A stretch of DNA of 64,000 bases from a virus. Lineage: Duplodnaviria > Caudoviricetes. The stretch lies in IMG/VR virus record IMGVR_UViG_3300010163_003659, positions 31,901-95,900 of that record. One strand, given 5' to 3'. A program made the position numbers and the translations under genes. The notes beneath the pieces were generated by a model. The model did no database searches. It was not told the DNA's origin and saw only the letters and a list, made by a program, of their open reading frames with translations. How positions within the stretch are numbered: position 1 is the first letter of the stretch; every line of letters starts with the position of its first letter. Below are positions 1-64,000 of the stretch, piece by piece.

Positions 1-14
1 ACTAGGAGGTTTGT

Positions 15-710
15 ATGGATGCTGAGGAAACAAAGAGGCAAAAAGCAAGGCAGCTTAGGTATAAAAAGCCAATAGCAAAGAACCTAAATTTAATGACTAT
101 CCGAGAGGAGCTGTGGGATATTCAAGAGGAATGCGAAGATGTTCATTGGTATGCTGATACAGACGAAGAAACTTTAATAAATGCGCTGGATGGAAACGAA
201 GATGAAGCATACGAATTTAGAATGATGTTCGGAGACCTATGTGCTGAATGCGAAAGAATGCTTGAAGACTTAAACGAAGAATGGATTCCTGATTGTTTCG
301 ATCAGTTTTTTGTGGCAATAGGAGCTGGTGAGGATTTTGGAGGGCTTTTAGGATACGATTCCTATGAACAGGACTATTTCGGTTTATCCTGTACTGATGC
401 CTATGCAGAGGATGAAAGCAAAAAAATTCTCAAACGACTGACAAAAGATGATTTGATAGCGGCGGCCAGACAGTGCTTTAAGGTTTACCAATCATTTATA
501 GCATTAAGGCACAGGTATGATTGCCTAAAAGCTGCTATTGATATCCTACGAGATCAGAATACTGGTTATCTGCAGATGGTTAAGCAGATAGAAGAAGCAT
601 ATGAAAAAGCCGAAAAAGAATCACTCGGATTTCGTTTTGACTTTGGTGAAGGGGTAAGGGAGTTGGATAGGATTTTAGGAAACATGCCACAAGAAGCATG
701 GATACAATGA
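15..710 (+). CDS. Acidic phage hypothetical protein
   Basis: 231-aa ORF with GGAGG RBS; no motif recognised. Confidence 0.7.
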   Translation: MDAEETKRQKARQLRYKKPIAKNLNLMTIREELWDIQEECEDVHWYADTDEETLINALDGNEDEAYEFRMMFGDLCAECERMLEDLNEEWIPDCFDQFFVAIGAGEDFGGLLGYDSYEQDYFGLSCTDAYAEDESKKILKRLTKDDLIAAARQCFKVYQSFIALRHRYDCLKAAIDILRDQNTGYLQMVKQIEEAYEKAEKESLGFRFDFGEGVRELDRILGNMPQEAWIQ

Positions 711-722
711 GGAAATATCGAG

Positions 723-1058
723 ATGAAAGGGCAGCTGAGATTTGATGAATTCATGAATATATCAGAGGAAAAACCACAGCAGGAAATCAACGGGTGCGTT
801 AAGCAGAGAACTCCGATGGCGGATCCATGTTATTACTGTTTGTGCAATTCCTGTATAAACAATGCAGAAAGTACAACAGTTAACCTGGGTGGGGATAAAT
901 TTCCGAATGATTGGGAGGCGTGTTTCTTTTGCGATGATTGTCGGAAATTTGATGGCAACACTGCAAAAAGAAATATGGAAAGGGAACAATGTGATAGGTA
1001 TGAAATTGATGATTATCATGCGAAAAAGAACCGAAAGAAATTCAAAGTTGTCAAGTGA
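723..1058 (+). CDS. Cys-rich phage hypothetical protein
   Basis: CxxCxCxxC and CxxCxxC clusters; in co-oriented gene string. Confidence 0.6.
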   Translation: MKGQLRFDEFMNISEEKPQQEINGCVKQRTPMADPCYYCLCNSCINNAESTTVNLGGDKFPNDWEACFFCDDCRKFDGNTAKRNMEREQCDRYEIDDYHAKKNRKKFKVVK

Positions 1059-1109
1059 TTTAAGAGATATGTAACTCTTTTACATAACTGGAATACGGAA
1101 GGAAGAAGT

Positions 1110-1328
1110 ATGGATGTAAATAAAATCGATGGAGAGCAATATTGTATGTACTGCAATTACTGGAAAAAAGTTGATGGTAGGTGTCAGTGCATTCATAAAA
1201 AAGCAAAGAAGTGTTGGTTTGCAAATCAGCTCAACGGATGCGATTGTTTTGAAGGAGAATTGCAACCAAAGCAGGACTGGTCAAAAGCATGGTCTGTCGG
1301 ATATAGACCAAGCACATTCAGCAAATAG
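1110..1328 (+). CDS. Small Cys-rich phage protein
   Basis: 72 aa, GTG start, CxxC motifs. Confidence 0.45.
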   Translation: MDVNKIDGEQYCMYCNYWKKVDGRCQCIHKKAKKCWFANQLNGCDCFEGELQPKQDWSKAWSVGYRPSTFSK

Positions 1329-1340
1329 GAGGCAACGACT

Positions 1341-1541
1341 ATGGCTCATAAAGAAAAGTATTGTATGTACTGGTACTGTAAAAGGAACGGAGGAACTACT
1401 TGCTGGGACTGGGGAAATAAATGGGCAGGAAGACCTTGCCCTAATGATGAACGTTGTGAAAAGTATCGAATCTGTAAAAACTGCAATGGTGTTATGGGAG
1501 AGTGCCGGACATACCAGAAAGTGAAGCGGGGTGAATTGTAA
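1341..1541 (+). CDS. Small Cys-rich phage protein
   Basis: AGGAGG RBS; stop overlaps next start. Confidence 0.6.
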   Translation: MAHKEKYCMYWYCKRNGGTTCWDWGNKWAGRPCPNDERCEKYRICKNCNGVMGECRTYQKVKRGEL

Positions 1542-1981
1542 TGTATAAGCAAAGTCAATTATGGTTTTTCTTCCGATTTCTCCAGGAGGTAGAAAAGGAA
1601 CTATCCAAAGAAGAGGAAAAGCAGGTGATGATTGAAAAAGCTATCAATTTGAAGCTCATGTGTGATTATGTTGTCAGCTGTTCCTATGGTGATATTGTTC
1701 TGATTATCTGTATGCTGCGCGATTATGTGAAAATGCTGGATGAGGTAAGAAGTGACATTCAATGGGAGGTTTACTACCGAGAGAAATTTATCAAAATGGC
1801 AGATAGGTTGTCAGAACAGATTGAATACGATTATGATGCGGCATTGGAAAAGTGCAAAAAGAAATTAGAGAAAAAAGAAAGCTCTAGTGATGTTGGTGAA
1901 GAGGCTATGGCCCTGGCGGTGAAGCATACCAAAGGAAAGAAAACGAGGAAAGAAAAGGAGGGCTTGAATGGAAAGAATTGA
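1541..1981 (+). CDS. Phage hypothetical protein
   Basis: Translationally coupled ORF. Confidence 0.6.
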   Translation: MYKQSQLWFFFRFLQEVEKELSKEEEKQVMIEKAINLKLMCDYVVSCSYGDIVLIICMLRDYVKMLDEVRSDIQWEVYYREKFIKMADRLSEQIEYDYDAALEKCKKKLEKKESSSDVGEEAMALAVKHTKGKKTRKEKEGLNGKN

Positions 1982-2447
1982 TTGTGAAAAGTGCAGAAAT
2001 GGACACTTTTATGAAGGCGATAAATTACGTTGCAGGCTAAGGAAATGTCAACCAGATTATGAGGATATGCAGGAGGCGAGGCAAGCATTATGCAAAGCTT
2101 TCCCAAAGAGTTTTATAAACAAGAAAGATGAATTCATTGCTGAGGAAAGAAGTAATCAATATTTTATGCTGAGTGATTGTGAATATCCAGAAGATATAGA
2201 TTGCAAAGTATTGGAATGGTTATCGAGGGCTGCATGCAAAGGAGCTCCCTTTAATCAGGAGTGGAGAAATCGTAAATTCAGAAAATTTATGTTGGATGGA
2301 ATAAATAATTTTCTTGACACAAATTTTTCTGAGGAAGAGATGGGAGAAATATATACATATTTAGGGAATGCATGCAACCATACGAAAACCATGCAATTTG
2401 TAGAAAGCGGTTTTGATATAAAAGTTTTGAAGGAGGTGGCAACATAA
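1968..2447 (+). CDS. Phage hypothetical protein
   Basis: AGGAGG RBS; overlapping gene string. Confidence 0.65.
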   Translation: MERIDCEKCRNGHFYEGDKLRCRLRKCQPDYEDMQEARQALCKAFPKSFINKKDEFIAEERSNQYFMLSDCEYPEDIDCKVLEWLSRAACKGAPFNQEWRNRKFRKFMLDGINNFLDTNFSEEEMGEIYTYLGNACNHTKTMQFVESGFDIKVLKEVAT

Positions 2448-2752
2448 TGAACATTAATGATTTGATTTGTGAACTTTTAGAAGAGCCTGTGACACAAGAG
2501 GATAATGGCATAGAGTTCACAAGCAGAAGCGTAGAGCTGATACATGAAATTGCAGAAATGTGTAATGAGATTCCCATTGTGCAGAAGACAAAGGAGCAGG
2601 CGGAAGACTACGCAGAGGGGTTATCTGCAGAGCAGGTATATATGGATATGCTAGTTAAGATTGTGGAGGCACCGACGGCAATTCACATGAAAATGTCGGC
2701 AAAAATGCTGATACCGATTATAAGTCGGAAGCTGAAAGAGAGGGGATTGTGA
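2447..2752 (+). CDS. Phage hypothetical protein
   Basis: GGAGGT RBS; TAATG coupling. Confidence 0.65.
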   Translation: MNINDLICELLEEPVTQEDNGIEFTSRSVELIHEIAEMCNEIPIVQKTKEQAEDYAEGLSAEQVYMDMLVKIVEAPTAIHMKMSAKMLIPIISRKLKERGL

Positions 2753-3306
2753 TGGATAGAAAAAAGACAACGGAGTTCCTTGGGAACTTGCTCATTTCAG
2801 ATAGGTTTGGAGGAATAGGAAAATATTGGGCGAAGGAAGTCAGCATAGATCCATGGGCGGCCAAAGGCAAACCTAAAAGGGTTGACTATATGCAATTCGT
2901 TCCAGCTGGGCAGTGCTCTGTGTCAGATATAGAAAAAGGTATATTTGTCTGCTATGAAATCAAGAGCTGCAAGCAGGATGTTTACAGTGGAAACGGATTA
3001 AATTTTCTCGGAGAGAAGAACTACATAGTGACAACAATGGAATGTTATAAAGACTTGTTGCAGGATTTTCGAGATGGAACATTTGCAAGACATCTGCACG
3101 AAGTAGCTCCAGAATCATCTTCGCATTTTGGAATAATGGTAGCAATACCTTTTATGTCTGAAATGACGGATGAATTTGAAAATCCAACAGAAATTGATTG
3201 TGAGAATGGTCGATGGAAGCTGGCCGTTATACAGCAATGTGTCCCAGGACTAAGAAAAAAACCAATGACAGAGCTATTGTTTTGTATGCTGAGAAGTGGG
3301 CATTAA
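2749..3306 (+). CDS. Putative PD-(D/E)xK nuclease-fold protein (MmcB-like)
   Basis: E..RVDY..CYEIKSC motif spacing. Confidence 0.5.
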   Translation: MMDRKKTTEFLGNLLISDRFGGIGKYWAKEVSIDPWAAKGKPKRVDYMQFVPAGQCSVSDIEKGIFVCYEIKSCKQDVYSGNGLNFLGEKNYIVTTMECYKDLLQDFRDGTFARHLHEVAPESSSHFGIMVAIPFMSEMTDEFENPTEIDCENGRWKLAVIQQCVPGLRKKPMTELLFCMLRSGH

Positions 3307-4063
3307 AGAATGGGAGGAATGTAGAGTGATAAGACCTATTTTGTTTAATACAGACATGGTTAAATCAGTATTGGACGGAAGAAAAACAGTAACTAGACGA
3401 TGTGTAAAAGCAAAGAGCAAAAATGCTTGTGGGTTCTATGTTACATTCAGAAAATCAGACAATGCGTTTATGGGTGTATATGATTATGACGAAAATGAAA
3501 TGCAGTATGATAATCAACAGACACAGCCTGCATATCCGGGAGATATTCTATGGGTAAGAGAAACATGGAGAGTAGGGGCATGGGACATTCAAAATCAAAT
3601 GATAGCATTTGATTATAAAGATGGAACCTGCGGAGAACTTACATACATACATGACAGGGAATTGCTTGAAAGACTGGTAAACCAATCAAGAGAGAATGCC
3701 CAAAAAGCCGGGTGCAAATACAATGGTGCTGATTTTATCTGGAAAAAAGGGAAATCTCCTTGCCGGTGGCATCCTTCTATCCACATGTCAAAAGAAGCGG
3801 CTCGTATCTGGCTCAAGGTTACGGATGTGAGAGTGGAGCGGTTACAGGATATAAGTGGTATGGATGTATTAAAAGAGGGAGTTAATAGCCATGTGCATCC
3901 AGAAGCGGACTATTTTGACGTGAATCAACGAGAAATGTTTCAAAGTCTATGGAATTCCACAATAGATAAAAAGCAGATTGATACATACGGATGGGAAGCT
4001 AATCCATGGGTGTGGGTGATAGAATTTGAACGGTGCGAAAAACCAGAGGGGTGGTGCGTATGA
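3296..4063 (+). CDS. ASCH/PUA-like phage protein (true start may be ~3326)
   Basis: RPILFNxxMV..GRKTVTRR, GDILWVRETW, WHPSIHM, VERLQDIS, W.ANPWVWVIEF motifs. Confidence 0.7.
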   Translation: MGIKEWEECRVIRPILFNTDMVKSVLDGRKTVTRRCVKAKSKNACGFYVTFRKSDNAFMGVYDYDENEMQYDNQQTQPAYPGDILWVRETWRVGAWDIQNQMIAFDYKDGTCGELTYIHDRELLERLVNQSRENAQKAGCKYNGADFIWKKGKSPCRWHPSIHMSKEAARIWLKVTDVRVERLQDISGMDVLKEGVNSHVHPEADYFDVNQREMFQSLWNSTIDKKQIDTYGWEANPWVWVIEFERCEKPEGWCV

Positions 4064-4263
4064 TTTGCCTGAATTGTGGAAGAAAACTAAGAAGTGCAGC
4101 AAGCAGGGAGGCGGGGTATGGACCTGTCTGCTACAGAAAAATGTTCGGTACCAGCCTGCGAAGCAGTCGCAAAGACAGTGTTTCAGTGACGGCTGATACC
4201 CCCTACTACAATATCCCTGGTCAAATGACGATGGATGAATACCTGCAGAGAGATTCAGAATGA
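4060..4263 (+). CDS. Zn-finger protein (DUF6011-like)
   Basis: CxxCGRKL...S...GYGPVC. Confidence 0.65.
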   Translation: MICLNCGRKLRSAASREAGYGPVCYRKMFGTSLRSSRKDSVSVTADTPYYNIPGQMTMDEYLQRDSE

Positions 4264-4363
4264 ATGGAAAAAGGAGAGTGCTTTCGCAACCCTCCCAACA
4301 GACAGTTATATTATATCATAATTCGATATGAATTAGAAATAAATTTCAAGGAGGTGCGAAAGC

Positions 4364-4954
4364 ATGGATAGCCAGACAACAGACAATAAGACTTTAGTGG
4401 TTCTGACACATGAACAGCTAAAGGATATTTATGAGAATGCGGCTGCTATTGGAGCGAAAGAGGCTCTGAAAATGTTCGAGCAGGAACGGAAGAAAGAGCA
4501 GGGGAAAAGAGCGGATCGGCGGCTGAGGAATACCAAGCTGCTGCTTCGTAATTATCATATGCTGAAGGAACACGCAGAAAATTCAGTTTTTGGAAGAACT
4601 CAGATGGAGGAATCCGCAATAGATATTCTGGAATCAATGATGTCAATGTACGACAATGAGGTAATTATCGAAAGCATAAAGCGGAGCGCCACCAGAACTG
4701 CAGTTATTGTTTCCCATATAGAAACAATGTTTGGGCTGTATGAGGCGTATTGTGGCAAGGCTCCAAACCGGGAAATTGAAATGAGGCGGTACGAGGTTGT
4801 ATGGGATATGTATATGGCGGATAATACCTTATCGGCAAAGGAGATTGCAGATAAGCAGAACATATCTACTAGAAATGTATATGAGGACATCAAAGTTGCG
4901 ACAGAAAGATTATCAGCCCTTATTTTTGGGGTGGATGGATTGAAAGTTCATTAA
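4364..4954 (+). CDS. Putative late-gene transcriptional activator with C-terminal HTH
   Basis: RLRNTKLLLRNY; C-terminal sigma-region-4-like HTH; lies before packaging module. Confidence 0.6.
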   Translation: MDSQTTDNKTLVVLTHEQLKDIYENAAAIGAKEALKMFEQERKKEQGKRADRRLRNTKLLLRNYHMLKEHAENSVFGRTQMEESAIDILESMMSMYDNEVIIESIKRSATRTAVIVSHIETMFGLYEAYCGKAPNREIEMRRYEVVWDMYMADNTLSAKEIADKQNISTRNVYEDIKVATERLSALIFGVDGLKVH

Positions 4955-5039
4955 ATCCGCCATCTGCAAAAATTCTTCCTTGATTTTTCAATATAAAAGT
5001 GAGAAAATTGTACTCGTAAAATTCTGAATCGAACATCGG

Positions 5040-5071
5040 AGGAAGTCTGAGGCTATCGGACTTCCTTTTTT
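5040..5071 (+). terminator. Intrinsic terminator-like hairpin
   Basis: GGAAGTCTGA..TCGGACTTCC followed by T-run. Confidence 0.5.
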
Positions 5072-5151
5072 CGTGCAGTTTTTCCGAGAAAGGAGAGAAT
5101 CAGACACAGGAAAGCATGAAGCTCCTCCAATATAAAAAATGGAGGAAAAGC

Positions 5152-6537
5152 ATGGATTATACTTTGATTGTGCTGTTGACCTATGCAGTAACAATGTTTG
5201 GGGTAACAGTATTTATGACGAAAAAAGAGAACAATATCGAGAAATTCTGTGTTGGAAACAGGAATGCCGGCTGGATGGTGTCGGCATTGAGCATAGCTGC
5301 CACATGGATATGGGCGCCAGCTCTGTTCACATCAACTGAGAATGCCTACACAAAGGGTTTTGCAGGGCTCTTTTGGTTTCTGGTACCGAACGTACTGTGT
5401 CTGATATTGTTCATTCCCTTTGCAAAGAAGATAAGGGAAGAAATGCCGGAGGGAATTACATTGTCCGGCTATATGTATGGGAAATATCATTCCAAAGCTG
5501 TGAAAAACGTATATCTGTTCCAACTCGGCGCATTGTCGGCATTATCAACGGGAGTGCAGCTGTTGGCGGGCAGCAAGATATTAAGTATGCTTACCGGGAT
5601 ACCGTTCGCAGCTATGACAATTATTATGGCTGCGATTGCATTTTCATACTCACAGTTCTCCGGGATAAAAGCATCAATACTGACAGATGCGCTCCAGATG
5701 GTATTCATGTTGGCCGCCAGCATCGGTTTTGTTGCTTTTGGTGTAAAGAATGGTGGAGGGTTGGAAACACTGGTTACGGGTTTAGGAGGAGCCGCAGGGG
5801 ATGCCGGATCATTATTCTCAAAGAGAGGATGGGAAATCTTTTTAGGATTCGGACTTCCAACAACGATAGGACTTATCTCAGGACCGTTTGGAGACCAGTG
5901 CTTTTGGCAGAGGGCATTTTGTGTTAGAAAAGACAGAATAGGTAGGGCTTTCTTTGTGGGAGCGCTGCTGTTTGGGATTGTGCCTTTGTCAATGGGTGTG
6001 CTTGGCTTTATCGGTTCTGGCATGGGATATGTCGCAGCGGATACCGGAATAATCAATTTTGAATTGATAAGCACACTATTCCCGGCATGGGCGGTCATCC
6101 CGTTCCTGTTTATGATTGTATCGGGGCTGCTGTCGACGATAGATAGCAACTTGTGTGCAATATCATCCCTCACAACAGACATTTTCAAGGAAAAGACACT
6201 CGGAAAAACAAAGTTCGCTATGATTTTACTGTTGGCTGTTGGAATTACCGTAGCCAACATACCAGGATTGACAGTAACGCACCTGTTCCTGATGTACGGA
6301 ACATTAAGGGCTGCTACCCTGCTCCCGACGATATTTACCCTTAAAGGAATAGAATTGAAACCGAGGGGAATTGTTGCAGGAATTATATCTGCTTTGATTA
6401 TCGGCTTGCCGATATTCGGATATGGAAATATACAGGGAATTGCGATTTATAAGACCGCAGGCAGTCTTTTGACAGTTATTCTTTCTGGAGCGGTGGCTCT
6501 GGCAGTAAGCAGAAAGAGAGGTGTACGGAATGGGTGA
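5152..6537 (+). CDS. Sodium:solute symporter (SSS) family transporter
   Basis: ~13 hydrophobic helices; ALSIAATWIWAPALF, GIKASILTDALQ, DQCFWQRAF, GLLSTIDS motifs. Confidence 0.85.
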   Translation: MDYTLIVLLTYAVTMFGVTVFMTKKENNIEKFCVGNRNAGWMVSALSIAATWIWAPALFTSTENAYTKGFAGLFWFLVPNVLCLILFIPFAKKIREEMPEGITLSGYMYGKYHSKAVKNVYLFQLGALSALSTGVQLLAGSKILSMLTGIPFAAMTIIMAAIAFSYSQFSGIKASILTDALQMVFMLAASIGFVAFGVKNGGGLETLVTGLGGAAGDAGSLFSKRGWEIFLGFGLPTTIGLISGPFGDQCFWQRAFCVRKDRIGRAFFVGALLFGIVPLSMGVLGFIGSGMGYVAADTGIINFELISTLFPAWAVIPFLFMIVSGLLSTIDSNLCAISSLTTDIFKEKTLGKTKFAMILLLAVGITVANIPGLTVTHLFLMYGTLRAATLLPTIFTLKGIELKPRGIVAGIISALIIGLPIFGYGNIQGIAIYKTAGSLLTVILSGAVALAVSRKRGVRNG

Positions 6538-7315
6538 TGTACTTGGCAGAAAGCAGAGGATACAAAACTCTGATTGGATAGATGCATTTGGGAAAATAGA
6601 ACAGCTGGTGTCGAAGAAGGAACTGGATCAGCTGGTCGAAAAGACAGTAAAAGAGATTAAGAAGAAAACCAAAGGGAAGAAGGCCGCCTATGCATGGAGC
6701 GGTGGAAAGGATTCCCTGGTACTCGGTGAAATCTGCCAGCGGGCAGGGATAACCCCTTGCGTCCTCGTAATCAGTAATTTGGAGTATAAAGCATTTATAG
6801 AATGGGTAGAGGGGCATAAGCCTCCGGAATTGTCCATAATCAACACAGGGCAGGATATAAAATGGTTGGCCGATCATCTGCAGATGCTTTTCCCACAGGA
6901 CAGCAAATTTGCGGCAAGGTGGTTTCAGATTGTACAGCATAGAGGTCAAACAAAATATTACAAGGAGCAGGAACTGGATATGCTGCTGCTTGGAAGGCGG
7001 AGAGCTGACGGAAATTATGTTGGCAAGGGAGATAACATTTACACCAACGGACAGGGGGTAACAAGATACAGTCCCATGTCTGATTGGACGCATGAGCAGG
7101 TGTTGGCATATATCCATTATTATAATCTGGAAATGCCGCCGATTTATGACTGGAAAAACGGTTATCTCTGCGGAACGCATCCATGGCCGGCAAGGCAGTG
7201 GACCGGGAGCGTGGAAAATGCCTGGGCAGAAATTTACGAGATTGACAGCTCCATTGTAACCGAGGCGGCAGAGCATATCCAGAGTGCAAAAGACTTTCTG
7301 GAAAGCCTTAAATAA
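6530..7315 (+). CDS. PAPS-reductase-family (PP-loop) protein
   Basis: AWSGGKDS, LLGRRRADG, PMSDWT...YI. Confidence 0.85.
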   Translation: MGDVLGRKQRIQNSDWIDAFGKIEQLVSKKELDQLVEKTVKEIKKKTKGKKAAYAWSGGKDSLVLGEICQRAGITPCVLVISNLEYKAFIEWVEGHKPPELSIINTGQDIKWLADHLQMLFPQDSKFAARWFQIVQHRGQTKYYKEQELDMLLLGRRRADGNYVGKGDNIYTNGQGVTRYSPMSDWTHEQVLAYIHYYNLEMPPIYDWKNGYLCGTHPWPARQWTGSVENAWAEIYEIDSSIVTEAAEHIQSAKDFLESLK

Positions 7316-7438
7316 ATACGCTGACATTTGACAGCACTTGCAAGCGGTTGTTTGCAGGCTGTCTTTTTGCTATTTGCAGATAGCACATATATATCATACA
7401 TCAATCGTTCCTCCAATAAATCACAGGAGGATACGAAC

Positions 7439-8065
7439 ATGGAAATAACCACAATGAAACTGGCTGACCTTGTTAAGCCGGAGAAGAATGTCAGAATCCA
7501 TACCGAACAGCAGCTGAAGGAGTTTAGGCGCAGCGTGAAGATGTTCGGACAGATCCGCCCTATTGTTGTTGACGAGAACAACATCATTCTGGCGGGAAAT
7601 GGTCTGTACGATACACTCATTGCTATGGGGAAAGAAACAGCAGATGTATATCGGTATGACAATCTCACTGAAAATCAGAAAAAGAAGCTGATGATAGCAG
7701 ACAACAAGATTTTCAGCCTGGGTATTGAGAACTTGGAAACACTGAACAGCTTTTTGGAGGACCTGCAGGGAGATTTGGATATCCCTGGCTTTGATGAAGA
7801 AATCTTAAAGCAGATGGTCTCCGAGGCTGAGGATATTACAGATAAGCTCTCCGAATATGGAACGCTTGATGATGAAGAGATTCAGAGTATCAAGGAAAAT
7901 GCTGAAAGGAAAGAGCAGCAGATACAAAAGATTGAATCAGGACAGGAGCAGACGCCACAATCGGCGCTTCCGTCACAGCAGGATCCAGAGGGAGGTAATG
8001 AAGAAACCACCGAAGTAAGAAAATTCGTTACCTGTCCTAATTGCGGAGAAAAGATATGGCTATAA
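7439..8065 (+). CDS. ParB/Srx N-terminal domain protein with C-terminal Zn ribbon
   Basis: FGQIRPIVVDENNIILAGNG..IADNK; TCPNCG; AGGAGG RBS. Confidence 0.8.
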   Translation: MEITTMKLADLVKPEKNVRIHTEQQLKEFRRSVKMFGQIRPIVVDENNIILAGNGLYDTLIAMGKETADVYRYDNLTENQKKKLMIADNKIFSLGIENLETLNSFLEDLQGDLDIPGFDEEILKQMVSEAEDITDKLSEYGTLDDEEIQSIKENAERKEQQIQKIESGQEQTPQSALPSQQDPEGGNEETTEVRKFVTCPNCGEKIWL

Positions 8066-9204
8066 AGAGATGTCCGGCCAGCATTGATGTTGTAGAGGCA
8101 GCAAAAATCAGAATCCGAAATGTATTTCGGAACGGTCTGCCGGTATATATGTCCTTTAGCGGTGGAAAAGACAGTTTGTGCCTGTCGCAGCTCGTAATGA
8201 ATCTGATACAGACAGGAGAAATCAACCCGGCACAGCTGACTGTGCAATTTATTGATGAAGAAGCCATATTCCCATGCATGGATGAAAAGGTAAGGGAATG
8301 GCGAAAAAAATTTATGCTTGTTGGAGCAAAGTTTGAGTGGTTCTGCCTCGAGGTGAAACACTACAACTGCTTTAATGAACTGTCCAACGACGAAACATTC
8401 ATTTGTTGGGACAGATATAAAAAGGATGTTTGGGTAAGACAGCCGCCATCATTCGCAATCCAAAATCACCCGCTGTTGAAACCCCGGACAGATGCGTATC
8501 AAGATTTTCTTCCAAGGGTATGTTCTGATGGGGTAACGATAACTGGGATAAGGACGGCGGAATCGGTTCAAAGATTACAGAATGTGGCAACCATGCTGAA
8601 AGCAGGGAAGACCGCAACGAACAAGCACCAGGTATTTCCTCTGTATGACTGGACCAATAACGATGTGTGGTTGTACCTTCTTCGAGAAAAGGTAGACATA
8701 CCAGAGATTTATCTATTCTTGTGGCAGTCCGGCACAAGAAAGGGGCAGCTTAGGGTATCGCAGTTCTTTTCTATTGATACCGCCAAAAGCCTTGTGAAAA
8801 TGAATGAGTATTATCCTGACCTTATGGAGAGGATAGTTCGCCGGGAGCCTAACGCATATCTCGCCGCTTTATATTGGGATAGTGAAATGTTTGGAAGAAG
8901 CACGACAGCCAGAAAGCAGAATGAGAAAGGGAAAGCAGAGAAAGATTATAAAGCCGCCCTTTTGGAGTTGTTTTCTGATATGGATGGTAATTTCCAAACA
9001 AAACACAAGAGATATGTGGCCGAACGGTATAGGAATTTCTTTATGAGCGTTTCTGCCATTGCAGACAATAAGGACTGCAAAGCTATTTATGAAGGGCTCA
9101 TTTCCGGTGATCCAAAGCTGCGGTCGTTCCGGGCATTGTATCAGCGGATATATGGTAAATATATCACAGAAGCCAAAAAGAAGGAGGGAATGCGAAATGG
9201 ATAG
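8056..9204 (+). CDS. PAPS-reductase-family protein (IbrA-like)
   Basis: SFSGGKDS, FIDEE, GIRTAESVQR, PLYDWTNNDVW, LRVSQFF. Confidence 0.85.
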   Translation: MAIKRCPASIDVVEAAKIRIRNVFRNGLPVYMSFSGGKDSLCLSQLVMNLIQTGEINPAQLTVQFIDEEAIFPCMDEKVREWRKKFMLVGAKFEWFCLEVKHYNCFNELSNDETFICWDRYKKDVWVRQPPSFAIQNHPLLKPRTDAYQDFLPRVCSDGVTITGIRTAESVQRLQNVATMLKAGKTATNKHQVFPLYDWTNNDVWLYLLREKVDIPEIYLFLWQSGTRKGQLRVSQFFSIDTAKSLVKMNEYYPDLMERIVRREPNAYLAALYWDSEMFGRSTTARKQNEKGKAEKDYKAALLELFSDMDGNFQTKHKRYVAERYRNFFMSVSAIADNKDCKAIYEGLISGDPKLRSFRALYQRIYGKYITEAKKKEGMRNG

Positions 9205-9718
9205 TAAGATGATAAGCCCTCTTGATACTCTGCAATGGGTAGACAGGGGCATGGTAAAACCAAATGATTATAACCCGAACAAAGTATCGAAACAAAATCT
9301 GGAACTGCTGAAGCAGTCCATTTTAACCAACGGATGGACATTGCCGATTGTGGTGAGGCCGGATTTTACGATTATTGACGGATTCCACCGTTGGACCGTT
9401 GCAGGAGAAGAGCCTCTGGTTTCCATGTTGGAAGGGAAGGTTCCGGTTGTTATTGTAGAACATAAAGACAAAGCAGGAAATATTTACGGTACTGTAACCC
9501 ATAACAGGGCAAGAGGCACACATTTGCTAGAGCCTATGAAAGCAATCGTTAAGGAATTGATGAGCGAAGGTAAGACGGTGGAGGAAATCGGAAAGCAGCT
9601 CGGCATGAGACCGGAAGAAATCTTCCGTCTTTCTGAGTTTTCAAAAGAGGACTTCCTGAAAATGATGATTAAGCCGAATGAGGGCTATTCAAAAGCGGAG
9701 TTCATAACGAAGATTTAA
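9197..9718 (+). CDS. ParB-like nuclease-domain protein (IbrB-like)
   Basis: PNDYNPN, GWTLPIVV, IIDGFHR, HNRARGTH. Confidence 0.85.
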   Translation: MDSKMISPLDTLQWVDRGMVKPNDYNPNKVSKQNLELLKQSILTNGWTLPIVVRPDFTIIDGFHRWTVAGEEPLVSMLEGKVPVVIVEHKDKAGNIYGTVTHNRARGTHLLEPMKAIVKELMSEGKTVEEIGKQLGMRPEEIFRLSEFSKEDFLKMMIKPNEGYSKAEFITKI

Positions 9719-9820
9719 TGATAAATCAATAAATATGCGTGAGAGCCACACACCGGGGAGCGTATGCTCTCCTTTTTGCGTTCCCACGATTGCAAAAACG
9801 AATAGAAGAGAGGTGGTGAT

Positions 9821-10651
9821 ATGCCGAGGGCGCCGAGCGAAAAAATGATTGAAGCTGAAAAGCTGTTTAATGATGGAATGGCAATGGTGGAAATCGCAAA
9901 GAAACTGGGAGTTTCTGATGGTACTGTCCGTAGCTGGAAGAACAGATACGGATGGGCTGACAAGTCAAAAAAAAACAAACGCAACGTTGCAAAAAAAGAC
10001 GGTAAGAAAACTGCAACGTTGCAAAAGAAAAAGAAGGGCGGGCAGCTGGGAAATCAAAATTCTAAGGGAGCATCTAAAGGCAAGGGTAACCCAAAGCCAG
10101 TACCGCCACCCGATAGAACAAAACATGGTGGATATGTTCCTGTGTTCATGGATGCCCTCGATGAAGATGAGCAGGAACTCGTTGCAACGATTCCAGAAGA
10201 TACAGAACGGCAGCTCATGGAGCAAATACAGCTTTTTTCCATTCGGGAGCGCAGAATATTAAAAGCAATCAATAAATACCGGGAGCAAAAGGGAGACGTT
10301 GCGGTTGCTGATGTTACCAGATTTGAGGATAAGAGAATCTTCAAGGATAAGGAGGAAGAGGCAGAATACAATAGGCGCCAGAAGAAAAAAGTTGATAATG
10401 AAGAGATTCTTCCGGGTAAGTCCTACAGCATACAGACGCATACATCAAATAAGGATATGATAATAGCGAGGCTGGAACAGGAGCTTTCGACTGTTCAAAG
10501 CAAAAAGACAAAGGCTATTGAAGCATTGTCGAAATATCGCTTAGAAAAAGCAAAGTTGGAAAGTGAAAGTGCTGGAAATGATGCTGTTGACGATTGGATT
10601 GCAGCGGTTCTTGAGGAAGATGAGGGAGAGGATGTGAGTGGTGATGAATAA
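9821..10651 (+). CDS. terS: Terminase small subunit (N-terminal HTH)
   Basis: EIAKKLGVSDGTVRSWKNR HTH, GGQLGNQN, KHGGY; directly upstream of terL. Confidence 0.85.
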   Translation: MPRAPSEKMIEAEKLFNDGMAMVEIAKKLGVSDGTVRSWKNRYGWADKSKKNKRNVAKKDGKKTATLQKKKKGGQLGNQNSKGASKGKGNPKPVPPPDRTKHGGYVPVFMDALDEDEQELVATIPEDTERQLMEQIQLFSIRERRILKAINKYREQKGDVAVADVTRFEDKRIFKDKEEEAEYNRRQKKKVDNEEILPGKSYSIQTHTSNKDMIIARLEQELSTVQSKKTKAIEALSKYRLEKAKLESESAGNDAVDDWIAAVLEEDEGEDVSGDE

Positions 10652-11017
10652 GAACTCACGAGCGTTAAGGAAACGGTTCTTCCAGAAGAGAATTCCGGTA
10701 TATAGGAAAAATCCTGTCATATTCGCAAGGGAGGTATTGTTATTTGAGCCGGATGAATGGCAAATGGCGGCATTGATGGACTTGGCAGAGAATCCGAAAG
10801 TTGCGATTAAATCTGGGCAAGGTGTTGGAAAAACAGGTTTAGAAGCTGTGGCACTGCTGTGGTTTTTATGCTGCCACCCATATCCGAGGATTGTAGCGAC
10901 TGCACCAACCAAACAGCAGCTACACGATGTGTTGTGGTCCGAAGTCAGCAAATGGATGAGCAAGTCTCCTTTGCTCTCAGAAATCCTCAAGTGGACTAAG
11001 ACATATATCTACATGGT
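10644..11017 (+). CDS. terL: Terminase large subunit, 5' fragment (interrupted by integrated element)
   Basis: Walker A SGQGVGKT, ATAPTKQQL; terminase-like sequence ends at KTYIYMVG, which is the att site. Confidence 0.92.
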
Positions 11018-11020
11018 TGG
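11000..11020 (+). repeat. attL GACATATATCTACATGGTTGG (core TCTACATGGT)
   Basis: 19/21 identical to 31440-31460. Confidence 0.92.
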
Positions 11021-11100
11021 TGCGTCATTATTTAACTTTTCGTATCATCTGATATATGGCGGTATTGTTAAAGGGTGTATTTATATCAAATTATATTTTA

Positions 11101-11159
11101 TGGTGTCAATTAGTTTGTAATATGGTGTCAGAATTGGTGTACAGAAAAAAGTGGTGTCA
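11101..11159 (+). repeat. TGGTGTCA repeats (putative integrase arm-type sites)
   Basis: Copies at 11101, 11123, 11135 (partial), 11152; same motif at 31353 and 31365 near attR. Confidence 0.65.
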
Positions 11160-11380
11160 TATTGAAAAAAAGTGCTTGACAAGGGTTTTGATGAAATTTG
11201 TTACTCTGTACTTTTATTTCCATTCATTTTGAAATATGGGGTGTTTTATCTATCACCTGCTATTATGTGTTCTTAAGAGGCTGAAAGAGCGCGATTTGCT
11301 ATAATATTTATATCACTTTACATGGCTTGCCACAGTAAAAGGAAAATTAAAAAGACAAAAAAGAATAGGAGGTTTTTAAA

Positions 11381-11590
11381 ATGGTTGCAAGGGAAAAGGC
11401 TGATACAATGGTAACTTTGTCGGACAAGCGGCTGCTGAGTATAGACGAGTTTGGTATTTATGCCAGCATCGGAATATGTAAGGCAAGAGAAATAGCGGAG
11501 GAAACAGGCTCTTTGCTCAAGGTGGGGAAAAGAGTGCTTGTTGACCGGGTAAAGTTTGACCGGTGGTGTGATGAACACAGTGGAGTATGA
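11381..11590 (+). CDS. Excisionase-like small DNA-binding protein
   Basis: LLSIDEF..Y.SIG..KAR..KVGKRVLVDRVKFDRW pattern; AGGAGG RBS. Confidence 0.7.
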   Translation: MVAREKADTMVTLSDKRLLSIDEFGIYASIGICKAREIAEETGSLLKVGKRVLVDRVKFDRWCDEHSGV

Positions 11591-11620
11591 TACTTGGAGG
11601 AAAGGGGTAAATAAATCAGC

Positions 11621-12034
11621 ATGGGAAGGAAGAAAAAATATTCTCCTAAACCATTTGAAAGTGCTGGTGGAGCAAACGATACTAGCGCCAACATATATGA
11701 AAGTATGTTGACTTCTGCTGCCTTTCAGGATTTAACCAAGAATCAGAGGCTATTGTACATATACATGAAAGCCCAGTTTTACGGTAAAAGGAAGCCAGAG
11801 AAAGATTTTCCGGATGTGGAACAGCTGCAAGGAGATGAATTGTTTTATTTTAATCTTTCTTTGGCTGAAAAATATGGACTTTATACCCGGGCGAACCATA
11901 TGCAGTTTTATAATGACATTAAGATAATAGAACAGCATGGATTTATAAAGACTGTGAGCAATGGGCGTTCTACAAAATCTCGGACAATTTTTAAATTTGT
12001 AGGTGATTGGAAGCTTTGGAATGATACAAGTTAA
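11621..12034 (+). CDS. Putative winged-helix DNA-binding/replication protein
   Basis: S.AFQDLT...RLLYIYM; LEQHGFI-type wHTH end; followed by palindromic repeats. Confidence 0.55.
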   Translation: MGRKKKYSPKPFESAGGANDTSANIYESMLTSAAFQDLTKNQRLLYIYMKAQFYGKRKPEKDFPDVEQLQGDELFYFNLSLAEKYGLYTRANHMQFYNDIKIIEQHGFIKTVSNGRSTKSRTIFKFVGDWKLWNDTS

Positions 12035-12037
12035 AAT

Positions 12038-12180
12038 CCTAGGTGGATTTTTCCACCTAGGCAGGAGGTAAACTAGGTGGATTTTTCCACCTACCCAGAA
12101 GAAAATGGGAAAAAGGTAGGTGGAAATTTCCACCCAGTGTCTGAATATTTTGATACTTACCTAGGTGGAAATTTCCACCA
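12038..12180. repeat. Four palindromic TAGGTGGAWWTTTCCACC units (iteron/operator-like)
   Basis: Copies at 12038 (perfect 10-bp arms), 12073, 12117, 12161. Confidence 0.85.
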
Positions 12181-12324
12181 CTTTATATAAAGTTTACCAT
12201 ATACTTATAAATTTATTGGAAATTAGAAATGGCTGATATGGGCATGCGGATATTGCTTTCAAACAGGAATAGGGATTTGTTATAGAAAGGAAATGAAATT
12301 GGATATCTGTCCGTTGTTTGCTGT

Positions 12325-12404
12325 GACATTTGTACGACGTTTGTTATGACATTTGTCCGGACATTTGTACATCATTTGTTGTGACATTTGTCCAGACAAA
12401 TGTC
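12325..12404. repeat. GACATTTGT tandem repeats, 11-12 bp period, last copy inverted
   Basis: Copies at 12325, 12336, 12348, 12360, 12371, 12383; inverted at 12395. Confidence 0.8.
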
Positions 12405-12919
12405 CTGTCTGCCATTATTGCTGATATGGGAATGTGTGTGGTTTTTCTTCTGATTCCTGATAATAGGATATCTGTAAAGCCTTTATTTTCAAGGTTCAGG
12501 GCATGGTATACCACTGGTAGTTATTTGGTTGCCACAGGTTAGGATAGAGTTAGGTTTGCACAGACCTCTAAATACATGGTGCAAAAAATGACTATTCCAT
12601 TGTGCAAAAATGTCCAATGGAAAGTACCAGAGAAACCAATGGATTGTGTAATAATGTCCAACCAATACCAAATAATAAACCATAGCGAACAGATGTCCGA
12701 TGTATAACTGAATACGGGCATAGGATAGCTCTAAGCCTGAGTAATGTAGCAGCAGGAAAATACTACAGACATGGGTATGCAGACAATAATACCGCTACAG
12801 ATAATGGGCTATTTGCCCAAAGCATAATAAAAGCCTGACTGCTGGGACAGAAAGGCTTTTAAAAGGCAAGTGTGGCATTTGCCATATTGGTAAATCTATT
12901 ATAAGGGAGATGCCGTCAT

Positions 12920-13774
12920 ATGTCGAATGAAAAGATTGTTGAGCAGATACAGCAGGGCATTAATGTGACAGCCAATCAGGAAAAGCTCTGGGAGCAAAAT
13001 AAGGGTTTTGTGGTACAGTGTATCAGAAAGTATGTAGGCGGGTGTGATGGGCAGGATTTTAAGGATTTCCTACAGGAAGGTTTTATAGGCTTGATAGATG
13101 CAGCCCGCCTATTTGATGCCGGGCATGGGGTGAAATTTTTGACTTATGCAGAGTACAGTATACGGAGAGCCGTATACCGTTATAATGGCATGAATACCTA
13201 TATGGTGTGTGTCCCGGAGTATCTTAAGGCGAGAATGAGGAAGTTGGCCGCATTCAGGCAGAAATATCGGGAAGAACACCACAGGAACCCGGAACCGGAA
13301 GAAATACTGAACGCTTTACACATTTCTTACCGTTCCCTCTGCCATCTGGAGAAAACCATAATGAACATAAGCACCAGGAGTCTTGATGAGTACATATCGG
13401 AGGATGGGAATACCAAACTGGCCGACCTGCTCTCAACAGATGAAAAGATTGACGAGCTGGCCGGAGGAAGTGAGTACCAAAGGGAGCTGCATGAGGAACT
13501 GGAAGCGGCACTTTCCATTTTGGATAATAAAACTGCCATGATGATACGGTGTGCATATTACCAGGGGAACAATTACACCAAGACCGCTGAAATATTTGGG
13601 TGCAGCAGGCAGGCGGTTGATGAACGCATAAAGAAAGGCTTTTATAAGATACTCCATTCAAGGCATAGGAAAAGGCTGGAAAGCTTCATGTGGGAGGGAT
13701 ACCATGTAGATTCCCGGCGCCTGAAGGACTATGTGGAGGAAATTGACAATATAAGCAGTGATTTTTTGTTATAA
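12920..13774 (+). CDS. Sigma-70 family RNA polymerase sigma factor
   Basis: Region 2 DFLQEGFIGLIDAARLFD..KFLTYAEYSIR; region 3 SLDEYI; region 4 HTH. Confidence 0.85.
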   Translation: MSNEKIVEQIQQGINVTANQEKLWEQNKGFVVQCIRKYVGGCDGQDFKDFLQEGFIGLIDAARLFDAGHGVKFLTYAEYSIRRAVYRYNGMNTYMVCVPEYLKARMRKLAAFRQKYREEHHRNPEPEEILNALHISYRSLCHLEKTIMNISTRSLDEYISEDGNTKLADLLSTDEKIDELAGGSEYQRELHEELEAALSILDNKTAMMIRCAYYQGNNYTKTAEIFGCSRQAVDERIKKGFYKILHSRHRKRLESFMWEGYHVDSRRLKDYVEEIDNISSDFLL

Positions 13775-13779
13775 GGCAG

Positions 13780-14601
13780 GTGGATGGGCATATGCCATAT
13801 TTTTATGATTATTTTGCTAAGGAATACAGGGACAGGCATAAGGAGGGGCTGTTTCCTGCCCCTGCTGCCATGTTCCGGGATATTAGGCAGGATGTGCAGG
13901 GATGCAGGCGGGTCTTAAAAAGTGCTTTTACCGGCTATCGTGAGGGCAGGAATACAGAAGTATTGAAAATGTTGTTTATGGAATACCGGGAATATATTGC
14001 AGGGCTGAATGATATGCAGGCAAAAGACAGATGTAATGCTTTTGCTTACCAGTATATGGTAGAGACATATGCTGGCAGCAGGGCGATAGCCACAAAGCTG
14101 GGGGTTGTGAAGGATACTGTATGGAATTACATCAACAGATGCATTGATGAAATGCTGATACTCTGCATGGGAATACCGGCAGCAGTTGAAGGTCCTGAAG
14201 GCAAAGAAAAGATTGTCCGGATGCTGGCAGGGGGTTGCAGGCTTCTACGGAATATGGCAGGGGAATATGTCCTGCTGCTCTTCCCGGGCAGGAGGCAGAA
14301 CCGGGCAGTAGAATGGGGCAGAGAGATAACAGGAGATGTTCTGCAGCAATTTGCGGGGGCTGTGGAGGCATACCTAGACTATTGCAGGGATGGACACACC
14401 CGCATTGATACTGACATCCGGAAGGCGTGGGTTCTGGAAAGGTGCATTGACGGAATTAGCCCTGCTGCCATTGCTGAAGAATATGGATGTTGTGAAAGCA
14501 CAATCTATGCAGATATTCGGGAGAATGATAGACGGCTTGCGGCCATGCTGTTTGATATGGAAAGAGATACTGCAAGCAACGGAAAAGTAAGGATAAATTG
14601 A
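13780..14601 (+). CDS. Protein with two sigma-region-4-like HTH motifs
   Basis: IATKLGVVKDTVWNYI and IAEEYGCCESTIYADI. Confidence 0.55.
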   Translation: MDGHMPYFYDYFAKEYRDRHKEGLFPAPAAMFRDIRQDVQGCRRVLKSAFTGYREGRNTEVLKMLFMEYREYIAGLNDMQAKDRCNAFAYQYMVETYAGSRAIATKLGVVKDTVWNYINRCIDEMLILCMGIPAAVEGPEGKEKIVRMLAGGCRLLRNMAGEYVLLLFPGRRQNRAVEWGREITGDVLQQFAGAVEAYLDYCRDGHTRIDTDIRKAWVLERCIDGISPAAIAEEYGCCESTIYADIRENDRRLAAMLFDMERDTASNGKVRIN

Positions 14602-14815
14602 TGCCAGAGAAGAATAGGGGAATAGATTTTTACTCAAAAATGAGTAAAGCAGACAGCAGTGGGAAAACGTCAACGGATTATGACATTTCTTTGGACATGT
14701 CAAAGCAGATTTGTATGATACAGAGGATGTCGGAGGGGAAACAGTGTCGGCAGTACCTTATCGACTTGGAGAAGGCATGAAATACACTGGAGCAGGTTAT
14801 GGCAAGGGAAGGGGA
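14598..14815 (+). pseudogene. AntA/AntB antirepressor remnant
   Basis: DMSKQICMIQR..GKQCRQYLIDLEKA*NTLEQVMAR: TGA where the family has Trp. Confidence 0.7.
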
Positions 14816-14824
14816 ATCTAAAGT

Positions 14825-15580
14825 ATGGAACAGTTGATCATGATTGAAAACGAGATGGTACCAGTATATACTACCAGCACAGGTGAGAAGGTAGTATATG
14901 GAACAGAGCTTCATCGAGTTTTAGAGGTAAAAAGCAATTATCGGGAATGGGCAAGCAGACGTTTTTTGGATATTGGAGCGGTGCAGCAGGAAGACTTCGA
15001 AAGCGTCGAAATTCCGACACTGGCAGGCGGCACTCCGAGGAAAGAGCATATTATCCGGTTGGATACCGCCAAAGAAATGGCTATGCTGGAGAGGAATGAG
15101 AAAGGAAAGCAGATCAGACGGTATTTTATTCAAGTTGAAAAGAAATATAGGGGCAGCAGTTCTGGGATGATTCCGAAAGGCAGGCAGCTGATGGCATTGG
15201 CGGTGATGGAGGCACAGAAGATTATTGCGGAACAGGAGCAGGTCATCTGTAGAATGAAGCCTAAGGAAGTTTTTGCTGATGCGGTGTCTGCATCCGACAG
15301 CTCCATCCTAATTGGGGAACTCGCCAAGATACTCCGGCAGAATGGGATTGCCACCGGGGAAAAGAGGTTATTTAGCTGGATGCGGCAGCAGGGCTATTTG
15401 ATACGCAGGAAAGGCATAGATTATAATATGCCGACGCAACGGAGCATGGAGATGGAACTCTTTGAGATAAGGGAGCGGACTATCAACAATCCGGGCGGGA
15501 GTATCCGGATAACAAAGACTGTGCTTGTGACAGGCAAAGGGCAGCAGTATTTCATTAATAAATTTTTGGATGAGGATTAG
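14825..15580 (+). CDS. Phage antirepressor (AntA/AntB + KilAC)
   Basis: ELHRVLEVKS..LDTAKEMAMLERNEKGKQIRRYFI; KPKEVFADAV..VTGKGQQYFINKF. Confidence 0.9.
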   Translation: MEQLIMIENEMVPVYTTSTGEKVVYGTELHRVLEVKSNYREWASRRFLDIGAVQQEDFESVEIPTLAGGTPRKEHIIRLDTAKEMAMLERNEKGKQIRRYFIQVEKKYRGSSSGMIPKGRQLMALAVMEAQKIIAEQEQVICRMKPKEVFADAVSASDSSILIGELAKILRQNGIATGEKRLFSWMRQQGYLIRRKGIDYNMPTQRSMEMELFEIRERTINNPGGSIRITKTVLVTGKGQQYFINKFLDED

Positions 15581-15625
15581 TATACAGTTATTTCTTATAT
15601 GCAGCAAATAAAGTTCTCAATATGG

Positions 15626-15654
15626 TTGACAAAAAAGCTGACAAATTGTAAAAT
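15626..15654 (+). promoter_or_regulatory. Sigma-A promoter TTGACA-N17-TAAAAT
   Basis: Near-consensus, upstream of 15685. Confidence 0.7.
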
Positions 15655-15684
15655 TAGCTCATATCTAAAAATGATTGGAGGAAA

Positions 15685-16320
15685 ATGATGGGAGCATTTG
15701 GTAAAGATTTGTTAACCCAACACGAGATGATAACCTTGGCATCAATTGTACAGGTTGGAGATGCTACTTACTTTGATTTGCTAGAGGCAGAAAGACCGAT
15801 GTTTGCGCATCCGTATTTCACTGATTTGAAGGGAAGAGTACGGACGAAACTTGTACAGATGCAGTGTGAGATGGAGCACTATGACGGCAAGTTCCCATTT
15901 GCGTTTTCTGAACGGGAATTTTGCTATGGGCATAAAGTGCCAGAATTAAGGAATAAGTATATGATAATCCATTTTGCACAAAGTAATTCGCCGACTTCCC
16001 TTCCAAGCAAGGCTGATTACAAATGTGAATTGACATTTAACAATGATTCGTTGTACCGTCAAATGAGATTTGACTTTTTAGGAGAACAAAAATATGTTAA
16101 AGAGCCATATTATGGCATTTTGGTTTTCGGAGGCCGGCAGGGAAAGACATTTTGCCGTTTACAGTTTCCGGAGCCGGGATACAGGGCTATTGCAGATTAC
16201 ATTGATATACCTATGATGAGTTTGGTGCCTGAAAAGGAGGAAACAAAGAAATTTGAAAGGAAAAAGGCGATACTGAGGGAGGAATTTCTAGCTCATAATG
16301 TCAGGGAAGAAGTATTATGA
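15685..16320 (+). CDS. Hypothetical protein, candidate toxin partner of downstream HTH-peptidase
   Basis: ATGA overlap with next gene; no motif recognised. Confidence 0.6.
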   Translation: MMGAFGKDLLTQHEMITLASIVQVGDATYFDLLEAERPMFAHPYFTDLKGRVRTKLVQMQCEMEHYDGKFPFAFSEREFCYGHKVPELRNKYMIIHFAQSNSPTSLPSKADYKCELTFNNDSLYRQMRFDFLGEQKYVKEPYYGILVFGGRQGKTFCRLQFPEPGYRAIADYIDIPMMSLVPEKEETKKFERKKAILREEFLAHNVREEVL

Positions 16321-17474
16321 AAAATAGTGTCATTCCAAGCCGCATAACAGAGGCACGTGAGGCTTGTGCATTGTCAATGGGGGATTTGGCAGAAAGAATA
16401 GGGGTTACGAGGCAGTCTGTTTCAAAATATGAAAGAGGAATTATGAGCCCTTCACTTGATGTCTTACAGTCAATTTCAGTTTTATTGCATTTCCCGGTTG
16501 ATTTTTTTTATAAAGAAGAGCTGGGAATAAGCACAGGAACAAGCCCGTTATTTTTTCGTTCTAAATCCAATATTTCCAAAAAAGTAAAGATGGCATGTAA
16601 GCACCAGGTAAAATGGGTTTGTGAGATAAGAAAACAGTTGGAAAGATATGTTAAATTTGTTGACCAGAACACTCTTGTAGTTGATGTGGATTATGAGAAT
16701 CTGCAGGATAGTGACATTGAAGAAATAGCTCTGTCGGTAAGACATGAGTGGGAACTTGGTGATGCTCCTATAGATGATTTGATAGGTATTTTAGAGAATC
16801 AGGGGATAATTGTAGCCCAATTTTCGGGAAATGATTTCTGCTCCTTTAATGGAATTGATGCGTATTCCTCATGGTATGGCGGAATACCTTATATAATTTA
16901 CAATTCAATGCAGAAAAGTGCTGTCCGTACAAGGTTTAGTATTCTTCATGAGTTGGGGCATTTAATTTTTCACAGTTCTGTTTCAGAAGAAGATGCAGTA
17001 AAAAAAGAAGTTGTTGATTTTGCAGATATGCAGGCAGACAGATTTGCAGCAGCTTTTCTTTTGCCGTCCACCTCTTTCCCGAAAGATGTAAGGGGAACCT
17101 CTTTGGCTTATTTAGAGATAATCAAAAAGAAATGGGGAGCTGCAATGTCTACCATAATCAGGCGTTGCGAGACATTAGACCTTTTGACGGATAATCAAAT
17201 CGGGTATTTGAAAAGGCAAATGACAACAAACAAGTATTGGCATAAGGAGCCCCTGGATGATGTGCTGCAGATTGAGCCGCCGGAGATGTTACGTGATGCG
17301 GTTTATCTGTTGATAGATAACAATATAATCACAAAACATACTTTTTTGGACTTATGTGCTTTGCCACCAAAGGATTTACAGTGCATATGCTCATTGCCGG
17401 ATGGCTTTTTTGGCAGTCCCCTGCAGAAGCAAAAACCTGTTTTAAGAGTGGTGAGGGAGGGGGAAGATTTTTGA
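16317..17474 (+). CDS. XRE HTH + ImmA/IrrE (peptidase M78) protein
   Basis: N-terminal XRE HTH; RTRFSILHELGH; ADRFAAAFLLP. Confidence 0.9.
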   Translation: MKNSVIPSRITEAREACALSMGDLAERIGVTRQSVSKYERGIMSPSLDVLQSISVLLHFPVDFFYKEELGISTGTSPLFFRSKSNISKKVKMACKHQVKWVCEIRKQLERYVKFVDQNTLVVDVDYENLQDSDIEEIALSVRHEWELGDAPIDDLIGILENQGIIVAQFSGNDFCSFNGIDAYSSWYGGIPYIIYNSMQKSAVRTRFSILHELGHLIFHSSVSEEDAVKKEVVDFADMQADRFAAAFLLPSTSFPKDVRGTSLAYLEIIKKKWGAAMSTIIRRCETLDLLTDNQIGYLKRQMTTNKYWHKEPLDDVLQIEPPEMLRDAVYLLIDNNIITKHTFLDLCALPPKDLQCICSLPDGFFGSPLQKQKPVLRVVREGEDF

Positions 17475-18479
17475 GATGTAATTTGTTTGGAAGTTGCAAT
17501 AAAGGCAAACGGCATAGAAATTAAAGTTATAGGGAATAATATATTGATTAATAGAGGCAGCACTTTCAATGTGAAGCCGGGCACTGCAAGTGTCTGGCTT
17601 TTTTGCGTACAGGGGGGGTGTCTGCAAGGGAAAGCCTACAGGGCAGACAGCGTTTTTTGTGTGTGAGGAAAGCGAACGTTCGCTTAATTACAAAACAATG
17701 GCACATGGCGGTAAGGATACTGTAAACCTGCTGTTTATGGTATCCCGCCCATATTGCTGTGCCTTTTTAAAAAGCGAACGTTCGGTTTGCCCCATACAGA
17801 AAAACGGGCGGGGATTTACCGCAGCGTTGCATTTTCCGCAGAAGGAAAACGAATCACAGGTGGAGCGGTTTGCCAGTGCAAGAAGGTGGCGCAGGTGGAA
17901 CGGCCGAAAGCTCCCCACGGAAGCAAAAACAAATGATTGCAACGTTGCAAAAGCCTGAGGGGAGTCTGTGGCACACGCAGAGGCTTCATTTTGCCGCTCT
18001 AATGGCCGGAATGATAAGAATTGCCCTTCAGCATTGCAAAGGGGCTGTATGGGCAAAATAGGCGGTGCGTGGGGTGGGGCTGCTGCCGTGCAATATTGTG
18101 GCAGGGGATAGGAGGGGCAACAGGAAGAATTTCATGGGGACAGGATGCACAGCGTCAAGGTGTGGGCGGGATAGGATACCATCTGCCCCATCATAGGCGA
18201 GGGGAGTGTATTGAAAGGGTTTGGGATAGCCTGGGGATGCCAGCGCTGCAGTGAAGGGATCCTGCTGCCGTCAGAGACATAACCAGAGACAGAGACATAG
18301 GCATAACCGTATGGCCTTCAGATTGCCCGAAATTCGGTTGAAATTATTTTAGACAATAATTTTATCGTTGAGAGAATAAAATGAGCATGGCGGCCAAAAT
18401 AGAAGGCGAACAGAACTATATCAAACTTGAAGCAGTTAGGACAACAGGTTCTGCTTATAGGAACATAGGAATTTTTTAG

Positions 18480-18508
18480 TTGCGTATGGGACTAACTAAT
18501 ACTATAAT
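18480..18508 (+). promoter_or_regulatory. Promoter TTGCGT-N17-TATAAT for TIR-NLR operon
   Basis: Exact 17-bp spacing; same hexamers precede second module. Confidence 0.7.
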
Positions 18509-18566
18509 AGTGGTAGATAACAAATGACAAGGGAGGACAAAAGATGGAAATACGGAGGTGGAATTT

Positions 18567-19220
18567 ATGGGACAAAGAGTTAAAAACGAACTAAATAATG
18601 TCTCGATTGGAGGCAGCTATATTGGCAGGAGTAGTATAGTTAATAATTATTATATTCATCAGGCAGAAACAGGAACAGAAGGGAGCAGGGATGACAAAAC
18701 AATATTCATTTCCTATAACTGGCATGATGGGAAGATTGCAGACAGGATTGACAGGCATCTGTCAGGGCTTCCAAGTGTAACTGTAAAAAGGGATGTGCGT
18801 GACATTGGCCCATGGAAAAGCATCCGAGAGTTTATGGAAGGCATCCGGCAGCAGGATTATGCGGTTTTCATTGTCAGCGATTCTTATCTGAAATCAAAAA
18901 ATTGTATGTTTGAGGTTACAGAAATGATGAAAGAACAGGAGTATGCGGACAGAATTTTCCCGGCCGTTGTGGAAACCGACATATATGATCCGTTGGTACG
19001 TGCCAGATACATAAGTTACTGGCAGCAGGAATGTGATAAGCTGGAGGCTGCTGTAAAGGGGCTGGATCCGGCCAATGCAGTTGAGCTGGCAGCAGATTTG
19101 AAATGTTATAAAAATATTGCATCTTCTGTAGGGGAGTTTTTAAGCATAGTTGCAGACAGGAACAATCCGGATATCCATGAGGTAGAGGTACAGATAGAGA
19201 AAGCATTACTGAAGAACTGA
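18567..19220 (+). CDS. TIR-domain protein with N-terminal N/G-rich motif
   Basis: IFISYNWHD, SDSYLKSKNCMFE (catalytic-type Glu), RIFPAV; GGAGGTG RBS before ATG 18567. Confidence 0.88.
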   Translation: MGQRVKNELNNVSIGGSYIGRSSIVNNYYIHQAETGTEGSRDDKTIFISYNWHDGKIADRIDRHLSGLPSVTVKRDVRDIGPWKSIREFMEGIRQQDYAVFIVSDSYLKSKNCMFEVTEMMKEQEYADRIFPAVVETDIYDPLVRARYISYWQQECDKLEAAVKGLDPANAVELAADLKCYKNIASSVGEFLSIVADRNNPDIHEVEVQIEKALLKN

Positions 19221-19239
19221 CTGATAAGGGGGAATTACT

Positions 19240-21621
19240 ATGGATCAGAGAATAAATAATCACTTTAAGGGTGGTAACATAGAAGGCGATTATGTAGGGG
19301 GGAATCAGACAAAAAACTACTATATATCCATGTTTCAAGATTTAGAGCGAGAGTTTGTTGTTACACATAATGCCGATATCAAGCCAGTGTCCTATTTTAC
19401 TGGACGAGAAACAGAGCTGCAGGAGTTGCGCCAGCGGCTAGAGGAAGGGCGCAAGTCTGTTCTAGTAAGCGGGATGGGTGGCATTGGAAAAACACATATC
19501 TGCCGGAAGCTGTTTGAGGAATACACCAAAAAACATGCTGATGGTGAGGATATACCTTTCTGCCATATTGGATATGTTGAGTATAATGGGGATATGGGCA
19601 GCAGTCTGCAAACCTGTTTAAAATTTAAGGAGCAGGACGATTCGGGGCAGAATCAAGAAGCGGCATGGAGAGAACTGGAATATCTAGCGGCAGGTGGGAA
19701 ACTTCTGCTGTTTGTGGATAATGTAGACAAGCCTGTAAACGCTGATCCAGGATTGCAGAGGCTAAAGGGGATTCCCGGAGCGGTTATTTTGACATCTCGG
19801 CAGGCTTCTTTTAGTGATGAATTTGAACCATACCCGATAGGTTTCCTTGATATGGAGCAGTGTAAAGAGATTTATGAGAAAATCCGGTTTAAGGGCAGTA
19901 AGAGAAAAGTCAGACTGGAGGAAGAACAGGATTTGAAATATGTCATAGAGGATTTGGCTGGGAGGCATACCATTACAGTTGAACTTCTGGCGCATTTGGC
20001 ACGTACAAAAACATGGACAGTGAAAAGGCTTAGAGAAGAGTTGGGGCAAAAAGGGTTCTGTCTGGCATTTCATAAGAACGGGAAACTTGTCAATATCCAA
20101 AAATCTTATGAAGTGCTTTATGATTTGTCCAAACTGACAGAAGCAGAGCAAAACATTCTGGAGGCTTTTTCAATATTTCCGTATATTTCTTTGGAGGCAG
20201 AGATATGTAATCAATGGCTGCTTGCGGATGCTGGAGTAAGTGAAGAAGATGATATCTTAATGGGATTATATCAGAAAGGTTGGCTGCAGTTTGATATAGA
20301 GCAGGGAAGCTATGCTATGCATCCTGTGTTTGCGAAATTTATTTATGAAAGATGTAAGCCAAAATTGGAAGGGCATCGTGGATTGATAGAGGGATGTCAG
20401 AAGTGTTTGGAAATACCAGAAAGCGGTTCTGTTATGGAGTGCCAGCATTTTATTCCTTTTGCAGAGAATATTTTGAAAAAAATCAGCATGGAAAATGAAA
20501 TAGAACATGTTCAGTTTATGGACATATTGGCATATTCACTACAACATACAAGGGAGTATGCAAAAGCAGAAGTATTATACGAAAAGATTTTACAGATTAG
20601 AAAGAAATTGTATGGACAAAAACATCCAGATACAGCTACCGGTTATAATAATTTAGCAGCTGCATATGCTGAACAGGAAAAGGATAAAGAAGCGAAAAAA
20701 TTGTATAAAAAAGCTTTGTTGATAAGAGAGAAAGTGTTAGGGGAGGAGCATCCAGATACAGCTGACAGTTATAATAATTTGGCAGGGGTTTATTCCAAGC
20801 AGGGGAAGTGCTGGAAAGCAGAGGGACTACATAAAAGAGCCTTGTTGATAAGAGAGAAAGTGTTAGGGGAGGAGCATCCAGATACAGCTGACAGTTATAA
20901 TAATTTGGCAGTGATATATGCTGAACAAGAAAAGTACAGGAAAGCAGAAAGGTTCTGTAAAAGAGCCTTGTTGATAAGAGAGAAAGTGTTAGGGGGGGAG
21001 CATCTAGAGACAGCTAATAGTTATAATAATTTGGCAAGGATATATGCTGGTCAAGAGAAATATAAGGAAGCAGAAGAACTGCATAAAAAAGCCTTGTCGG
21101 TAAGAGAGAGGGTGTTGGGAGAGGATTATCCAGATATAGCTTATAGTTATGATAGTCTTGCAGAGATAAATGAGATTCGAGAGAAGTATAAAGAAGCAGA
21201 AGAATTATATAGAAAAAGCCTACAAATAAGAATGAAAGTGCTAGGGGAAGAATATCCAGATACAGTCATGAGTTATCTCAACTTGGCAAGTGTGTTGAGT
21301 GAACAAGGAAAGTATGGGAAAGCAGAAGAGTTGTATAAAAAGGGTATACAGATAGGTGAAAGCGTTATGGGAAAAGAACATTCATATACAGCTATAGGTT
21401 ATAATAATTTGGCAGGAGTATATATAGAACAAGGAAAGATTGACAGGGCAATAATATATTATCATAAGGCTTATCAAGTTTTTGTGAACAAATTTGGAAG
21501 AGATGATCCAGATACACAAGTTGTATATGGAAATTTGGAAGCGATATACAGAGCATATAATCCAGAAGGCAATTTTGAACAGTGGCTGGAAGAAAAGATG
21601 AAAGAAGCAGATTTGGATTAA
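19240..21621 (+). CDS. STAND/NB-ARC ATPase + ~8 TPR repeats (NLR-like protein 1)
   Basis: FTGRETEL, GMGGIGKT, LLFVDN, ILTSR, MHP; 42-aa TPRs (LGEEHPDTA.SYNNLA). Confidence 0.92.
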   Translation: MDQRINNHFKGGNIEGDYVGGNQTKNYYISMFQDLEREFVVTHNADIKPVSYFTGRETELQELRQRLEEGRKSVLVSGMGGIGKTHICRKLFEEYTKKHADGEDIPFCHIGYVEYNGDMGSSLQTCLKFKEQDDSGQNQEAAWRELEYLAAGGKLLLFVDNVDKPVNADPGLQRLKGIPGAVILTSRQASFSDEFEPYPIGFLDMEQCKEIYEKIRFKGSKRKVRLEEEQDLKYVIEDLAGRHTITVELLAHLARTKTWTVKRLREELGQKGFCLAFHKNGKLVNIQKSYEVLYDLSKLTEAEQNILEAFSIFPYISLEAEICNQWLLADAGVSEEDDILMGLYQKGWLQFDIEQGSYAMHPVFAKFIYERCKPKLEGHRGLIEGCQKCLEIPESGSVMECQHFIPFAENILKKISMENEIEHVQFMDILAYSLQHTREYAKAEVLYEKILQIRKKLYGQKHPDTATGYNNLAAAYAEQEKDKEAKKLYKKALLIREKVLGEEHPDTADSYNNLAGVYSKQGKCWKAEGLHKRALLIREKVLGEEHPDTADSYNNLAVIYAEQEKYRKAERFCKRALLIREKVLGGEHLETANSYNNLARIYAGQEKYKEAEELHKKALSVRERVLGEDYPDIAYSYDSLAEINEIREKYKEAEELYRKSLQIRMKVLGEEYPDTVMSYLNLASVLSEQGKYGKAEELYKKGIQIGESVMGKEHSYTAIGYNNLAGVYIEQGKIDRAIIYYHKAYQVFVNKFGRDDPDTQVVYGNLEAIYRAYNPEGNFEQWLEEKMKEADLD
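20716..21037 (+). repeat. 126-bp near-identical TPR-coding tandem repeats
   Basis: Units at 20716, 20842, 20968; 70 bp identical between first two. Confidence 0.85.
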
Positions 21622-21825
21622 GTCATAGGCACGATATTGGCTAATGGTAATGGATGCACTGATTCTGCTGCCGTACAGCAGTAGATATTGTTATGTTGAA
21701 ATAGTGGAATTTATGCAGGACCTTAGTGATGAGGAACTGGAGACATTGAACAGGCAAGTAAATCAGGCGATGGAGCATGTTCGCATCGTTTACAAATGAA
21801 ACAAAATGTGGAAGGGGAATGTACC

Positions 21826-22422
21826 ATGAAGAGAGAAACAACTCCGATCAGAGTGACGGATAAGATTATGGAATTATGCAGCGGGATAGTACCGGATGCG
21901 AAACCGGAATATGTTTCGGTTAAAGTGCAGGAATGGAGCAGACCAATGGAATGTTTTCCCAATGTGGAGCGTATGGTTCAAGAGCAGGGCGGGCAGCAGA
22001 TTAATGGTTGGGCAATCTGGCAATGGGCGAATATCCTTGTAGAGGCCGAGGCTCATTCTGTGTGGCAAAGTCCGAAAGGGGAACTGATGGATATTACCCC
22101 TCATGACAATGGGGAAAGGGAAATCCTATTCCTGCATGATGCTGGCATGGTGTATTCCGGGCAGAGCATTGGAAATGTAAGGCTTGCCATCACCGGATCA
22201 CCGCTGGCTGCTGAAATGGTCGATCTCGGCGATAAGATAGATGCGGTCATGTGCAGTTACAAGCCAGGAACGGAAATTCCACTTTGGGAGCTACGGCGCC
22301 GACTGCTGCCACTAAAGGAGCAGAGGGAGGCAATCGTGGGGATGTTGAACCAGAAAGCCAGCAGGAATGCCCCTTGCCCATGCCAGTCTGGATTAAAGTA
22401 CAAGAAATGCTGTGGGAGGTAA
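21826..22422 (+). CDS. SEC-C motif protein
   Basis: C-terminal RNAPCPCQSGLKYKKCCG; N-terminal CFPNV..H..DITP. Confidence 0.8.
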   Translation: MKRETTPIRVTDKIMELCSGIVPDAKPEYVSVKVQEWSRPMECFPNVERMVQEQGGQQINGWAIWQWANILVEAEAHSVWQSPKGELMDITPHDNGEREILFLHDAGMVYSGQSIGNVRLAITGSPLAAEMVDLGDKIDAVMCSYKPGTEIPLWELRRRLLPLKEQREAIVGMLNQKASRNAPCPCQSGLKYKKCCGR

Positions 22423-22425
22423 GTT

Positions 22426-23007
22426 ATGATATTTGATGTTATTTTCAGCATCCTTTCAACAGTTATTAGTTCAACTTCTCTTATATTTATTAAAGAGGTT
22501 TTTGACAGAAAGCAGAACCATCAGGAAAATAAAGAAATCCAAGAAGATGCTGAGAAGATTATTGGAGATACATTTAAAAGTGATGATGTAATTGACTTGA
22601 TGCTAAAAAATGTTCGTGAATTGAGAGAGTATTACATAATCAGCAAAAGACAGGCAACAAATGCGTTTTCTGCTTCACTGATAGTCTGCTTTTTGGGTTT
22701 TATTGTTTATATTGCGGGTATCGCTGTATTTGTTATTTCTGGAGAAAATGCATTACTGTTAACTACCATATCAGGAACAATAGTGGAAGTAATTTCCGGA
22801 TTATTTTTCTGGCTTTATAGACATGCAATTAAGCAGTTAAATATTTATCATCAGAGATTAGGTACAACAGAGAAGTATCTGACAGCAATTCGTTTAGTGG
22901 ATAAAATGGGACAGGATAAGCATGATGATATGTACAAGCATATTATTGAATGTGTTTTAATAGATAATCGTATGCAATCAAATGAGGAAAATGAAAAAGA
23001 GCAGTAA
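22426..23007 (+). CDS. Membrane protein, TRADD-N-associated 2TM-like
   Basis: YY..KRQA..F..S followed by two TM helices ending ISGLFFWLY. Confidence 0.6.
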   Translation: MIFDVIFSILSTVISSTSLIFIKEVFDRKQNHQENKEIQEDAEKIIGDTFKSDDVIDLMLKNVRELREYYIISKRQATNAFSASLIVCFLGFIVYIAGIAVFVISGENALLLTTISGTIVEVISGLFFWLYRHAIKQLNIYHQRLGTTEKYLTAIRLVDKMGQDKHDDMYKHIIECVLIDNRMQSNEENEKEQ

Positions 23008-23174
23008 GAAGGAATATGTTCTCTAATCTGCAGAGTGTTTCAAATCCGTCCGAAAAGGCTTTTGGCGATTAATTTAACTGTTGAGAGGGGAAAAGAGGAA
23101 TATGGAGCAAATTAGAGGGTATAGGGAGCGTGTTGTACATTAGACAGCAGGCTCTTTCTTTATGAGATTTAAAG

Positions 23175-23203
23175 TTGCGTAAGCATTAAACCAATATTAT
23201 AAT
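23175..23203 (+). promoter_or_regulatory. Promoter TTGCGT-N17-TATAAT for second effector-NLR operon
   Basis: Same hexamers and spacing as 18480-18508. Confidence 0.7.
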
Positions 23204-23218
23204 AAAGACAGATAAAGG

Positions 23219-23461
23219 ATGATAGGGGGAATGGTGGAAATGATGGAAGTGTTTAATGTTATTAGTGGAGTATGTTCCATTGTTGGACTGTCTGTTTCTC
23301 TTTTTACGGCCAGCAAGGTGATTAAAATAACGCAGAACATTAACAGTGGCAATGTAGATGACCATTCAAAGGTTGTTAATGGAGGCAAAGGCAATACATA
23401 TAATGGGCCATATGCAGGGAGGGATTATACGAATGAGACGAGAAGTGGACAACAGAAATAA
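23219..23461 (+). CDS. Single-TM micro-protein with C-terminal N/G-rich GPYAGRD motif (start may be 23240/23243)
   Basis: Hydrophobic VFNVISGVCSIVGLSVSLF; tail shares motif with NLR2 N-terminus. Confidence 0.75.
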   Translation: MIGGMVEMMEVFNVISGVCSIVGLSVSLFTASKVIKITQNINSGNVDDHSKVVNGGKGNTYNGPYAGRDYTNETRSGQQK

Positions 23462-25820
23462 AGACAGCAATTTCTATGGGCCATATGCTGGCAGGGATAT
23501 GAATGTTACCAATATCATAATGCTTCAAGATTCAGAGCGTGAATTTGTCGTTACGCACAATGCTGATATTAAGCCAGTGTCATATTTCACAGGCAGGGAA
23601 ACGGAACTGGAAGAACTGCGTCAGAGGATAGATGAGGGACGCAAGTCGGTTCTGGTGAGTGGCATGGGCGGTATTGGTAAGACTCATATCTGCAGGAAGT
23701 TGTTTGAAGAGTACACCAATAAACATGCGAAAGGTGAAAATATACCTTTCTGCCATATTGGATATATTGAGTACAATGGGGACATGGGCAGCAGTTTACA
23801 GAACTGTCTAAAATTTAAGGAACAGGATAACCCAGAACAGAACCAGGCGGCAGCGTGGAAAGAATTAGAATATTTGGCAGCAGACGGGAAACTGTTGCTG
23901 TTTGTTGACAATGTGAATGTGTCGGTGAGGGAGGATGCAGGGCTGGAAAGGCTGAAACAGATTCCTGGAGCAGTGGTGCTGACTTCCAGAAGGACATCTT
24001 TCGGCAAGGAGTTTGAACCGTACAGGATTGGTTTTTTGAGTACAGAGCAATGCATAATGGTTTATGAGAAAATCCGGTATGAGAATAGCAGCAAGAAAGT
24101 GCCGGAAGAAGAGATACTGGATTTAGAATATATCATAGAGAATATGGCAGCAGGACATACCATTACCATTGAATTTTTTGCACATTTAGCCGAAACAAAG
24201 CAATGGAGTATAAAAAGGCTGCGTGAGGAACTGGACAGCAAAGGGTTTCGGTTGGAATACAAGGATGAAGAGGACAAGTTGATAAATATTCAGGAAGAAT
24301 ATGAAAAGTTGTATGATTTGTCTGTTCTGACAGAGGCGGAAGGGAACATACTGGAGGCGTTTTCTGTATTTCCGTATATTCCTTTATCTGCGGAAATTTG
24401 TAATCAATGGTTGCTTTTTGATGCGGGGGCAAGTGAAGATGATGATATTCTGATGGGACTGTATCAAAAAGGGTGGTTGCAGTTTGATGTGGAGCAGGAG
24501 AGCTATGCTATGCATCCAGTATTTGCAAAGTTTATTGATGAGAGGAAGAAACCAAAATTTGAAGAGCATCGTGGATTGATAGAGGTATGTCAAAAGTGTT
24601 TGGAAATACCAGAAAACGGCTCTGCTTTGGATTGTCAAAGATATATTCCGTTTGCAGAAAATATTATAAAAAAGATAGATATGAAATCAAGTATAAAGGA
24701 AGCAAGATTTATAACAGAACTTGCTTATTTGTTGCAATATATAGCAGAGCATGAAAAAGCGGAGGAATTGTATGAAAAAAGTTTGAGAATACAGGAAAGA
24801 GTGCTGGGGGAAGAACATTCAGATACCGTTGCGATCTATAATAATCTGGCATATGTATATAATTGCCAAGGAGAGTACAAAAGATCGAAAGAGCTATATG
24901 AAAAGAGTCTGTGGATAAGGGAAAAAGTGTTTGGAGAGAAACATCCAGCTATGGCATACGATTATAATAATTTGGCAATGATGTATGAGAGGCAAGGGAG
25001 ATATAGGGAGTCAGAGGACTCGGTTGTTGATAATATGGAGAATGAAGGAAGTGCAAGAAAAAGAGAAAGACGAAGAAAAGGAAATATTTTTGGAAATGTA
25101 CTATCAATAATTTCTTTGGTAATTAGTTTATTATCGTTATTGATATCTTACAGGACTATCCAATTAGAAGAAGTGGAATATCAACCGCATTTTATTTGTA
25201 CTACAAAAAATAATGAGGAATATAAAAAACCTGAAAGTTTCTATTTTAAGATTCACACGATTAAAAATATTGGAGTGCCGATATCTAACGTGGAATTTGA
25301 TATACAAGAAGTTTTATGTTTTCAAAGGGCTTTAACCAGTGAAAGTATGGATGTGTTGATTTGGAAAAAAACAGATATTCTAAACGAGGATAAAGATATT
25401 AAATACGATTTAGATAAACAAGAAATTGTAATTGAAGGAATCCGTTTAGAATATATAGAATATATGCTTAATAGCTATTTTAACAGTGATAGCAATATTT
25501 TTTTTTATGAGCCATATCGCATTAAAGTATATAATGTGACTTGTAAAAGAATCTTAAATATACAGTATACAAATAGGGAGGGCGTAAACTGTAGGGAATG
25601 TTATGAGTTAAAAGAAAATCATATTTCTCTTTTAGACAAAATTGTGAAACGTGAAGATTATAACGAAATAGTTGATTTTATACATGGAAGTAAGTATGAA
25701 TTAGGGGAGGTGTATCAAGATAATATGGAACAAGCACAAGATATGATAACTAATATGTTGGGAATTAATATAGAAAGAGAGAAAGAGGAGTTAGCAAAAC
25801 AATATAACAAGAAAGATTAA
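23433..25820 (+). CDS. STAND/NB-ARC + short TPR array fused to TM-anchored C-terminal domain (NLR-like protein 2)
   Basis: Paralogue of NLR1 from QDxEREFVVTHNADIKPVSYFTGRETEL onward; RBS GGGAGG before ATG 23433. Confidence 0.88.
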   Translation: MRREVDNRNKDSNFYGPYAGRDMNVTNIIMLQDSEREFVVTHNADIKPVSYFTGRETELEELRQRIDEGRKSVLVSGMGGIGKTHICRKLFEEYTNKHAKGENIPFCHIGYIEYNGDMGSSLQNCLKFKEQDNPEQNQAAAWKELEYLAADGKLLLFVDNVNVSVREDAGLERLKQIPGAVVLTSRRTSFGKEFEPYRIGFLSTEQCIMVYEKIRYENSSKKVPEEEILDLEYIIENMAAGHTITIEFFAHLAETKQWSIKRLREELDSKGFRLEYKDEEDKLINIQEEYEKLYDLSVLTEAEGNILEAFSVFPYIPLSAEICNQWLLFDAGASEDDDILMGLYQKGWLQFDVEQESYAMHPVFAKFIDERKKPKFEEHRGLIEVCQKCLEIPENGSALDCQRYIPFAENIIKKIDMKSSIKEARFITELAYLLQYIAEHEKAEELYEKSLRIQERVLGEEHSDTVAIYNNLAYVYNCQGEYKRSKELYEKSLWIREKVFGEKHPAMAYDYNNLAMMYERQGRYRESEDSVVDNMENEGSARKRERRRKGNIFGNVLSIISLVISLLSLLISYRTIQLEEVEYQPHFICTTKNNEEYKKPESFYFKIHTIKNIGVPISNVEFDIQEVLCFQRALTSESMDVLIWKKTDILNEDKDIKYDLDKQEIVIEGIRLEYIEYMLNSYFNSDSNIFFYEPYRIKVYNVTCKRILNIQYTNREGVNCRECYELKENHISLLDKIVKREDYNEIVDFIHGSKYELGEVYQDNMEQAQDMITNMLGINIEREKEELAKQYNKKD

Positions 25821-25927
25821 AAAAGTGATTATATCAAAAATTCTAGTAATTTATTATTTGAGGTAGCAGTTAGAATTTTAGGCAATACAAAAGGCATATG
25901 CATGAAGCACATGCCTTTTCTTTTTGG

Positions 25928-26491
25928 TTAAATATTCAGCAAATCGGCAATTTCCGAGAAGTTGATAAGCAGATCATCATAGATATTGACCTTGATTGTG
26001 GAATCAAAGGAGTACTGGATGTTTAGCATATTTTCCTCGAAGTAGTTGACGGTTACTGTTTTGCGGCGCGGATCTACAATCCAATACTCACGCACTCCAT
26101 AATTTTTGTAGTAGTAGAGTTTGCGGACATAATCATCTGCTGGATTACTGGGAGAAATAATTTCAATGATAAAATCTGGAGCACCGTTGCACCGTTTTCC
26201 GTCTAACTTGTCTTTATCACATACAATCATGAGGTCAGGTTGGACAATGGTAAGTGGAGTATCATTCAATTTTACATCAAATGGGGCATGAAATACCCGG
26301 CATGGCCCATTTTTGCTTTTGAGATAGGTGTTGAGCATAGTCGAAAGTTCCATGGAGATTGTCTGGTGATCCTGGGACGGACTGGCCATATCAAAGACAA
26401 TACCATCAAATACTTCTACCCTTTTTTCCTCTGGAAGAGCTTCATACTGTTCTAGGGTGATTGTTTCCGGCTGTGGTTGTAATGCTGGCAT
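25928..26491 (-). CDS. Uma2 family endonuclease
   Basis: MASPS..HQ, VQPDLMIVCD, GAPDFIIEIISPS, GVREYWIVDP. Confidence 0.92.
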   Translation of the reverse strand: MPALQPQPETITLEQYEALPEEKRVEVFDGIVFDMASPSQDHQTISMELSTMLNTYLKSKNGPCRVFHAPFDVKLNDTPLTIVQPDLMIVCDKDKLDGKRCNGAPDFIIEIISPSNPADDYVRKLYYYKNYGVREYWIVDPRRKTVTVNYFEENMLNIQYSFDSTIKVNIYDDLLINFSEIADLLNI

Positions 26492-26619
26492 AGTATCACT
26501 TCCTTTCTGGTTATTGTTTGTGTGTGGTTATAAGCGGTGTATTCATATGCTGGCAGTTGCGGTCATATGGGTACAACTGCTGCCGCATGGTGGAGAATTG
26601 TTGTCAAGTGGCAGCAGGA

Positions 26620-27474
26620 CTAATAACAAGCCTCATAAAAACGGTTGTTGCGTATGCCCTCCGACATGAAATGGCAGATATTATAATCACAGTTATCATA
26701 CTGTGTTTTGAAATGCTGTGATATCAATGCCTTATACATATCCGGATCAGTGCCATCAACCAGCTCAGAGCCAGAGTAGATAGCTTCTATGACGCTGTCC
26801 ATTGCCGAGCTTGACAGGCGAGGATGTTCCTTGTGAAATGTTGCCATATACAGTGAGTAGTAGTACTCAATGATTGTAATATAGTCGGAATGCTCTGTAA
26901 TACCCTGCTTGTGGCATGATTTGATTATCTGTTTCTCCAATATGGATGAATTAAAAGGCGTAGTTGTGCTTAATGTGTGAAACTGTTTTAGTTCTGTGCC
27001 ATTTAAACTTTTAATGTTCTCTGTAGTAGTATCTGTGTAGTCTATGGTATTGGCCTGTTCATTTTGAACAGTTCCATAGTGCCAATCTGAACAGACGATG
27101 TGTTCATTTTGAACAGACGAGGAAAAGAGACTATTTAACGCATTATAGTTAATTGTGTACCATTTTGTTTTATCAAATCCAGCCCTATTGTAATTTCCGG
27201 CAATTAGCAGCCCCTTGTTTTCAAGTTTGGTCATGGTGCGCCGGATAGTCATAATGGACCAGAACGGAAACTGCTCTTGCCACTGATCATAGGTATTATA
27301 TACCCAGTAATGCCCGTCAATGTAGTCCTGTCCGGTTTTCTCCTTGTGCTTCAGCCAATAATGCACTTGCTGTAGTATGATGGCTTCGTTTAGCCCAATC
27401 AGCGTTGCCAATGTCGGCATGACTTGTAATGGGTGTTCATCTAATAATAAATTGCTAATGGCTGTTACCTCCAT
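26620..27474 (-). CDS. Phage-type replication initiator (wHTH)
   Basis: LIGLNEAIILQQVHYW, WVYNTY..W..QFPFWS..TIRR, DKTKWYTINY; internal repeats. Confidence 0.75.
   Translation of the reverse strand: MEVTAISNLLLDEHPLQVMPTLATLIGLNEAIILQQVHYWLKHKEKTGQDYIDGHYWVYNTYDQWQEQFPFWSIMTIRRTMTKLENKGLLIAGNYNRAGFDKTKWYTINYNALNSLFSSSVQNEHIVCSDWHYGTVQNEQANTIDYTDTTTENIKSLNGTELKQFHTLSTTTPFNSSILEKQIIKSCHKQGITEHSDYITIIEYYYSLYMATFHKEHPRLSSSAMDSVIEAIYSGSELVDGTDPDMYKALISQHFKTQYDNCDYNICHFMSEGIRNNRFYEACY
27055..27120. repeat. Iteron-like repeats inside rep gene (TGTTCATTTTGAACAG / TGAACAGACGA)
   Basis: Copies at 27056, 27088, 27101. Confidence 0.7.
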
Positions 27475-27498
27475 TCTGTGTATTTGGACATATGTTAC

Positions 27499-27717
27499 CT
27501 ATTTTTCGGCACTGTCAGCAGGAACATACTCCATAATGTCTTCTGGTTGACAGTTAAGGGCTTCACATATATTGCTTAATACTTCTGTTGTAACAGTTTC
27601 ACCCTTCGATAATTTGGCAAGTGTAGGAGAAGAAATGATTTTGTTATTTAATAAATCAGTTTTTTTCATTCCTTTGCGTGTCAATAAATCGAAAAGTTTA
27701 TAGTACTTCATACTCAT
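27499..27717 (-). CDS. Cro/C1-type HTH repressor
   Basis: ISSPTLAKLSKGETV..ICEALNCQPEDIMEY. Confidence 0.88.
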   Translation of the reverse strand: MSMKYYKLFDLLTRKGMKKTDLLNNKIISSPTLAKLSKGETVTTEVLSNICEALNCQPEDIMEYVPADSAEK

Positions 27718-27737
27718 TGTACCACCTCCTTGTATTT

Positions 27738-27834
27738 AGTATACACTAAAATTATATAAGCGTCAATTAAAAATATATTAGCGAAAGCTATTGACAAAGT
27801 GATTAACGCATGCTAATATAATTTTAGCGAAAGC
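27738..27834. promoter_or_regulatory. Back-to-back promoters with TTAGCGAAAGC operator-like repeats
   Basis: Minus TTGACG-N17-TATACT; plus TTGACA-N17-TAATAT with TGn; repeats at 27778 and 27824. Confidence 0.75.
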
Positions 27835-27906
27835 GAAACAAAAGGAAAAGAACGCTAAAGGTCAAACGGAAGTAAATGTGGGTACCGAAAAGAAAGGAGT
27901 GATTCC

Positions 27907-28341
27907 ATGAAAAACATTACAACAATCCGCCGGACAGTAGCAACCATGGCGAACCAGTTACACAAGCTGGGGTATTCCCTATCTCAGGCATTCAAAACCG
28001 CATGGAAGCGTATCAAAGAATCCATGACCTGCAGGGTATCCGGTGTCACATACGACAAGCGTCAGGAGCTTCTACAGTTCATTGCCAGCAGGAAACCGGA
28101 AGAGCTGACGGTATACCTGCAGCGTGACAGGGCAAACACCTATGACAGGTTCGCAGTTGCGGTAGTTATCGGCATTAAGGACATAGGGTATGGACATATA
28201 GGGTATCTGCCAAAGGGGCTGTCCCAGGGCATGGCGGCAGTCATAGACAAGGGGATACAGGTCAAGGCCACGCTGGTACAGGTTATCGGGGGCTACAGCT
28301 ATAAGGAAACCCTCGGCGCACTGGTAAATATCGCAGTATGA
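27907..28341 (+). CDS. HIRAN domain protein
   Basis: VSGVTY..RQ, LQRDRANTYDRFAVAV, HIGYLP. Confidence 0.85.
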   Translation: MKNITTIRRTVATMANQLHKLGYSLSQAFKTAWKRIKESMTCRVSGVTYDKRQELLQFIASRKPEELTVYLQRDRANTYDRFAVAVVIGIKDIGYGHIGYLPKGLSQGMAAVIDKGIQVKATLVQVIGGYSYKETLGALVNIAV

Positions 28342-28352
28342 AGGAGGAGAAG

Positions 28353-28487
28353 ATGGATTATCAGGCATTAACGGTTGAGGACTGCATCAGTAAACTGGAG
28401 CAGGAAGGGATGGCAGCAGTCATTGAGGATGGAGCCGTTACAGGCTTCGTAGAAGAAAAGAGCCCTTACCAGAGGTCGCAACTCTGA
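28353..28487 (+). CDS. 44-aa hypothetical protein (not in ORF track)
   Basis: AGGAGG RBS; MDYQALTVEDC... Confidence 0.5.
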   Translation: MDYQALTVEDCISKLEQEGMAAVIEDGAVTGFVEEKSPYQRSQL

Positions 28488-28591
28488 TAAAGGCAGGTAA
28501 CCCGTCAACCAAGCAAATCGGGGTATGCAGGCAGTATAACACGACTGCTGCCGCCCTGTCAAAGAAATTAAGGAATATGGAGGTAAGAATA

Positions 28592-28984
28592 ATGCAGGGT
28601 AACACAATAACGCATACTGATACTGCCTGCCAGGTGGTGGACATCAGTGGTTTTAAAGGATGCAGGAAGGAGATGGTGGAAGACTGGCTGAGAAAGAAAA
28701 TGTCAGAAACGTATGGTGATGATTCAGAATGCATACTGGGCAATCCGCTCCTCAGAATTTCCACGAAGTTTACAGCGCTAAGCCATAGTGCGCAGCATAA
28801 GCTTTATGGTTATGCCGAGAGGGTTATTATGGCCCAGGGGAACGAACTGACACTGAAAGACAAGCTGTGGGATGTTTTGGAAAAGGGAGGAAGGGACGGT
28901 TCATGGGAGACCATAGAAAAATATGCTGATACACTACTGGCAAAGGAAAAGGCATGGAAGCAGGGGAATGGAGGTTTGGTTTAG
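28592..28984 (+). CDS. Hypothetical protein
   Basis: GGAGGT RBS; operon context. Confidence 0.55.
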   Translation: MQGNTITHTDTACQVVDISGFKGCRKEMVEDWLRKKMSETYGDDSECILGNPLLRISTKFTALSHSAQHKLYGYAERVIMAQGNELTLKDKLWDVLEKGGRDGSWETIEKYADTLLAKEKAWKQGNGGLV

Positions 28985-28985
28985 G

Positions 28986-29309
28986 ATGGAACAGGATGTA
29001 ATTAAGGCAAAGGCGGACAGGGAATGTGAAATTTTAAGAAGAAAGCAGAGGGAAAGTCTTGAATCAGACCTGATTAAGGAAATCTATTACATGGTGAATG
29101 AAGACAGGAATGAAACTGCCGGCGAAATGCAGGCAGACATGAAGCTGGAGGAAGCGCTGGAAGCATTTGAAAATGGCACTCCTGCAGGCAATATCATTGA
29201 CTTGGCAAGTGAGTGCAGTGCGGAGGCAAGGGAAGCAGGTTTCAAGATGGGATTCCGTGTAGCCATGAAACTCTGCATGGAGGGAATGAAAGGGGGTGCT
29301 GTCTTGTGA
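28986..29309 (+). CDS. Hypothetical protein
   Basis: GGAGG RBS; C-terminal GFKMGFRVAMKL. Confidence 0.55.
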   Translation: MEQDVIKAKADRECEILRRKQRESLESDLIKEIYYMVNEDRNETAGEMQADMKLEEALEAFENGTPAGNIIDLASECSAEAREAGFKMGFRVAMKLCMEGMKGGAVL

Positions 29310-29375
29310 CAGCCCTTACGGCAGAATGGCTTAAGGAATTGCAGTTGGATTTGGTAAAAATATAGCAGGAGATAT

Positions 29376-29780
29376 GTGCTGATGGAAGACAGGAAAATAT
29401 TCCTTACTGCTGCAGACATAGCCTCTGACCTCTCCATCAGTGAGGAAGAGGCTGTGGAACTTGTCAAAAAGCTGCAGAAGGAGTTGAAGGAATCCGGCAG
29501 GCTGGTTGTCTCAGGCAAAGTACCTGCTGCCTGGTATGAACAACAGAAAGAGGATGGTTTCATGGGAATAGGGCAGCAGACGGAGCGCATACCGTTGACA
29601 GAACGCAGATTATTAGGCATAAAGGAGTTTCGGGTATATGCAGGGGGGATTGGTGATGGGATGGCGAGGAAACTGGTTAAAGAGATAGGCGCCGCAGTTC
29701 ATATTGGGGACCGCCTTCTGGTCGACCGCCTCCGGTTTGATGAATGGTGTTCAGAACAGAACCGTCAGGGGCAGCAGTAG
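29376..29780 (+). CDS. Two-domain excisionase-like protein
   Basis: N-terminal HTH-like; C-terminal half aligns with 11381-11590 protein; upstream of integrase. Confidence 0.65.
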   Translation: MLMEDRKIFLTAADIASDLSISEEEAVELVKKLQKELKESGRLVVSGKVPAAWYEQQKEDGFMGIGQQTERIPLTERRLLGIKEFRVYAGGIGDGMARKLVKEIGAAVHIGDRLLVDRLRFDEWCSEQNRQGQQ

Positions 29781-30101
29781 GAAACTGACAGGGCTGTGAC
29801 GCACGTAGAGGCCTTATTTTGGACCGAAAAGAGAAAAGGTGATAATAATACCGTTAATGAAATAAAAAGCCCTGTAGGGGAAATTAGAGGGCATTGGAAG
29901 AAAAGGTGATTATGGGGAAAGCAGAAAACAGAGGCTCCCGCCATGCTGCAACATGGGAGAGCCCATAAGAGCTAAGGCACATGATAAGAAAGACCAAAGC
30001 ATTTGTATTATAACTGAATTTAGAGACGTTCACAATAAAAACTGAATATGGATTGAGGCGGTTCTGCTGCCTCTTTGCGTAACAGAAAGGAGCTGGGGGA
30101 C

Positions 30102-31283
30102 ATGGCAGAGAACAAAAAGAAACAGTTGCCGCCGGGGATTTCACTGCGTAAGGATGGCAGGTACCAGGCGAGATATACATTTAACGGCAAACGCTATTCA
30201 ATTTATGGCAAGGACTTGAAGGAAGTGCAGAAAAAGCTTCGGGATGCCAAGTATGAAATGGATCATGGCATATTCGCCAAGCCGGATAAGGTAACGGTAG
30301 ATTCATGGTTTAAGGTATGGAAAGAGGAATATGCAGCCAACAGCATGAGGGAGAACACCCTCGCCCATGTAGACAGCATGTATAGATACCACATAAAGCC
30401 GGAGATAGGGAACATGAAAATACAGGATGTACGAACCGAACATATCCAGATGCTGCTTAACAAGATGAAAAAGCAGGAATATTCTTCGGATTTTATGAAA
30501 AGAGTCAGAAATGTTGTGAGCCAGATGTTTAAGCAGGCATACAGGAATGACATGATTATGCGGAATCCAGTAGAGAATGCAGTTACCCCATCCGGAAAGA
30601 CAAAAAAGGAGCACAGGGTACTGACGGAACAGGAGCAGGCGTTGTTCCTGGAATATGCAAAGGAAACTGAATATGAGCTGGTTTTCGTGCTCGGATTTTC
30701 TACAGGAATGAGGATAGGCGAGATACAGGCCCTGCAGTGGCAGAACATAGATTTCAAAAATCTGGAAATCAGCATAGAGGGTACACTTGTCAAGGTGGAT
30801 GGAAAGGAGTATGTAAAAGGGCCTACAAAGACAAAGAGCAGCATCCGCACCGTTCCACTGCTCCCTGATGTAGCAAAACAGCTAAAGAAGTACAAAAAAG
30901 AACAGTCGGAATACCGCATGATGTTAGGGGCAGAGTGGCAGCAGGTAAGGGGGCTGGAGGATTTGCTGTTCTGTACTGCAGTGGGCAGGCCGCTTTCAAG
31001 GAGCGTTTTGTACAATGCTATTGACCGGATTATTGAGCTGATTAATCATGATGAGAGGATAAGGGCAAAAGCAGAGGGACGGAAAGCGGCAGTGTTTGAG
31101 CATTTTTCAAGCCACACCATGAGACACACCTTTGCGACAAGGGCTTTAGAGAATGGTATTCCTCCAAAGGTTGTCCAGGAACTTCTGGGGCACAGCACTA
31201 TAAAGACTACAATGGATATATATACTCATGTATTGCCTAAGACAAAGAATGAGGAGATACAGAAAATTGCCAGTCTGTTCTGA
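30102..31283 (+). CDS. int: Tyrosine integrase of the embedded element
   Basis: [22 protein letters not shown]...TMDIYTH; N-terminal arm-binding domain. Confidence 0.95.
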
Positions 31284-31439
31284 TGGTTATCTGCTGCCGG
31301 CCGGGAAAAAGTACCAGCCTGGCAGCAGATGGTTTATACCATGTAAGATAATTGGTGTCAATGGTGGTGTAAACCAGTGGCATGAAACGCTTCAAATGAC
31401 TGGCAAAGCAGGCGGTTAGGGCATTTATAGAAAGTATAC

Positions 31440-31460
31440 GACATATCTCTACATGGTCGG
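31440..31460 (+). repeat. attR GACATATCTCTACATGGTCGG
   Basis: Direct repeat of attL, same reading-frame register. Confidence 0.92.
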
Positions 31461-32559
31461 CAATGAAAAGCGTTGGTTTGCGGTAGCCAGGACTGCTACA
31501 AAGCCAGAAAATATGCAGGGATTCCACGAGGATAATATGCTATTCATAGTAGATGAAGCCTCTGGCGTTGCCGATCCAATCATGGAAGCAATACTTGGTA
31601 CACTGTCCGGTGAAAATAACAAATTATTGATGTGCGGGAACCCGACAAGAACTTCTGGCACATTTTATGATGCTTTCCATGCTGATAGAACCCTATATAA
31701 AAATCATACGGTATCATCTGCAGACAGTCCCAGAACAAATAAACAGAATATTGAAAGTCTTATACGAAAGTACGGCAGGGACAGTAATGTAGTGCTTGTC
31801 AGGGTATTTGGAAAATTCCCAGAGCAGGAGGATGATGTATTTATAATACTTGCTATTATTGAACAGTGTGGGAGTAAGATATACAACCTGCCAGAAGATA
31901 AAGGTATGCCCTTTATTGTGTTTGGGGTAGATGTTGCCAGGTTCGGGGATGATGAAACTGTTATATACAGGAATGTTAAAGGGAAATTAAAGCTGGCTGT
32001 CCATAGGCTCGGGCAGAACTTGATGGCAACTGTTGGGGATATCGTTGCACAGTATAGAAAAGTAATCAGGGAATTCCCAGAATACAATGGACGTATCTAT
32101 GTCAATATTGATGATACTGGATTGGGCGGCGGGGTAACGGATAGGCTGAGAGAGGTAAAGATGGAGCAGAAATTACACCGTCTGTTTGTGATACCTATTA
32201 ATGCGGCAGAAAAGATTGAGACAGATACCAAAGAAGGGAAAGAGGCTGCAGAGCATTATAATAACCTGACTACACATATGTGGGCGGTTTTGCGAGATTT
32301 ACTAGAGGATAAGCAGGTTGAGATAGAGGATGATGCAGATACCTTTGCACAGCTCTCCGCCAGGAAATATTTTATGGCATCAAACGGTAAACTGGAACTT
32401 GAAAGTAAAAAAGAGATGAAGAAGCGGAATCTCCCATCGCCCGATAGGGGAGACGCAGTAGCCTTGTCAGTATATCTTGGAAAGATCAAAAAATATACAG
32501 GAAGCGCACCAAGCAGTGATGCTATTAACGGTCTTAATAAATCAAGTTATTGGACATGA
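31453..32559 (+). CDS. terL: Terminase large subunit, 3' fragment
   Basis: Walker B FIVDEASG, CGNPT, nuclease GVDVARFGDD, SPDRGDA. Confidence 0.93.
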   Translation: MVGNEKRWFAVARTATKPENMQGFHEDNMLFIVDEASGVADPIMEAILGTLSGENNKLLMCGNPTRTSGTFYDAFHADRTLYKNHTVSSADSPRTNKQNIESLIRKYGRDSNVVLVRVFGKFPEQEDDVFIILAIIEQCGSKIYNLPEDKGMPFIVFGVDVARFGDDETVIYRNVKGKLKLAVHRLGQNLMATVGDIVAQYRKVIREFPEYNGRIYVNIDDTGLGGGVTDRLREVKMEQKLHRLFVIPINAAEKIETDTKEGKEAAEHYNNLTTHMWAVLRDLLEDKQVEIEDDADTFAQLSARKYFMASNGKLELESKKEMKKRNLPSPDRGDAVALSVYLGKIKKYTGSAPSSDAINGLNKSSYWT

Positions 32560-32579
32560 AGAAAGTGGGGTGAGAATGC

Positions 32580-34172
32580 ATGGCAAATGGCAGTAAGGAA
32601 ATCGGACGCATAGGTCAGCGGCGATACGGTGGGATTGTTTATGAAGAGTTCCTGCATGAACTCAGAGGCAAGAAAGGGATAGAGGTTTACCGTGAAATGT
32701 CAGAGAATGACGATGTGGTGGGCGCTATCCTTTTTGCGATAGAAATGCTGGTCAGACAGTGCGACTGGAATGTAGAACCAGGCGGCGACACAGCAAAGGA
32801 CAAAGAAGCGGCTGAGTTTGTGGAAAGCTGCATGAATGATATGCAGGACACCTGGATTGATACTATATCAGAAATCCTGTCATTCCTCACTTACGGCTGG
32901 AGCTTCCATGAGATTGTGTATAAGCGGCGTATGGGCAACACGAAGAACCCAAAAACAAAGAGCAAATATAATGATGGGCTGATTGGGTGGCAGAAACTCC
33001 CGATCAGGGCGCAGGAAACTTTGTATGAGTGGGAGTATGATAATGAAGATAACCTGCTTGGCATGACGCAGATGCCGCCGCCGGACTTAGGATTGTTCAC
33101 GATACCACTGAGTAAGGCTATGTTATTCCGGACGAAAAGCAGGAAGAACAATCCGGAGGGCAGGAGCATATTGAGAAATGCCTACCGTTCCTGGTACTTC
33201 AAGAGACGGATCCAGGAGATTGAGGGAATAGGCATAGAGAGAGACTTGGCAGGATTGCCAGTTATGCATGGACCAGAGGGGCTTGACTTGTGGGATGATA
33301 CCGTTGAGCTGAATGTCAAAGCGAGGGTAGGCATGGAACAGATGGTGCGCAGCATACGTAGAGATGAAATGGAGGGAGTTGTTCTTCCGTTTGGATATGA
33401 GCTGGAATTACTCAGCTCTGGAGGCACAAGGCAATTTGACACAAACGCAATCATAAACCGCTATGACACCCGGATTGCTATGACAGTGCTGGCGGATTTT
33501 ATTTTCCTGGGGCATTCTGAGACTGGTTCATGGGCGCTGAGTTCTGACAAGACAGAGCTTTTTGCGGTTGCAATAGGGGCATTTCTGGATATTATCTGCG
33601 AGACTTTCAACAGCCAGGGAATCCCGCCGCTGATTGACATTAACGGAGAGCATTTTTCCGGAATCACGGAATACCCGAAAATGACACACGGCGATATTGA
33701 GGATATGGATATCACGAAAGTAGCAGCATTCCTTAAAGATATGACTGGAATTGGCCTGTTGGTACCGGATGATGGGCTGGAGGATTATATCAGACAGGTG
33801 GGACATCTGCCAGAGAGGACATCAGACACCAGAAATATTGACGGGAGAAGAAAAGACCTGCAGGAGCAGAACGAACCGCCGGAGCCGGAAACAGCCGCAG
33901 GCACCGAACCAAACGAGGACAGTGAAGAAATCCCGGATGATAAGGTGAAAGCGGCGAAAAAGAGGCTGGGGAGAGTACAAAAATTCCATATGGCAGAATA
34001 TGCGGCAGCACTTTACAAGAACAATCCCAAAGAGTTTGATGAAGAAATGAAAAGAGCCAAAGAATCTTGGGATGAATTTGAAAAGTCAATGAAGAGTGTA
34101 ATGAGTGAGGAAGTTTGGAAAAAATATATGGAGAAATATCAGGAGGACTTGTATGGGGTTCCGGATGATTGA
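32580..34172 (+). CDS. Portal protein
   Basis: NPEGRSILRNAYRSWYFK; follows terL. Confidence 0.85.
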   Translation: MANGSKEIGRIGQRRYGGIVYEEFLHELRGKKGIEVYREMSENDDVVGAILFAIEMLVRQCDWNVEPGGDTAKDKEAAEFVESCMNDMQDTWIDTISEILSFLTYGWSFHEIVYKRRMGNTKNPKTKSKYNDGLIGWQKLPIRAQETLYEWEYDNEDNLLGMTQMPPPDLGLFTIPLSKAMLFRTKSRKNNPEGRSILRNAYRSWYFKRRIQEIEGIGIERDLAGLPVMHGPEGLDLWDDTVELNVKARVGMEQMVRSIRRDEMEGVVLPFGYELELLSSGGTRQFDTNAIINRYDTRIAMTVLADFIFLGHSETGSWALSSDKTELFAVAIGAFLDIICETFNSQGIPPLIDINGEHFSGITEYPKMTHGDIEDMDITKVAAFLKDMTGIGLLVPDDGLEDYIRQVGHLPERTSDTRNIDGRRKDLQEQNEPPEPETAAGTEPNEDSEEIPDDKVKAAKKRLGRVQKFHMAEYAAALYKNNPKEFDEEMKRAKESWDEFEKSMKSVMSEEVWKKYMEKYQEDLYGVPDD

Positions 34173-35103
34173 CCCGAAGAGGGTAAGGAAAGTGAAAACC
34201 GAGAATGGCAAGGAAGTTCTCCGCAGGCTTGAAGAGTATTTGGAAAGTTCTGCAGTTACTGGAGAGCCGGTTGAAATCCTTTGTGGCTTTTGGCAGGATC
34301 AGCAAAATGCGCTTACTTACCAGGAAATCAGGCAGGCAGTCATAGAGGGTGCCATAAGCCAGGAAACATTGCGTTTATGGATACAGGATTATTCTGTACT
34401 GGTGGCAACCAGACTTAGCAGCTTATGGACAAATGCAATCATGGCAGGGTCAGAAGGACAGCCGATTCTTGATGGCCTTGCTTTTGAATTCAATACGCAG
34501 ACGCCTGGCATATTGGGCTGGATCAGTGAACGTGGGGCGGAATTTGTGACCGACAGCACACAGGAACAAAAAGACGCTATAGCAGCGCTGCTGACAAAAA
34601 AGATGAAGGACGGACACACGGTTGATGAGCTTTCAAGGCTGATCCGTCCCTGCATTGGCCTGACAGAAGGGGACGCAAAAGCAGCGGCGAGGCTCTATGA
34701 CAGCATTGTGGCGAATCTAAAAAAAGAGCATCCGCGCATGAAGCCGGAAAGCGTCCGCAGGAAAGCGCTGGATGCCACGGCAAAATATGCGGAGCGGAAA
34801 CACCGGCAGAGGGCATTAACGATCGCTCAGACGGAGAGCGCATTTGCCTATAACCGTGGCGCAGACTATGGCATAAGGCAGGCACAGGAGCAGGGGTACT
34901 TAGGCGTGATGAAAAAGCGGTGGAGGACATCGGGTGATGATGCAGTATGCACTACCTGTTCAGCACTGGAGGGTACGGAGATTGGCATGGATTCTGAATT
35001 TAATTTCGGAGGCAGGGTATTATTTCCCGGCCATCATATGCTGCCACCTGCCCACCCAAGATGTGCATGTGCGGTTGAATACATTGAGGAAGTGATAGAA
35101 TGA
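34153..35103 (+). CDS. Minor head protein (SPP1 gp7/Mu F-like)
   Basis: RALTIAQTE, KRW..CxxC, PPAHPRCAC. Confidence 0.85.
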   Translation: MGFRMIDPKRVRKVKTENGKEVLRRLEEYLESSAVTGEPVEILCGFWQDQQNALTYQEIRQAVIEGAISQETLRLWIQDYSVLVATRLSSLWTNAIMAGSEGQPILDGLAFEFNTQTPGILGWISERGAEFVTDSTQEQKDAIAALLTKKMKDGHTVDELSRLIRPCIGLTEGDAKAAARLYDSIVANLKKEHPRMKPESVRRKALDATAKYAERKHRQRALTIAQTESAFAYNRGADYGIRQAQEQGYLGVMKKRWRTSGDDAVCTTCSALEGTEIGMDSEFNFGGRVLFPGHHMLPPAHPRCACAVEYIEEVIE

Positions 35104-35540
35104 GAAAATTTTCAGATATGATCGAAAAGAAATCCAGGGATAACGTCATAAAAGGAAAGTTCAAAATCATGAAATCCGATGATGATAAGATGCTCGCCTT
35201 TGGATGGGCGAATGTGTCTATGAGAGTTGACGGAGAACTGATTGAGGACTGGCAGGGGGATATTATTGAGCCGGAAGAACTGGAAGCCGCAGCGTATGAA
35301 TATGTCAGACTGTATGGTGACGGTGGAGAGATGCACGAAAGAGGCGGCGTTGCTGTACTCATTGAAAGCGTTGTTTTCACGGAAGAGAAAATGCAGGCTA
35401 TGGGTATTCCAGCGGGAACACTTCCAATAGGCTGGTGGATAGGATTTAAGGTCACAGATGAAGATGTATGGCAGAAAGTCAAAGATGGAACCTATCCCAT
35501 GTTCTCCATTGAAGGAGAGGCAGAGAGAGTGGAGGTATAA
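35100..35540 (+). CDS. XkdF-like prohead serine protease
   Basis: DWQGDII..ELE.AAY, EMH, VKDGTYPMFSIEG. Confidence 0.85.
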   Translation: MRKFSDMIEKKSRDNVIKGKFKIMKSDDDKMLAFGWANVSMRVDGELIEDWQGDIIEPEELEAAAYEYVRLYGDGGEMHERGGVAVLIESVVFTEEKMQAMGIPAGTLPIGWWIGFKVTDEDVWQKVKDGTYPMFSIEGEAERVEV

Positions 35541-35706
35541 GCAGGTAAAAAAGAGGCGTAGAAGCGTTTTTTAGACCTCCAAACCCTATAATCCTACCTT
35601 GCGGGCCTTAAAAAGGGCGTAGGTAACATATTTTTGTTGATAAAACAAGGCATCCGGCACAGGGCGCCTTTTGTTTTATATAAATCCACGGAAAGGAGGG
35701 AATGTA

Positions 35707-36966
35707 GTGGCAACAAAACTGAAAAACCTCAAAATCAGAAAAGTTGATTTTGTGGACGAGGGTGCTAATCCGGACGCTCACATCGGAATCTTAAAACACA
35801 AAGATGGAGAACAGGCCACAGGAAAGGATGGGGAGAAAGCTCCCGGCTTTATGAACCGTCTGCTCAACTTTATCGGCAAAGCGGCTGGAATGAATCAGAA
35901 AGAAATAGACGGTGCAATAGATGAAATCCAAAAAGGCGACTCCGTGAGCTTCAATGAGAAGATCAATGAAGTAAATAACCGGAAGATTGCTGATGAAATA
36001 TGGGATGTGTGCTATGCACTGCAGGCTTCTTTATGCTCTATTCTGAACGATGAAGAGATGGATAGCACCAGTACAGCAACGGCAATGAAAGAGAGCCTTG
36101 ACGAGTTTACTGCGGTAGCGCAGGAGTCAATCGGAAGCTGGTCCAGCGGAAAGGCTGTCAACATTGTCAAAAAGGAAGAGGTTACGGAGGCAGACCTGGA
36201 GGTTATGAAGTCGGCGGCAGAGAGGCTGCAGGCTGAAATCCAGAAAGCTGGCAAAGGGACCGGGGAGCCGGAGGAAACCGGGGAAGAAAATGAAACAGGA
36301 AAAGATGGACCAGACAACAATAACCCGAAAGGAGAGGAAGAGGAAATGAAGATTGACAAGAGCAGGCTGACTGACGCAGAGAGGGCTTTCCTGGAGAGCA
36401 TCGAGAAGCGTTATGGCACAGAGGAAGGAACTGGGGGCGGTGGGAATACACCAGCAGAACCGACAGCAGCAGAGCCTGCGGTGAAGTCCAAGACACCACA
36501 GGAGGCTGAGGCGCCAACAGGGCAGGATAACGGCGGGGATGGCATCTACAAGGGGCTGCATCCGGCGGTACAGGCAGAGCTGGAGGCATTGAAAAAATTC
36601 AAGGAGGCAGCGGAGGACAGGGAACTGAACCAGATTGCTGACAAGTATGCCATTATTGGCAAGAAAAAAGAGGAACTGGTGCCAATGTTCAAGAGCCTCC
36701 GTGCGGCAGGCGGCACAGCGTTTGACGACATGGTTGCGGTGCTTGATAATGCGGTGGATGTGGTGGAAAAATCCGGTGCGTTCACTGAGGTAGGAAAGTC
36801 TGGTCATGGTTCTGTATCTGCAGGGCAGACAGAAGAGAAGATTGACACCATCGCCAAAGGCTATATGGAAAAAGACGCTTCTCTTGATTATACCTCAGCA
36901 GTAGCTAAGGCATGGGAAAATAATCCTGAGCTTGTGGCGGAATATGAGGAAGAGGCAGGATTCTAA
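35707..36966 (+). CDS. Putative scaffold/head assembly protein
   Basis: VDFVDEGANPDA N-terminus; acidic coiled coil; upstream of capsid genes. Confidence 0.65.
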   Translation: MATKLKNLKIRKVDFVDEGANPDAHIGILKHKDGEQATGKDGEKAPGFMNRLLNFIGKAAGMNQKEIDGAIDEIQKGDSVSFNEKINEVNNRKIADEIWDVCYALQASLCSILNDEEMDSTSTATAMKESLDEFTAVAQESIGSWSSGKAVNIVKKEEVTEADLEVMKSAAERLQAEIQKAGKGTGEPEETGEENETGKDGPDNNNPKGEEEEMKIDKSRLTDAERAFLESIEKRYGTEEGTGGGGNTPAEPTAAEPAVKSKTPQEAEAPTGQDNGGDGIYKGLHPAVQAELEALKKFKEAAEDRELNQIADKYAIIGKKKEELVPMFKSLRAAGGTAFDDMVAVLDNAVDVVEKSGAFTEVGKSGHGSVSAGQTEEKIDTIAKGYMEKDASLDYTSAVAKAWENNPELVAEYEEEAGF

Positions 36967-36985
36967 GAAAGGGGGATAAGGCGAA

Positions 36986-37426
36986 ATGAATAGAAATTTT
37001 AACGGCTCACAGATTAACCAGAGCGTCACAATCGTAGAGCAGGCAGGAGCGGCTATTGAGGATGTGAGAAACCGCATCCTGGCCTATGACGGGAATGGCA
37101 ATGTAATTTTAGCGGCAGACGGCACAGCGGTTCCAGCCGGCATTGCAATCATTGAGGCGGGAGTGAATGATATTTCCGGAAAAGAATCCGGAAAAGTGGC
37201 AGTGGGTGATGATGTTGACATCCAGATTAAGGATATCGGCTATGTGCTTACAGGAGCGGCCATCACAAAAGGGGCCGAAGTCATGGCAAGCACGGGTCTG
37301 GCGGTTCCCGCCACAGCCGGTAACTATGTTGTTGGTATCGCACTTTCCGCATCGGCTAAGGATGAATACTGCAGGGTGCAGATTGCCAGATACCAGAAGG
37401 CATCCGCAGCAGCGGCAGGAAAATAA
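36986..37426 (+). CDS. Capsid decoration/cement protein (DUF2190-like)
   Basis: GAAITKGAEV..G.AV...VVGIAL pattern. Confidence 0.7.
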   Translation: MNRNFNGSQINQSVTIVEQAGAAIEDVRNRILAYDGNGNVILAADGTAVPAGIAIIEAGVNDISGKESGKVAVGDDVDIQIKDIGYVLTGAAITKGAEVMASTGLAVPATAGNYVVGIALSASAKDEYCRVQIARYQKASAAAAGK

Positions 37427-37440
37427 GGAGGTAAAATCAG

Positions 37441-38466
37441 ATGAAAAGAACAGCAGCGAGCATCCAGGCAGATATTGCCAAGGGTGCGTTCAGGCCACAC
37501 ACGGCGTTATCCAATATGGCGCTGGCATATTACCAGAGTGATGCGAACAGTTTCGCAAAGACAATGTTCCCGGTTTGCCCGGTAACTTTGTCATCTGACA
37601 ATTACTACATATTTGACAAAGAAGATTTGCTAAGGGATAACTGGCACAGAAAACCGGCATACGGCAAGGTTGACCCAGCTGTATTATCCGAACATCTGGA
37701 TACCTACGCATGCCGGGTTGACCAGATGATTATGGGGATTGACCAGATCAGGCAGACAGACCTTACACGCAGGATGGGGCCGAGGACAGCCGACCCGAAG
37801 CAGCAGTGCACAAAGACGATGGCAGGACAGGCAAATATCCATCAGGACCGGATTTTTGCAGACAAATACTTTAAGAGCGGTGTCTGGAAACAGGAGTTTT
37901 CCGGTGTTGACAGTACCACACCGGCTGATAAGCAGTTTATAAAGTTCAGCAATGGCAACAGCGACCCGGTTGCTTTCGTAGACCAGAAGAAAACGGATAT
38001 TCACGGAGAAACGGGCAGGATGCCTAACAGGCTTGCTTTGGGCGTGAATGTGTTTAATGCACTGAAAAAGCACCCGGCAATCCTGGAAAGGGTAAAATAT
38101 GGCGGTTCCACCGCTAATCCGGCATCCGTCACATTGAATGTGCTTGCACAGCTTTTTGAGGTTGACAGGGTAACAGTGCCGCTTTCCATCATGAATAAGG
38201 CAGAACCCGGACAGGAGGCAGATATGCAGTACATCGGTGATCCGGACGCTTTTCTTCTTGCCTATGCGACAGATACACCGTCCATCGAAGAGCCTTCCGC
38301 TGGTTATATCTTTACATGGGATATGCTCGGCAACGGCAATATCTTCCCGGTACTCAATTATCCTGGTGAGAACGGCACACACTCTGAGTTTATTGAGGGG
38401 CTGATGGCTATGGATATGAAGAAAACAGCCGACGACCTTGCTATGTTCTTCAAGGATGCAGTGTAA
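37441..38466 (+). CDS. Major capsid protein
   Basis: 341 aa; position in head module; LSNMALAYYQ, HPAILERVKY. Confidence 0.75.
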   Translation: MKRTAASIQADIAKGAFRPHTALSNMALAYYQSDANSFAKTMFPVCPVTLSSDNYYIFDKEDLLRDNWHRKPAYGKVDPAVLSEHLDTYACRVDQMIMGIDQIRQTDLTRRMGPRTADPKQQCTKTMAGQANIHQDRIFADKYFKSGVWKQEFSGVDSTTPADKQFIKFSNGNSDPVAFVDQKKTDIHGETGRMPNRLALGVNVFNALKKHPAILERVKYGGSTANPASVTLNVLAQLFEVDRVTVPLSIMNKAEPGQEADMQYIGDPDAFLLAYATDTPSIEEPSAGYIFTWDMLGNGNIFPVLNYPGENGTHSEFIEGLMAMDMKKTADDLAMFFKDAV

Positions 38467-38478
38467 GGAGGGGATGCT

Positions 38479-39093
38479 ATGAAACTGATTGCTAACAGAC
38501 CATGCAGCTTTGGAGGAAGGCAGTTCTATATCGGGGATGAAATCCCTGCAGGGCTGGTTGCAGACCCTGTGACACAGGAGGGGTTAGGGGTTATTGCTAT
38601 TGCCAATACAGGCAGCGGTGGGGAACCGGATAGGCAGATGTTCACACAGGAGCAGGTTGAAAAGATGCTGGAGGAGGCGGTAGAAGAGGCTGTCAACAAT
38701 ACGGTTGCAGAAATGAAGCAGGAACAGGAAGAACTGCGGCAGGCAGCTGCGGAACTCAAAGAAACGGAACCCGGCCTGTATCAGGGTACTGTCCTGATTT
38801 CTGTAAGAGGCCCGTCTGACGGCGGGAATGAACAGGTTATGGCAGTTCCTGCAAAGCCGGAGGAAATAAAACAGGTATTTTCCATCATGCAGATGAATGC
38901 CGAGGAAGGTGCAAAGGCAATAGCGGAAATCCAGTCGGAGAATGTCTTGATACTGCTCCATGCGGCAGACAGCCGTAAAACGGTCAAAAATGCTGCCAGA
39001 GAGCAGGCAGATAAATTATTCCCAGCCCATGGGGATTTGAACGAATCCACAGGCGGTAACGCAGCCACAGACACACATACGGAGGGGAGCTGA
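38479..39093 (+). CDS. Phage hypothetical (head-associated)
   Basis: GGAGG RBS; gene order. Confidence 0.6.
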   Translation: MKLIANRPCSFGGRQFYIGDEIPAGLVADPVTQEGLGVIAIANTGSGGEPDRQMFTQEQVEKMLEEAVEEAVNNTVAEMKQEQEELRQAAAELKETEPGLYQGTVLISVRGPSDGGNEQVMAVPAKPEEIKQVFSIMQMNAEEGAKAIAEIQSENVLILLHAADSRKTVKNAAREQADKLFPAHGDLNESTGGNAATDTHTEGS

Positions 39094-39099
39094 TGCATT

Positions 39100-39501
39100 A
39101 TGGCGGATGGCGCATACACTTATGAGCCTGCAAACATCAGGGAACCCGGCAAAGACCGTATGAGGTTTGAGCTTGGCGACACGATGGTGGAAGGCGGTGC
39201 AGATACCACTGCGTTAACGGATGAGGAAATACAGGCGGCAATAGATAGTTACCCAAGGGCATGGAAGAAAGCCAAGCTTATGCTTTTGGAAAGTCTCTGC
39301 CGCCGTTTTTCGTATGAACCGGATACCAAGACAGGGCCTTTGGAGCTAAAACTGCAGGACAGGGCAAAGATGTGGAAGGATGATTATAATGCATTAAAAA
39401 AGGAGATATCGTTTGGTTCATGTCCTGTGCCTGCATCTGATGTCAGGGAAAAATCACCCTATTTTTATACTGGGATGCAGCAGAATGAAAGGATATATTA
39501 A
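39100..39501 (+). CDS. Putative head-tail adaptor
   Basis: DRMRFELGDT..LTDEEI; position. Confidence 0.6.
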   Translation: MADGAYTYEPANIREPGKDRMRFELGDTMVEGGADTTALTDEEIQAAIDSYPRAWKKAKLMLLESLCRRFSYEPDTKTGPLELKLQDRAKMWKDDYNALKKEISFGSCPVPASDVREKSPYFYTGMQQNERIY

Positions 39502-39503
39502 TA

Positions 39504-39863
39504 ATGATAAATGCGAGAATGATGTATTTAAAGCCGGGGAATCTTTTCAAAGATTTCATTATTGAAAAAAATAGCCAGAAAGTAACATCTACAGGCAGGG
39601 TACCAGTGAGCTATAGTAGCGATGGTACTGATATCCTGAAGGGATGCCTTGCGGATGCGTCTGACTCGGATAAAGCGAATCACAGTATGACAAAGCATCA
39701 AGTCACGCATACGATTGTGCAGAGAGGTGCCCCCAAAGCGAAGAGGGCTGACAGGCTGGTTTTTGAAGAGCGTGTGTTTTATATTGTTGATGTAAATGAT
39801 ATAGGGGCACTTGGCATAACGACTATTTATTATGCTGAAGAAAGAAAGGACGTGAAGGGATGA
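39504..39863 (+). CDS. Putative head closure protein
   Basis: Size and position. Confidence 0.55.
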   Translation: MINARMMYLKPGNLFKDFIIEKNSQKVTSTGRVPVSYSSDGTDILKGCLADASDSDKANHSMTKHQVTHTIVQRGAPKAKRADRLVFEERVFYIVDVNDIGALGITTIYYAEERKDVKG

Positions 39864-40318
39864 GATTATGGAATGATACAGATGCAAGGGGCAGCCCCGG
39901 GGCTGCCGTCCACATGAAGGTAAAGGAGATTAAAGAAGGCATTACCCGGCAGGTGGCATCCAGAGGTGCAAGGGCAGTAAATGCCCTGCGCAATGCTGAA
40001 TTAGAAGTGCTAAAAGGACAGAGGAGCGGTAAGGTATATCGGAAACCATATACAAAAAAGGCAACATACACTGCATCCGCACCAGGGGAGGCACCGGCCA
40101 AAAGAACAGGGAACCTCCGTTTACATTGGAATGGGGATGTAAAGGTGGATGGGAATCCAAAGAATGGTGTAACGGTATCAGCAGTATTGGAGAGCCAGGA
40201 AAAATATGCTGTATATCTGGAGAAAGGAATGGGTATGGCACCAAGGCCTTTTGTGGATAAAATTATTGAGAAGGCAGAGCCGGAAATTAAAAAAATTTAT
40301 AGTGGGCCATTTGGCTGA
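39860..40318 (+). CDS. HK97 gp10-like neck protein
   Basis: ASAPGEAPAKRTGNLR, YAVYLEKG.GMAPRPF. Confidence 0.75.
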   Translation: MRLWNDTDARGSPGAAVHMKVKEIKEGITRQVASRGARAVNALRNAELEVLKGQRSGKVYRKPYTKKATYTASAPGEAPAKRTGNLRLHWNGDVKVDGNPKNGVTVSAVLESQEKYAVYLEKGMGMAPRPFVDKIIEKAEPEIKKIYSGPFG

Positions 40319-40340
40319 CACAGGCAGGAGGTGGAAATAA

Positions 40341-40661
40341 ATGCAGTTGGTAATTGAAAAACCCACGGCGGTTTTTAACCTTGCACAGATAAAACCGGGT
40401 TATTTGTTTTATGGGAAACACAGGACATGGAGTGAAGGAAAATCAGGAATAGTGACATCAGCTACGGAAAAGCAGTTGACGGTACAATATTTTCCGGGGC
40501 TTGCAAATATCACGAACCATTTTTTTATTCCGGCAGAGGAAGTAACGGCTGGCGAGTGGGATGTGAGATATTCCGCTGATATGTCAGAGGTGTATTGTTT
40601 TGCAGGGGAAGACACTGGGAAAGGAGATGCCGTAGATGAATCTGGCGGAACTGATTTATAA
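40341..40661 (+). CDS. Phage hypothetical protein
   Basis: AGGAGGT RBS. Confidence 0.6.
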   Translation: MQLVIEKPTAVFNLAQIKPGYLFYGKHRTWSEGKSGIVTSATEKQLTVQYFPGLANITNHFFIPAEEVTAGEWDVRYSADMSEVYCFAGEDTGKGDAVDESGGTDL

Positions 40662-41760
40662 AAGGTTTGTAGATTCTGAGAGCCTGACAAAGCATCTTTC
40701 ACGGTATGCGGGATATCCGGCTGTATTCAGCCCGGAGCCACCAGAAAATGAACAAGAAGGGTGGAACGGGATTACACAATACCCAAGAGTCGTTTATAAT
40801 TTTGACCTGCAGGCAAATGAAGAGAGAAACAGTGCAGGGACACTGGCCGTATCCCTTATCTGCCAGAATACAGGCCAAGTATCACCGGAAGATATCGGTG
40901 CGGAAATAAAGATGTGCCTTAAGGATGTCCTGCTAAAGACAGACAGCGGCATTTTGTATGCTTTTGCATGGGCAAAAACAGAAGCTTTTACCATGCCGGA
41001 GGAAAAGAAGGATATTTTAATTGGCTGTGACATCTATTTTGACATTCTAGAATACACAAACCAGGAAACGACTGACCCAGACCCGATAATGGCAGCGGGC
41101 AGGTATATAAAAGAACTTTATCCGGAGTGTATTGTCATTGGAATGGACCAGATGGGGGAGATTACAGAAGCATCTGATGATGTTCCTGTTGTTTATTGCA
41201 GGCTTGCATCACTGGATAAGGCAGAGGAAACAAATACTGTGGCATGGATGGATGGCAGGATAGCCGTCCATATTTTATGCCCGGATGGAGAAAAACGGAC
41301 AAAAATGGCAGGTGCAGTTGTAAATAGATTGTCTCTGGACGGGGAAATTATCATGCTGGATAAATCCCCCATGACAGTTAAAAGGCTGCAGGCGAACTAT
41401 AAATCTGACTATCTGAAAGACGGCCAGATTTTTTTTACCGGACATTATGGTTTGCTTAGGTATAAACCAAAAGGCCATACCATAAAACAGGCAGAGTGTT
41501 CAAATATGGAGACAGGAGGTGGGATTGTGGCTAAAACAGGCACAGAAAGAAAAACGGGCCAACAAACCAGGGTGGCAGCAGATGCCGGGCAGAAAGGACC
41601 GGTTTATACAGTAGGGGAATTTGCTGACAATGCAGAAGAGTTGTTCCATACACGGCCGGAATGTGTTATTGCAGCCCTAAAGGAAGTGAATATTACAGAA
41701 TGTGGGAAAGCACAGGCAGAAAAGATTGTAAATGCATTCAAGAAAAGGGAGGTTAAATAG
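40636..41760 (+). CDS. Putative tail terminator/completion protein
   Basis: Immediately before sheath gene. Confidence 0.55.
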   Translation: MNLAELIYKRFVDSESLTKHLSRYAGYPAVFSPEPPENEQEGWNGITQYPRVVYNFDLQANEERNSAGTLAVSLICQNTGQVSPEDIGAEIKMCLKDVLLKTDSGILYAFAWAKTEAFTMPEEKKDILIGCDIYFDILEYTNQETTDPDPIMAAGRYIKELYPECIVIGMDQMGEITEASDDVPVVYCRLASLDKAEETNTVAWMDGRIAVHILCPDGEKRTKMAGAVVNRLSLDGEIIMLDKSPMTVKRLQANYKSDYLKDGQIFFTGHYGLLRYKPKGHTIKQAECSNMETGGGIVAKTGTERKTGQQTRVAADAGQKGPVYTVGEFADNAEELFHTRPECVIAALKEVNITECGKAQAEKIVNAFKKREVK

Positions 41761-41762
41761 AA

Positions 41763-43169
41763 ATGGCAGGAACATTTATTATTGGTGAACAGAAAATAAG
41801 GCCTGGTTCCTATTTTAATATCGGGACAAAGGATGGTTATTCTGCGGATGTGATTAACGGAGTGACTGCAGTTATTTTCCGTTCAGATTTTGGCCCGGTA
41901 GGTGAGGCGGTTGAGTTAAGCAGGGATGAAGGTTATGCGGATGTATTCGGTACAGGTGGCACTACTGATGCTATCCAGGAAGCGCTGAATGGCGGGGCAA
42001 AAACTATTATAGCATGCAGGCTCGGCAATGGGGGAACTGTATCTTCTGTTATATTAAAGGATGCAGATAATGAGGATGCAGTTACAGTAAGCACGAAATA
42101 TCCAGGCTCAAAATCTTTCCATCTGACAATCCGTGAAAAAATTACGGATTTTTCGGTTAAGGAATGTATTATCTACTGTGGGGTAAAAGAATTTGAGAAA
42201 GTTACATTTGCAGCTGGCAATGGGGAAACAAAGGCTCTGGCAGAAGCCTTGGCAGCTACCAGCTGTTTTTCTGCTGTTATTGCAGATGGTAAGGAAGATG
42301 CCGTACTGCTGAATGTTTCACAAGATGAACTTTCAGGGGGCAGTGACCCGGCCATCACCACGGAAGCATATTCTGATGCTTTCGAACTTGTTGAGCCATA
42401 TGTATTTAATACAATCTGTGTTGATACTGAGGATTCAGCAGTACATCTGTTGTTACAGGCGTTTATTAACCGTATTTTTGAAAACGGTTCCTTCACTCAG
42501 GCGGTTGTGGCAGAAAAGAGTTCCCTTGATATCAAAATACGGGAAAACCGTGCAGTATCTTATAATGATGAAAAGATGAATTATGTCCTTAACCCAAGGC
42601 TTGATGTGCAGGGGACAGTAATTGATGGCTACCAGACAGCGGCACGCATTGCTGGAATGATAGGCTCCGTGCCATCGAACCAGTCATTGACCCATGCAAT
42701 CATGAAAAATTGTACAGATATATTGGAACGGCTTACCCCGGCACAGATAACAAAAGCTGAGACGAAGGGGTGCATTGTGCTGTCAATGAATTCTGACAAA
42801 CAGGTCTGGATTGATAATGCAATCAATACGCTGATTACGCCTGCTGAAAATCAGGATAAAGGCTGGAAAAAAATACGGCGTGTAAAAACCAGGTTTGAAA
42901 TGCTCAGACGCTGTAACCAGACAACAGACAGGCTTGTAGGGAAGGTTGATAATGATACGAACGGAAGGAAAACCATTATCAGTAATCTGAACGGAGTAGG
43001 CGCTGATATGGTCAGTGAAGGGAAACTGAATTATTTCAAAGCGTCAGAAAGCTATCAGTTTGAATCAGATGGGGATTCCTGTTGGTTTGACGTTGATGTG
43101 GTTGATAAGGATTCTGCTGAACATATTTATGCAATGTATGAATTCCAGTTCAGCACCAATTTGGTTTAG
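41763..43169 (+). CDS. Tail sheath protein (XkdK-like)
   Basis: KIRPGSYFN, KYPG, NQSLTH, WKKIRRVK, GKVDND. Confidence 0.9.
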   Translation: MAGTFIIGEQKIRPGSYFNIGTKDGYSADVINGVTAVIFRSDFGPVGEAVELSRDEGYADVFGTGGTTDAIQEALNGGAKTIIACRLGNGGTVSSVILKDADNEDAVTVSTKYPGSKSFHLTIREKITDFSVKECIIYCGVKEFEKVTFAAGNGETKALAEALAATSCFSAVIADGKEDAVLLNVSQDELSGGSDPAITTEAYSDAFELVEPYVFNTICVDTEDSAVHLLLQAFINRIFENGSFTQAVVAEKSSLDIKIRENRAVSYNDEKMNYVLNPRLDVQGTVIDGYQTAARIAGMIGSVPSNQSLTHAIMKNCTDILERLTPAQITKAETKGCIVLSMNSDKQVWIDNAINTLITPAENQDKGWKKIRRVKTRFEMLRRCNQTTDRLVGKVDNDTNGRKTIISNLNGVGADMVSEGKLNYFKASESYQFESDGDSCWFDVDVVDKDSAEHIYAMYEFQFSTNLV

Positions 43170-43182
43170 GAGGTGAAGGCTT

Positions 43183-43647
43183 ATGATAAGAAATCCACAG
43201 GCGGCCAGTGATACAAGGCATGCGAGGACCGGAAAAGATGGTGCGCTTTACAATCAGGCGGGTGTCCTTATGGCATCGGTTGAATCGTTTACATCAAATG
43301 TAAGCTGGAATAATGCAAAATATTCTGTAATGGGTGATGCGCAGGAGCATGAAACAACAAATACTTTTGCTGTCACCCTTACCCTGTCACAGGTTGTCAT
43401 AGAGGATGACGCCTTTTTTGTCGAATTGATGGAGTCCATGGAGACACAGGAAAAGCCTGTCTGGAATTTTCAGGGTTCCCTGCTTGGCAGAAATGGTTCT
43501 GAAGAACGTGTATCATATTATGAGTGTGTGCCGTCCGGACAGGTTGACATCCAGAATTTATCTGTGGGCGATGTAATTAAGCGGCAGTGGAATTTATTTG
43601 TAAACAGGCCGCCGAAGCTGACAAGCCTTTTAACAGTAGACAGATAG
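43183..43647 (+). CDS. Tail tube protein (XkdM-like)
   Basis: 154 aa, follows sheath. Confidence 0.8.
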   Translation: MIRNPQAASDTRHARTGKDGALYNQAGVLMASVESFTSNVSWNNAKYSVMGDAQEHETTNTFAVTLTLSQVVIEDDAFFVELMESMETQEKPVWNFQGSLLGRNGSEERVSYYECVPSGQVDIQNLSVGDVIKRQWNLFVNRPPKLTSLLTVDR

Positions 43648-43741
43648 AAAGCATGAAAAAAATATTTGTAACTTAACAGGTAAACATGGGGAATGCATTG
43701 GCATTCCCTTTTTTTAATAAGACGAATGGAGGAAAAATTAT

Positions 43742-44311
43742 ATGTCAAGTGAATTTAAGCCGGGAGTAACTGTAAAAAATGCACCTTCTCCGGAGAATGG
43801 GGCTGTATCAAATGCAGAAGAACGTGAGTTTTCGGAAAAGGAAACTGCAAATCAGATGAGACAGCAGGAGGAAGATTTTATACAGGGGCTGATTGATGCA
43901 TCTGGTTATACACAGGAGGAGCACAAGATTATAGAAATAGCAAGGAAAGGCAAGGTGTATTTCCAGTTCAGCATCCGTCCGCTTTCAGAGAATGAATATG
44001 AAAAATGCCGCAAAAAGAATACGAAATATGTGCGCAATAAGAAGCTTGGCATGAAGATGCCGGAAGATACAGACAGCGTTAAGTACAGGGACATGCTTAT
44101 TTATGAGGCTACCATTCCGGAAGACCGCGAAAAGCTGTGGGATAACAAGAAGGTCTGGGATGCAATGCGTAACAATGGTTTGCAGATTATGAATGGGCTT
44201 GATGTTATTGAATATTCTCTCATAGCGGGCGAGAAGGAAAAAATAGTGGAACAGATTGACAGAATCAGTGGATTTGAAGACGACAGTCTGGAGGAAGTTA
44301 CAAAAAACTAA
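43742..44311 (+). CDS. Tail assembly chaperone (XkdN-like), probable -1 frameshift extension to 44487
   Basis: A AAA AAC slippery site at 44302-44308 before stop; open -1 frame; downstream hairpin. Confidence 0.8.
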   Translation: MSSEFKPGVTVKNAPSPENGAVSNAEEREFSEKETANQMRQQEEDFIQGLIDASGYTQEEHKIIEIARKGKVYFQFSIRPLSENEYEKCRKKNTKYVRNKKLGMKMPEDTDSVKYRDMLIYEATIPEDREKLWDNKKVWDAMRNNGLQIMNGLDVIEYSLIAGEKEKIVEQIDRISGFEDDSLEEVTKN

Positions 44312-44464
44312 TACGGGCAGGCGGTAAACTCTGCCTGCTTCACCATATATTCCAGAAACAGGGAATAACCCCGGATGAATTTTATCAGAAGCCGAAAGGA
44401 ATCCAGACATTTATGCTGTCATCGACCATCATAGCCTTGGAAGCACAGGGGGGAGGTGAGGACG

Positions 44465-47400
44465 ATGGCGGAAACAATCAGGATTGAAATACCAATTGAG
44501 ACAAAAGATGAAACGGAGCCGGATTTATCCAATATAGGAAAAAAGTTAGACAAGGTGGGAAGCGCAGCGGAAAAAACAGGGGAATCCGTTCAGGAAGCCG
44601 GAAGGAAAGTATCAAAGTTTGATGCTTCCGCAGAAAAGACGCAGCGCAGCCTTGCAAAATGGGCAAAAGAAAAGTATCAGATATTCCTTGAAGCAAAGGA
44701 ACGGATTACGCCTGTTCTTTCAACGCTTGGCAACGGGCTTAAGAGTTTTACCGGAAAAACATGGCAGGTGAGTATGAAAGCGCTTGATTTTGTCACATCC
44801 CCGGTAAAAGGAATTATTAACCTGCTGAAAAACCCCATTTTCCAAGCAGGGGCAGTCCTCGGGGTCAGTATTGGGATGAAAGATACCATAGATACTTATA
44901 AGGATTTCGAGTCAGCGATGTCACAGGTGGCTGCCATCAGTGGTGCCACAGGCTCAGACTTTGAAAAACTGAATGCCAAGGCAAAGGAGATGGGAGCCAC
45001 AACGAAATTTACGGCAACGGAAGCAGCCGAAGGTTTCAATTATATGGCAATGGCTGGATGGAAAACAAAAGATATGCTAAACGGCATAGATGGGATTTTA
45101 AGCCTTGCTGCAGCGTCTGGGGAAGATTTAGGCACGACTTCGGACATTGTGACAGATGCTTTGACAGCTTTCGGGTTAAAGGCCAGCGATTCCGGGCATT
45201 TTGCTGATGTGCTTGCACAGGCATCTGCCAACGCTAACACTAATGTATCTATGCTTGGAGAATCTTTTAAGTATGTTGCCCCGGTTGCCGGTGCAATGAA
45301 ATACAGTGTGGAAGATGTTTCCCTTGCGCTGGGGCTTATGGCAAATTCCAGCGTCAAAGGCTCTATGGCAGGTACAGCATTGAAGACATCGCTTGCAAAT
45401 ATGGCATCCCCGACGGATAAGATGGAGGCTGCCATGAAACGGTACAATATCAGCCTGAAGGATGGCCATGGAAAAATGAAGACACTGAAAGGTGTCATGG
45501 ACAACCTGCGGAAAGGCCTGGGTGGATTATCAGAAGCTGAACAGACTGCTGCAGCAAGTACTATATTTGGCAAGGAAGCCATGGCTGGCATGCTGTCAAT
45601 TATTAATGCCAGCGAGAAAGATTATAAGAAACTGACCAAGGCAGTGAATAATGCAGATGGTGCTTCAAAGAATATGGCAGATACCATGCTTGATAATCTG
45701 GAGGGTTCCATTACCCTCTTGCAGAGCGCTTTGGATGGCGTAAAGCTTTCCTTTGGGAAGCGTTTGTCCCCATATGTACGGGGGATTGCGGACTGGCTCA
45801 CTGAAATGATGCCCGACGTGGAGTCAGCGATTAGTGATATGATGGATTTTGTTGACCGGAAGGTCTCTAAACTACAGGCAAGGTTCCGTGAAATATCTGA
45901 TACTGATGACTGGAAGAATGCAGATTTGTTTGGAAAAGCAGGTATTGCGTGGGATGAATTCATTGTTGAGCCTTTTTCAGAATGGTGGGAAAGTACAGGA
46001 AAGGCAAAAATTGCAGGGATTGCAGGCGACTTTGGCAGTGCGCTTGGGACGGGGTTGAATGCGGGTATTATGACGCTCCTTGGCCTTGATGTATCTGATT
46101 CACTGGATGAGGGGGCGAACATTGGAAGGTCATTTGCCAGAGGTTTTGCAGACGGTTTTGATTTTGATGCAATAAGCAGTAAACTCTGGGATGGTTTAGG
46201 GAACCTTGTAAAAAATGCTGGCAAACTGCTTCCGGGAGGTGAATCAGCTGATTTGTCTTCTTTATTGTCGGCGGCTATGCTGGCAAAGATAGCCAGCCCA
46301 TTAATAAGTGTCGGTTCCGGTGCGGCTGGTCTGGGTAAAATGGTATTTGGGGCAGGTACTGGCTCCGGAGGAGCTTCACTTGCTGGAACAATGCTTGGCT
46401 CAGCAAGTGCCGGGACAGGGCTGGCGGGAGTTGGTGCAAATACAGCTATTAAGTTAGGTGCTGGGAACCTTGCAGGTGGTGCCTCACTGAGTGCTGGGGC
46501 ATTAAGCGGGATTGGCCTTGGTGCTGTGGCAGGCGGCGCTGTTGGTGGCGCGTCCCTTATCAGTGGAGGCATGGATGTATATAAAGCAGTAAAAGCTGAC
46601 AATCTGGAAGAGCAGGATGCCTATGCGGAATCTGCAACATGGAAAATCGGAGGTGTTGCCAGTGGCGCCGCAATTGGAGCAGGCATAGGTTCTGTTGTAC
46701 CTGTACTTGGTACTGCCGCGGGTGCTCTTATTGGAGCAGGCGTCGGTGGAATTACGGGGTTTGTACAGGGAAAGAAAGCCTTGGAAGAATATGAAGAAAA
46801 AATGGAACTGGCAAGGCAGGAGTCGGAAAAGGCAGAGAAGGTGTATGCAGCAACAGGGCATTCTATTAAAGATGTCAGCTTTGAGTCAAAAGCATTGACA
46901 GATGCAATGAATGATTCCAGTGTCAGTGCTGAGCAGCTGGGTCTGATGTTCCAAGAAGCTGTTAATGATAAACTGAAAAACAGCTTCGGTGATATTTCAT
47001 TATCCCTGTCAGAAATAAAGGAAATAGCAGGCAGTATTGTGTTTGACAGGCAGACCAAAAGCATGGATAAATTTGAAGAGGCAGTACGGAATTCTGATGA
47101 TTCGTTTCAGACGTTACAAAGCAGCATGGACAATCTTGATAAAGCAAACTGGGAAGTCGGGCTTGGCATGAAGTTAAATAAAGCGGATAAGGAGAATTAC
47201 AGAAATGCCATTGATTCCTATGTGGAAAGTGCAAAATCCTATATAAAAAATAAGCATTACGAAGCTTCTGTTGCTATAGACCTCCTGATTGAGAATTCAG
47301 ACGGTGGCTATACAGATAGTCTTGACGATACGTATAACAGCCTGAATAAGAAAATCAAGAAGTGGGACAAAAAACTGGATGCTGAAATAAAAGTTGCTTT

Positions 47401-48853
47401 AAAGGACGGGGTTATAGATCTGGATGAAGAGAAGGAGATAACACGCCTGCAAAAGAAGATTCAGAATATCACAAATAAAGTATCTTCTGCAGAGGAAAAG
47501 GCCTCTTTTGCCTCGTTGAAAGTAAGATACAGCGGTTCCGACCTTGATGCAGAATCATTTGCCGGCCTGCAGGAAGAGATTCAGGCAAATGTGGAAAGCA
47601 TGGCCGGAAATTATGATGATGCATTACAGATAAGCCTTACAAATCTTCAGCTGCAATTGGATGAGGGCGCAATTGACCAGAAGGGGTATGATAAAATGCT
47701 CCAGAAGATTTCTGACGGTTACAACAAACAGATAGAAGAACTGCAGGACAGGGCAGAGGATTTTCAATTGGGCGCCATCGCAGATGCTTTCAGCAGCCAG
47801 CTTGACGGAATCCTGCCTGATATCGAAGGCACAACAGCGGAGAAATTCAAAGAAGCCATGAACCATGCTTTGTCTGTACAGCCAGACGCAGCGCAATGGG
47901 CACCGGAGGACATTGCGGGATGGTTTGGTTTGGAAGGGCTTGATAACGAAGTGCAGGAAGCCGTTTCATCCATGCTGCAGAGCACTGCCTTATCTATTCC
48001 GGATAGTGTTGCAGTATCGCTTCAGGAAAATGCACAGGCACAGTTCCAGCAGGTGCTCGACAGTGCAACGATGTATGATACATTCAGCGCTGCAGGGAGC
48101 AGTTATGGTTCATCCATGACAACAGGGATTACAGCAGGAATCCAGCAGGGGACGCCGTTGCTGCGGTCAGCGGCCGAGACAAGTGTCCAAAGGGCTTTTT
48201 CAACTCCGTTCAGTGTTGCAGCAAACATAAATGTTACACCAAGTTACAACATGGCGTCTGCATTTTCTTTGCCTGATCTTTCTGGCAGAGATACAAAAAT
48301 TCCTCTTAAGAAACATGCATCCGGTGGCTATGCATCCAGTAAACAGTTATCATGGCTGGCAGAGGAAGGCTGGGGGGAATTCATTATCCCGACTAATCCA
48401 AGCCGGAGAAAGAAAGCATTGGAACTGTACGAACAGGCAGGGCATATGCTTGGGGTAAGTGGACATGCAGATGGAGGTTTTGCTGCAGGGGTATTCGGCA
48501 GTGGCATTCTTCCATACAAAGACAGGGGGAATGATAGCAACAGGGCTTTGGGATGGCAGCAGCAAACGCCATCTGTAGAATGGGATGGTCCTACAGATGG
48601 GGATTATGGCACAAAACCACAGGTTCCATTTAGCTCCGGGGATTCCGGCAGGGATAATGCATCCGGCATATCTATCCAGATAGATATACAGGTTAACCCG
48701 GAATTCAATATTTCTTCTCCCGATGGACAGAATGATGCAGATATTATACAGGCATTGCGGCGGCATATGAGGGAAATAGCAGATGAAGTAGGTGGCGAAA
48801 TTGCTTCAAGGCTGGAAGGCGTATTTTCTAATATGCCATTAGAGGAGGCGTAA
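44465..48853 (+). CDS. Tape measure protein
   Basis: TP901-type core (AKEMGATTKFTATEAAEG..MAMAGW, KGSMAGTAL); ~1460 aa. Confidence 0.93.
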   Translation: MAETIRIEIPIETKDETEPDLSNIGKKLDKVGSAAEKTGESVQEAGRKVSKFDASAEKTQRSLAKWAKEKYQIFLEAKERITPVLSTLGNGLKSFTGKTWQVSMKALDFVTSPVKGIINLLKNPIFQAGAVLGVSIGMKDTIDTYKDFESAMSQVAAISGATGSDFEKLNAKAKEMGATTKFTATEAAEGFNYMAMAGWKTKDMLNGIDGILSLAAASGEDLGTTSDIVTDALTAFGLKASDSGHFADVLAQASANANTNVSMLGESFKYVAPVAGAMKYSVEDVSLALGLMANSSVKGSMAGTALKTSLANMASPTDKMEAAMKRYNISLKDGHGKMKTLKGVMDNLRKGLGGLSEAEQTAAASTIFGKEAMAGMLSIINASEKDYKKLTKAVNNADGASKNMADTMLDNLEGSITLLQSALDGVKLSFGKRLSPYVRGIADWLTEMMPDVESAISDMMDFVDRKVSKLQARFREISDTDDWKNADLFGKAGIAWDEFIVEPFSEWWESTGKAKIAGIAGDFGSALGTGLNAGIMTLLGLDVSDSLDEGANIGRSFARGFADGFDFDAISSKLWDGLGNLVKNAGKLLPGGESADLSSLLSAAMLAKIASPLISVGSGAAGLGKMVFGAGTGSGGASLAGTMLGSASAGTGLAGVGANTAIKLGAGNLAGGASLSAGALSGIGLGAVAGGAVGGASLISGGMDVYKAVKADNLEEQDAYAESATWKIGGVASGAAIGAGIGSVVPVLGTAAGALIGAGVGGITGFVQGKKALEEYEEKMELARQESEKAEKVYAATGHSIKDVSFESKALTDAMNDSSVSAEQLGLMFQEAVNDKLKNSFGDISLSLSEIKEIAGSIVFDRQTKSMDKFEEAVRNSDDSFQTLQSSMDNLDKANWEVGLGMKLNKADKENYRNAIDSYVESAKSYIKNKHYEASVAIDLLIENSDGGYTDSLDDTYNSLNKKIKKWDKKLDAEIKVALKDGVIDLDEEKEITRLQKKIQNITNKVSSAEEKASFASLKVRYSGSDLDAESFAGLQEEIQANVESMAGNYDDALQISLTNLQLQLDEGAIDQKGYDKMLQKISDGYNKQIEELQDRAEDFQLGAIADAFSSQLDGILPDIEGTTAEKFKEAMNHALSVQPDAAQWAPEDIAGWFGLEGLDNEVQEAVSSMLQSTALSIPDSVAVSLQENAQAQFQQVLDSATMYDTFSAAGSSYGSSMTTGITAGIQQGTPLLRSAAETSVQRAFSTPFSVAANINVTPSYNMASAFSLPDLSGRDTKIPLKKHASGGYASSKQLSWLAEEGWGEFIIPTNPSRRKKALELYEQAGHMLGVSGHADGGFAAGVFGSGILPYKDRGNDSNRALGWQQQTPSVEWDGPTDGDYGTKPQVPFSSGDSGRDNASGISIQIDIQVNPEFNISSPDGQNDADIIQALRRHMREIADEVGGEIASRLEGVFSNMPLEEA

Positions 48854-48858
48854 GGGAA

Positions 48859-49545
48859 ATGAAAATCAAATTAAAGGTTTATGGGGATAGCCCGTTTTAT
48901 TTTTCGGTAATGCCAGAGCAGATCCAGGTAAAATCATCCGCCAGATACCAGAGTTTCGACACGATATCCAAGGGGACCATAAAGGTTCCCAAGGGTACTG
49001 ATGTTGAAGAGGTTTCATGGGATGGTGAATTTTTTGGGAAGCCAAAGAGAAAAGAAAGCCTTGTCCAGACAGGGCATTGGATGGAGCCGGAAGACTGTAT
49101 ACATATCCTTAAAAGGTACATGAAAAAAGGCACCATATTAAATCTGATTGTATCTGAAACATGGATTAATATGGATGTTACAATTTCTTCCCTTACAGCA
49201 TCAGCATATGGTGCTTATGGCAATATCAGGTATTCTATAACGTTTTCCAAGGTGAAGCCTTTGAAAATTTATACAACCAAAGAGTCTGAGGTTGGGAAGA
49301 AAAAGAAAGTGAAATCCCGCGCATCTGGTAAAAAGAAGGATACGGCAAAAGGTTCTGTTTATACCGTAAAGAGTGGTGATACGCTTTGGGGGATTGCAAC
49401 TTCTAATCTAGGCAGTGGGCTTGACTGGAAAAAGATATATAGCAAAAACAAAGCTGCCATAGAATCAGCGGCAAAGAAGCATGGGAGAAAAAATTCAGAT
49501 AACGGGCATTGGATTTATCCCGGAACCAGGCTGGTCATGCCATAG
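48859..49545 (+). CDS. LysM-domain tail protein (XkdP-like)
   Basis: YTVKSGDTLWGIA...IYPGTRL. Confidence 0.88.
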   Translation: MKIKLKVYGDSPFYFSVMPEQIQVKSSARYQSFDTISKGTIKVPKGTDVEEVSWDGEFFGKPKRKESLVQTGHWMEPEDCIHILKRYMKKGTILNLIVSETWINMDVTISSLTASAYGAYGNIRYSITFSKVKPLKIYTTKESEVGKKKKVKSRASGKKKDTAKGSVYTVKSGDTLWGIATSNLGSGLDWKKIYSKNKAAIESAAKKHGRKNSDNGHWIYPGTRLVMP

Positions 49546-49556
49546 GAGGTATATTA

Positions 49557-50561
49557 ATGGTTGATGTATACAAGTTAAAATATAAAGTGGCAGTTGTAGA
49601 TGACAAGGGAGGCAGGAATAATATTACAGATTATATTGAAAATCTTGGATGGGAAGAAAACGACAAGGAGATTTCTGTCCATTCTTCTTTTACGGCAAGA
49701 AATGATAAAACATCAAAAGGTTATCTCTCCAGCCTTATCAGACCGAACTGCCTGATTATCATTTATGCGGATGGCGGTGACGGAAGATACAGGGAGGTGG
49801 CACGGGGAAACATTGCCACATGGGACAATACACGTCAGAACAGCGCACATGATTTAAAGTGTACAGCGTATGACAGCCTGTATAATCTGCAGAAAAGCCA
49901 GGATAATTTCTTTTTTCCTTCTGGGACCGGAACAAAGGCCAGAATTGAGAAGATTTTGAATAAGTGGGGAATGCCTCTTGGAAAGTATGACGGCCCAAAT
50001 AAGAAACATGGGAAAAAGAAATATCAGAATAAATACCTGTCTGATATTATTCTTGATATTCTGGATGACAGTACCAAAAAAGGAAGCAGCAAATGTATTA
50101 TCCGGCAGGAAAAAGGAAAAACACAGATTATAAAACGTGGCAGCAACAAAGACATATATGTCTTTAAAGGCAGCAATACAAAAGTAACAAATCATTCCAT
50201 CAGCACAACGGACATGGTTACGCGTGTAAAGATAATCGGCAAAGAGAAAAAGGGTGGGAAAAACAAAGTAATTGCCACGCTGAATGGTTCAACTAAATAT
50301 GGGGTCAGGCAGAGGATATATACCAGAGGTGCAGATGAATCCCTTGCAGACGCGAAATCTGCTGCAAAAGCAATTCTTGATGATGATGGGGATGTTAAAG
50401 ATGAGATTACTGTGCAGGCCCCGGATGTTCCTTATGTCAGGAAGGGGGACCTGGTTTACTTAAAAATTGGAAGCATCAAAGGATATTATTATGTTCTGGG
50501 AGTGAGGCATGATGCGGATACCTGCAGTATGTCCATGGATCTGGAGAAGAAAAAGAGGTGA
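49557..50561 (+). CDS. Baseplate hub (XkdQ-like)
   Basis: CTAYDSLYNLQKS; position. Confidence 0.75.
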   Translation: MVDVYKLKYKVAVVDDKGGRNNITDYIENLGWEENDKEISVHSSFTARNDKTSKGYLSSLIRPNCLIIIYADGGDGRYREVARGNIATWDNTRQNSAHDLKCTAYDSLYNLQKSQDNFFFPSGTGTKARIEKILNKWGMPLGKYDGPNKKHGKKKYQNKYLSDIILDILDDSTKKGSSKCIIRQEKGKTQIIKRGSNKDIYVFKGSNTKVTNHSISTTDMVTRVKIIGKEKKGGKNKVIATLNGSTKYGVRQRIYTRGADESLADAKSAAKAILDDDGDVKDEITVQAPDVPYVRKGDLVYLKIGSIKGYYYVLGVRHDADTCSMSMDLEKKKR

Positions 50562-50932
50562 TATGCATGTCCTTTGAGTCAAATGAGGGAACAAACAGAC
50601 TGGCTAAAGTGATTACATCGAGAATAAAAAAGCACGGCGAAAACCCGCTGGTGCTGGATTTTGGCTCTATCCAGCCGAATGGGAGCCTTTTGACAAATAC
50701 ATTTCCGCAGGAGATTCCCAGAGGCCAGTACACAGTATGCAGGCATCTGACTTATGGAAAACAGGGAGAAACACTCACATGGGTAAAAATATTAAACCAT
50801 TCACTGAGTGACCCAGAGATATCAGATGTTATCATACCTGTGAAAATGAGAAGCCTTTTGCCGGGTGACAGGGTATTGGTTGCATGGGTGCAGGATGAAG
50901 CAGTTGTAATTGATATTATTGAAAGTTCATGA
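50558..50932 (+). CDS. Baseplate spike-like protein (XkdR-like)
   Basis: LLPGDRVLVAW..VVIDII. Confidence 0.65.
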   Translation: MICMSFESNEGTNRLAKVITSRIKKHGENPLVLDFGSIQPNGSLLTNTFPQEIPRGQYTVCRHLTYGKQGETLTWVKILNHSLSDPEISDVIIPVKMRSLLPGDRVLVAWVQDEAVVIDIIESS

Positions 50933-50944
50933 CAAGGAGGGATT

Positions 50945-51394
50945 ATGGCTGACAGACTATTCCCGGCATTTGATGTCCCGGATATTGAGGAAGATGAGGA
51001 ATATGACAGCGAATATAAAAAGAGTGTGAAATGGAATCCAGAGTCAGGTGATTTTGTACGTGACGGTTCCAATAATATGGTGGGATGTGACGGCATGGAA
51101 GCATACATGATTTGGTGCTATAAAATGGTCCAGACAGAAAGATACTGCCATATGGCATATCTGGAGGGGACTGCAGGTACCGAATTAGGTGTCGAAATAG
51201 AAGAAGCTTTGCAGGAAAGTGACCATAAGGTGACAGAATCCATGATTACAAGGACAATCACTGACGCACTTATGGTCAATCCGAGAACAGAGTATGTCAG
51301 GAATTTCACATATTCATGGGAAGGTGACGAGCTACATTTCACCTTTGAAGTAAAAGGAATTGATTGGGATGAAACCATCCAGATATCTTTATAG
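50945..51394 (+). CDS. DUF2634/XkdS-like baseplate protein
   Basis: QTERY..AY, ITDALMVNPRT..V..F. Confidence 0.75.
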   Translation: MADRLFPAFDVPDIEEDEEYDSEYKKSVKWNPESGDFVRDGSNNMVGCDGMEAYMIWCYKMVQTERYCHMAYLEGTAGTELGVEIEEALQESDHKVTESMITRTITDALMVNPRTEYVRNFTYSWEGDELHFTFEVKGIDWDETIQISL

Positions 51395-51406
51395 GGAGGT
51401 GATGGG

Positions 51407-52546
51407 ATGCAGCCAGAATTTACTGCACCGGAATTTGTAGAGGATAATTCGCCGGAGGAGATCCACGAAAGAATGATGAAGAATCTGCCAGCAGACATAG
51501 ATGATACTCCGGGCGGTTTTCCTTATGATTTTACCATGCCTGCAGCTATTGAGAAGTCAGATTTTATACAATATTATCTGGTAAGGTCATTACAGATAGC
51601 GTTCCCGCAGTTTTCATGGGGAGCCTGGCTGGATTATCACGGGCAGCAGGTAAACCTTACAAGACATAAAGCAAAGAGGGCAAAGGGAAAGCTGCTGCTG
51701 GCTGGAACAGCAGGAACAGAGATTGAAAAGGGGACGGTATTCTGTGTCCCTGCAACACAATATACACCTGCTGTCGGGTTCAGTACAGATGATGTTTGCG
51801 TAATCGGTGATGATGGCACGGTGGAAATTGATATCACAGCTGTGGATGACGGGCCGGATTCTAATGTCAGGGCAGATTCTATTGTTATTATGGAGGAACC
51901 CATAGATGAAATCACGGCGATCACAAATCCGGATCCGGTAAAAGGCGGTGCAGCCGAGGAAAGCAACGATGATTTTTATGACCGTATTGCAGAAGAATAT
52001 GCTAACAGCAGGACGTTTCTGGGGAATGACAACGATTACAGGCGTTGGGCAAAAGAAGCGGGGGCAGGGGACTGTATTGTTGACCCTGCTTTTGATGGCC
52101 CGGGAACAGTCCAGCTGGTGCTGACGGATACGAACGGCCAGCCTGCAAATGAGGAACTCATTAAAATGGTATATGATTATATTGTTTCCCCAAATGACAG
52201 GACACGCAGGCTGCTCCCTACTGCCTGTGCAGAACTTTCCTGTATCCCTGCATCTGCCGTCATAATTGATTATATCTGTACAGGTTTGTTGTTTGATAAG
52301 GAAGTCACAGACATCACGCAGATTGCCATTAATTTTGAAAAGGCAGTAAAAAGTGTTTATGCGGAAGCCAAGGCCGAGGGGATTTTGAGATATAATGATG
52401 TCCGGCCGATTATCAGCGATATAGATGGAGTAGAGGATTTTGACGAGTTTCTGGTAAATGGTGATATGAAAAACATTTCCCTGCAGAAGAAAGAATATCC
52501 GGAAACTGGCATCTGTAGATTTAGTGAGGGGGCTGGCAATGCGTGA
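51407..52546 (+). CDS. Baseplate J protein
   Basis: GAWLDYHG, GGAAEESND, GNDNDYRRWA, GPGTV. Confidence 0.9.
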   Translation: MQPEFTAPEFVEDNSPEEIHERMMKNLPADIDDTPGGFPYDFTMPAAIEKSDFIQYYLVRSLQIAFPQFSWGAWLDYHGQQVNLTRHKAKRAKGKLLLAGTAGTEIEKGTVFCVPATQYTPAVGFSTDDVCVIGDDGTVEIDITAVDDGPDSNVRADSIVIMEEPIDEITAITNPDPVKGGAAEESNDDFYDRIAEEYANSRTFLGNDNDYRRWAKEAGAGDCIVDPAFDGPGTVQLVLTDTNGQPANEELIKMVYDYIVSPNDRTRRLLPTACAELSCIPASAVIIDYICTGLLFDKEVTDITQIAINFEKAVKSVYAEAKAEGILRYNDVRPIISDIDGVEDFDEFLVNGDMKNISLQKKEYPETGICRFSEGAGNA

Positions 52547-53402
52547 AGTTGATTTGGAACGGTTTCCTACGAGTGAAAGTGCCATAAGAATGCTGGAATC
52601 AGTGTCAACAGAATTTTATGGGAAGTCATATGTTGGAAAATGGCTGTACCAGGCCATGGGAATGGAATATGATGGTGCTCTTAATCTTGCAGAGGAACTT
52701 CCTCTGCAGTTTTTTCCGGAAACAGCAACATGGGGGCTCCGGTACCATGAGGAAAAGTGGCAGATCCCAGTCAGGGAACATCTCTCTTATGATGAGAGAA
52801 GAAAACTGATATATGAAAAGATGCATTTTAAAGCACCCATGACGCCGTATAGGATGGAGCAGTACATTCAAAAAATTATGGATGATGTTGAGGTCCATGT
52901 ATCTGATATCCATGATTCTGGGGAATATGTTTTTCAGCCATCCCATCCCAATATATTTAAGGTAATGTGCATTCCAAAAGATATATTGGATGTGCGTGGG
53001 TTGAAAAAAATTCTTGATAAAATCAAGCAGTCACATACTGTGTATATTATTGCAGAATTGATTATCATTGTGATTAATAACCAAAGCATAGAGCGGATAA
53101 ATGTATCTGATATATGTATTCACATATCAATTCCTTTTGTAATCATGAGTTCCGCATTGAAAAGGAACGAATGGTATCTGGATGGGGAATATATGCTGGA
53201 CGGTGAGCGGCTTCTGGATTCTGGTATGCTGGCTAAGTTACGGGACACCGGAATTATTATCAAGGGTATCTGTATGTTGCACCATGAGAAGTTTGGGGAC
53301 ATGTGTATTATTTCAAAAAGGAATGAGTGGTATCTGGATGGGGAGCATTTACTTGATGGCAGCAGGATTTTAAATTCAGAAGTGATTAAGGAGGATATAT
53401 AA
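52539..53402 (+). CDS. DUF2313/XkdU-like tail protein
   Basis: FFPETATWGL..HE, KIKQSH; two WYLDG..LDG repeats. Confidence 0.75.
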   Translation: MREVDLERFPTSESAIRMLESVSTEFYGKSYVGKWLYQAMGMEYDGALNLAEELPLQFFPETATWGLRYHEEKWQIPVREHLSYDERRKLIYEKMHFKAPMTPYRMEQYIQKIMDDVEVHVSDIHDSGEYVFQPSHPNIFKVMCIPKDILDVRGLKKILDKIKQSHTVYIIAELIIIVINNQSIERINVSDICIHISIPFVIMSSALKRNEWYLDGEYMLDGERLLDSGMLAKLRDTGIIIKGICMLHHEKFGDMCIISKRNEWYLDGEHLLDGSRILNSEVIKEDI

Positions 53403-53405
53403 ATT

Positions 53406-53786
53406 ATGGGAGATGCAATTGTTACATTAACTGCAAGAAAAAAGATGCTGCGTGCCAGGGCTGGTGAAATCGTCCTTCCGCCAATTAAAGGGTTTGCTTT
53501 TGGGAATGGGGGGACGGACGAGGAAGGTAATGTAAAAGTGCCGATAGAAACACAGGCTGCTTTAAATAACGAGCTGCTTAGAAAAGAAATTGATGGATAT
53601 ACCATGATGTCTGATACGAAGTGCAGGTATGCATGTACACTGGAATATGGCGATTTGGAGAATGAAATTATCAGTGAAGTTGCTGTTTACGATGCAGAAG
53701 GTGATCTGGTCTCTATTAAAAATTTTAAGCCAAAGCATAAAGATGGTGATATTGAAATGACATTTCAGATTGATGATGAGTTTTAG
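53406..53786 (+). CDS. Tail fibre N-terminal/collar protein
   Basis: AFGNGG, ISEVAVYDAEGDLV. Confidence 0.7.
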   Translation: MGDAIVTLTARKKMLRARAGEIVLPPIKGFAFGNGGTDEEGNVKVPIETQAALNNELLRKEIDGYTMMSDTKCRYACTLEYGDLENEIISEVAVYDAEGDLVSIKNFKPKHKDGDIEMTFQIDDEF

Positions 53787-53800
53787 GAGGTGGTATTTGT

Positions 53801-54025
53801 ATGAGTCAATTCAATGTTTTGCCAGAGTATTCTGAAACAGCAGAAAAATTTAAGACAACTGACCCGGGACATGCTGATGTGTTCAATAAAAGAATGCAGA
53901 TACTTCTTAATAACGACAAATATAATAAAGAAAATGTTGAGAAATGCGCCAAAGGGGAAGGCTTAGAATTCAGCGTCGTAAATGGCATATTAAATGTAAC
54001 CTATGATGATGGGAAGGAGGCATAA
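53801..54025 (+). CDS. Small tail-fibre-associated protein
   Basis: TTDPGHADVFN..LLNND; AGGAGGT RBS. Confidence 0.6.
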   Translation: MSQFNVLPEYSETAEKFKTTDPGHADVFNKRMQILLNNDKYNKENVEKCAKGEGLEFSVVNGILNVTYDDGKEA

Positions 54026-54028
54026 ATA

Positions 54029-54673
54029 GTGGCAAAACAAACAATACAGATAGCAGACAAGCCGACGGAGGATGAAATTTTGGCACTGCTTAAAAGCAGT
54101 GAGATAGGACTTGCGGTCTTAAAGGGGCTTCTCGGACAGAGTGCAAGTGCAGATACTGTGGCGGCGATAAAGGCACTGCTGGAGAATGGCACATATGGAT
54201 TAAACGCGATAAAATCTGCAGTGGACGGAAGGGCAAATGAAACAACGGTGGCAGCGGTAAAGACACTGTTAGAGAATGGGTCGTATGGCCTGTATGCTAT
54301 CCTGTCAGCGATTAGCGGGAGGGCAAACGAGACAACGGCAGCAGCCATCAAGACGTATCTGGAGAATGGTACATATGGGCTGAATGCGCTGAGAAATGCA
54401 ATAATGGGGAATCTCAAAACGATAAAGTCTGTGCAGAGCGGGCTGGTAGAAACCATTACATACACTTATCTGTACAATGTAACCATATCGCCGGTGGTTA
54501 TAAACAAAACATTTATCATTGCACAGCCTGCCCAGTTTGCTCTTTCCAAGGGGGAGCCTGAAAGAGCAAGCACTAATCCATATACTATCCGTCTTGTTAA
54601 TCCAACTACAATACAGATTGCCGCACAAACCGGTGGCTGTAAATTAGTATGGCAGGTTGTGGAATTTTATTAA
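54029..54673 (+). CDS. Short tail fibre-like protein with three ~29-aa repeats
   Basis: AAxKxLLENGxYGLxA x3; C-terminal IKSVQSG..WQVVEFY. Confidence 0.65.
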   Translation: MAKQTIQIADKPTEDEILALLKSSEIGLAVLKGLLGQSASADTVAAIKALLENGTYGLNAIKSAVDGRANETTVAAVKTLLENGSYGLYAILSAISGRANETTAAAIKTYLENGTYGLNALRNAIMGNLKTIKSVQSGLVETITYTYLYNVTISPVVINKTFIIAQPAQFALSKGEPERASTNPYTIRLVNPTTIQIAAQTGGCKLVWQVVEFY

Positions 54674-54694
54674 TAGGAAGGAAGGTGAAATGTA

Positions 54695-55054
54695 ATGAGA
54701 TATGCACAGATTAATGAGGACGGTTTCGTTATATCAGACAGCAGCCTCAGTGGGAAAGTGGAAGCAGATAATATGATTCCGCTGGATGATGGTTTTGACT
54801 TGGCAAACAAAAGGTATGTTAATGGGAAGTGGGAGGAGTACATTCCGGAACCAATTGAACCGGAACCGGATGAACAGGATGTGGTGCAGGCGCAGATTTT
54901 ATTGAACCAGGCAGATATAATAGCGAAGCAGCAGGAACAGGACGAAGTACTTGCAGAAATGCTCCTGCAGCAGTCAGTAAAACAGCAGGAGCAGGACGAG
55001 GTACTTGCGGCAATCCTGCTAAACCAGATGGGAGGGGGTGAAGCGGATGTTTAA
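54695..55054 (+). CDS. Tail fibre chaperone-like protein
   Basis: MRYAQIN; duplicated KQQEQDEVLA. Confidence 0.55.
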   Translation: MRYAQINEDGFVISDSSLSGKVEADNMIPLDDGFDLANKRYVNGKWEEYIPEPIEPEPDEQDVVQAQILLNQADIIAKQQEQDEVLAEMLLQQSVKQQEQDEVLAAILLNQMGGGEADV

Positions 55055-55178
55055 TATAGTCAGAAGGTTTTATGATAATGGGATTTACAGCAACGAAGAC
55101 GTTGCAAGGTTTGTCAAGGCAAGGAAAATCACAGCAGCACAGTACAGGGAAATAACTTCTGAGGAATATGCAGGGTAG
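55047..55178 (+). CDS. XkdX family protein (43 aa, not in ORF track)
   Basis: MFNIVRRFYDNGIYS..V..FV...KIT..QY.EIT.EEY. Confidence 0.8.
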   Translation: MFNIVRRFYDNGIYSNEDVARFVKARKITAAQYREITSEEYAG

Positions 55179-55326
55179 GGCCGGAAGGCTCTTTTTTCAT
55201 GCCATAGGAAATTGCTGTAATCGTAGCGGGAGCCGACAAAAATGGCCTTTTGGCCATTTTTGCAAAGTGTCCGTGCTGGCGGACACTTTTTTCATGGGTT
55301 CCTTTGGAAGGGAGGTGAGAAAGGGA

Positions 55327-55650
55327 ATGGACATGCTGGTAACAGTTCTGGTTGCTGCAGGGCTTCCTTCGGCAATAATGTCCTTCGGGCTTGGCTGGCT
55401 GAACAGGAAACTTTCTAAACGGCAGGAGGAAGACGAACGGAAAGAGGAGGCACGGCGAAAGAATGAAGCAATCGTCATTGAAGGTGTTATGGCATCCATC
55501 ACATTAGGGGAAGCCACAGCAAAAGCGGTACAGCGTATTCCGGATGCAAACTGTAATGGTGACATGCACGCAGCATTAGCGTATGCGACAGAGGTAAAGA
55601 ACAAGCACAGGGATTTTATCAGGAAGCAGGGCGTTGATGCCCTGTATTAG
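55327..55650 (+). CDS. Membrane protein of lysis module
   Basis: N-terminal TM helix; GGAGGT RBS. Confidence 0.65.
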   Translation: MDMLVTVLVAAGLPSAIMSFGLGWLNRKLSKRQEEDERKEEARRKNEAIVIEGVMASITLGEATAKAVQRIPDANCNGDMHAALAYATEVKNKHRDFIRKQGVDALY

Positions 55651-55665
55651 AAGGAGGTTTTTATC

Positions 55666-55872
55666 ATGGATAAGAAATGGTGGAAAGCAGCAGGGGTAAG
55701 GGCAGTAAAGACGGTGGCAGAGACAGCGGTAGCCTTAATCCCTGCAGCGGCAACAATAACGGCGGTTGACTGGAAAACAGTCATTGGGACAGCGGCACTG
55801 GCCGGGGTGACATCCCTGCTTATGTCGGTTAAAGGGCTGCCGGAGCTGGAACTAACGGAAACAAAAAATTAA
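55666..55872 (+). CDS. Holin (r1t-like)
   Basis: WWKAAGVRAVKTVAETA..VDW..SLL.S..GLPE. Confidence 0.85.
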   Translation: MDKKWWKAAGVRAVKTVAETAVALIPAAATITAVDWKTVIGTAALAGVTSLLMSVKGLPELELTETKN

Positions 55873-55893
55873 GAAAGAGAGGAACAACAGAAT

Positions 55894-56352
55894 ATGAAAA
55901 AGTATATTGGAACAAAGATGATTGAAGCAAGGGAAATGAACAGAGGGGATTATAATAAATACCGTGGCTGGACTATCCCGGAAAATGAAAATCCGGAGGA
56001 TGAGGGGTATTTAGTGAAATATTCTGACGGGTATGAGAGCTGGTCACCAAAGAAGCAGTTCGAGGAAGCATATAAGGACTGCATGGGCATGACTTTTGGC
56101 ATTGCATTGGAGCTTCTGAAAAATGGATGCAAAGTAGCGCGTGAGGGATGGAATAGAAAAGGGATGTTTTTATATCATGTTCCGGCAGCGTCTTATGCCC
56201 CGTGTACACTGATTGGGAAAGAATGCGCTACAGATGGTGGGAAGGTGCCGTATGGTGCATATATTGCCATGAAAACAGCACAGGGCAATGTTGTGCCGTG
56301 GCTGGCAAGCCAGACAGATATGCTGGCTGAGGACTGGGTTCTGGTTGGGTAA
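55894..56352 (+). CDS. DUF2829/Tad2-family protein with extra N-terminal domain
   Basis: MTFGIALELLKNG.KVAREGWN.KGMF ... PWLASQTDMLAEDW. Confidence 0.82.
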   Translation: MKKYIGTKMIEAREMNRGDYNKYRGWTIPENENPEDEGYLVKYSDGYESWSPKKQFEEAYKDCMGMTFGIALELLKNGCKVAREGWNRKGMFLYHVPAASYAPCTLIGKECATDGGKVPYGAYIAMKTAQGNVVPWLASQTDMLAEDWVLVG

Positions 56353-56433
56353 GGCTGGCAGACATTTGAAATATTAAAAAAGCATGGGCTGGTACTGCAG
56401 GTGCCAGCTTTTTTGAAAGAAACAGGAGGAAAT

Positions 56434-57003
56434 ATGCAAAAAATAACAAAGGTAACAGTCCACGCTGGCCACAATAAGCAAGGTAGGATTGCGTGCGGGG
56501 CATCTGACTACATTGACGAATCCACAGAGGCACGGATTATCTGCAGGAAGGTAATCAGGCTGCTGAAAAAACACAAGATTACAGCTTATAACTGTACGGT
56601 CAACAATGGGACATGCCAGAATGATGTTTTGAAGAAAATATGCAAAAAATGCAATGCAAAGGAGCGGCAGTTGGATATCTCTATCCATTTCAATGCCTGC
56701 AGCCATTCCAAAGCGGACGGGCGGACAAAAGGCGTGGAAGTTCTCTGCAGGACAACAGATGGTGTCCGTGGTGATGTTGCCAGACGGATATGCAGCCAGA
56801 TTAGTATGATTGGGTTCGCAAACAGGGGTGTAAAGACCGAAAGTGATTTATATTTTCTAAACCGTACAAACAGGCCTGCCATCCTGGTAGAGGTTTGCTT
56901 CGTGGACGACCAAGACGATGCTAGACTATATAAGCAGAACAAGGACGCAGTAGCACAGGCCATTGTAAAAGCTGTACTGAATTATAACAAAATCTACAGA
57001 TGA
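56434..57003 (+). CDS. Endolysin, N-acetylmuramoyl-L-alanine amidase (Amidase_3)
   Basis: HAGH..E, ISIHFNA, NRGVK, PAILVEVCFVD. Confidence 0.92.
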   Translation: MQKITKVTVHAGHNKQGRIACGASDYIDESTEARIICRKVIRLLKKHKITAYNCTVNNGTCQNDVLKKICKKCNAKERQLDISIHFNACSHSKADGRTKGVEVLCRTTDGVRGDVARRICSQISMIGFANRGVKTESDLYFLNRTNRPAILVEVCFVDDQDDARLYKQNKDAVAQAIVKAVLNYNKIYR

Positions 57004-57046
57004 TGCCACAATGATTATGGCAGTGAAAAAATAATATTACAAAATA

Positions 57047-57091
57047 GAGTAGCCCAGATTGCCATATAGCAGTCTGGGCTATTATTTTTTT
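57047..57091. terminator. Probable bidirectional terminator between endolysin and CRISPR array
   Basis: TAGCCCAGATTGC..GCAGTCTGGGCTA hairpin, T-run on right, A-rich on left. Confidence 0.7.
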
Positions 57092-57092
57092 A

Positions 57093-57856
57093 GACGGGCT
57101 GACGTCATTACTACCATTTCTACTAAAATGTGCGTAGTAAAGGAAAAAGCATATAAGATGTGTGTCAATGCTCTTAGCCGAGCTACTACCATTTCTACTA
57201 CCGAAGCAATCTCCTTGAAGAGTATTTGGTTGAATGGTGTCAATGCCCTTAAACGGGCTAATACCATTTCTACGAAGTGAGCAAGCTATGGAGAGAATAT
57301 TCAGGTTGTGTGTCAATGCCATTAAACGGGCTGACGTCATTTCTACAACGACCACCATTCAACCCCGACCCGAGAATACGTGTGTCAATGTCCTTAAGCG
57401 GGCTAACGTCATTTCTACTCATATCAAATTTAGGTTGCTCGCAACTCTTAATGTGTCAGTGCCCTTAAGCGGGCTGACGTCATTTCTACAGAGTGTCCTA
57501 TTGAAGAAGTTTCAATTACAGGATTTGTGTCAATGCCCTTAAACGGGCAAATACCATTTCTACGAAAAGAATGCAAATATACAGAAAAACTGGATGAATT
57601 GTGTCAATGTCCTTAAACGGGCTAATCCCATTTCTACGATGAATGGATTTGACTTTGGAGTAAAAGACTACAGTGTGTCAATGCCCTTAAACAGGCTGAT
57701 GTCATTTCTACAGTGCGATGCTGGTGATCAGTGTCTGTAGCGTGATGTGTCAATGCCCTTAACCGGGCTTATGTCATTTCTACCAGTTTTTAAGTGTAGA
57801 TGAGAATATTTGGGAAGAAATGTGTCAATGCCCTTAAGCGGGCTGATTTTTCTTAC
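57093..57856 (-). CRISPR. Orphan CRISPR array: 11 repeats (37 bp, end copies degenerate), 10 spacers of 34-38 bp
   Basis: Plus-strand consensus GTGTCAATGCCCTTAAACGGGCTRAYRYCATTTCTAC at 57162, 57237, 57310, 57382, 57453, 57527, 57601, 57675, 57747, 57822, partial at 57093; minus strand ends ATTGACAC. Confidence 0.95.
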
Positions 57857-57861
57857 AAACT

Positions 57862-58194
57862 CTATAGCATTATTTTTTCTAGCTGCTCCAGTTTCTCCAA
57901 TACTATATCACGGATAAAGTCAGCATCTGTTTTATGCAAATTTAATACCTGTAATCTTTCCTTGGTTCCTTTGGGGAATTCCACATTTATAGTGTAAGCA
58001 CCTGTTTCCTGCTTCGCTTTATTTAATACATCTCGGATATATCTTTCTGCTTCCAGACATGTTCTAAACTTCTTTTCAGTCCCCGTAATTATCCAATGAT
58101 TATCATGAAGGTATAAATTTTGGCCCATGTACTCATATTCGTTGATATCTATAACGCCGGGATATTGTGTAGTGCTCTGTGTATGTTCCTGCAT
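57862..58194 (-). CDS. Small protein with C-terminal ribbon-helix-helix-like domain
   Basis: YTINVEFPKGTKERLQ...DFIRDIVLEKLE; AGAAAGG RBS. Confidence 0.65.
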   Translation of the reverse strand: MQEHTQSTTQYPGVIDINEYEYMGQNLYLHDNHWIITGTEKKFRTCLEAERYIRDVLNKAKQETGAYTINVEFPKGTKERLQVLNLHKTDADFIRDIVLEKLEQLEKIML

Positions 58195-58263
58195 AATTTT
58201 GTCTGCCTTTCTGTGACATTTGATTTAGATAGTGTATACAAGCAGGTGCTTTTCTTTATGATT

Positions 58264-58292
58264 AAAATAACATAACCATGATGGTATTTCAA
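58264..58292 (-). promoter_or_regulatory. Promoter TTGAAA-N17-TATTTT (TGn) with ACCATnATGGT palindrome in the spacer
   Basis: Exact spacing; palindrome at 58275-58285. Confidence 0.6.
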
Positions 58293-58531
58293 GGATTTTC
58301 TTTCTGGCTGCGCTGGTGTTTTTTGCCGTTTTATTTATAACGATGATCAGGGTATGCAGCAGATGTAATTTGAAATGAACTATTCTCTGACATATTCAAA
58401 TCTTTAGCTATACTGTGTTGTCGCCCAGTCTATCGGAATACGATAGGATATGACACAATCCGCTATAAAATAACAAATGGCACAAAACCGTGTTGAAAAA
58501 TGTTATTTTATAGCGGAAGGAGCGATGATGT

Positions 58532-58789
58532 ATGATAAGAATTTTACTATCAACAAAGCTCGGTGAACTTAGGTGGACACAGGCAGATTTGGCAAGGGCT
58601 ACTGGTATCCGGCCAAATACAATCAATGAATTGTACCATGAGTTGATAGACAGAGTAAGTTTAGAGCAACTGGATCTCATTTGTGAGGCTCTGCATTGTG
58701 AACTGGATGAGTTGATTGTAAGGACGCCGGATGAGAGTCCTAAAGTCAAGCATTACAAAAATGGTTCTCTGATTTCATCAGACCAATAG
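58532..58789 (+). CDS. Cro/C1-type HTH regulator
   Basis: TQADLARATGIRPNTINELY..LDLICEALHC. Confidence 0.88.
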   Translation: MIRILLSTKLGELRWTQADLARATGIRPNTINELYHELIDRVSLEQLDLICEALHCELDELIVRTPDESPKVKHYKNGSLISSDQ

Positions 58790-59434
58790 TGCTGCAACAC
58801 TTGGTTAGGAGAGGGATGCTCATTATAATGTGGGCATCTCTTTGTTTTGTCTCAAAATTATAGTAGCAGGTTTTATAGTACATCATAAAATATTTCTACT
58901 AAACACAAAAATATTGAAAAGCAGTATAATAAGTTTTATAATCTCAATTATACAGTGTATGTGTAAAAACTGTGTTAATAAATGTGGGGTGTATCTGCAG
59001 GATGGTAGTGTGGTATGATGTATATGACGAAGATATTTCCATGATGTTTTCGTGATGTTAAAAGTTAGACAAAATGAAAGTAGACAGAGTATGTAGAAGT
59101 AAAATCGAATAAAAAGCAATATATTTTAAGTATGACAGTACACAAAAATACCATTACGAAATCGAGTTCGAATAGCGGACATTTGGGCTGGAAAGTGCGT
59201 AAAATAGGTGCTTTCCAGCCTTTCTCTTTGCTTCGTGAGATTGTTTTGAGATTCATATTTAAACACTTTCCATATATTCCACGAAAAGAGAATCGGATTG
59301 AAATTCCTGTCGAACTGTGATAGTATTTCATTGGGACTACCAAGATGGTAGGCGGTTAGCCCTCTCCGGAGGGACTGTGCCCCTCCGTTTACATAGAAAC
59401 CCGAAAGGGAATCTGGGAAAGGAGGGCTGAGCCA

Positions 59435-59533
59435 ATGGATATTTTAGGACTTATGGCAGTGTTAAGCTTTGGCTTGACCTGCTTTGGAATAGGATACTCT
59501 ATCGGTAAAGATAGTAACAAGACACAGAAATAG
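59435..59533 (+). CDS. Putative type I toxin (32 aa)
   Basis: MDILGLMAVLSFGLTCFGIGYSIGKDSNKTQK: TM helix plus basic tail; AAAGGAGG RBS; structured leader. Confidence 0.7.
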   Translation: MDILGLMAVLSFGLTCFGIGYSIGKDSNKTQK

Positions 59534-59680
59534 CCGTCCCGGTCCGACAAGGTTCTTACTCATGATTGGGTAAGAACCGGTGACGGCACAAACAAAAAAG
59601 AGTGCATTTCGTACTCTTTTTTGTTTGCTATGATATTTCTTATTTTTGGGTGTTTATGTTATAATTAATAAAAATAAGAC

Positions 59681-60773
59681 ATGGAGGTTTTGGTAATGGG
59701 GACAGGAAAAAATAAGAAAAAATATTCTGAGATAAATATGGGCGAAATATTGTTCGGGGACAGTGTGGCTGTCTTTGGGCATGTTGAAGATGACCGCCAT
59801 ATCACGCTTTTTATGAAATCCAAAGCGGTACAGGGAACCTGTCCTGTGTGTAGCGTTGTTTCTGACCAATACCACAGCACCTATCATAGAAATTTGCAGG
59901 CAGTCCCCATCCGGGGGAAAAATACCCGCCTTGACGTAATCGCTTATAAGTTCTATTGCAATAATCCAGAATGCAGCCAGAAAGTTTTTATGGAATCCCT
60001 CCCCTTCGCATCCCCATCGCAGACAAGGACGGACGAACTTACCTGCATTATTCTTGCGGTATCATTATTCATGAGCAATGAAGGAGCAAGCACTATCCTT
60101 AAGGAAATGGGAATCCATGTAAGCAACGACACGATTGGCTGTCTTTACAACAGGCTGTCTATTGAGGATGCCACGGATATTCAGGCTGTCGGCATTGACG
60201 ATGTCGCCATACGGAAGGGGCAGACATATGCCACCGCAATCTATGACCTTGCCGATCACCATATGGTAGCCCTGCTTGACGGCAGGGAGGCTGATACCCT
60301 GCGGGAATGGCTGAGAAACCATAAGAAGATAAAACTTGTCGCAAGAGACCGCGCCAGTGCATACGCGAACGCAATCAACGATGTACTGCCGGAATGTACC
60401 TAGGTGGCAGACCGCTTTCATCTGCTTCAGAACCTGATAGACAGGATGAAAGACATTTTCAGAGAGGAACTGCCGGAGAAGTTTTACATAAAGGACGGAA
60501 AACTGCTGGATGAAACACCGGATGTGGAGAAAAGGCTCAAGATCCCGCAAGATTCAGAAGCATTCCATGGTATAGCCTATGACAATTCGCCTCCCCTGGA
60601 TCATACAGGCTCTCCTGTCATGTTTGATGACACCACATACCACCCGGGCAGGGCAAGGAGCAAAAAGGAAGCGGAAAACAGGAAAAAAAACAGCAGAAAG
60701 TCATAGATATCCGGGCGGAATGGGACGCCTGTCCAGAAACAGCAGATATGAAAGCATTTGCACAGACTCATTC
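59681..60773 (+). pseudogene. ISL3 transposase, premature stop and truncated by IS3
   Basis: CPVC, GIDDVAIRKGQTY, RDRASAY, T*VADRFHL (TAG 60401); C-terminal KLIKRILYGR resumes after 62131. Confidence 0.88.
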
Positions 60774-60847
60774 TGATGTTGTATCATAATACTTGACACT
60801 TCCACTTCACGGATATATAAAAAAGAAGTGAAAATGGAGGTTGTAAA

Positions 60848-61180
60848 ATGGCACAGAAAAAAGTCTACGACAAAGAATTCAAAATTCAGGCCGTAAAGCT
60901 TGGAAGAGAGATTGGGTTTAGCAAAGCGGCAAAAGAACTGGGAGTCAATATTGATACGCTATATGGATGGAATAAGCGTGCAAAAGACGCCAGGCTGGGT
61001 CTGGGGCCGGGAACTCAGACACCAGATACAGCGATGAGCCTTACGGAAGAGGTACAGAAGCTTAGACAGCAGAACAGAGAACAGGCAAAGGAAATTGCCC
61101 GCTTAAAAGAGGAAAATGAGTTCTTAGCGGAAGCCAGCGCTTTTTTCGCAGCGAGCCGTCGGAAGTCAGCAAAAACCTGA
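60848..61180 (+). CDS. IS3 transposase OrfA
   Basis: YDKEFKIQAV HTH; LKEENEFL..ASAFFA. Confidence 0.9.
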   Translation: MAQKKVYDKEFKIQAVKLGREIGFSKAAKELGVNIDTLYGWNKRAKDARLGLGPGTQTPDTAMSLTEEVQKLRQQNREQAKEIARLKEENEFLAEASAFFAASRRKSAKT

Positions 61181-61182
61181 GG

Positions 61183-62088
61183 ATGAGGTTTATCGATATA
61201 AAGACGGATGGCGGCACTCTCAAGGGGAAAATTGCGTTTTATTGTGATGCGCTTGATGTGACAAGGCAGGGATTTTACTGGTATTTAAAACATCGGGATG
61301 ACCCGTGGAAATACGAGGGAATCGCTGAAAAAATGCGTGGTATCGTGGCAGAGGATGAATGTAATGATACTTACGGCCGCTGCCGGATGTATCAGGCGTT
61401 AAAGCTGAAATATCCGGACGAAGACATTCCCAGTGAAAGGACTGTTTACAGGATTATGGAAGAGATAGGGTTAAGCCACAGGCCAAACCGCAAACCAAAT
61501 GGAATTACAAAAGAGGACAGGAATGCCCGGAAATCAGAAGATCTTTTCAAGCGGGATTTCACGGCGCAAAGGCCGCTTGAAAAATGTGTGACGGACATCA
61601 CCGAAATTCCTGCCATGGATGGGAAACTCTATGTATCGGCAATCTTTGACTGCTATGATCTAGGGGTACTTGGACTTGCAATGGCAAATAATATGAAAGC
61701 TGGACTGTGTGTATCCACAATAGAAAATGCTGCGAAAGCATTCCCATCCATCAGCGGTGCAATTATCCACAGTGACCGTGGGAGTCAGTACACAAGCGCA
61801 TCCTATAGGGCGGAACTAAGCCGCTGCGGGATCGTGCAGAGTATGAACAGCGATGGCGGTAGATGCCATGACAATGCGCGCTGTGAGGCTATGTGGGCGA
61901 GGATGAAGGAGGAACTCTTGTATGGCAGATATAATACAAAGGAAATGGCAATCGAGGAACTTAAAACCCTAGTATGGAGATACTTTATTATCTATTGGAA
62001 CAATCGGAGGATATGCTCAGCCAATGGCGGTCTGCCTCCAATGCTTAAAAGGAAACAGTATTATGAATCACTGGAGCAGGCGGCTTAA
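61183..62088 (+). CDS. IS3 transposase OrfB (DDE)
   Basis: TDITE, HSDRGSQY, DNARCE..KEE. Confidence 0.92.
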   Translation: MRFIDIKTDGGTLKGKIAFYCDALDVTRQGFYWYLKHRDDPWKYEGIAEKMRGIVAEDECNDTYGRCRMYQALKLKYPDEDIPSERTVYRIMEEIGLSHRPNRKPNGITKEDRNARKSEDLFKRDFTAQRPLEKCVTDITEIPAMDGKLYVSAIFDCYDLGVLGLAMANNMKAGLCVSTIENAAKAFPSISGAIIHSDRGSQYTSASYRAELSRCGIVQSMNSDGGRCHDNARCEAMWARMKEELLYGRYNTKEMAIEELKTLVWRYFIIYWNNRRICSANGGLPPMLKRKQYYESLEQAA

Positions 62089-62441
62089 AGATTTCGTGAA
62101 GAAAAAGTGTAAAGGGATATTGACAATATCAAACTGATCAAACGTATTCTTTACGGACGCTCCGGTCTCGCAAACCTGTTCCGAAAATGTTACGCCGCAT
62201 TCAGTATAACACAGACCAATGTGCCTGTCCAATCACTAATCCCTGGTCTAGATAAGCGTATAAAAAAGTTAACAGAAAAAATCATGGTTCTTACCCAATC
62301 ATGAGTAAGAACCTCCGACAAACTGAGCGGCTGTTTCAGCAACTTATAAGTTGGGCTAACCGTCTATCGGTAGTCCTGTGGGGCACCTGTTACAGCAGGT
62401 GTCCTTCTTTATGTTCAATATACCATAATCTGTGCAGAGTT

Positions 62442-63542
62442 TCAAGTGCTTTCTTCTGGCGGCGGTGTCCGGCGGAACTGGTTCAGCCTGTCGGCCAGCT
62501 TCTGATCTTTATCCGGGTACAGATGGGAATAGGTGTCAAGGGTTGTTTTCACTGATTCATGTCCCAGACGGTCAGCTATCTCCAATGGGGTAAAGCCGAG
62601 TTCTATCAACATGCTTGCATGGCTGTGCCGCAGGTCATGCACCCGGATCGGCGTCAGCCCTGCCTTTTCGGATGCCCGCTTTATTTCCTTTTCCAGAGCA
62701 GATTTTGTAAAATAAAAGATTCGGTCTCCCTTCCCAATCCCATAGAGCTTTGATATATACTCATGGATATCATTATACAGAAAATCTGGAATGGAGATAC
62801 ACCGCTTTGCTTTGGGCGTCTTCGGTTCCAGAAATAGTTCCTCGCCTTTTACTTTTGCATAATTCTTATTGATATCCACCCGCTTAGAGGGAAGGATGTC
62901 TGCAGGGGTGAGCGCCAGCAGCTCCCCAGACCGCATCCCGGTATAAAACAGCATGTCAAAAGCCAGCTTTATAGATGATTTCTGGATAGCACCGGAAAAC
63001 TGTTCATATTGTTCCTGCGTCCAGATGTGCATTTCGTCTGCTTTGCTTTTCCCCATACTGCCGGCTGCCCTGCAGGGATTGGATGGGAGCTGGTAATGTG
63101 CCACGGCATAATTCATAAGGGCAGACAGCTGGTTATTGACGGTCTTAAGGTATGTCTGCGAGAATGGTTTCCCTGTTTCATCCCTGTATGAAATCAATTT
63201 ATTCTGCCACTTCCGGATTTTGATGGTATCAATATCGCACACTTTCAGCCTGCCGAAGTAGGGGAGCAGTTTGCCTTCGATGATAAAGCGCTTATTCTCC
63301 ATCGTGGTAGGCTTCAGACGGTGCCCCATGTCTTCCAGATAATTTTCTACGAGGGAAGAAAAGAGTATGTCGCTGGTATTCTTTTCCTGATCCAGAAACG
63401 ACCGTTCATACTCTTTAGCCTCCCGCTGTGTTTTGAATTCTCTTTTACAGGTATGTTTATTCTGCCCGGTCCAGTCCGTATAGTTAAAGGCAGCGTACCA
63501 CATGGTTTTTCCGTTTTTAAGAGTGTATTTATAGGCTGGCAT
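62442..63542 (-). CDS. int: Phage tyrosine integrase
   Basis: YTGMRSGE, HDLRHSHAS, RLGHES...TYSHLY; N-terminal arm-binding domain. Confidence 0.95.
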   Translation of the reverse strand: MPAYKYTLKNGKTMWYAAFNYTDWTGQNKHTCKREFKTQREAKEYERSFLDQEKNTSDILFSSLVENYLEDMGHRLKPTTMENKRFIIEGKLLPYFGRLKVCDIDTIKIRKWQNKLISYRDETGKPFSQTYLKTVNNQLSALMNYAVAHYQLPSNPCRAAGSMGKSKADEMHIWTQEQYEQFSGAIQKSSIKLAFDMLFYTGMRSGELLALTPADILPSKRVDINKNYAKVKGEELFLEPKTPKAKRCISIPDFLYNDIHEYISKLYGIGKGDRIFYFTKSALEKEIKRASEKAGLTPIRVHDLRHSHASMLIELGFTPLEIADRLGHESVKTTLDTYSHLYPDKDQKLADRLNQFRRTPPPEEST

Positions 63543-63604
63543 TGATTTTCCTCTTTTAAATTATTTTGCTATATTGAAAAGTTGCAATAATATGTTATAA
63601 TATG

Positions 63605-63702
63605 TTTAACAAGAGAGTCGAAGCTAGATGAAACCTAGCCCCCGGCAAAGTAAGAAATAAAAAATAGCGTCGTATCTTGTCAGGATGGGGACGCTATTTT
63701 TT
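63605..63702 (+). ncRNA. Putative antisense antitoxin RNA
   Basis: TTGAAA..TGtTATAAT promoter (63574-63601); AAAATAGCGTC..GACGCTATTTT terminator overlapping toxin 3' end. Confidence 0.5.
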
Positions 63703-63780
63703 ACGTATGAAAGTAATTACAAGAGAAATTACTGTACACAACATAATTACAAATGTAAATAAATCACTGTATGTAACCAG
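63694..63780 (-). CDS. Putative holin-like type I toxin (28 aa, CTG at start position)
   Basis: (M)VTYSDLFTFVIMLCTVISLVITFIRKK; AAAGGGGA RBS. Confidence 0.65.
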   Translation of the reverse strand: MVTYSDLFTFVIMLCTVISLVITFIRKK

Positions 63781-64000
63781 AATATCATCCCCTTTCGTAA
63801 TGTCCGGGGGTGAAGCATCGCCCAGTCGGCTCCCTGACCAAGCATATTATTCAATTTATAATGTAAAATTGCTTTACATAGTTATTATATTACTTCGGCT
63901 ATTAAAACTCGAATTTTTAATAGCCGTATTTTTTTATGTACTCAAGTTTTTTGTGTTCAAACAAGCAAGTTACTTTTTTCCGTTCATTTTGCAGACCTAT

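Follow-up and report, generated by a model that had tools for sequence, protein, structure and literature searches.

What might a membrane peptide of about 72 residues do when its gene overlaps the start of an NLR gene and its tail repeats the N-terminus of that NLR? The question is raised by a pair of genes in a 64,000-nucleotide stretch of viral DNA (the window, by which we mean the whole stretch analyzed). The record is a provirus, and the pair lies among phage regulators, integrase, and terminase genes. The elements on which the argument turns are as follows.

23175..23203, plus strand: promoter-like element, TTGCGT, a 17-nt spacer, and TATAAT, recognized by reading, putative function.
23224..23230, plus strand: Shine-Dalgarno sequence (AGGGGGA) of the micro-protein gene, 9 nt 5′ of 23240.
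23240..23461, plus strand: micro-protein gene, 73 aa, or 72 aa from 23243, with its TAA stop codon at 23459–23461.
23249..23311, plus strand: N-terminal transmembrane (TM) helix of the micro-protein, residues 4–24, followed by basic K-V-I-K-I, placed by hydropathy, AlphaFold2, and alignment.
23372..23425, plus strand: candidate effector-side coupling motif, micro-protein residues 45–62, ending G-P-Y-A-G-R-D, placed by the match and by co-variation, disordered in the AlphaFold2 model.
23417..23424, plus strand: Shine-Dalgarno sequence of NLR2, GGGAGGGA, inside the G-R-D codons of the micro-protein gene and 8 nt 5′ of the NLR2 ATG.
23433..25820, plus strand: NLR2, with an N-terminal motif, an NB-ARC NTPase, and some 2.5 TPRs; a basic stretch and a TM helix then lead to an unrelated domain of about 220 aa.
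23445..23498, plus strand: candidate sensor-side coupling motif, NLR2 residues 5–22, placed by the match, in a segment that AlphaFold2 leaves disordered.

The micro-protein gene is genuine, and purifying selection on it is strong. Its frame is open from 23219 to 23461, and the first-pass annotation had let it begin at 23219; the Shine-Dalgarno sequence at 23224–23230 and the starts of the homologues place the likely start at one of two candidate ATG codons, 23240 or 23243, where the M-[DE]-x-F-N that begins all homologues is found. A strong Shine-Dalgarno sequence lies 6–12 nt before this start in all related loci, and TTGC(G/T)..N17..TATAAT recurs at an equal distance upstream of the micro-protein gene in many of them; a promoter scan did not list the TTGCGT/TATAAT element of the window because its −35 hexamer is too far from consensus. 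The homologues form 77 protein clusters of 62–98 aa with 54–100% identity, mostly from Lachnospiraceae. The dN/dS ratio of the gene is 0.06 in the helix, 0.15 in the linker, and 0.47 in the tail, with synonymous sites saturated. The ORF is conserved, a point on which the earlier proposal could have failed. The further remark that annotation could easily miss it does not hold, as gene callers do find it and report a hypothetical protein in many assemblies; it is unannotated, not missed. With the micro-protein as query, Pfam gave nothing above its cut-off (DUF5362, at E = 0.008, falls below its own), PADLOC gave no match, and an ESM Atlas search returned unnamed clusters only, of 71–76 aa and from Bacillota.

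The single TM helix proposed at first pass was confirmed, with a Kyte-Doolittle mean of 2.01 over residues 4–22 and one AlphaFold2 helix spanning residues 2–36 (pLDDT 70–80), after which the tail is modeled as disordered. Seven helix residues are invariant in the homologue alignment (G10, C12, S13, G16, S20, T23, and A24), and lysine makes up 11% of the tails. A profile made from that alignment and run against PDB sequences found only a chance match, to an anion exchanger (E = 1.2), and no solved Bell, HeLo, Bab, or HET-S structure, which leaves the helix without a link to those folds.

The match between the tail and NLR2, described earlier as 10 identities in 18 residues around GPYAGRD, was confirmed. 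Compared without gaps in windows of 18 residues, the micro-protein and the first 52 residues of NLR2 share at best 10 identities, with a BLOSUM62 score of 52, a score reached by 0 of 5000 composition-preserving shuffles (mean 16.7, sd 4.5, maximum 42). The accompanying DNA repeat at 23403 and 23476 is also there, with 21 identities in 23 nt by reading and 19 in the 21 nt of the seven core codons; core identity this high is particular to the window and to locus L002, the other loci having 12–15 of 21 nt. Across 14 distinct pairs, cognate partners score 51.1 on average and non-cognate partners 40.2, and none of 20,000 partner permutations reached the observed cognate sum. The same specificity is seen within the window, where the tail reaches a score of 51 with NLR2 and of 31 with NLR1, and at locus L025 the arginine has become glycine on both sides (V-V-G-G). 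Different codons are used at 67 of the 118 residues common to both motif copies, which argues that selection on the protein, and not gene conversion, keeps the copies alike; for the family, we rejected gene conversion as the source of the match on these codon differences, while locally, in the window, it may have played a part. Judged from these alignments, the motif is co-evolving with its cognate partner at the protein level.

The two genes also appear to be linked in translation. The 29-nt overlap claimed at first pass is present, the NLR2 ATG lying at 23433 and the micro-protein gene ending at 23461, and overlaps of 8–29 nt occur in related loci. The micro-protein gene overlaps the NLR start in 10 of 21 NLR loci that were found independently with the NLR as query, and again in the loci that were reached from micro-protein homologues and have an NLR downstream. 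Wherever the gene occurs in these loci, it comes immediately before a sensor gene with the matching N-terminal motif and overlaps it. The idea that the first motif copy doubles as the ribosome-binding site of NLR2 likewise stood up, GGGAGGGA being placed 8 nt before the ATG and retained in nearly all related loci, where the micro-protein gene keeps GGG AGG GA(T/C) for G-R-D; in the NLR copy, 11 of the 14 loci listed use CGT for the arginine of G-R-D. The two motif copies lie a constant 73 nt apart, or 70 nt in one locus. We also considered a frameshift fusion of the two genes and rejected it, as it is only in the window and at loci L001 and L002 that the open NLR frame extends 5′ of its ATG; in most loci it begins right after a stop codon.

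Pfam matches in NLR2 are NB-ARC, AAA_16, TPR_12, and TPR_10, and AlphaFold2 leaves residues 1–52, ahead of the NOD, disordered (pLDDT below 50). Its relatives consist of the motif, NB-ARC, and TPRs only, and at most related loci the pair is found on its own; by domain content, the sensor is one without an effector domain of its own. Paralogous NLRs, by comparison, go with a TIR protein that has a matching N-terminal motif or are fused to a metallophosphoesterase, which speaks for the micro-protein as effector. The NLR2 of the window is atypical in that its TPR array is cut short and joined to a foreign TM domain: it has about 2.5 TPRs against 7–8 matched TPR_12/TPR_10 stretches in NLR1, and NLR relatives align to residues 1 to about 535 only. 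The C-terminal 261 aa are absent from 21 of 21 NLR relatives found and have one homologue, P0230, in which the NLR body is missing and a micro-protein continues in frame into the same domain. Two other possible relationships of this domain were discarded: it shows no similarity to the long family members P0133 and P0136, and of the 254-aa neighbor genes, that of L028 is a split-off TPR part and that of L023 is unrelated.

The lost TPRs and the foreign TM domain may mean that the local copy is inactive or rewired. It is possible, though on balance unlikely, that the family is functional and the copy in the window is a decaying or rewired remnant, in which a deletion took most of the TPR sensor and an in-frame fusion to a downstream membrane protein left the micro-protein without a working trigger. 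The short TPR array, the early end of the alignment, the single homologue of the C-terminal part, and the split or truncated NLRs at L023, L028, and L009 all fit such decay. They are opposed by the intact state of the micro-protein gene, the promoter-like element, both Shine-Dalgarno sequences, and the NB-ARC motifs, and by the C-terminal domain itself, whose 85% identity between two diverged contexts, in frame in both, suggests that it is maintained.

We favor, with a probability of roughly 0.6, a two-gene immune module in which a micro-protein effector and an NLR sensor act through templating of the tail motif and membrane damage. Among bacterial anti-phage systems, the 72-residue protein would then probably be the smallest cell-killing arm of the "tag-coupled" kind. 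Its carrier is an element with an integrase, situated between the terminase genes of a provirus of Lachnospiraceae. In the topology that we favor, the micro-protein helix would sit in the membrane with an acidic N-terminus of about three residues outside and its lysine-rich side and tail in the cytoplasm. The disordered motif of about 18 residues, ending G-x-Y-x-G-R-D, copies the exposed N-terminal peptide of a sensor translated from the same mRNA by way of the Shine-Dalgarno sequence inside the G-R-D codons. Once the TPR sensor meets its trigger, presumably a phage product, the NB-ARC domains would oligomerize and gather their N-terminal motifs. These would adopt a beta fold (cross-beta, BASS1-like) and recruit or template the tails of membrane-anchored micro-proteins, and the clustered helices, with their conserved Gly/Ser/Cys/Thr stripe, would breach or depolarize the membrane, so that the infected cell dies by abortive infection. 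We infer polymerization and membrane damage, and likewise the topology, the cross-beta templating, and the putative anti-phage role; the copy in the window may or may not be active. Clustering also collapses the membrane potential in the case of small defense effectors with one or two TM helices and of phage pinholins, but these are triggered by nucleotide ligands, concentration, or other domains, not by a peptide motif common to effector and sensor, and no sequence relationship to them was found. Speaking against the favored scheme are the lysine-rich tails, the proline in the motif of the window, the truncation of NLR2, the single motif copy in fused metallophosphoesterase-NLRs, the failure of the profile to find a solved Bell, HeLo, or Bab structure, and the rarity of the system. 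The interpretation put forward at first pass is supported in part, by the real gene, the matched and co-evolving motif, and the effector-less sensor, and the start at 23219 and the ease of being missed have been given up.

By analogy, we read the micro-protein/NLR pair as a minimal new variant of known amyloid-signaling effector/sensor pairs, Bab/Agp and Bell/NLR. The Bell/NLR pairs of BASS1–10 resemble it in having collinear genes, effector then NLR, that often overlap, in carrying the motif at the C-terminus of the effector and the N-terminus of the NLR, in their NB-ARC and TPR sensors, and in the use of TIR proteins as alternative effectors and of "all-in-one" fused forms. The published examples of BASS cluster-01 include V-Y-Q-A-G-R-D-Q-H-I-T-E-R, A-G-R-D-L-Y-V-N, and A-G-R-D-M-T-I-T (PMC8086366), and our motifs lie close to them by eye: Y-A-G-R-D-M-N-V-T in the window, Y-A-G-R-D-L-Y-I-T at loci L010 and L029, and Q-V-A-G-R-D-I-N at L041. 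The likeness, judged by eye from the PMC8086366 supplement and not by a profile, is in the core, A-G-R-D followed by x-x-[IV]-[TN], or more narrowly A-G-R-D-[LMQ]-x-[IV]-[TN]. A BASS-type pair has adjacent collinear genes separated by little or overlapping, a motif of about 20–25 residues common to both proteins, and a partner of the NB-ARC or NACHT type with TPR or WD repeats and without an effector domain; these features are all found here, and the Bell domain is not; the Bell/NLR effectors carry this HeLo-like helical bundle, whereas AlphaFold2 gives our protein one helix. The pairs differ further in that BASS1 has Y-Q-A-G-R-D and our motif Y-A-G-R-D, one residue shorter before A-G-R-D, and in that our tails are lysine-rich, whereas published BASS motifs are lysine-poor (Dyrka et al., bioRxiv 10.1101/2020.01.06.895854). 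They differ in host as well: the Bell/NLR study linked NLRs and BASS to multicellular Actinobacteria and Cyanobacteria and reported both as "rare or absent" in Firmicutes (Dyrka et al. 2020, PMC8086366), whereas our pair belongs to Lachnospiraceae with mobile elements.

Bab/Agp, an amyloid-controlled abortive infection system from a prophage hotspot (Ibarlosa et al., bioRxiv 10.1101/2024.11.07.622273), is encoded in E. coli ECOR25 and assigned to BASS11. It shares with our module the adjacent genes, the status of prophage-borne defense cargo, and the proposed signaling by motif templating to a membrane-targeting executioner. Bab, however, has 109 aa and a helical "Babybell" bundle that sheathes the first helix, compared with 72 aa and one unsheathed helix here; its partner is TPR-GreA/B-C-PIN instead of NB-ARC/TPR, and our host is a Firmicute. 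The HET-S/NWD2 pair of Podospora anserina is a more distant parallel. There too, the N-terminal motif of an NLR templates the C-terminal motif of a separately encoded executioner, and an N-terminal hydrophobic helix of HET-S inserts into the membrane, but HET-S is a eukaryotic protein of allorecognition, built from a globular HeLo domain of about 220 residues and a prion-forming domain with two repeats.

Coupling could be real without being amyloid, which we consider rather unlikely. The tail and the NLR peptide would then assemble, on the active oligomer of the NLR, into a beta-sheet or zipper of finite size and fixed stoichiometry, clustering a fixed number of helices in the manner of an induced-proximity death-fold adaptor and without self-propagating templating. 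The pairing and co-variation fit this equally well, and the lysine-rich tails, the proline in the motif of the window (G-P-Y-A-G-R-D), and a motif length of only about 18 residues point the same way. So does the single motif copy that persists between effector and NOD in the NLRs fused to a metallophosphoesterase, since the motif may then also act intramolecularly. Amyloid templating is favored by the resemblance to BASS1-type motifs, since fibrils and prions are formed by BASS motifs of Bell/NLR pairs, including the BASS1 and BASS3 motifs that were tested (Dyrka et al., bioRxiv 10.1101/2020.01.06.895854). It is also favored by family member P0085, whose long tail has three stretches matching the family profile; by analogy with HET-s and some BASS1/6 effectors, these could be a motif pseudo-repeat.

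The micro-protein belongs to a superfamily of 169 representatives (E ≤ 1e-3), mostly of 50–75 aa and with the same helix; P0149, P0157, and P0116 were left out of the neighborhood comparison. A G-[RG]-[DN] sequence occurs within the last 25 residues of 88 of 141 short members, compared with 10.7 expected from shuffled tails. Some members precede motif-matched STAND proteins, and others precede effector-less Lamassu LmuA proteins of the Lamassu/ABC-3C type. At these Lamassu loci, L038, L043, and L046, the LmuA homologue consists of the motif and CTD9 (PF20285) or CTD12 (PF20279) only; it is preceded by a micro-protein with a matching tail and followed by MC5/MC8 and an ABC/SMC ATPase. Canonical LmuA has an N-terminal effector domain, usually an enzyme, whereas the LmuA of the micro-protein loci carries the motif instead. 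The micro-protein and motif occupy the place of that domain, so the micro-protein is likely the effector. LmuA acts after release and oligomerization, which would suit proximity-driven assembly of motifs. Searches of the window with Pfam and PADLOC found no Lamassu genes (LmuA-CTD, LmuC, LmuB), and these occur only beside distant micro-protein relatives. The presence of the family beside effector-less LmuA and other STAND NTPases suggests a modular, swappable effector connector, one that current defense-system catalogues do not model (no PADLOC match to the micro-protein).

A two-TM protein with a PF20712 domain (CyanoTRADDas_TM) is encoded at 22426–23007, just upstream of the module. Together with the C-terminal TM domain of NLR2, it is a candidate source of toxicity if the micro-protein serves instead as a tether at the membrane or as a negative regulator, holding or capping the sensor motif. 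We regard this as improbable. NLR2 of the window does have a TM segment and an extra domain of its own, but that domain is confined to this copy among the NLR relatives found, most related loci are lone pairs whose NLR has just the motif, NB-ARC, and TPRs, and in the Lamassu loci the micro-protein is the sole candidate to replace the missing effector domain of LmuA. That the ORF is a mere leader or uORF setting NLR translation, its peptide functionless and its similarity the product of local DNA duplication, is very hard to credit: the overlap, the Shine-Dalgarno sequence of the NLR inside the ORF, and the near-identical core codons of the window would suit it, but the helix is strongly constrained despite saturated synonymous sites and is common to the whole superfamily, and elsewhere the motif copies are alike in protein and not in DNA.

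Under the favored scheme of motif-coupled membrane killing, the module would reduce an executioner to one membrane helix and a tag, and so bears on how little is required for a cell to be killed on command. Amyloid-type signaling would, in addition, be placed on mobile elements of gut Lachnospiraceae, where surveys saw NLRs and BASS as rare or absent. Signaling of this kind, from a sensor to a separate executioner, is established in fungi, and one anti-phage system of E. coli has recently been shown to use it (bioRxiv 10.1101/2024.11.07.622273). More tentatively, the proteins of 50–75 residues with one TM helix and an A-G-R-D-type tail might be plug-in executioners in wide use, and the smallest effectors of regulated cell death known. 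Sensors of no fewer than three unrelated classes, namely NB-ARC/TPR NLRs, other STAND NTPases, and enzyme-less Lamassu LmuA-CTD proteins, would recruit them by cross-beta templating of a common motif about 18 residues long. If this is true, amyloid-type signaling would be a general wiring principle of anti-phage defense, including that of unicellular gut Firmicutes and mobile elements, and no longer a speciality of filamentous bacteria. The pair is small, co-varies, and is present in Eubacterium plexicaudatum ASF492 (locus L010), so that motif specificity, templating, and the orthogonality of the two modules, TIR/NLR1 and this one, can be tested directly. Within the family of that host, 2 of 401 sampled genomes match, one of them through a weak, helix-only match, so the system is rare.

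The micro-protein is encoded in frame 2 of the plus strand of the window, where the open stretch runs from 23219 through the TAA stop codon at 23459-23461. The first-pass annotation had placed the start at ATG 23219, the sole point that needs correction: this start is unlikely and the true one is probably 23240/23243, because a Shine-Dalgarno (SD) sequence lies at 23224-23230 and every homologue begins with M-[DE]-x-F-N at the equivalent position.

23224-23230, plus strand: SD sequence AGGGGGA of the micro gene, 9 nt before ATG 23240
23417-23424, plus strand: GGGAGGGA, coding for G-R-D of the micro tail, 8 nt before the NLR2 ATG
23433, plus strand: ATG of NLR2, 29 nt upstream of the end of the micro gene

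The product, of 72-73 residues, has a hydrophobic helix at residues 4-24 (Kyte-Doolittle mean 2.01 over residues 4-22), then a basic K-V-I-K-I stretch, a polar linker and a tail ending in ...N-G-P-Y-A-G-R-D-Y-T-N-E... Given an alignment of homologues, AlphaFold2 returned a single helix at residues 2-36 (pLDDT 70-80) and disorder in the remainder. Together with the conservation of the gene, this model argues that the micro-protein is a real single-helix protein without a globular domain.

A search of 5.8 billion proteins yielded 77 clusters of homologues (54-100% identity, nearly all 62-80 residues), among which source names are near-absent, the one named member being annotated as hypothetical in a Lachnospiraceae MAG. 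The aligned helices hardly vary, with G10, C12, S13, G16, V19, S20, F22, T23 and A24 among the fixed positions, and the tail is variable; pooled over 15 distinct gene sequences, dN/dS was 0.06 for the helix (synonymous sites saturated), 0.15 for the linker and 0.47 for the tail. By these figures the ORF is conserved, lack of conservation having been named at first pass as a ground for rejecting the reading. A strong SD precedes the micro gene in all loci, and a TTGC(G/T)-N17-TATAAT element in many, each at the same position. The micro-protein is rare, with matches in two of the 401 genomes sampled from the family of Eubacterium plexicaudatum ASF492 (locus L010), one of them a weak helix-only hit.

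Using NLR2 as the genome query, we retrieved 21 NLR loci, most of them in mouse-gut MAGs, from Lachnospiraceae and further Clostridia. A search for micro-ORFs upstream of STAND genes had been proposed at first pass, and in 10 of these 21 loci the micro gene indeed lies directly upstream of the NLR start and overlaps it; loci found via divergent micro-proteins have the same layout. A constant 73 nt separates the motif copies, except for 70 nt in one locus. The 29-nt overlap previously described in the window is borne out, with NLR2 starting at 23433 and the micro gene stop ending at 23461. The NLR2 N-terminus reads M-R-R-E-V-D-N-R-N-K-D-S-N-F-Y-G-P-Y-A-G-R-D and belongs to the first 52 residues, which AlphaFold2 models as disordered ahead of the NB-ARC NTPase region (NOD). 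We recovered the earlier match of 10 identities between the micro tail and this N-terminus in the best ungapped 18-residue window (BLOSUM62 score 52), a score reached by none of 5000 shuffles of both peptides (mean 16.7, SD 4.5, maximum 42), as well as the DNA repeat at 23403 and 23476, whose copies are identical at 21 of 23 nt. The first copy had also been read as the ribosome-binding site of NLR2, which agrees with the position of GGGAGGGA. Nearly all loci encode the effector-side G-R-D as GGG AGG GA(T/C), which is an SD sequence, and on the NLR side the arginine is CGT in 11 of the 14 loci listed; this codon choice shows that the effector-side copy has a dual use.

Co-variation was measured on 14 distinct pairs in an alignment anchored on the G-x-x-x-G-[RG]-[DN] core. 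Tails scored a mean of 51.1 against their own NLR and 40.2 against other NLRs, and none of 20,000 partner permutations reached the observed cognate sum. Since independent drift should give equal cognate and non-cognate scores, the micro tail and its NLR motif co-evolve. For instance, both partners carry G-P-Y-A-G-R-D in the window and L002 and S-E-I-H-G in L008, and V-V-G-G replaces V-G-R-D in both partners of L025. Different codons are used for 67 of the 118 residues common to paired copies, and a near-identical DNA core occurs in the window and L002 only; the similarity is kept at the protein level. The micro tail of the window scores 51 against NLR2 and 31 against NLR1, the sensor of module 1, as would fit neighbouring modules that are insulated from each other, and a tail that evolves faster and co-varies with its partner fits selection for private specificity. 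L023 (2231-5256) and L024 have a different gene order: first a full NLR (N-terminus S-E-I-H-G-N-Y-V-G-N-D), then, after 260 nt, a micro gene whose tail reads S-E-I-H-G-D-V-I-G-R-D, and 31 codons that remain of another NLR.

NLR2-type proteins consist of the motif, NB-ARC and TPRs, without an effector domain. A TIR protein with a matching N-terminal motif precedes NLR1 and the NLRs of L006, L009, L012, L013, L015 and L018, and the two partners co-vary (R-D-Y-I-G-G-N-Q on both in L013, Y-T-G-G-N-S-I in L018). In three loci, a metallophosphoesterase is fused ahead of the motif and NOD.

Window 18567-21621: module 1, TIR protein (about 215-223 aa, motif N-terminal on the effector) and NB-ARC/TPR gene
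L011 2888-5488, L016 183-2831 and L020 3-1439: calcineurin-like metallophosphoesterase-NLR fusions

The fusions have a single G-x-Y-A-G-R-[DN] copy before NOD, decayed in L016, and are "all-in-one" forms retaining the tag. Because paralogous NLRs have a TIR protein or a fused enzyme in the same position, the micro-protein fills the slot that these have elsewhere, and it is the likely effector. Beside intact micro/TIR genes, L028 (1161-3280) has a split NLR, with a 450-aa NB-ARC part, 3 nt and a 254-aa TPR part, and L009 (3998-4858) has a 286-aa NLR fragment ahead of a second, full NLR, which suggests frequent sensor decay or recombination.

When 1.84 billion representatives were searched exhaustively with a profile, 169 family proteins were found at E <= 1e-3, nearly all of 50-75 residues with the same N-terminal helix. 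G-[RG]-[DN] occurs within the last 25 residues of 88 of the 141 short members, compared to 10.7 expected from shuffled tails. DNA context with a gene on the 3' side was readable for five further members; all five downstream genes have a matching motif at their N-terminus, and four overlap the micro gene, the one in L046 starting 23 nt downstream.

Tails of five further members and the downstream proteins
L041/L042: tail N-N-D-I-G-D-G-S-Q-V-A-G-R-D-I-N; downstream N-N-D-I-G-D-R-S-Q-V-A-G-R-D-I-N; 799-aa P-loop STAND-like protein
L038 (Lamassu operon, 4001-6740): tail N-N-V-A-G-R-D-I; downstream N-N-L-A-G-R-D-I; PF20279 CTD12 protein, then MC8 and DUF2326
L046 (Lamassu operon, 277-1311): tail G-D-N-S-x-N...R-D-T-Y-N; downstream matching N-terminus; CTD12 protein
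L043 (Lamassu operon, 500-3671): tail N-Q-A-G-G-N-I; downstream L-Q-A-A-G-D-I; CTD9 protein, then MC5 and AAA_23 ATPase
L044: tail I-I-A-G-R-D; downstream I-I-G-R-D; 516-aa protein with no Pfam hit on record

Lamassu (ABC-3C) is built from three components: CTD, MC and ABC. In the three Lamassu loci, the LmuA homologue consists only of CTD12 or CTD9 and an N-terminal A-G-R-D-type motif, and directly upstream lies the gene of a micro-protein (61-65 aa) that has a single TM helix and a tail matching the motif. As published for Lamassu, the canonical form of LmuA carries an enzyme domain at its N-terminus and acts once it has been released and has oligomerised. Since the motif stands here in place of the enzyme, the micro-protein likely supplies the effector function in trans, for which these loci are the strongest argument; on the same sequence evidence, they show a connector apparently used by oligomerising sensors of different kinds. 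The long tail of P0085 (103 aa) matches the family profile in three stretches, possibly motif pseudo-repeats. Other members (among P0133, P0136, P0208, P0119 and L037 1432-1905) join the same helix to unrelated C-terminal domains of 100-210 residues, and the helix may be a reusable membrane module.

The gene layout is that of Bell/NLR pairs with bacterial amyloid signalling (BASS) motifs, in which gene overlaps are frequent, motifs have a high content of N, G, Q, V and I, TIR proteins can serve as effectors instead, "all-in-one" fusions also occur, and the tested BASS1 and BASS3 motifs gave fibrils and prions (Dyrka et al., bioRxiv 10.1101/2020.01.06.895854). Bell-side motifs of BASS cluster-01, presumably BASS1, include ...R-V-Y-Q-A-G-R-D-Q-H-I-T-E-R, ...Y-Q-A-G-R-D-L-Y-V-N and ...Y-Q-A-G-R-D-M-T-I-T, and another cluster has N-Y-G-R-D-Q-I-N-I (PMC8086366 supplement). 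Judged by eye, the likeness of Y-A-G-R-D-M-N-V-T in NLR2, Y-A-G-R-D-L-Y-I-T in L010 and L029, Q-V-A-G-R-D-I-N in L041 and V-N-Q-A-G-G-D-I-H in the homologue P0116 appears striking. Like BASS motifs, the micro-protein tails are poor in Pro (one in the motif of the window) and Leu; they are, however, Lys-rich (11%), whereas BASS motifs are Lys-poor. The closest functional precedent is Bab/Agp, a system in a prophage hotspot in which Bab is activated by a motif that the neighbouring TPR sensor carries N-terminally, relocalises to the cell periphery and causes abortive infection; the peripheral helices of Bab were suggested merely to sheathe a pore-lining first helix (Ibarlosa et al., bioRxiv 10.1101/2024.11.07.622273). 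With helix, linker and tag but no sheath, the micro-protein looks like this idea at its limit. Lacking a Bell or Babybell domain, the module falls outside the Bell/BASS and Bab families in the strict sense; we found no sequence evidence of homology between its helix and the first helix of Bell/HeLo and do not claim it. By analogy, the module most likely works like these systems.

In the mechanism we propose, the micro-protein would insert with its short acidic N-terminus outside and its K-rich side and tail in the cytoplasm, following the positive-inside rule. A trigger sensed by the TPR array would lead to NB-ARC oligomerisation, and the clustered, disordered N-terminal motifs would form a beta assembly recruiting or templating matching tails. 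Small or hydroxylated residues that never vary (G10, S13, G16, S20 and T23/A24) recur every 3-4 positions, a spacing that sets them on one helix face as a stripe typical of helix packing or lumen lining. Clustering of the helices would then breach the membrane and abort infection. The membrane-damaging effector with a polymerising tail proposed at first pass is supported as far as sequence goes. In the mechanism, the membrane orientation and the residue stripe rest on sequence; sensor oligomerisation, motif assembly with polymerisation, and membrane damage are the parts that we infer. Three features would be new: the minimal single-helix effector, its setting in Firmicute mobile elements, and a micro-effector that Lamassu and other sensors apparently share; we found no description of the effector, the setting or the Lamassu use in a literature search that did not cover Krishnan et al. 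2020.

The window comes from a 95.9-kb provirus in IMG/VR, in which a stretch of about 20 kb with both modules separates the terminase small-subunit gene from the large-subunit and portal genes. Its cargo comprises a sigma factor, Ant, an HTH-M78 regulator, the two NLR modules, Uma2, a DnaD-like replication protein and an integrase.

9821-10651: terminase small-subunit gene
21796-23007: two genes between modules 1 and 2
25035-25820: C-terminal part of NLR2 (basic stretch, TM helix, unknown domain; last 261 residues)
30075-31283: integrase
from 31453: terminase large-subunit and portal genes

A similar backbone bears the micro gene/NLR pair in L029/L030, and within window 9821-32559 the stretch that parts the packaging genes has the look of an integrative element or satellite that inserted into the provirus there. 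NLR2 itself is atypical: about 2.5 TPRs are followed in frame by a basic segment, then a TM helix and finally an unrelated domain (about 220 residues), a C-terminal part absent from all 21 NLR relatives. Among 5.8 billion proteins, these 261 residues have a single homologue, P0230 (338 aa, 85% identical), which carries a micro-protein, both motif copies and the TM domain in one frame and lacks the whole NB-ARC/TPR body. This C-terminus and the architecture of P0230 suggest that the module of the window may be decayed, or rewired into something membrane-anchored; L010 and L029 are examples of intact loci. Between the modules, a 208-aa protein ends in a SEC-C zinc motif, and a 193-aa protein matches PF20712 ("cyanobacterial TRADD-N associated 2-TM") and has a Ser-rich N-terminal helix like that of the micro-protein; the latter could be a third effector-like cassette.

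Follow-up and report, generated by a model that had tools for sequence, protein, structure and literature searches.

Introduction

Isolated CRISPR arrays, also called orphan arrays, were reportedly the subject of a study by Shmakov et al. in 2020. Both cas-less arrays on viral genomes and orphan arrays within prophages are already known (PMC11656645, PMC13142298). The cas-less mini-CRISPR arrays carried by viruses such as SPV1 and SPV2 serve conflicts between viruses (Medvedeva et al. 2019, PMC6858448; reviewed in PMC11656645), and according to the review the repeats of these mini-arrays are identical to those of the host (PMC11656645). As summarised in PMC13142298, isolated arrays lie away from cas genes, some of them inside prophages, and those of P. 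aeruginosa have near-identical leaders and repeats with spacer acquisition still ongoing. Additionally, RNA anti-CRISPRs (Racr) are solitary repeat units encoded by phages (PMC11656645), and type III-D systems with an associated reverse transcriptase (RT) are known from Clostridia (Toro et al. 2019, PMC6753606).

This study examined a 64,000-nt stretch of phage DNA, hereafter the window, corresponding to positions 31,901 to 95,900 of the IMG/VR record IMGVR_UViG_3300010163_003659. The combined results describe a cas-less, leaderless array of a type III-D repeat family located in a temperate myovirus, where it occupies a conserved cargo slot, and this description is well supported. New in this work are the repeat family with its type III-D and RT partners, the conserved slot between lysis and XRE genes in Lachnospiraceae phages, and a leaderless, inverted copy of the array in which every repeat has diverged under visible constraint; a literature search of incomplete coverage returned no description of the repeat family, the lysis-XRE slot or a diverged leaderless copy.

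Structure of the array

A repeat-spacer array comprised of nine full 37-nt repeats, two degenerate end repeats and ten spacers was located at positions 57087-57858 of the window. A prior sequence-only reading had placed a CRISPR array at 57093-57856; the array was found at that site, and its limits are corrected here. The plus-strand unit of the repeat is GTGTCAATGCCCTTAAACGGGCTAATGTCATTTCTAC (37 nt), the start-to-start period is 71-75 nt, and all ten spacers are unique and 34-38 nt in length (in plus-strand coordinates, S1 57124-57161, S2 57199-57236, S3 57274-57309, S4 57347-57381, S5 57419-57452, S6 57490-57526, S7 57564-57600, S8 57638-57674, S9 57712-57746 and S10 57784-57821). The locus thus has the features of a CRISPR array, namely direct repeats of 23-50 nt at regular intervals with unique spacers of similar length. 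A core repeat pattern matched 10 times in the forward direction and 0 times in a reversed control. Tandem Repeats Finder reported nothing at the array, as expected because the spacers are unique; no relevant Rfam family was found in the 54-64 kb part of the window, and no tRNAs were found in the window.

With crRNA sense on the minus strand, the order of elements from the promoter side is R10-S10-R9-...-S1-R0, and all repeats below are read on that strand, with the lower coordinate marking the plus-strand start. The first repeat in the direction of transcription, R10 (57822-57858), is degenerate in its 5' half, corresponding to the last 11 plus-strand bases at the right end of the array, and retains an intact hairpin and ATTGACAC handle. 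R9 (57747-57783) has the canonical 4-bp hairpin, and the stem of R8 (57675-57711) reads GCCU/GGGC, with G-U pairing solely on the minus-strand RNA. R7 (57601-57637) carries a GCCC/GGAC stem with a C-A mismatch, and the canonical hairpin is lost in its predicted fold. The hairpin is retained in R6 (57527-57563) and in R5 (57453-57489), the latter having the handle variant ACTGACAC as the sole end-block change of the array. R4 (57382-57418) has the same GCCC/GGAC mismatch and a weak predicted fold (-3.8 kcal/mol), and R3 (57310-57346) has lost the loop-closing pair (GCCC/UGGC). R2 (57237-57273) is nearest to the consensus, lying 1 mismatch from a repeat of a cas-adjacent host array (L048), and R1 (57162-57198) has the compensated stem GCUC/GAGC. 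The trailer-end repeat R0 (57087-57123) stops after the loop, without the 3' stem half and handle; its first 12 plus-strand bases are missing, and it contains a 9-nt tandem duplication (GTAGAAATG GTAGTAATG).

Repeat family and associated cas genes

The window repeat was found to be a member of a large Lachnospiraceae family with the form GTAGAAATG-variable-GCCC-loop-GGGC-ATTGACAC. In the orientation opposite to the plus strand, the layout comprises GTAGAAATG, 6-7 variable nt, GCCC, a 5-6-nt loop, GGGC and ATTGACAC. The family was collected by scanning one genome per prokaryote species for both repeat end blocks, which yielded at least 120 loci, and among the matches listed nearly all multi-copy loci belonged to Lachnospiraceae. 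Because a locus entered the family only if one or more of its repeats had exact end blocks, some of the end conservation seen between arrays is inherent in the selection, while variation within arrays is unaffected by this requirement.

Elsewhere the repeat family was found beside cas genes. In three host loci (L110, L020 and L120), the arrays are followed on the crRNA-sense strand by genes for a CARF-HEPN Csm6, Cas1 and a reverse transcriptase, with matches to PF09670, PF22205, PF01867 and PF00078 above cut-offs; the reverse transcriptase of L020 is fused to an AEP primase-polymerase domain. In a further host genome (G003), the 12 kb upstream of the array encode Cas10-like, Cmr4-like, Csx10-like, Csx7-like and Csx19-like proteins, a TIGR03986 RAMP and a weak Cas6-like protein, the last at positions 4790-5755 of L145. 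The TIGR03986 RAMP (328 bits) is the sole protein of this locus above a curated cut-off, the other best matches falling below theirs (Csx10 76 bits, Csx19 26, Cas10/Cmr2 22 and Cas6 27), and the Csm1 (TIGR02578) and Cmr2 (TIGR02577) models gave no match above cut-off in five host genomes. The type III association that had been proposed from the sequence therefore agrees with the Csm6, Cas1, RT, Csx10/Csx19/RAMP-like and Cas6-like genes beside the repeat family in host genomes. The subtype was taken from the gene content of the G003 locus, and by these best matches the cognate system of the repeat family is predicted to be type III, III-D-like, with RT-linked adaptation.

Phage context and related contigs

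The source record is a 95.9-kb IMG/VR predicted provirus. The genes of its plus-strand late operon include those for portal, major head, tail sheath, tape measure, baseplate, holin and endolysin proteins. In the record as a whole, neither Cas1 nor a III-D RAMP was found, nor any homologue of the Cas6-like protein of G003, in agreement with the initial description of a cas-less array on a phage. The array is preceded by a plus-strand lysis cassette (55666-57003) of holin (55666-55872), Tad2-like (PF11195; 55894-56352) and Amidase_3 endolysin (56401-57003) genes. Beyond the array lies a plus-strand XRE/Cro-type HTH gene (58532-58789), which is found beyond the array in relatives as well (78% nucleotide identity in L136, 72% nucleotide identity in L135 and 41% amino acid identity in L083).

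This arrangement of lysis genes, array and XRE gene recurs with an array in four other contigs. L083, a Lachnoclostridium MAG contig, contains an amidase gene (62% amino acid identity), a leader, 10 identical repeats plus a degenerate last repeat, a Dam-type methylase ORF and the XRE gene. L136, an IMG/VR contig, has the holin (76%), the amidase (72% nucleotide identity), a broken methylase gene and the XRE gene, and its slot holds two mini-arrays of different repeat flavours, each with its own leader copy. L135 lies within a 66-kb IMG/VR record rated 100% complete, and L133 contains only the holin homologue of the phage module. A strict pattern search of IMG/VR for the array gave 0 loci and a looser pattern gave 9 loci; GenBank phages contained nothing related to the array or to the 24-kb right arm. 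The sheath protein had no close prophage relative in five host genomes (G001-G005), and a host search with the right-end DNA gave a best integrase match of 86% among 401 Lachnospiraceae genomes.

Two readings in which the array would owe its position to host DNA were considered. Cas1, Csm6 and RT homologues were absent from the examined stretches of the related phage contigs, which carry an array in the lysis-XRE slot, arguing against a chromosomal remnant of a cas locus, the outcome that had been named as refuting the initial interpretation. It is also very improbable that the array is host DNA included because the provirus limits were set too widely. In favour of this reading, the provirus status of the record is a prediction, and there are an IS pair and another integrase 2-5 kb to the right of the array; however, a family array sits between lysis genes and XRE in three IMG/VR contigs, one of them the 66-kb complete record, as well as in L083, and the flanks diverge in the manner of phage DNA, unlike the adjoining integrase. 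Compared with L136, the record is 72-78% identical across the lysis genes and XRE, whereas a small-toxin region reaches 89% and the integrase at the right 90%; the array therefore travels with a fast-diverging phage arm. The integrase at window positions 62442-63542 most likely begins a neighbouring element, because another integrase (82% identical), followed by a CI-like repressor, is encoded at record positions 8755-9843. An att-site search gave only weak short matches plus a 34-bp element shared with record positions 7263-7296, and the right end of the prophage is therefore placed only roughly, to the left of about window position 62380.

Orientation, leader and transcription

The arrays of L083 and L136 have a conserved leader ahead of them on the GTAGAAATG strand, and the last repeat on that strand is degenerate in its 3' half; R0 of the window array is degenerate in the same manner. 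The side of the leader in these relatives, together with the degeneracy of R0, therefore places the crRNA strand on the minus strand, running from 57858 down to 57087, and the direction of host cas genes agrees, so that the minus-strand orientation first proposed from the sequence is retained. A frequent variant of the family, G to A at plus-strand position 19, likewise keeps its pairing as G-U on the minus strand only.

The leader itself is missing from the window. Even with up to 3 mismatches allowed, the family leader motif did not occur anywhere in the window, and instead of a leader with a promoter, the 3' end of an open reading frame (orf110) lies upstream of R10. By inspection, nearly all of the 70 other arrays for which sufficient upstream sequence was available have a leader belonging to one of a small number of recurring types. 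A strict motif derived from L083 and L136 matches only those three arrays, and the loci with repeats nearest to those of the window (L025, L048, L066, L087, L122, L127 and L133) share a related leader of the form ...TTGGGGAA...ATAAACAGGG...CAGG, a subtype that was also missing from the window. In all relatives, the array and the amidase gene run in the same direction and the leader is present, whereas the window array is inverted.

The place of the leader in relatives is occupied by orf110 (57862-58194, minus strand, 110 aa), whose stop codon lies 3 nt before R10. A small domain that is frequent among gut phages (phrog_31631; RHH-like on visual inspection) makes up its C-terminal ~47 aa, and four relatives (P0001-P0004) have 72-96% identity. 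A conserved operon of an RHH gene plus an array was rejected as an explanation, as 65 IMG/VR loci with the orf110 domain had no array following it (0/65). Because none of these loci precedes an array, the fusion of orf110 and the array appears peculiar to the window phage, and it may be an accident of rearrangement and not a designed operon.

A promoter-like site (TTGAAA-17-TATTTT with an extended -10 TG; 58264-58292, minus strand) lies upstream of orf110 and, as a consensus match only, is a candidate promoter of an orf110-array transcript. At the other end, a 15-bp hairpin (57048-57083) can be read on both strands. On the plus strand it has a trailing T-run and forms the strong terminator of the late (lysis) operon, with the array beginning 4 nt past it. 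On the minus strand a weaker T-rich stretch follows, and the hairpin is the likely end of a minus-strand array transcript.

Pattern of repeat variation

All 11 repeats differ from one another, in line with the original observation that no two were identical. Among the nine full repeats, pairwise differences range from 1 to 10 positions (mean 5.2). Variation was found in 14 of 37 columns, with at least 17 allele changes, and plus-strand positions 1-6, 8-9, 13-15, 18, 21-22 and 29-37 were invariant. Of the at least 17 changes, only 1 falls within the 17 end positions, which comprise 9 nt of 5' block and 8 nt of handle (binomial P=4.4e-4). The hairpin is kept in 7/10 repeats; the compensatory double change noted in the repeat at 57162 (GCTC/GAGC) is real and preserves the hairpin, and uncompensated stem changes were found in the repeats at 57310, 57382 and 57601. 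The same distribution was obtained in a pooled set of 17 heterogeneous family arrays (85 repeats) in which no internal repeat was missed; per site, the minor-allele frequency is 0.167 for the variable segment and 0.127 for the loop, compared with 0.022 for the 5' block, 0.050 and 0.024 for the two stem halves and 0.035 for the handle. The early claim that variation is concentrated in the loop and the RAYRY segment is upheld, the changes avoiding the handle, the stem and the 5' end.

These data bear directly on whether the array is a dead relic that lost its leader by inversion and is now unused and decaying, a reading that we consider unlikely while giving it real weight. It would account for the missing leader, the lack of targets in the spacer searches made, the three weakened hairpins with two degenerate end repeats, and an orf110 arrangement met nowhere else. 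Neutral decay, however, should strike all 37 positions alike, and the position bias of the changes makes a neutral relic less likely; the stem change of R1 is compensated, the same positions are avoided in the 17 pooled arrays, and the spacer lengths and period are intact.

The origin of the differences was also considered. Transitions outnumber transversions among the changes (11:6, P=0.008 compared with a ratio of 1:2 for unrelated bases), and five pairs of informative sites violate the four-gamete condition. The repeats have thus exchanged sequence to some degree or mutated recurrently, and simple clonal drift alone does not account for all of their differences. An improbable alternative is that the different repeats did not arise by mutation in place and were instead brought together from arrays of different hosts or phages through recombination. 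Such a mosaic would fit the four-gamete violations, the alternation along the array of two variable-segment flavours (GTATTA-like and ACGTCA-like), and the two mini-arrays of different flavour within the single phage L136. Among the matches listed, however, no window repeat was identical to any repeat in the other arrays of the family (485 spacers' worth); the nearest collected repeats lie at a distance of 1-4, the nearest host repeat being 1 mismatch from R2 and the others 2-4. Transitions dominate, as point mutation would give, and clustering of like repeats along the array was not significant (P=0.08-0.17). The suggestion that the array had been assembled from different host arrays is accordingly not upheld by these collected repeats.

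Nor is heterogeneity special to phages, since cas-distal chromosomal arrays of the family are equally mixed; these adjoin genes for a penicillin-binding protein, HipA with anthranilate synthase, a TRAP transporter and a radical-SAM enzyme. Where Cas1, Csm6 or RT is encoded in the same 8-kb locus, the mean pairwise repeat difference is mostly 0-1.7, whereas in lysis-adjacent arrays it is 4.0-7.3, excepting the uniform L083 (Mann-Whitney P=0.005). Mixed arrays thus occur on chromosomes as well as in phages, suggesting that heterogeneity tracks distance from the adaptation genes.

Spacers and protospacer searches

The spacers are purine-rich on the plus strand, as originally noticed, with a mean purine fraction of 0.587 (P=0.025 against 0.5), which equals the value of 0.593 for the phage late operon on its sense strand. 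This bias fits, weakly, with crRNAs antisense to messages, as type III systems need. No protospacers were found in the record itself or in any collected family locus, there was no credible match in INPHARED (GenBank phages), and none was found in 401 sampled Lachnospiraceae genomes. When exact 20-mers of S3, S4, S6, S9 and S10 were compared with IMG/VR and those of S8 with metagenomes, the only matches were chance ones that did not extend; those of S6 (25/37) and S8 (23/37) were rejected on this ground. The strongest candidate, a 31/38 ungapped match of S2 to a TetR-family gene (G240), was at chance level for 401 genomes and was likewise rejected, the gene lying beside ABC transporters and not in a phage. 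In all, no spacer matched a related virus in these searches, which were of limited reach: they tolerated few mismatches and covered limited data, and the targets may lie in unsampled genomes.

An array without matched targets could instead act as an RNA decoy or anti-CRISPR, its multi-repeat transcript soaking up host Cas6 or filling type III complexes with harmless guides and thereby shielding the phage or prophage from host spacers. The absence of targets in the searches made is consistent with this idea, as is the location of the array in an anti-defence neighbourhood, where the second gene upstream is Tad2-like. Phages are known to encode repeat-derived RNAs with an inhibitory effect on CRISPR (Racr; PMC11656645), and conservation of just the Cas6 and handle determinants would fit binding as well as guiding. 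On the other hand, known Racrs are single repeat units, while the ten spacers of canonical length found here indicate that the array arose by real acquisition. L083 and L136 keep their leaders, the uniform repeats of L083 resemble those of an active immune array, and the strand composition of the spacers is as expected of transcript-derived guides. A decoy role for a ten-spacer array is possible but less economical, and we regard it as quite improbable.

Proposed function and implications

With moderate confidence, we favour the interpretation that the array is frozen and still under constraint, carried as cargo of a temperate Lachnospiraceae myovirus, as a borrowed-immunity element of an already known type, and dependent on host type III-D proteins. 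Since the phage encodes no cas genes, any activity of the array needs host proteins. Transcription of the array would probably start at the candidate promoter of orf110 and run to the bidirectional hairpin, with the array forming the tail of the message for this RHH-like gene. A host Cas6-type enzyme would then cut each repeat after the GCCC/GGGC hairpin and leave the 8-nt ATTGACAC tag. The resulting minus-strand crRNAs may load into the host type III complex and act on complementary transcripts of rival mobile elements, a mode of action both proposed and demonstrated for other arrays carried by viruses (PMC6858448; PMC11656645). The units of R3, R4 and R7 may be processed poorly, judging by the mismatch in the 4-bp stem of R4 and R7 and the lost closing pair of R3.

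The loss of leader-driven acquisition, by which repeats are renewed by copying, is the best explanation for the all-different repeats. Inversion of the array and loss of the leader would have ended spacer gain at the leader, and with no fresh repeat copies the repeats would have drifted by transition-biased point mutation with some exchange between them, while purifying selection retained the end blocks and stem as the positions for processing and loading. A bolder version seems doubtful to us, in which temperate Lachnospiraceae phages keep long-lived, hard-wired leaderless III-D guide cassettes, with repeats diverged at all dispensable positions and selection retaining the Cas6 and handle determinants. 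In this version divergence might itself be favoured as protection against repeat-to-repeat recombination, and in the window phage expression from the promoter of a regulator gene would arm the lysogen against rival elements.

Overall, this copy displays the outcome once leader-driven turnover stops, namely divergence solely where the family tolerates change. The divergence of the repeats provides a natural mutational map of the positions that matter to an unstudied Cas6/type III-D system, and the constraint hints that cas-distal arrays remain in use long after spacer acquisition ends. The array additionally suggests a possible route for prophages of gut Firmicutes to shape immunity against other phages. 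Were it only a relic, it would be an ordinary orphan array.

Comparison with described systems

The host loci of the repeat family share Csx10/Csx19-like proteins, RAMPs, Csm6, Cas1 and RT with the type III-D systems of Clostridia that are associated with an RT (Toro et al. 2019, PMC6753606), whereas the window has the array alone. Unlike in those systems, the RT of the host loci here is separate and AEP-fused, with no RT-Cas1 fusion.

As with Racr (PMC11656645), the locus would yield phage repeat RNA in a genome without cas genes, with Cas-binding determinants kept in the sequence; in contrast to the solitary units of Racr, it comprises a complete series of repeats and ten canonical-length spacers. 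Like the isolated arrays described in PMC13142298, it is cas-distal, and such arrays are thought to have been moved by a mobile element and may work in trans with a distant cas locus. It differs from the P. aeruginosa examples of that source in that its leader is gone and every repeat has diverged.

Further close counterparts are the viral mini-arrays (PMC6858448, PMC11656645), which likewise have host-type repeats in a viral genome without cas genes, depend on host Cas proteins and are presumed to exclude rivals. The mini-arrays have one or two spacers and repeats identical to those of the host, whereas the repeats of the window match neither each other nor, among the matches listed, any collected host array. 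The window array is also leaderless, and none of its spacers matched a related virus in the searches run. Compared with the mini-arrays of SPV1 and SPV2, the window array is type III-D-like and belongs to a bacterial temperate myovirus. Where the known cas-less viral arrays are described as tiny and host-identical, the present locus adds a ten-spacer array of a III-D family in a conserved lysis-XRE slot of a lineage of gut Lachnospiraceae phages.

Repeat folding and related arrays on viral contigs

The repeats of the cas-less array fall into two types by their variable segment. In the ACGUCA-type repeats, at window 57310-57346 and 57453-57489 (minus strand), the GUCA of the variable segment is predicted to be able to pair with UGAC of the 8-nt crRNA handle, giving an 8-bp hairpin with a 2-nt bulge; the extended hairpin of the second repeat has a predicted energy of -11.8 kcal/mol. 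No such handle pairing is possible in the GGUAUUA-type repeats.

Arrays of the same repeat family were also present on other viral contigs. One contig (L136) carries two tandem mini-arrays at 1415-2600, with 3+1 and 4+1 repeats, each with its own terminator and its own copy of a leader of roughly 130 nt, and these are followed by a Dam-type methylase gene interrupted by stop codons. In the array of a second contig (L226, IMGVR_UViG_3300035424_000238), the repeats are almost uniform and the leader is of host type. A spacer of this array (1048-1086) matches the contig itself exactly over 32 of 39 nt at 2182-2213, 1.1 kb downstream and on the opposite strand; judged from sequence, this match would represent either self-targeting or a spacer acquired from the phage's own transcript.

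Integrases and flanking mobile elements

A tyrosine integrase gene lies at each prophage end, at record 8755-9843 on the left and at window 62442-63542 on the right (both minus strand). Because the two share 82% DNA identity and the right one is 90% (nucleotide) and 96% (amino acid) identical to the integrase adjoining the L136 array module, the comparison suggests tandem integration of related elements at one site. Record 1-8700, left of the window, has genes for an ATPase (AAA_25), a relaxase (Mob_Pre) and a KilA-N protein; it resembles the terminal part of a mobilisable element that adjoins the prophage integrase.

To the right of the array, an ISL3-family element (window 59549-62314), whose two ends form a perfect inverted repeat of 29 bp (59549-59577 and 62285-62313), is interrupted by an IS3-family element with two ORFs (60848-62088); the ISL3 transposase is in two pieces (59681-60403 and 60404-60706). 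A small hydrophobic peptide of 31 aa, which on visual inspection resembles a type I toxin, is encoded at window 59436-59531, within a region (59160-59546) that has a counterpart at L136 4219-4594. The sequence upstream of the peptide gene is conserved at 76-94% identity in dozens of sampled Lachnospiraceae genomes, and a 34-bp piece recurs at record 7263-7296, 1.5 kb left of the record's other integrase, as well as close to host arrays at two loci (L037 and L120).

Tad2-like protein and host reverse transcriptase

The 152-aa product of window 55894-56352 (plus strand) has a Tad2-like domain at its C-terminal end (PF11195, 93 bits) and is a candidate sponge of immune signalling nucleotides. Its gene is placed between the holin and endolysin genes, two genes away from the type III-family array.

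At a host type III locus (L020), Cas1 is a protein separate from a 944-aa reverse transcriptase fusion (4172-7006, plus strand), in which the reverse transcriptase is joined to two further domains, one an AEP primase-polymerase ('TOTE' type, PF22548) and the other Mu Gam/Gp157-like.
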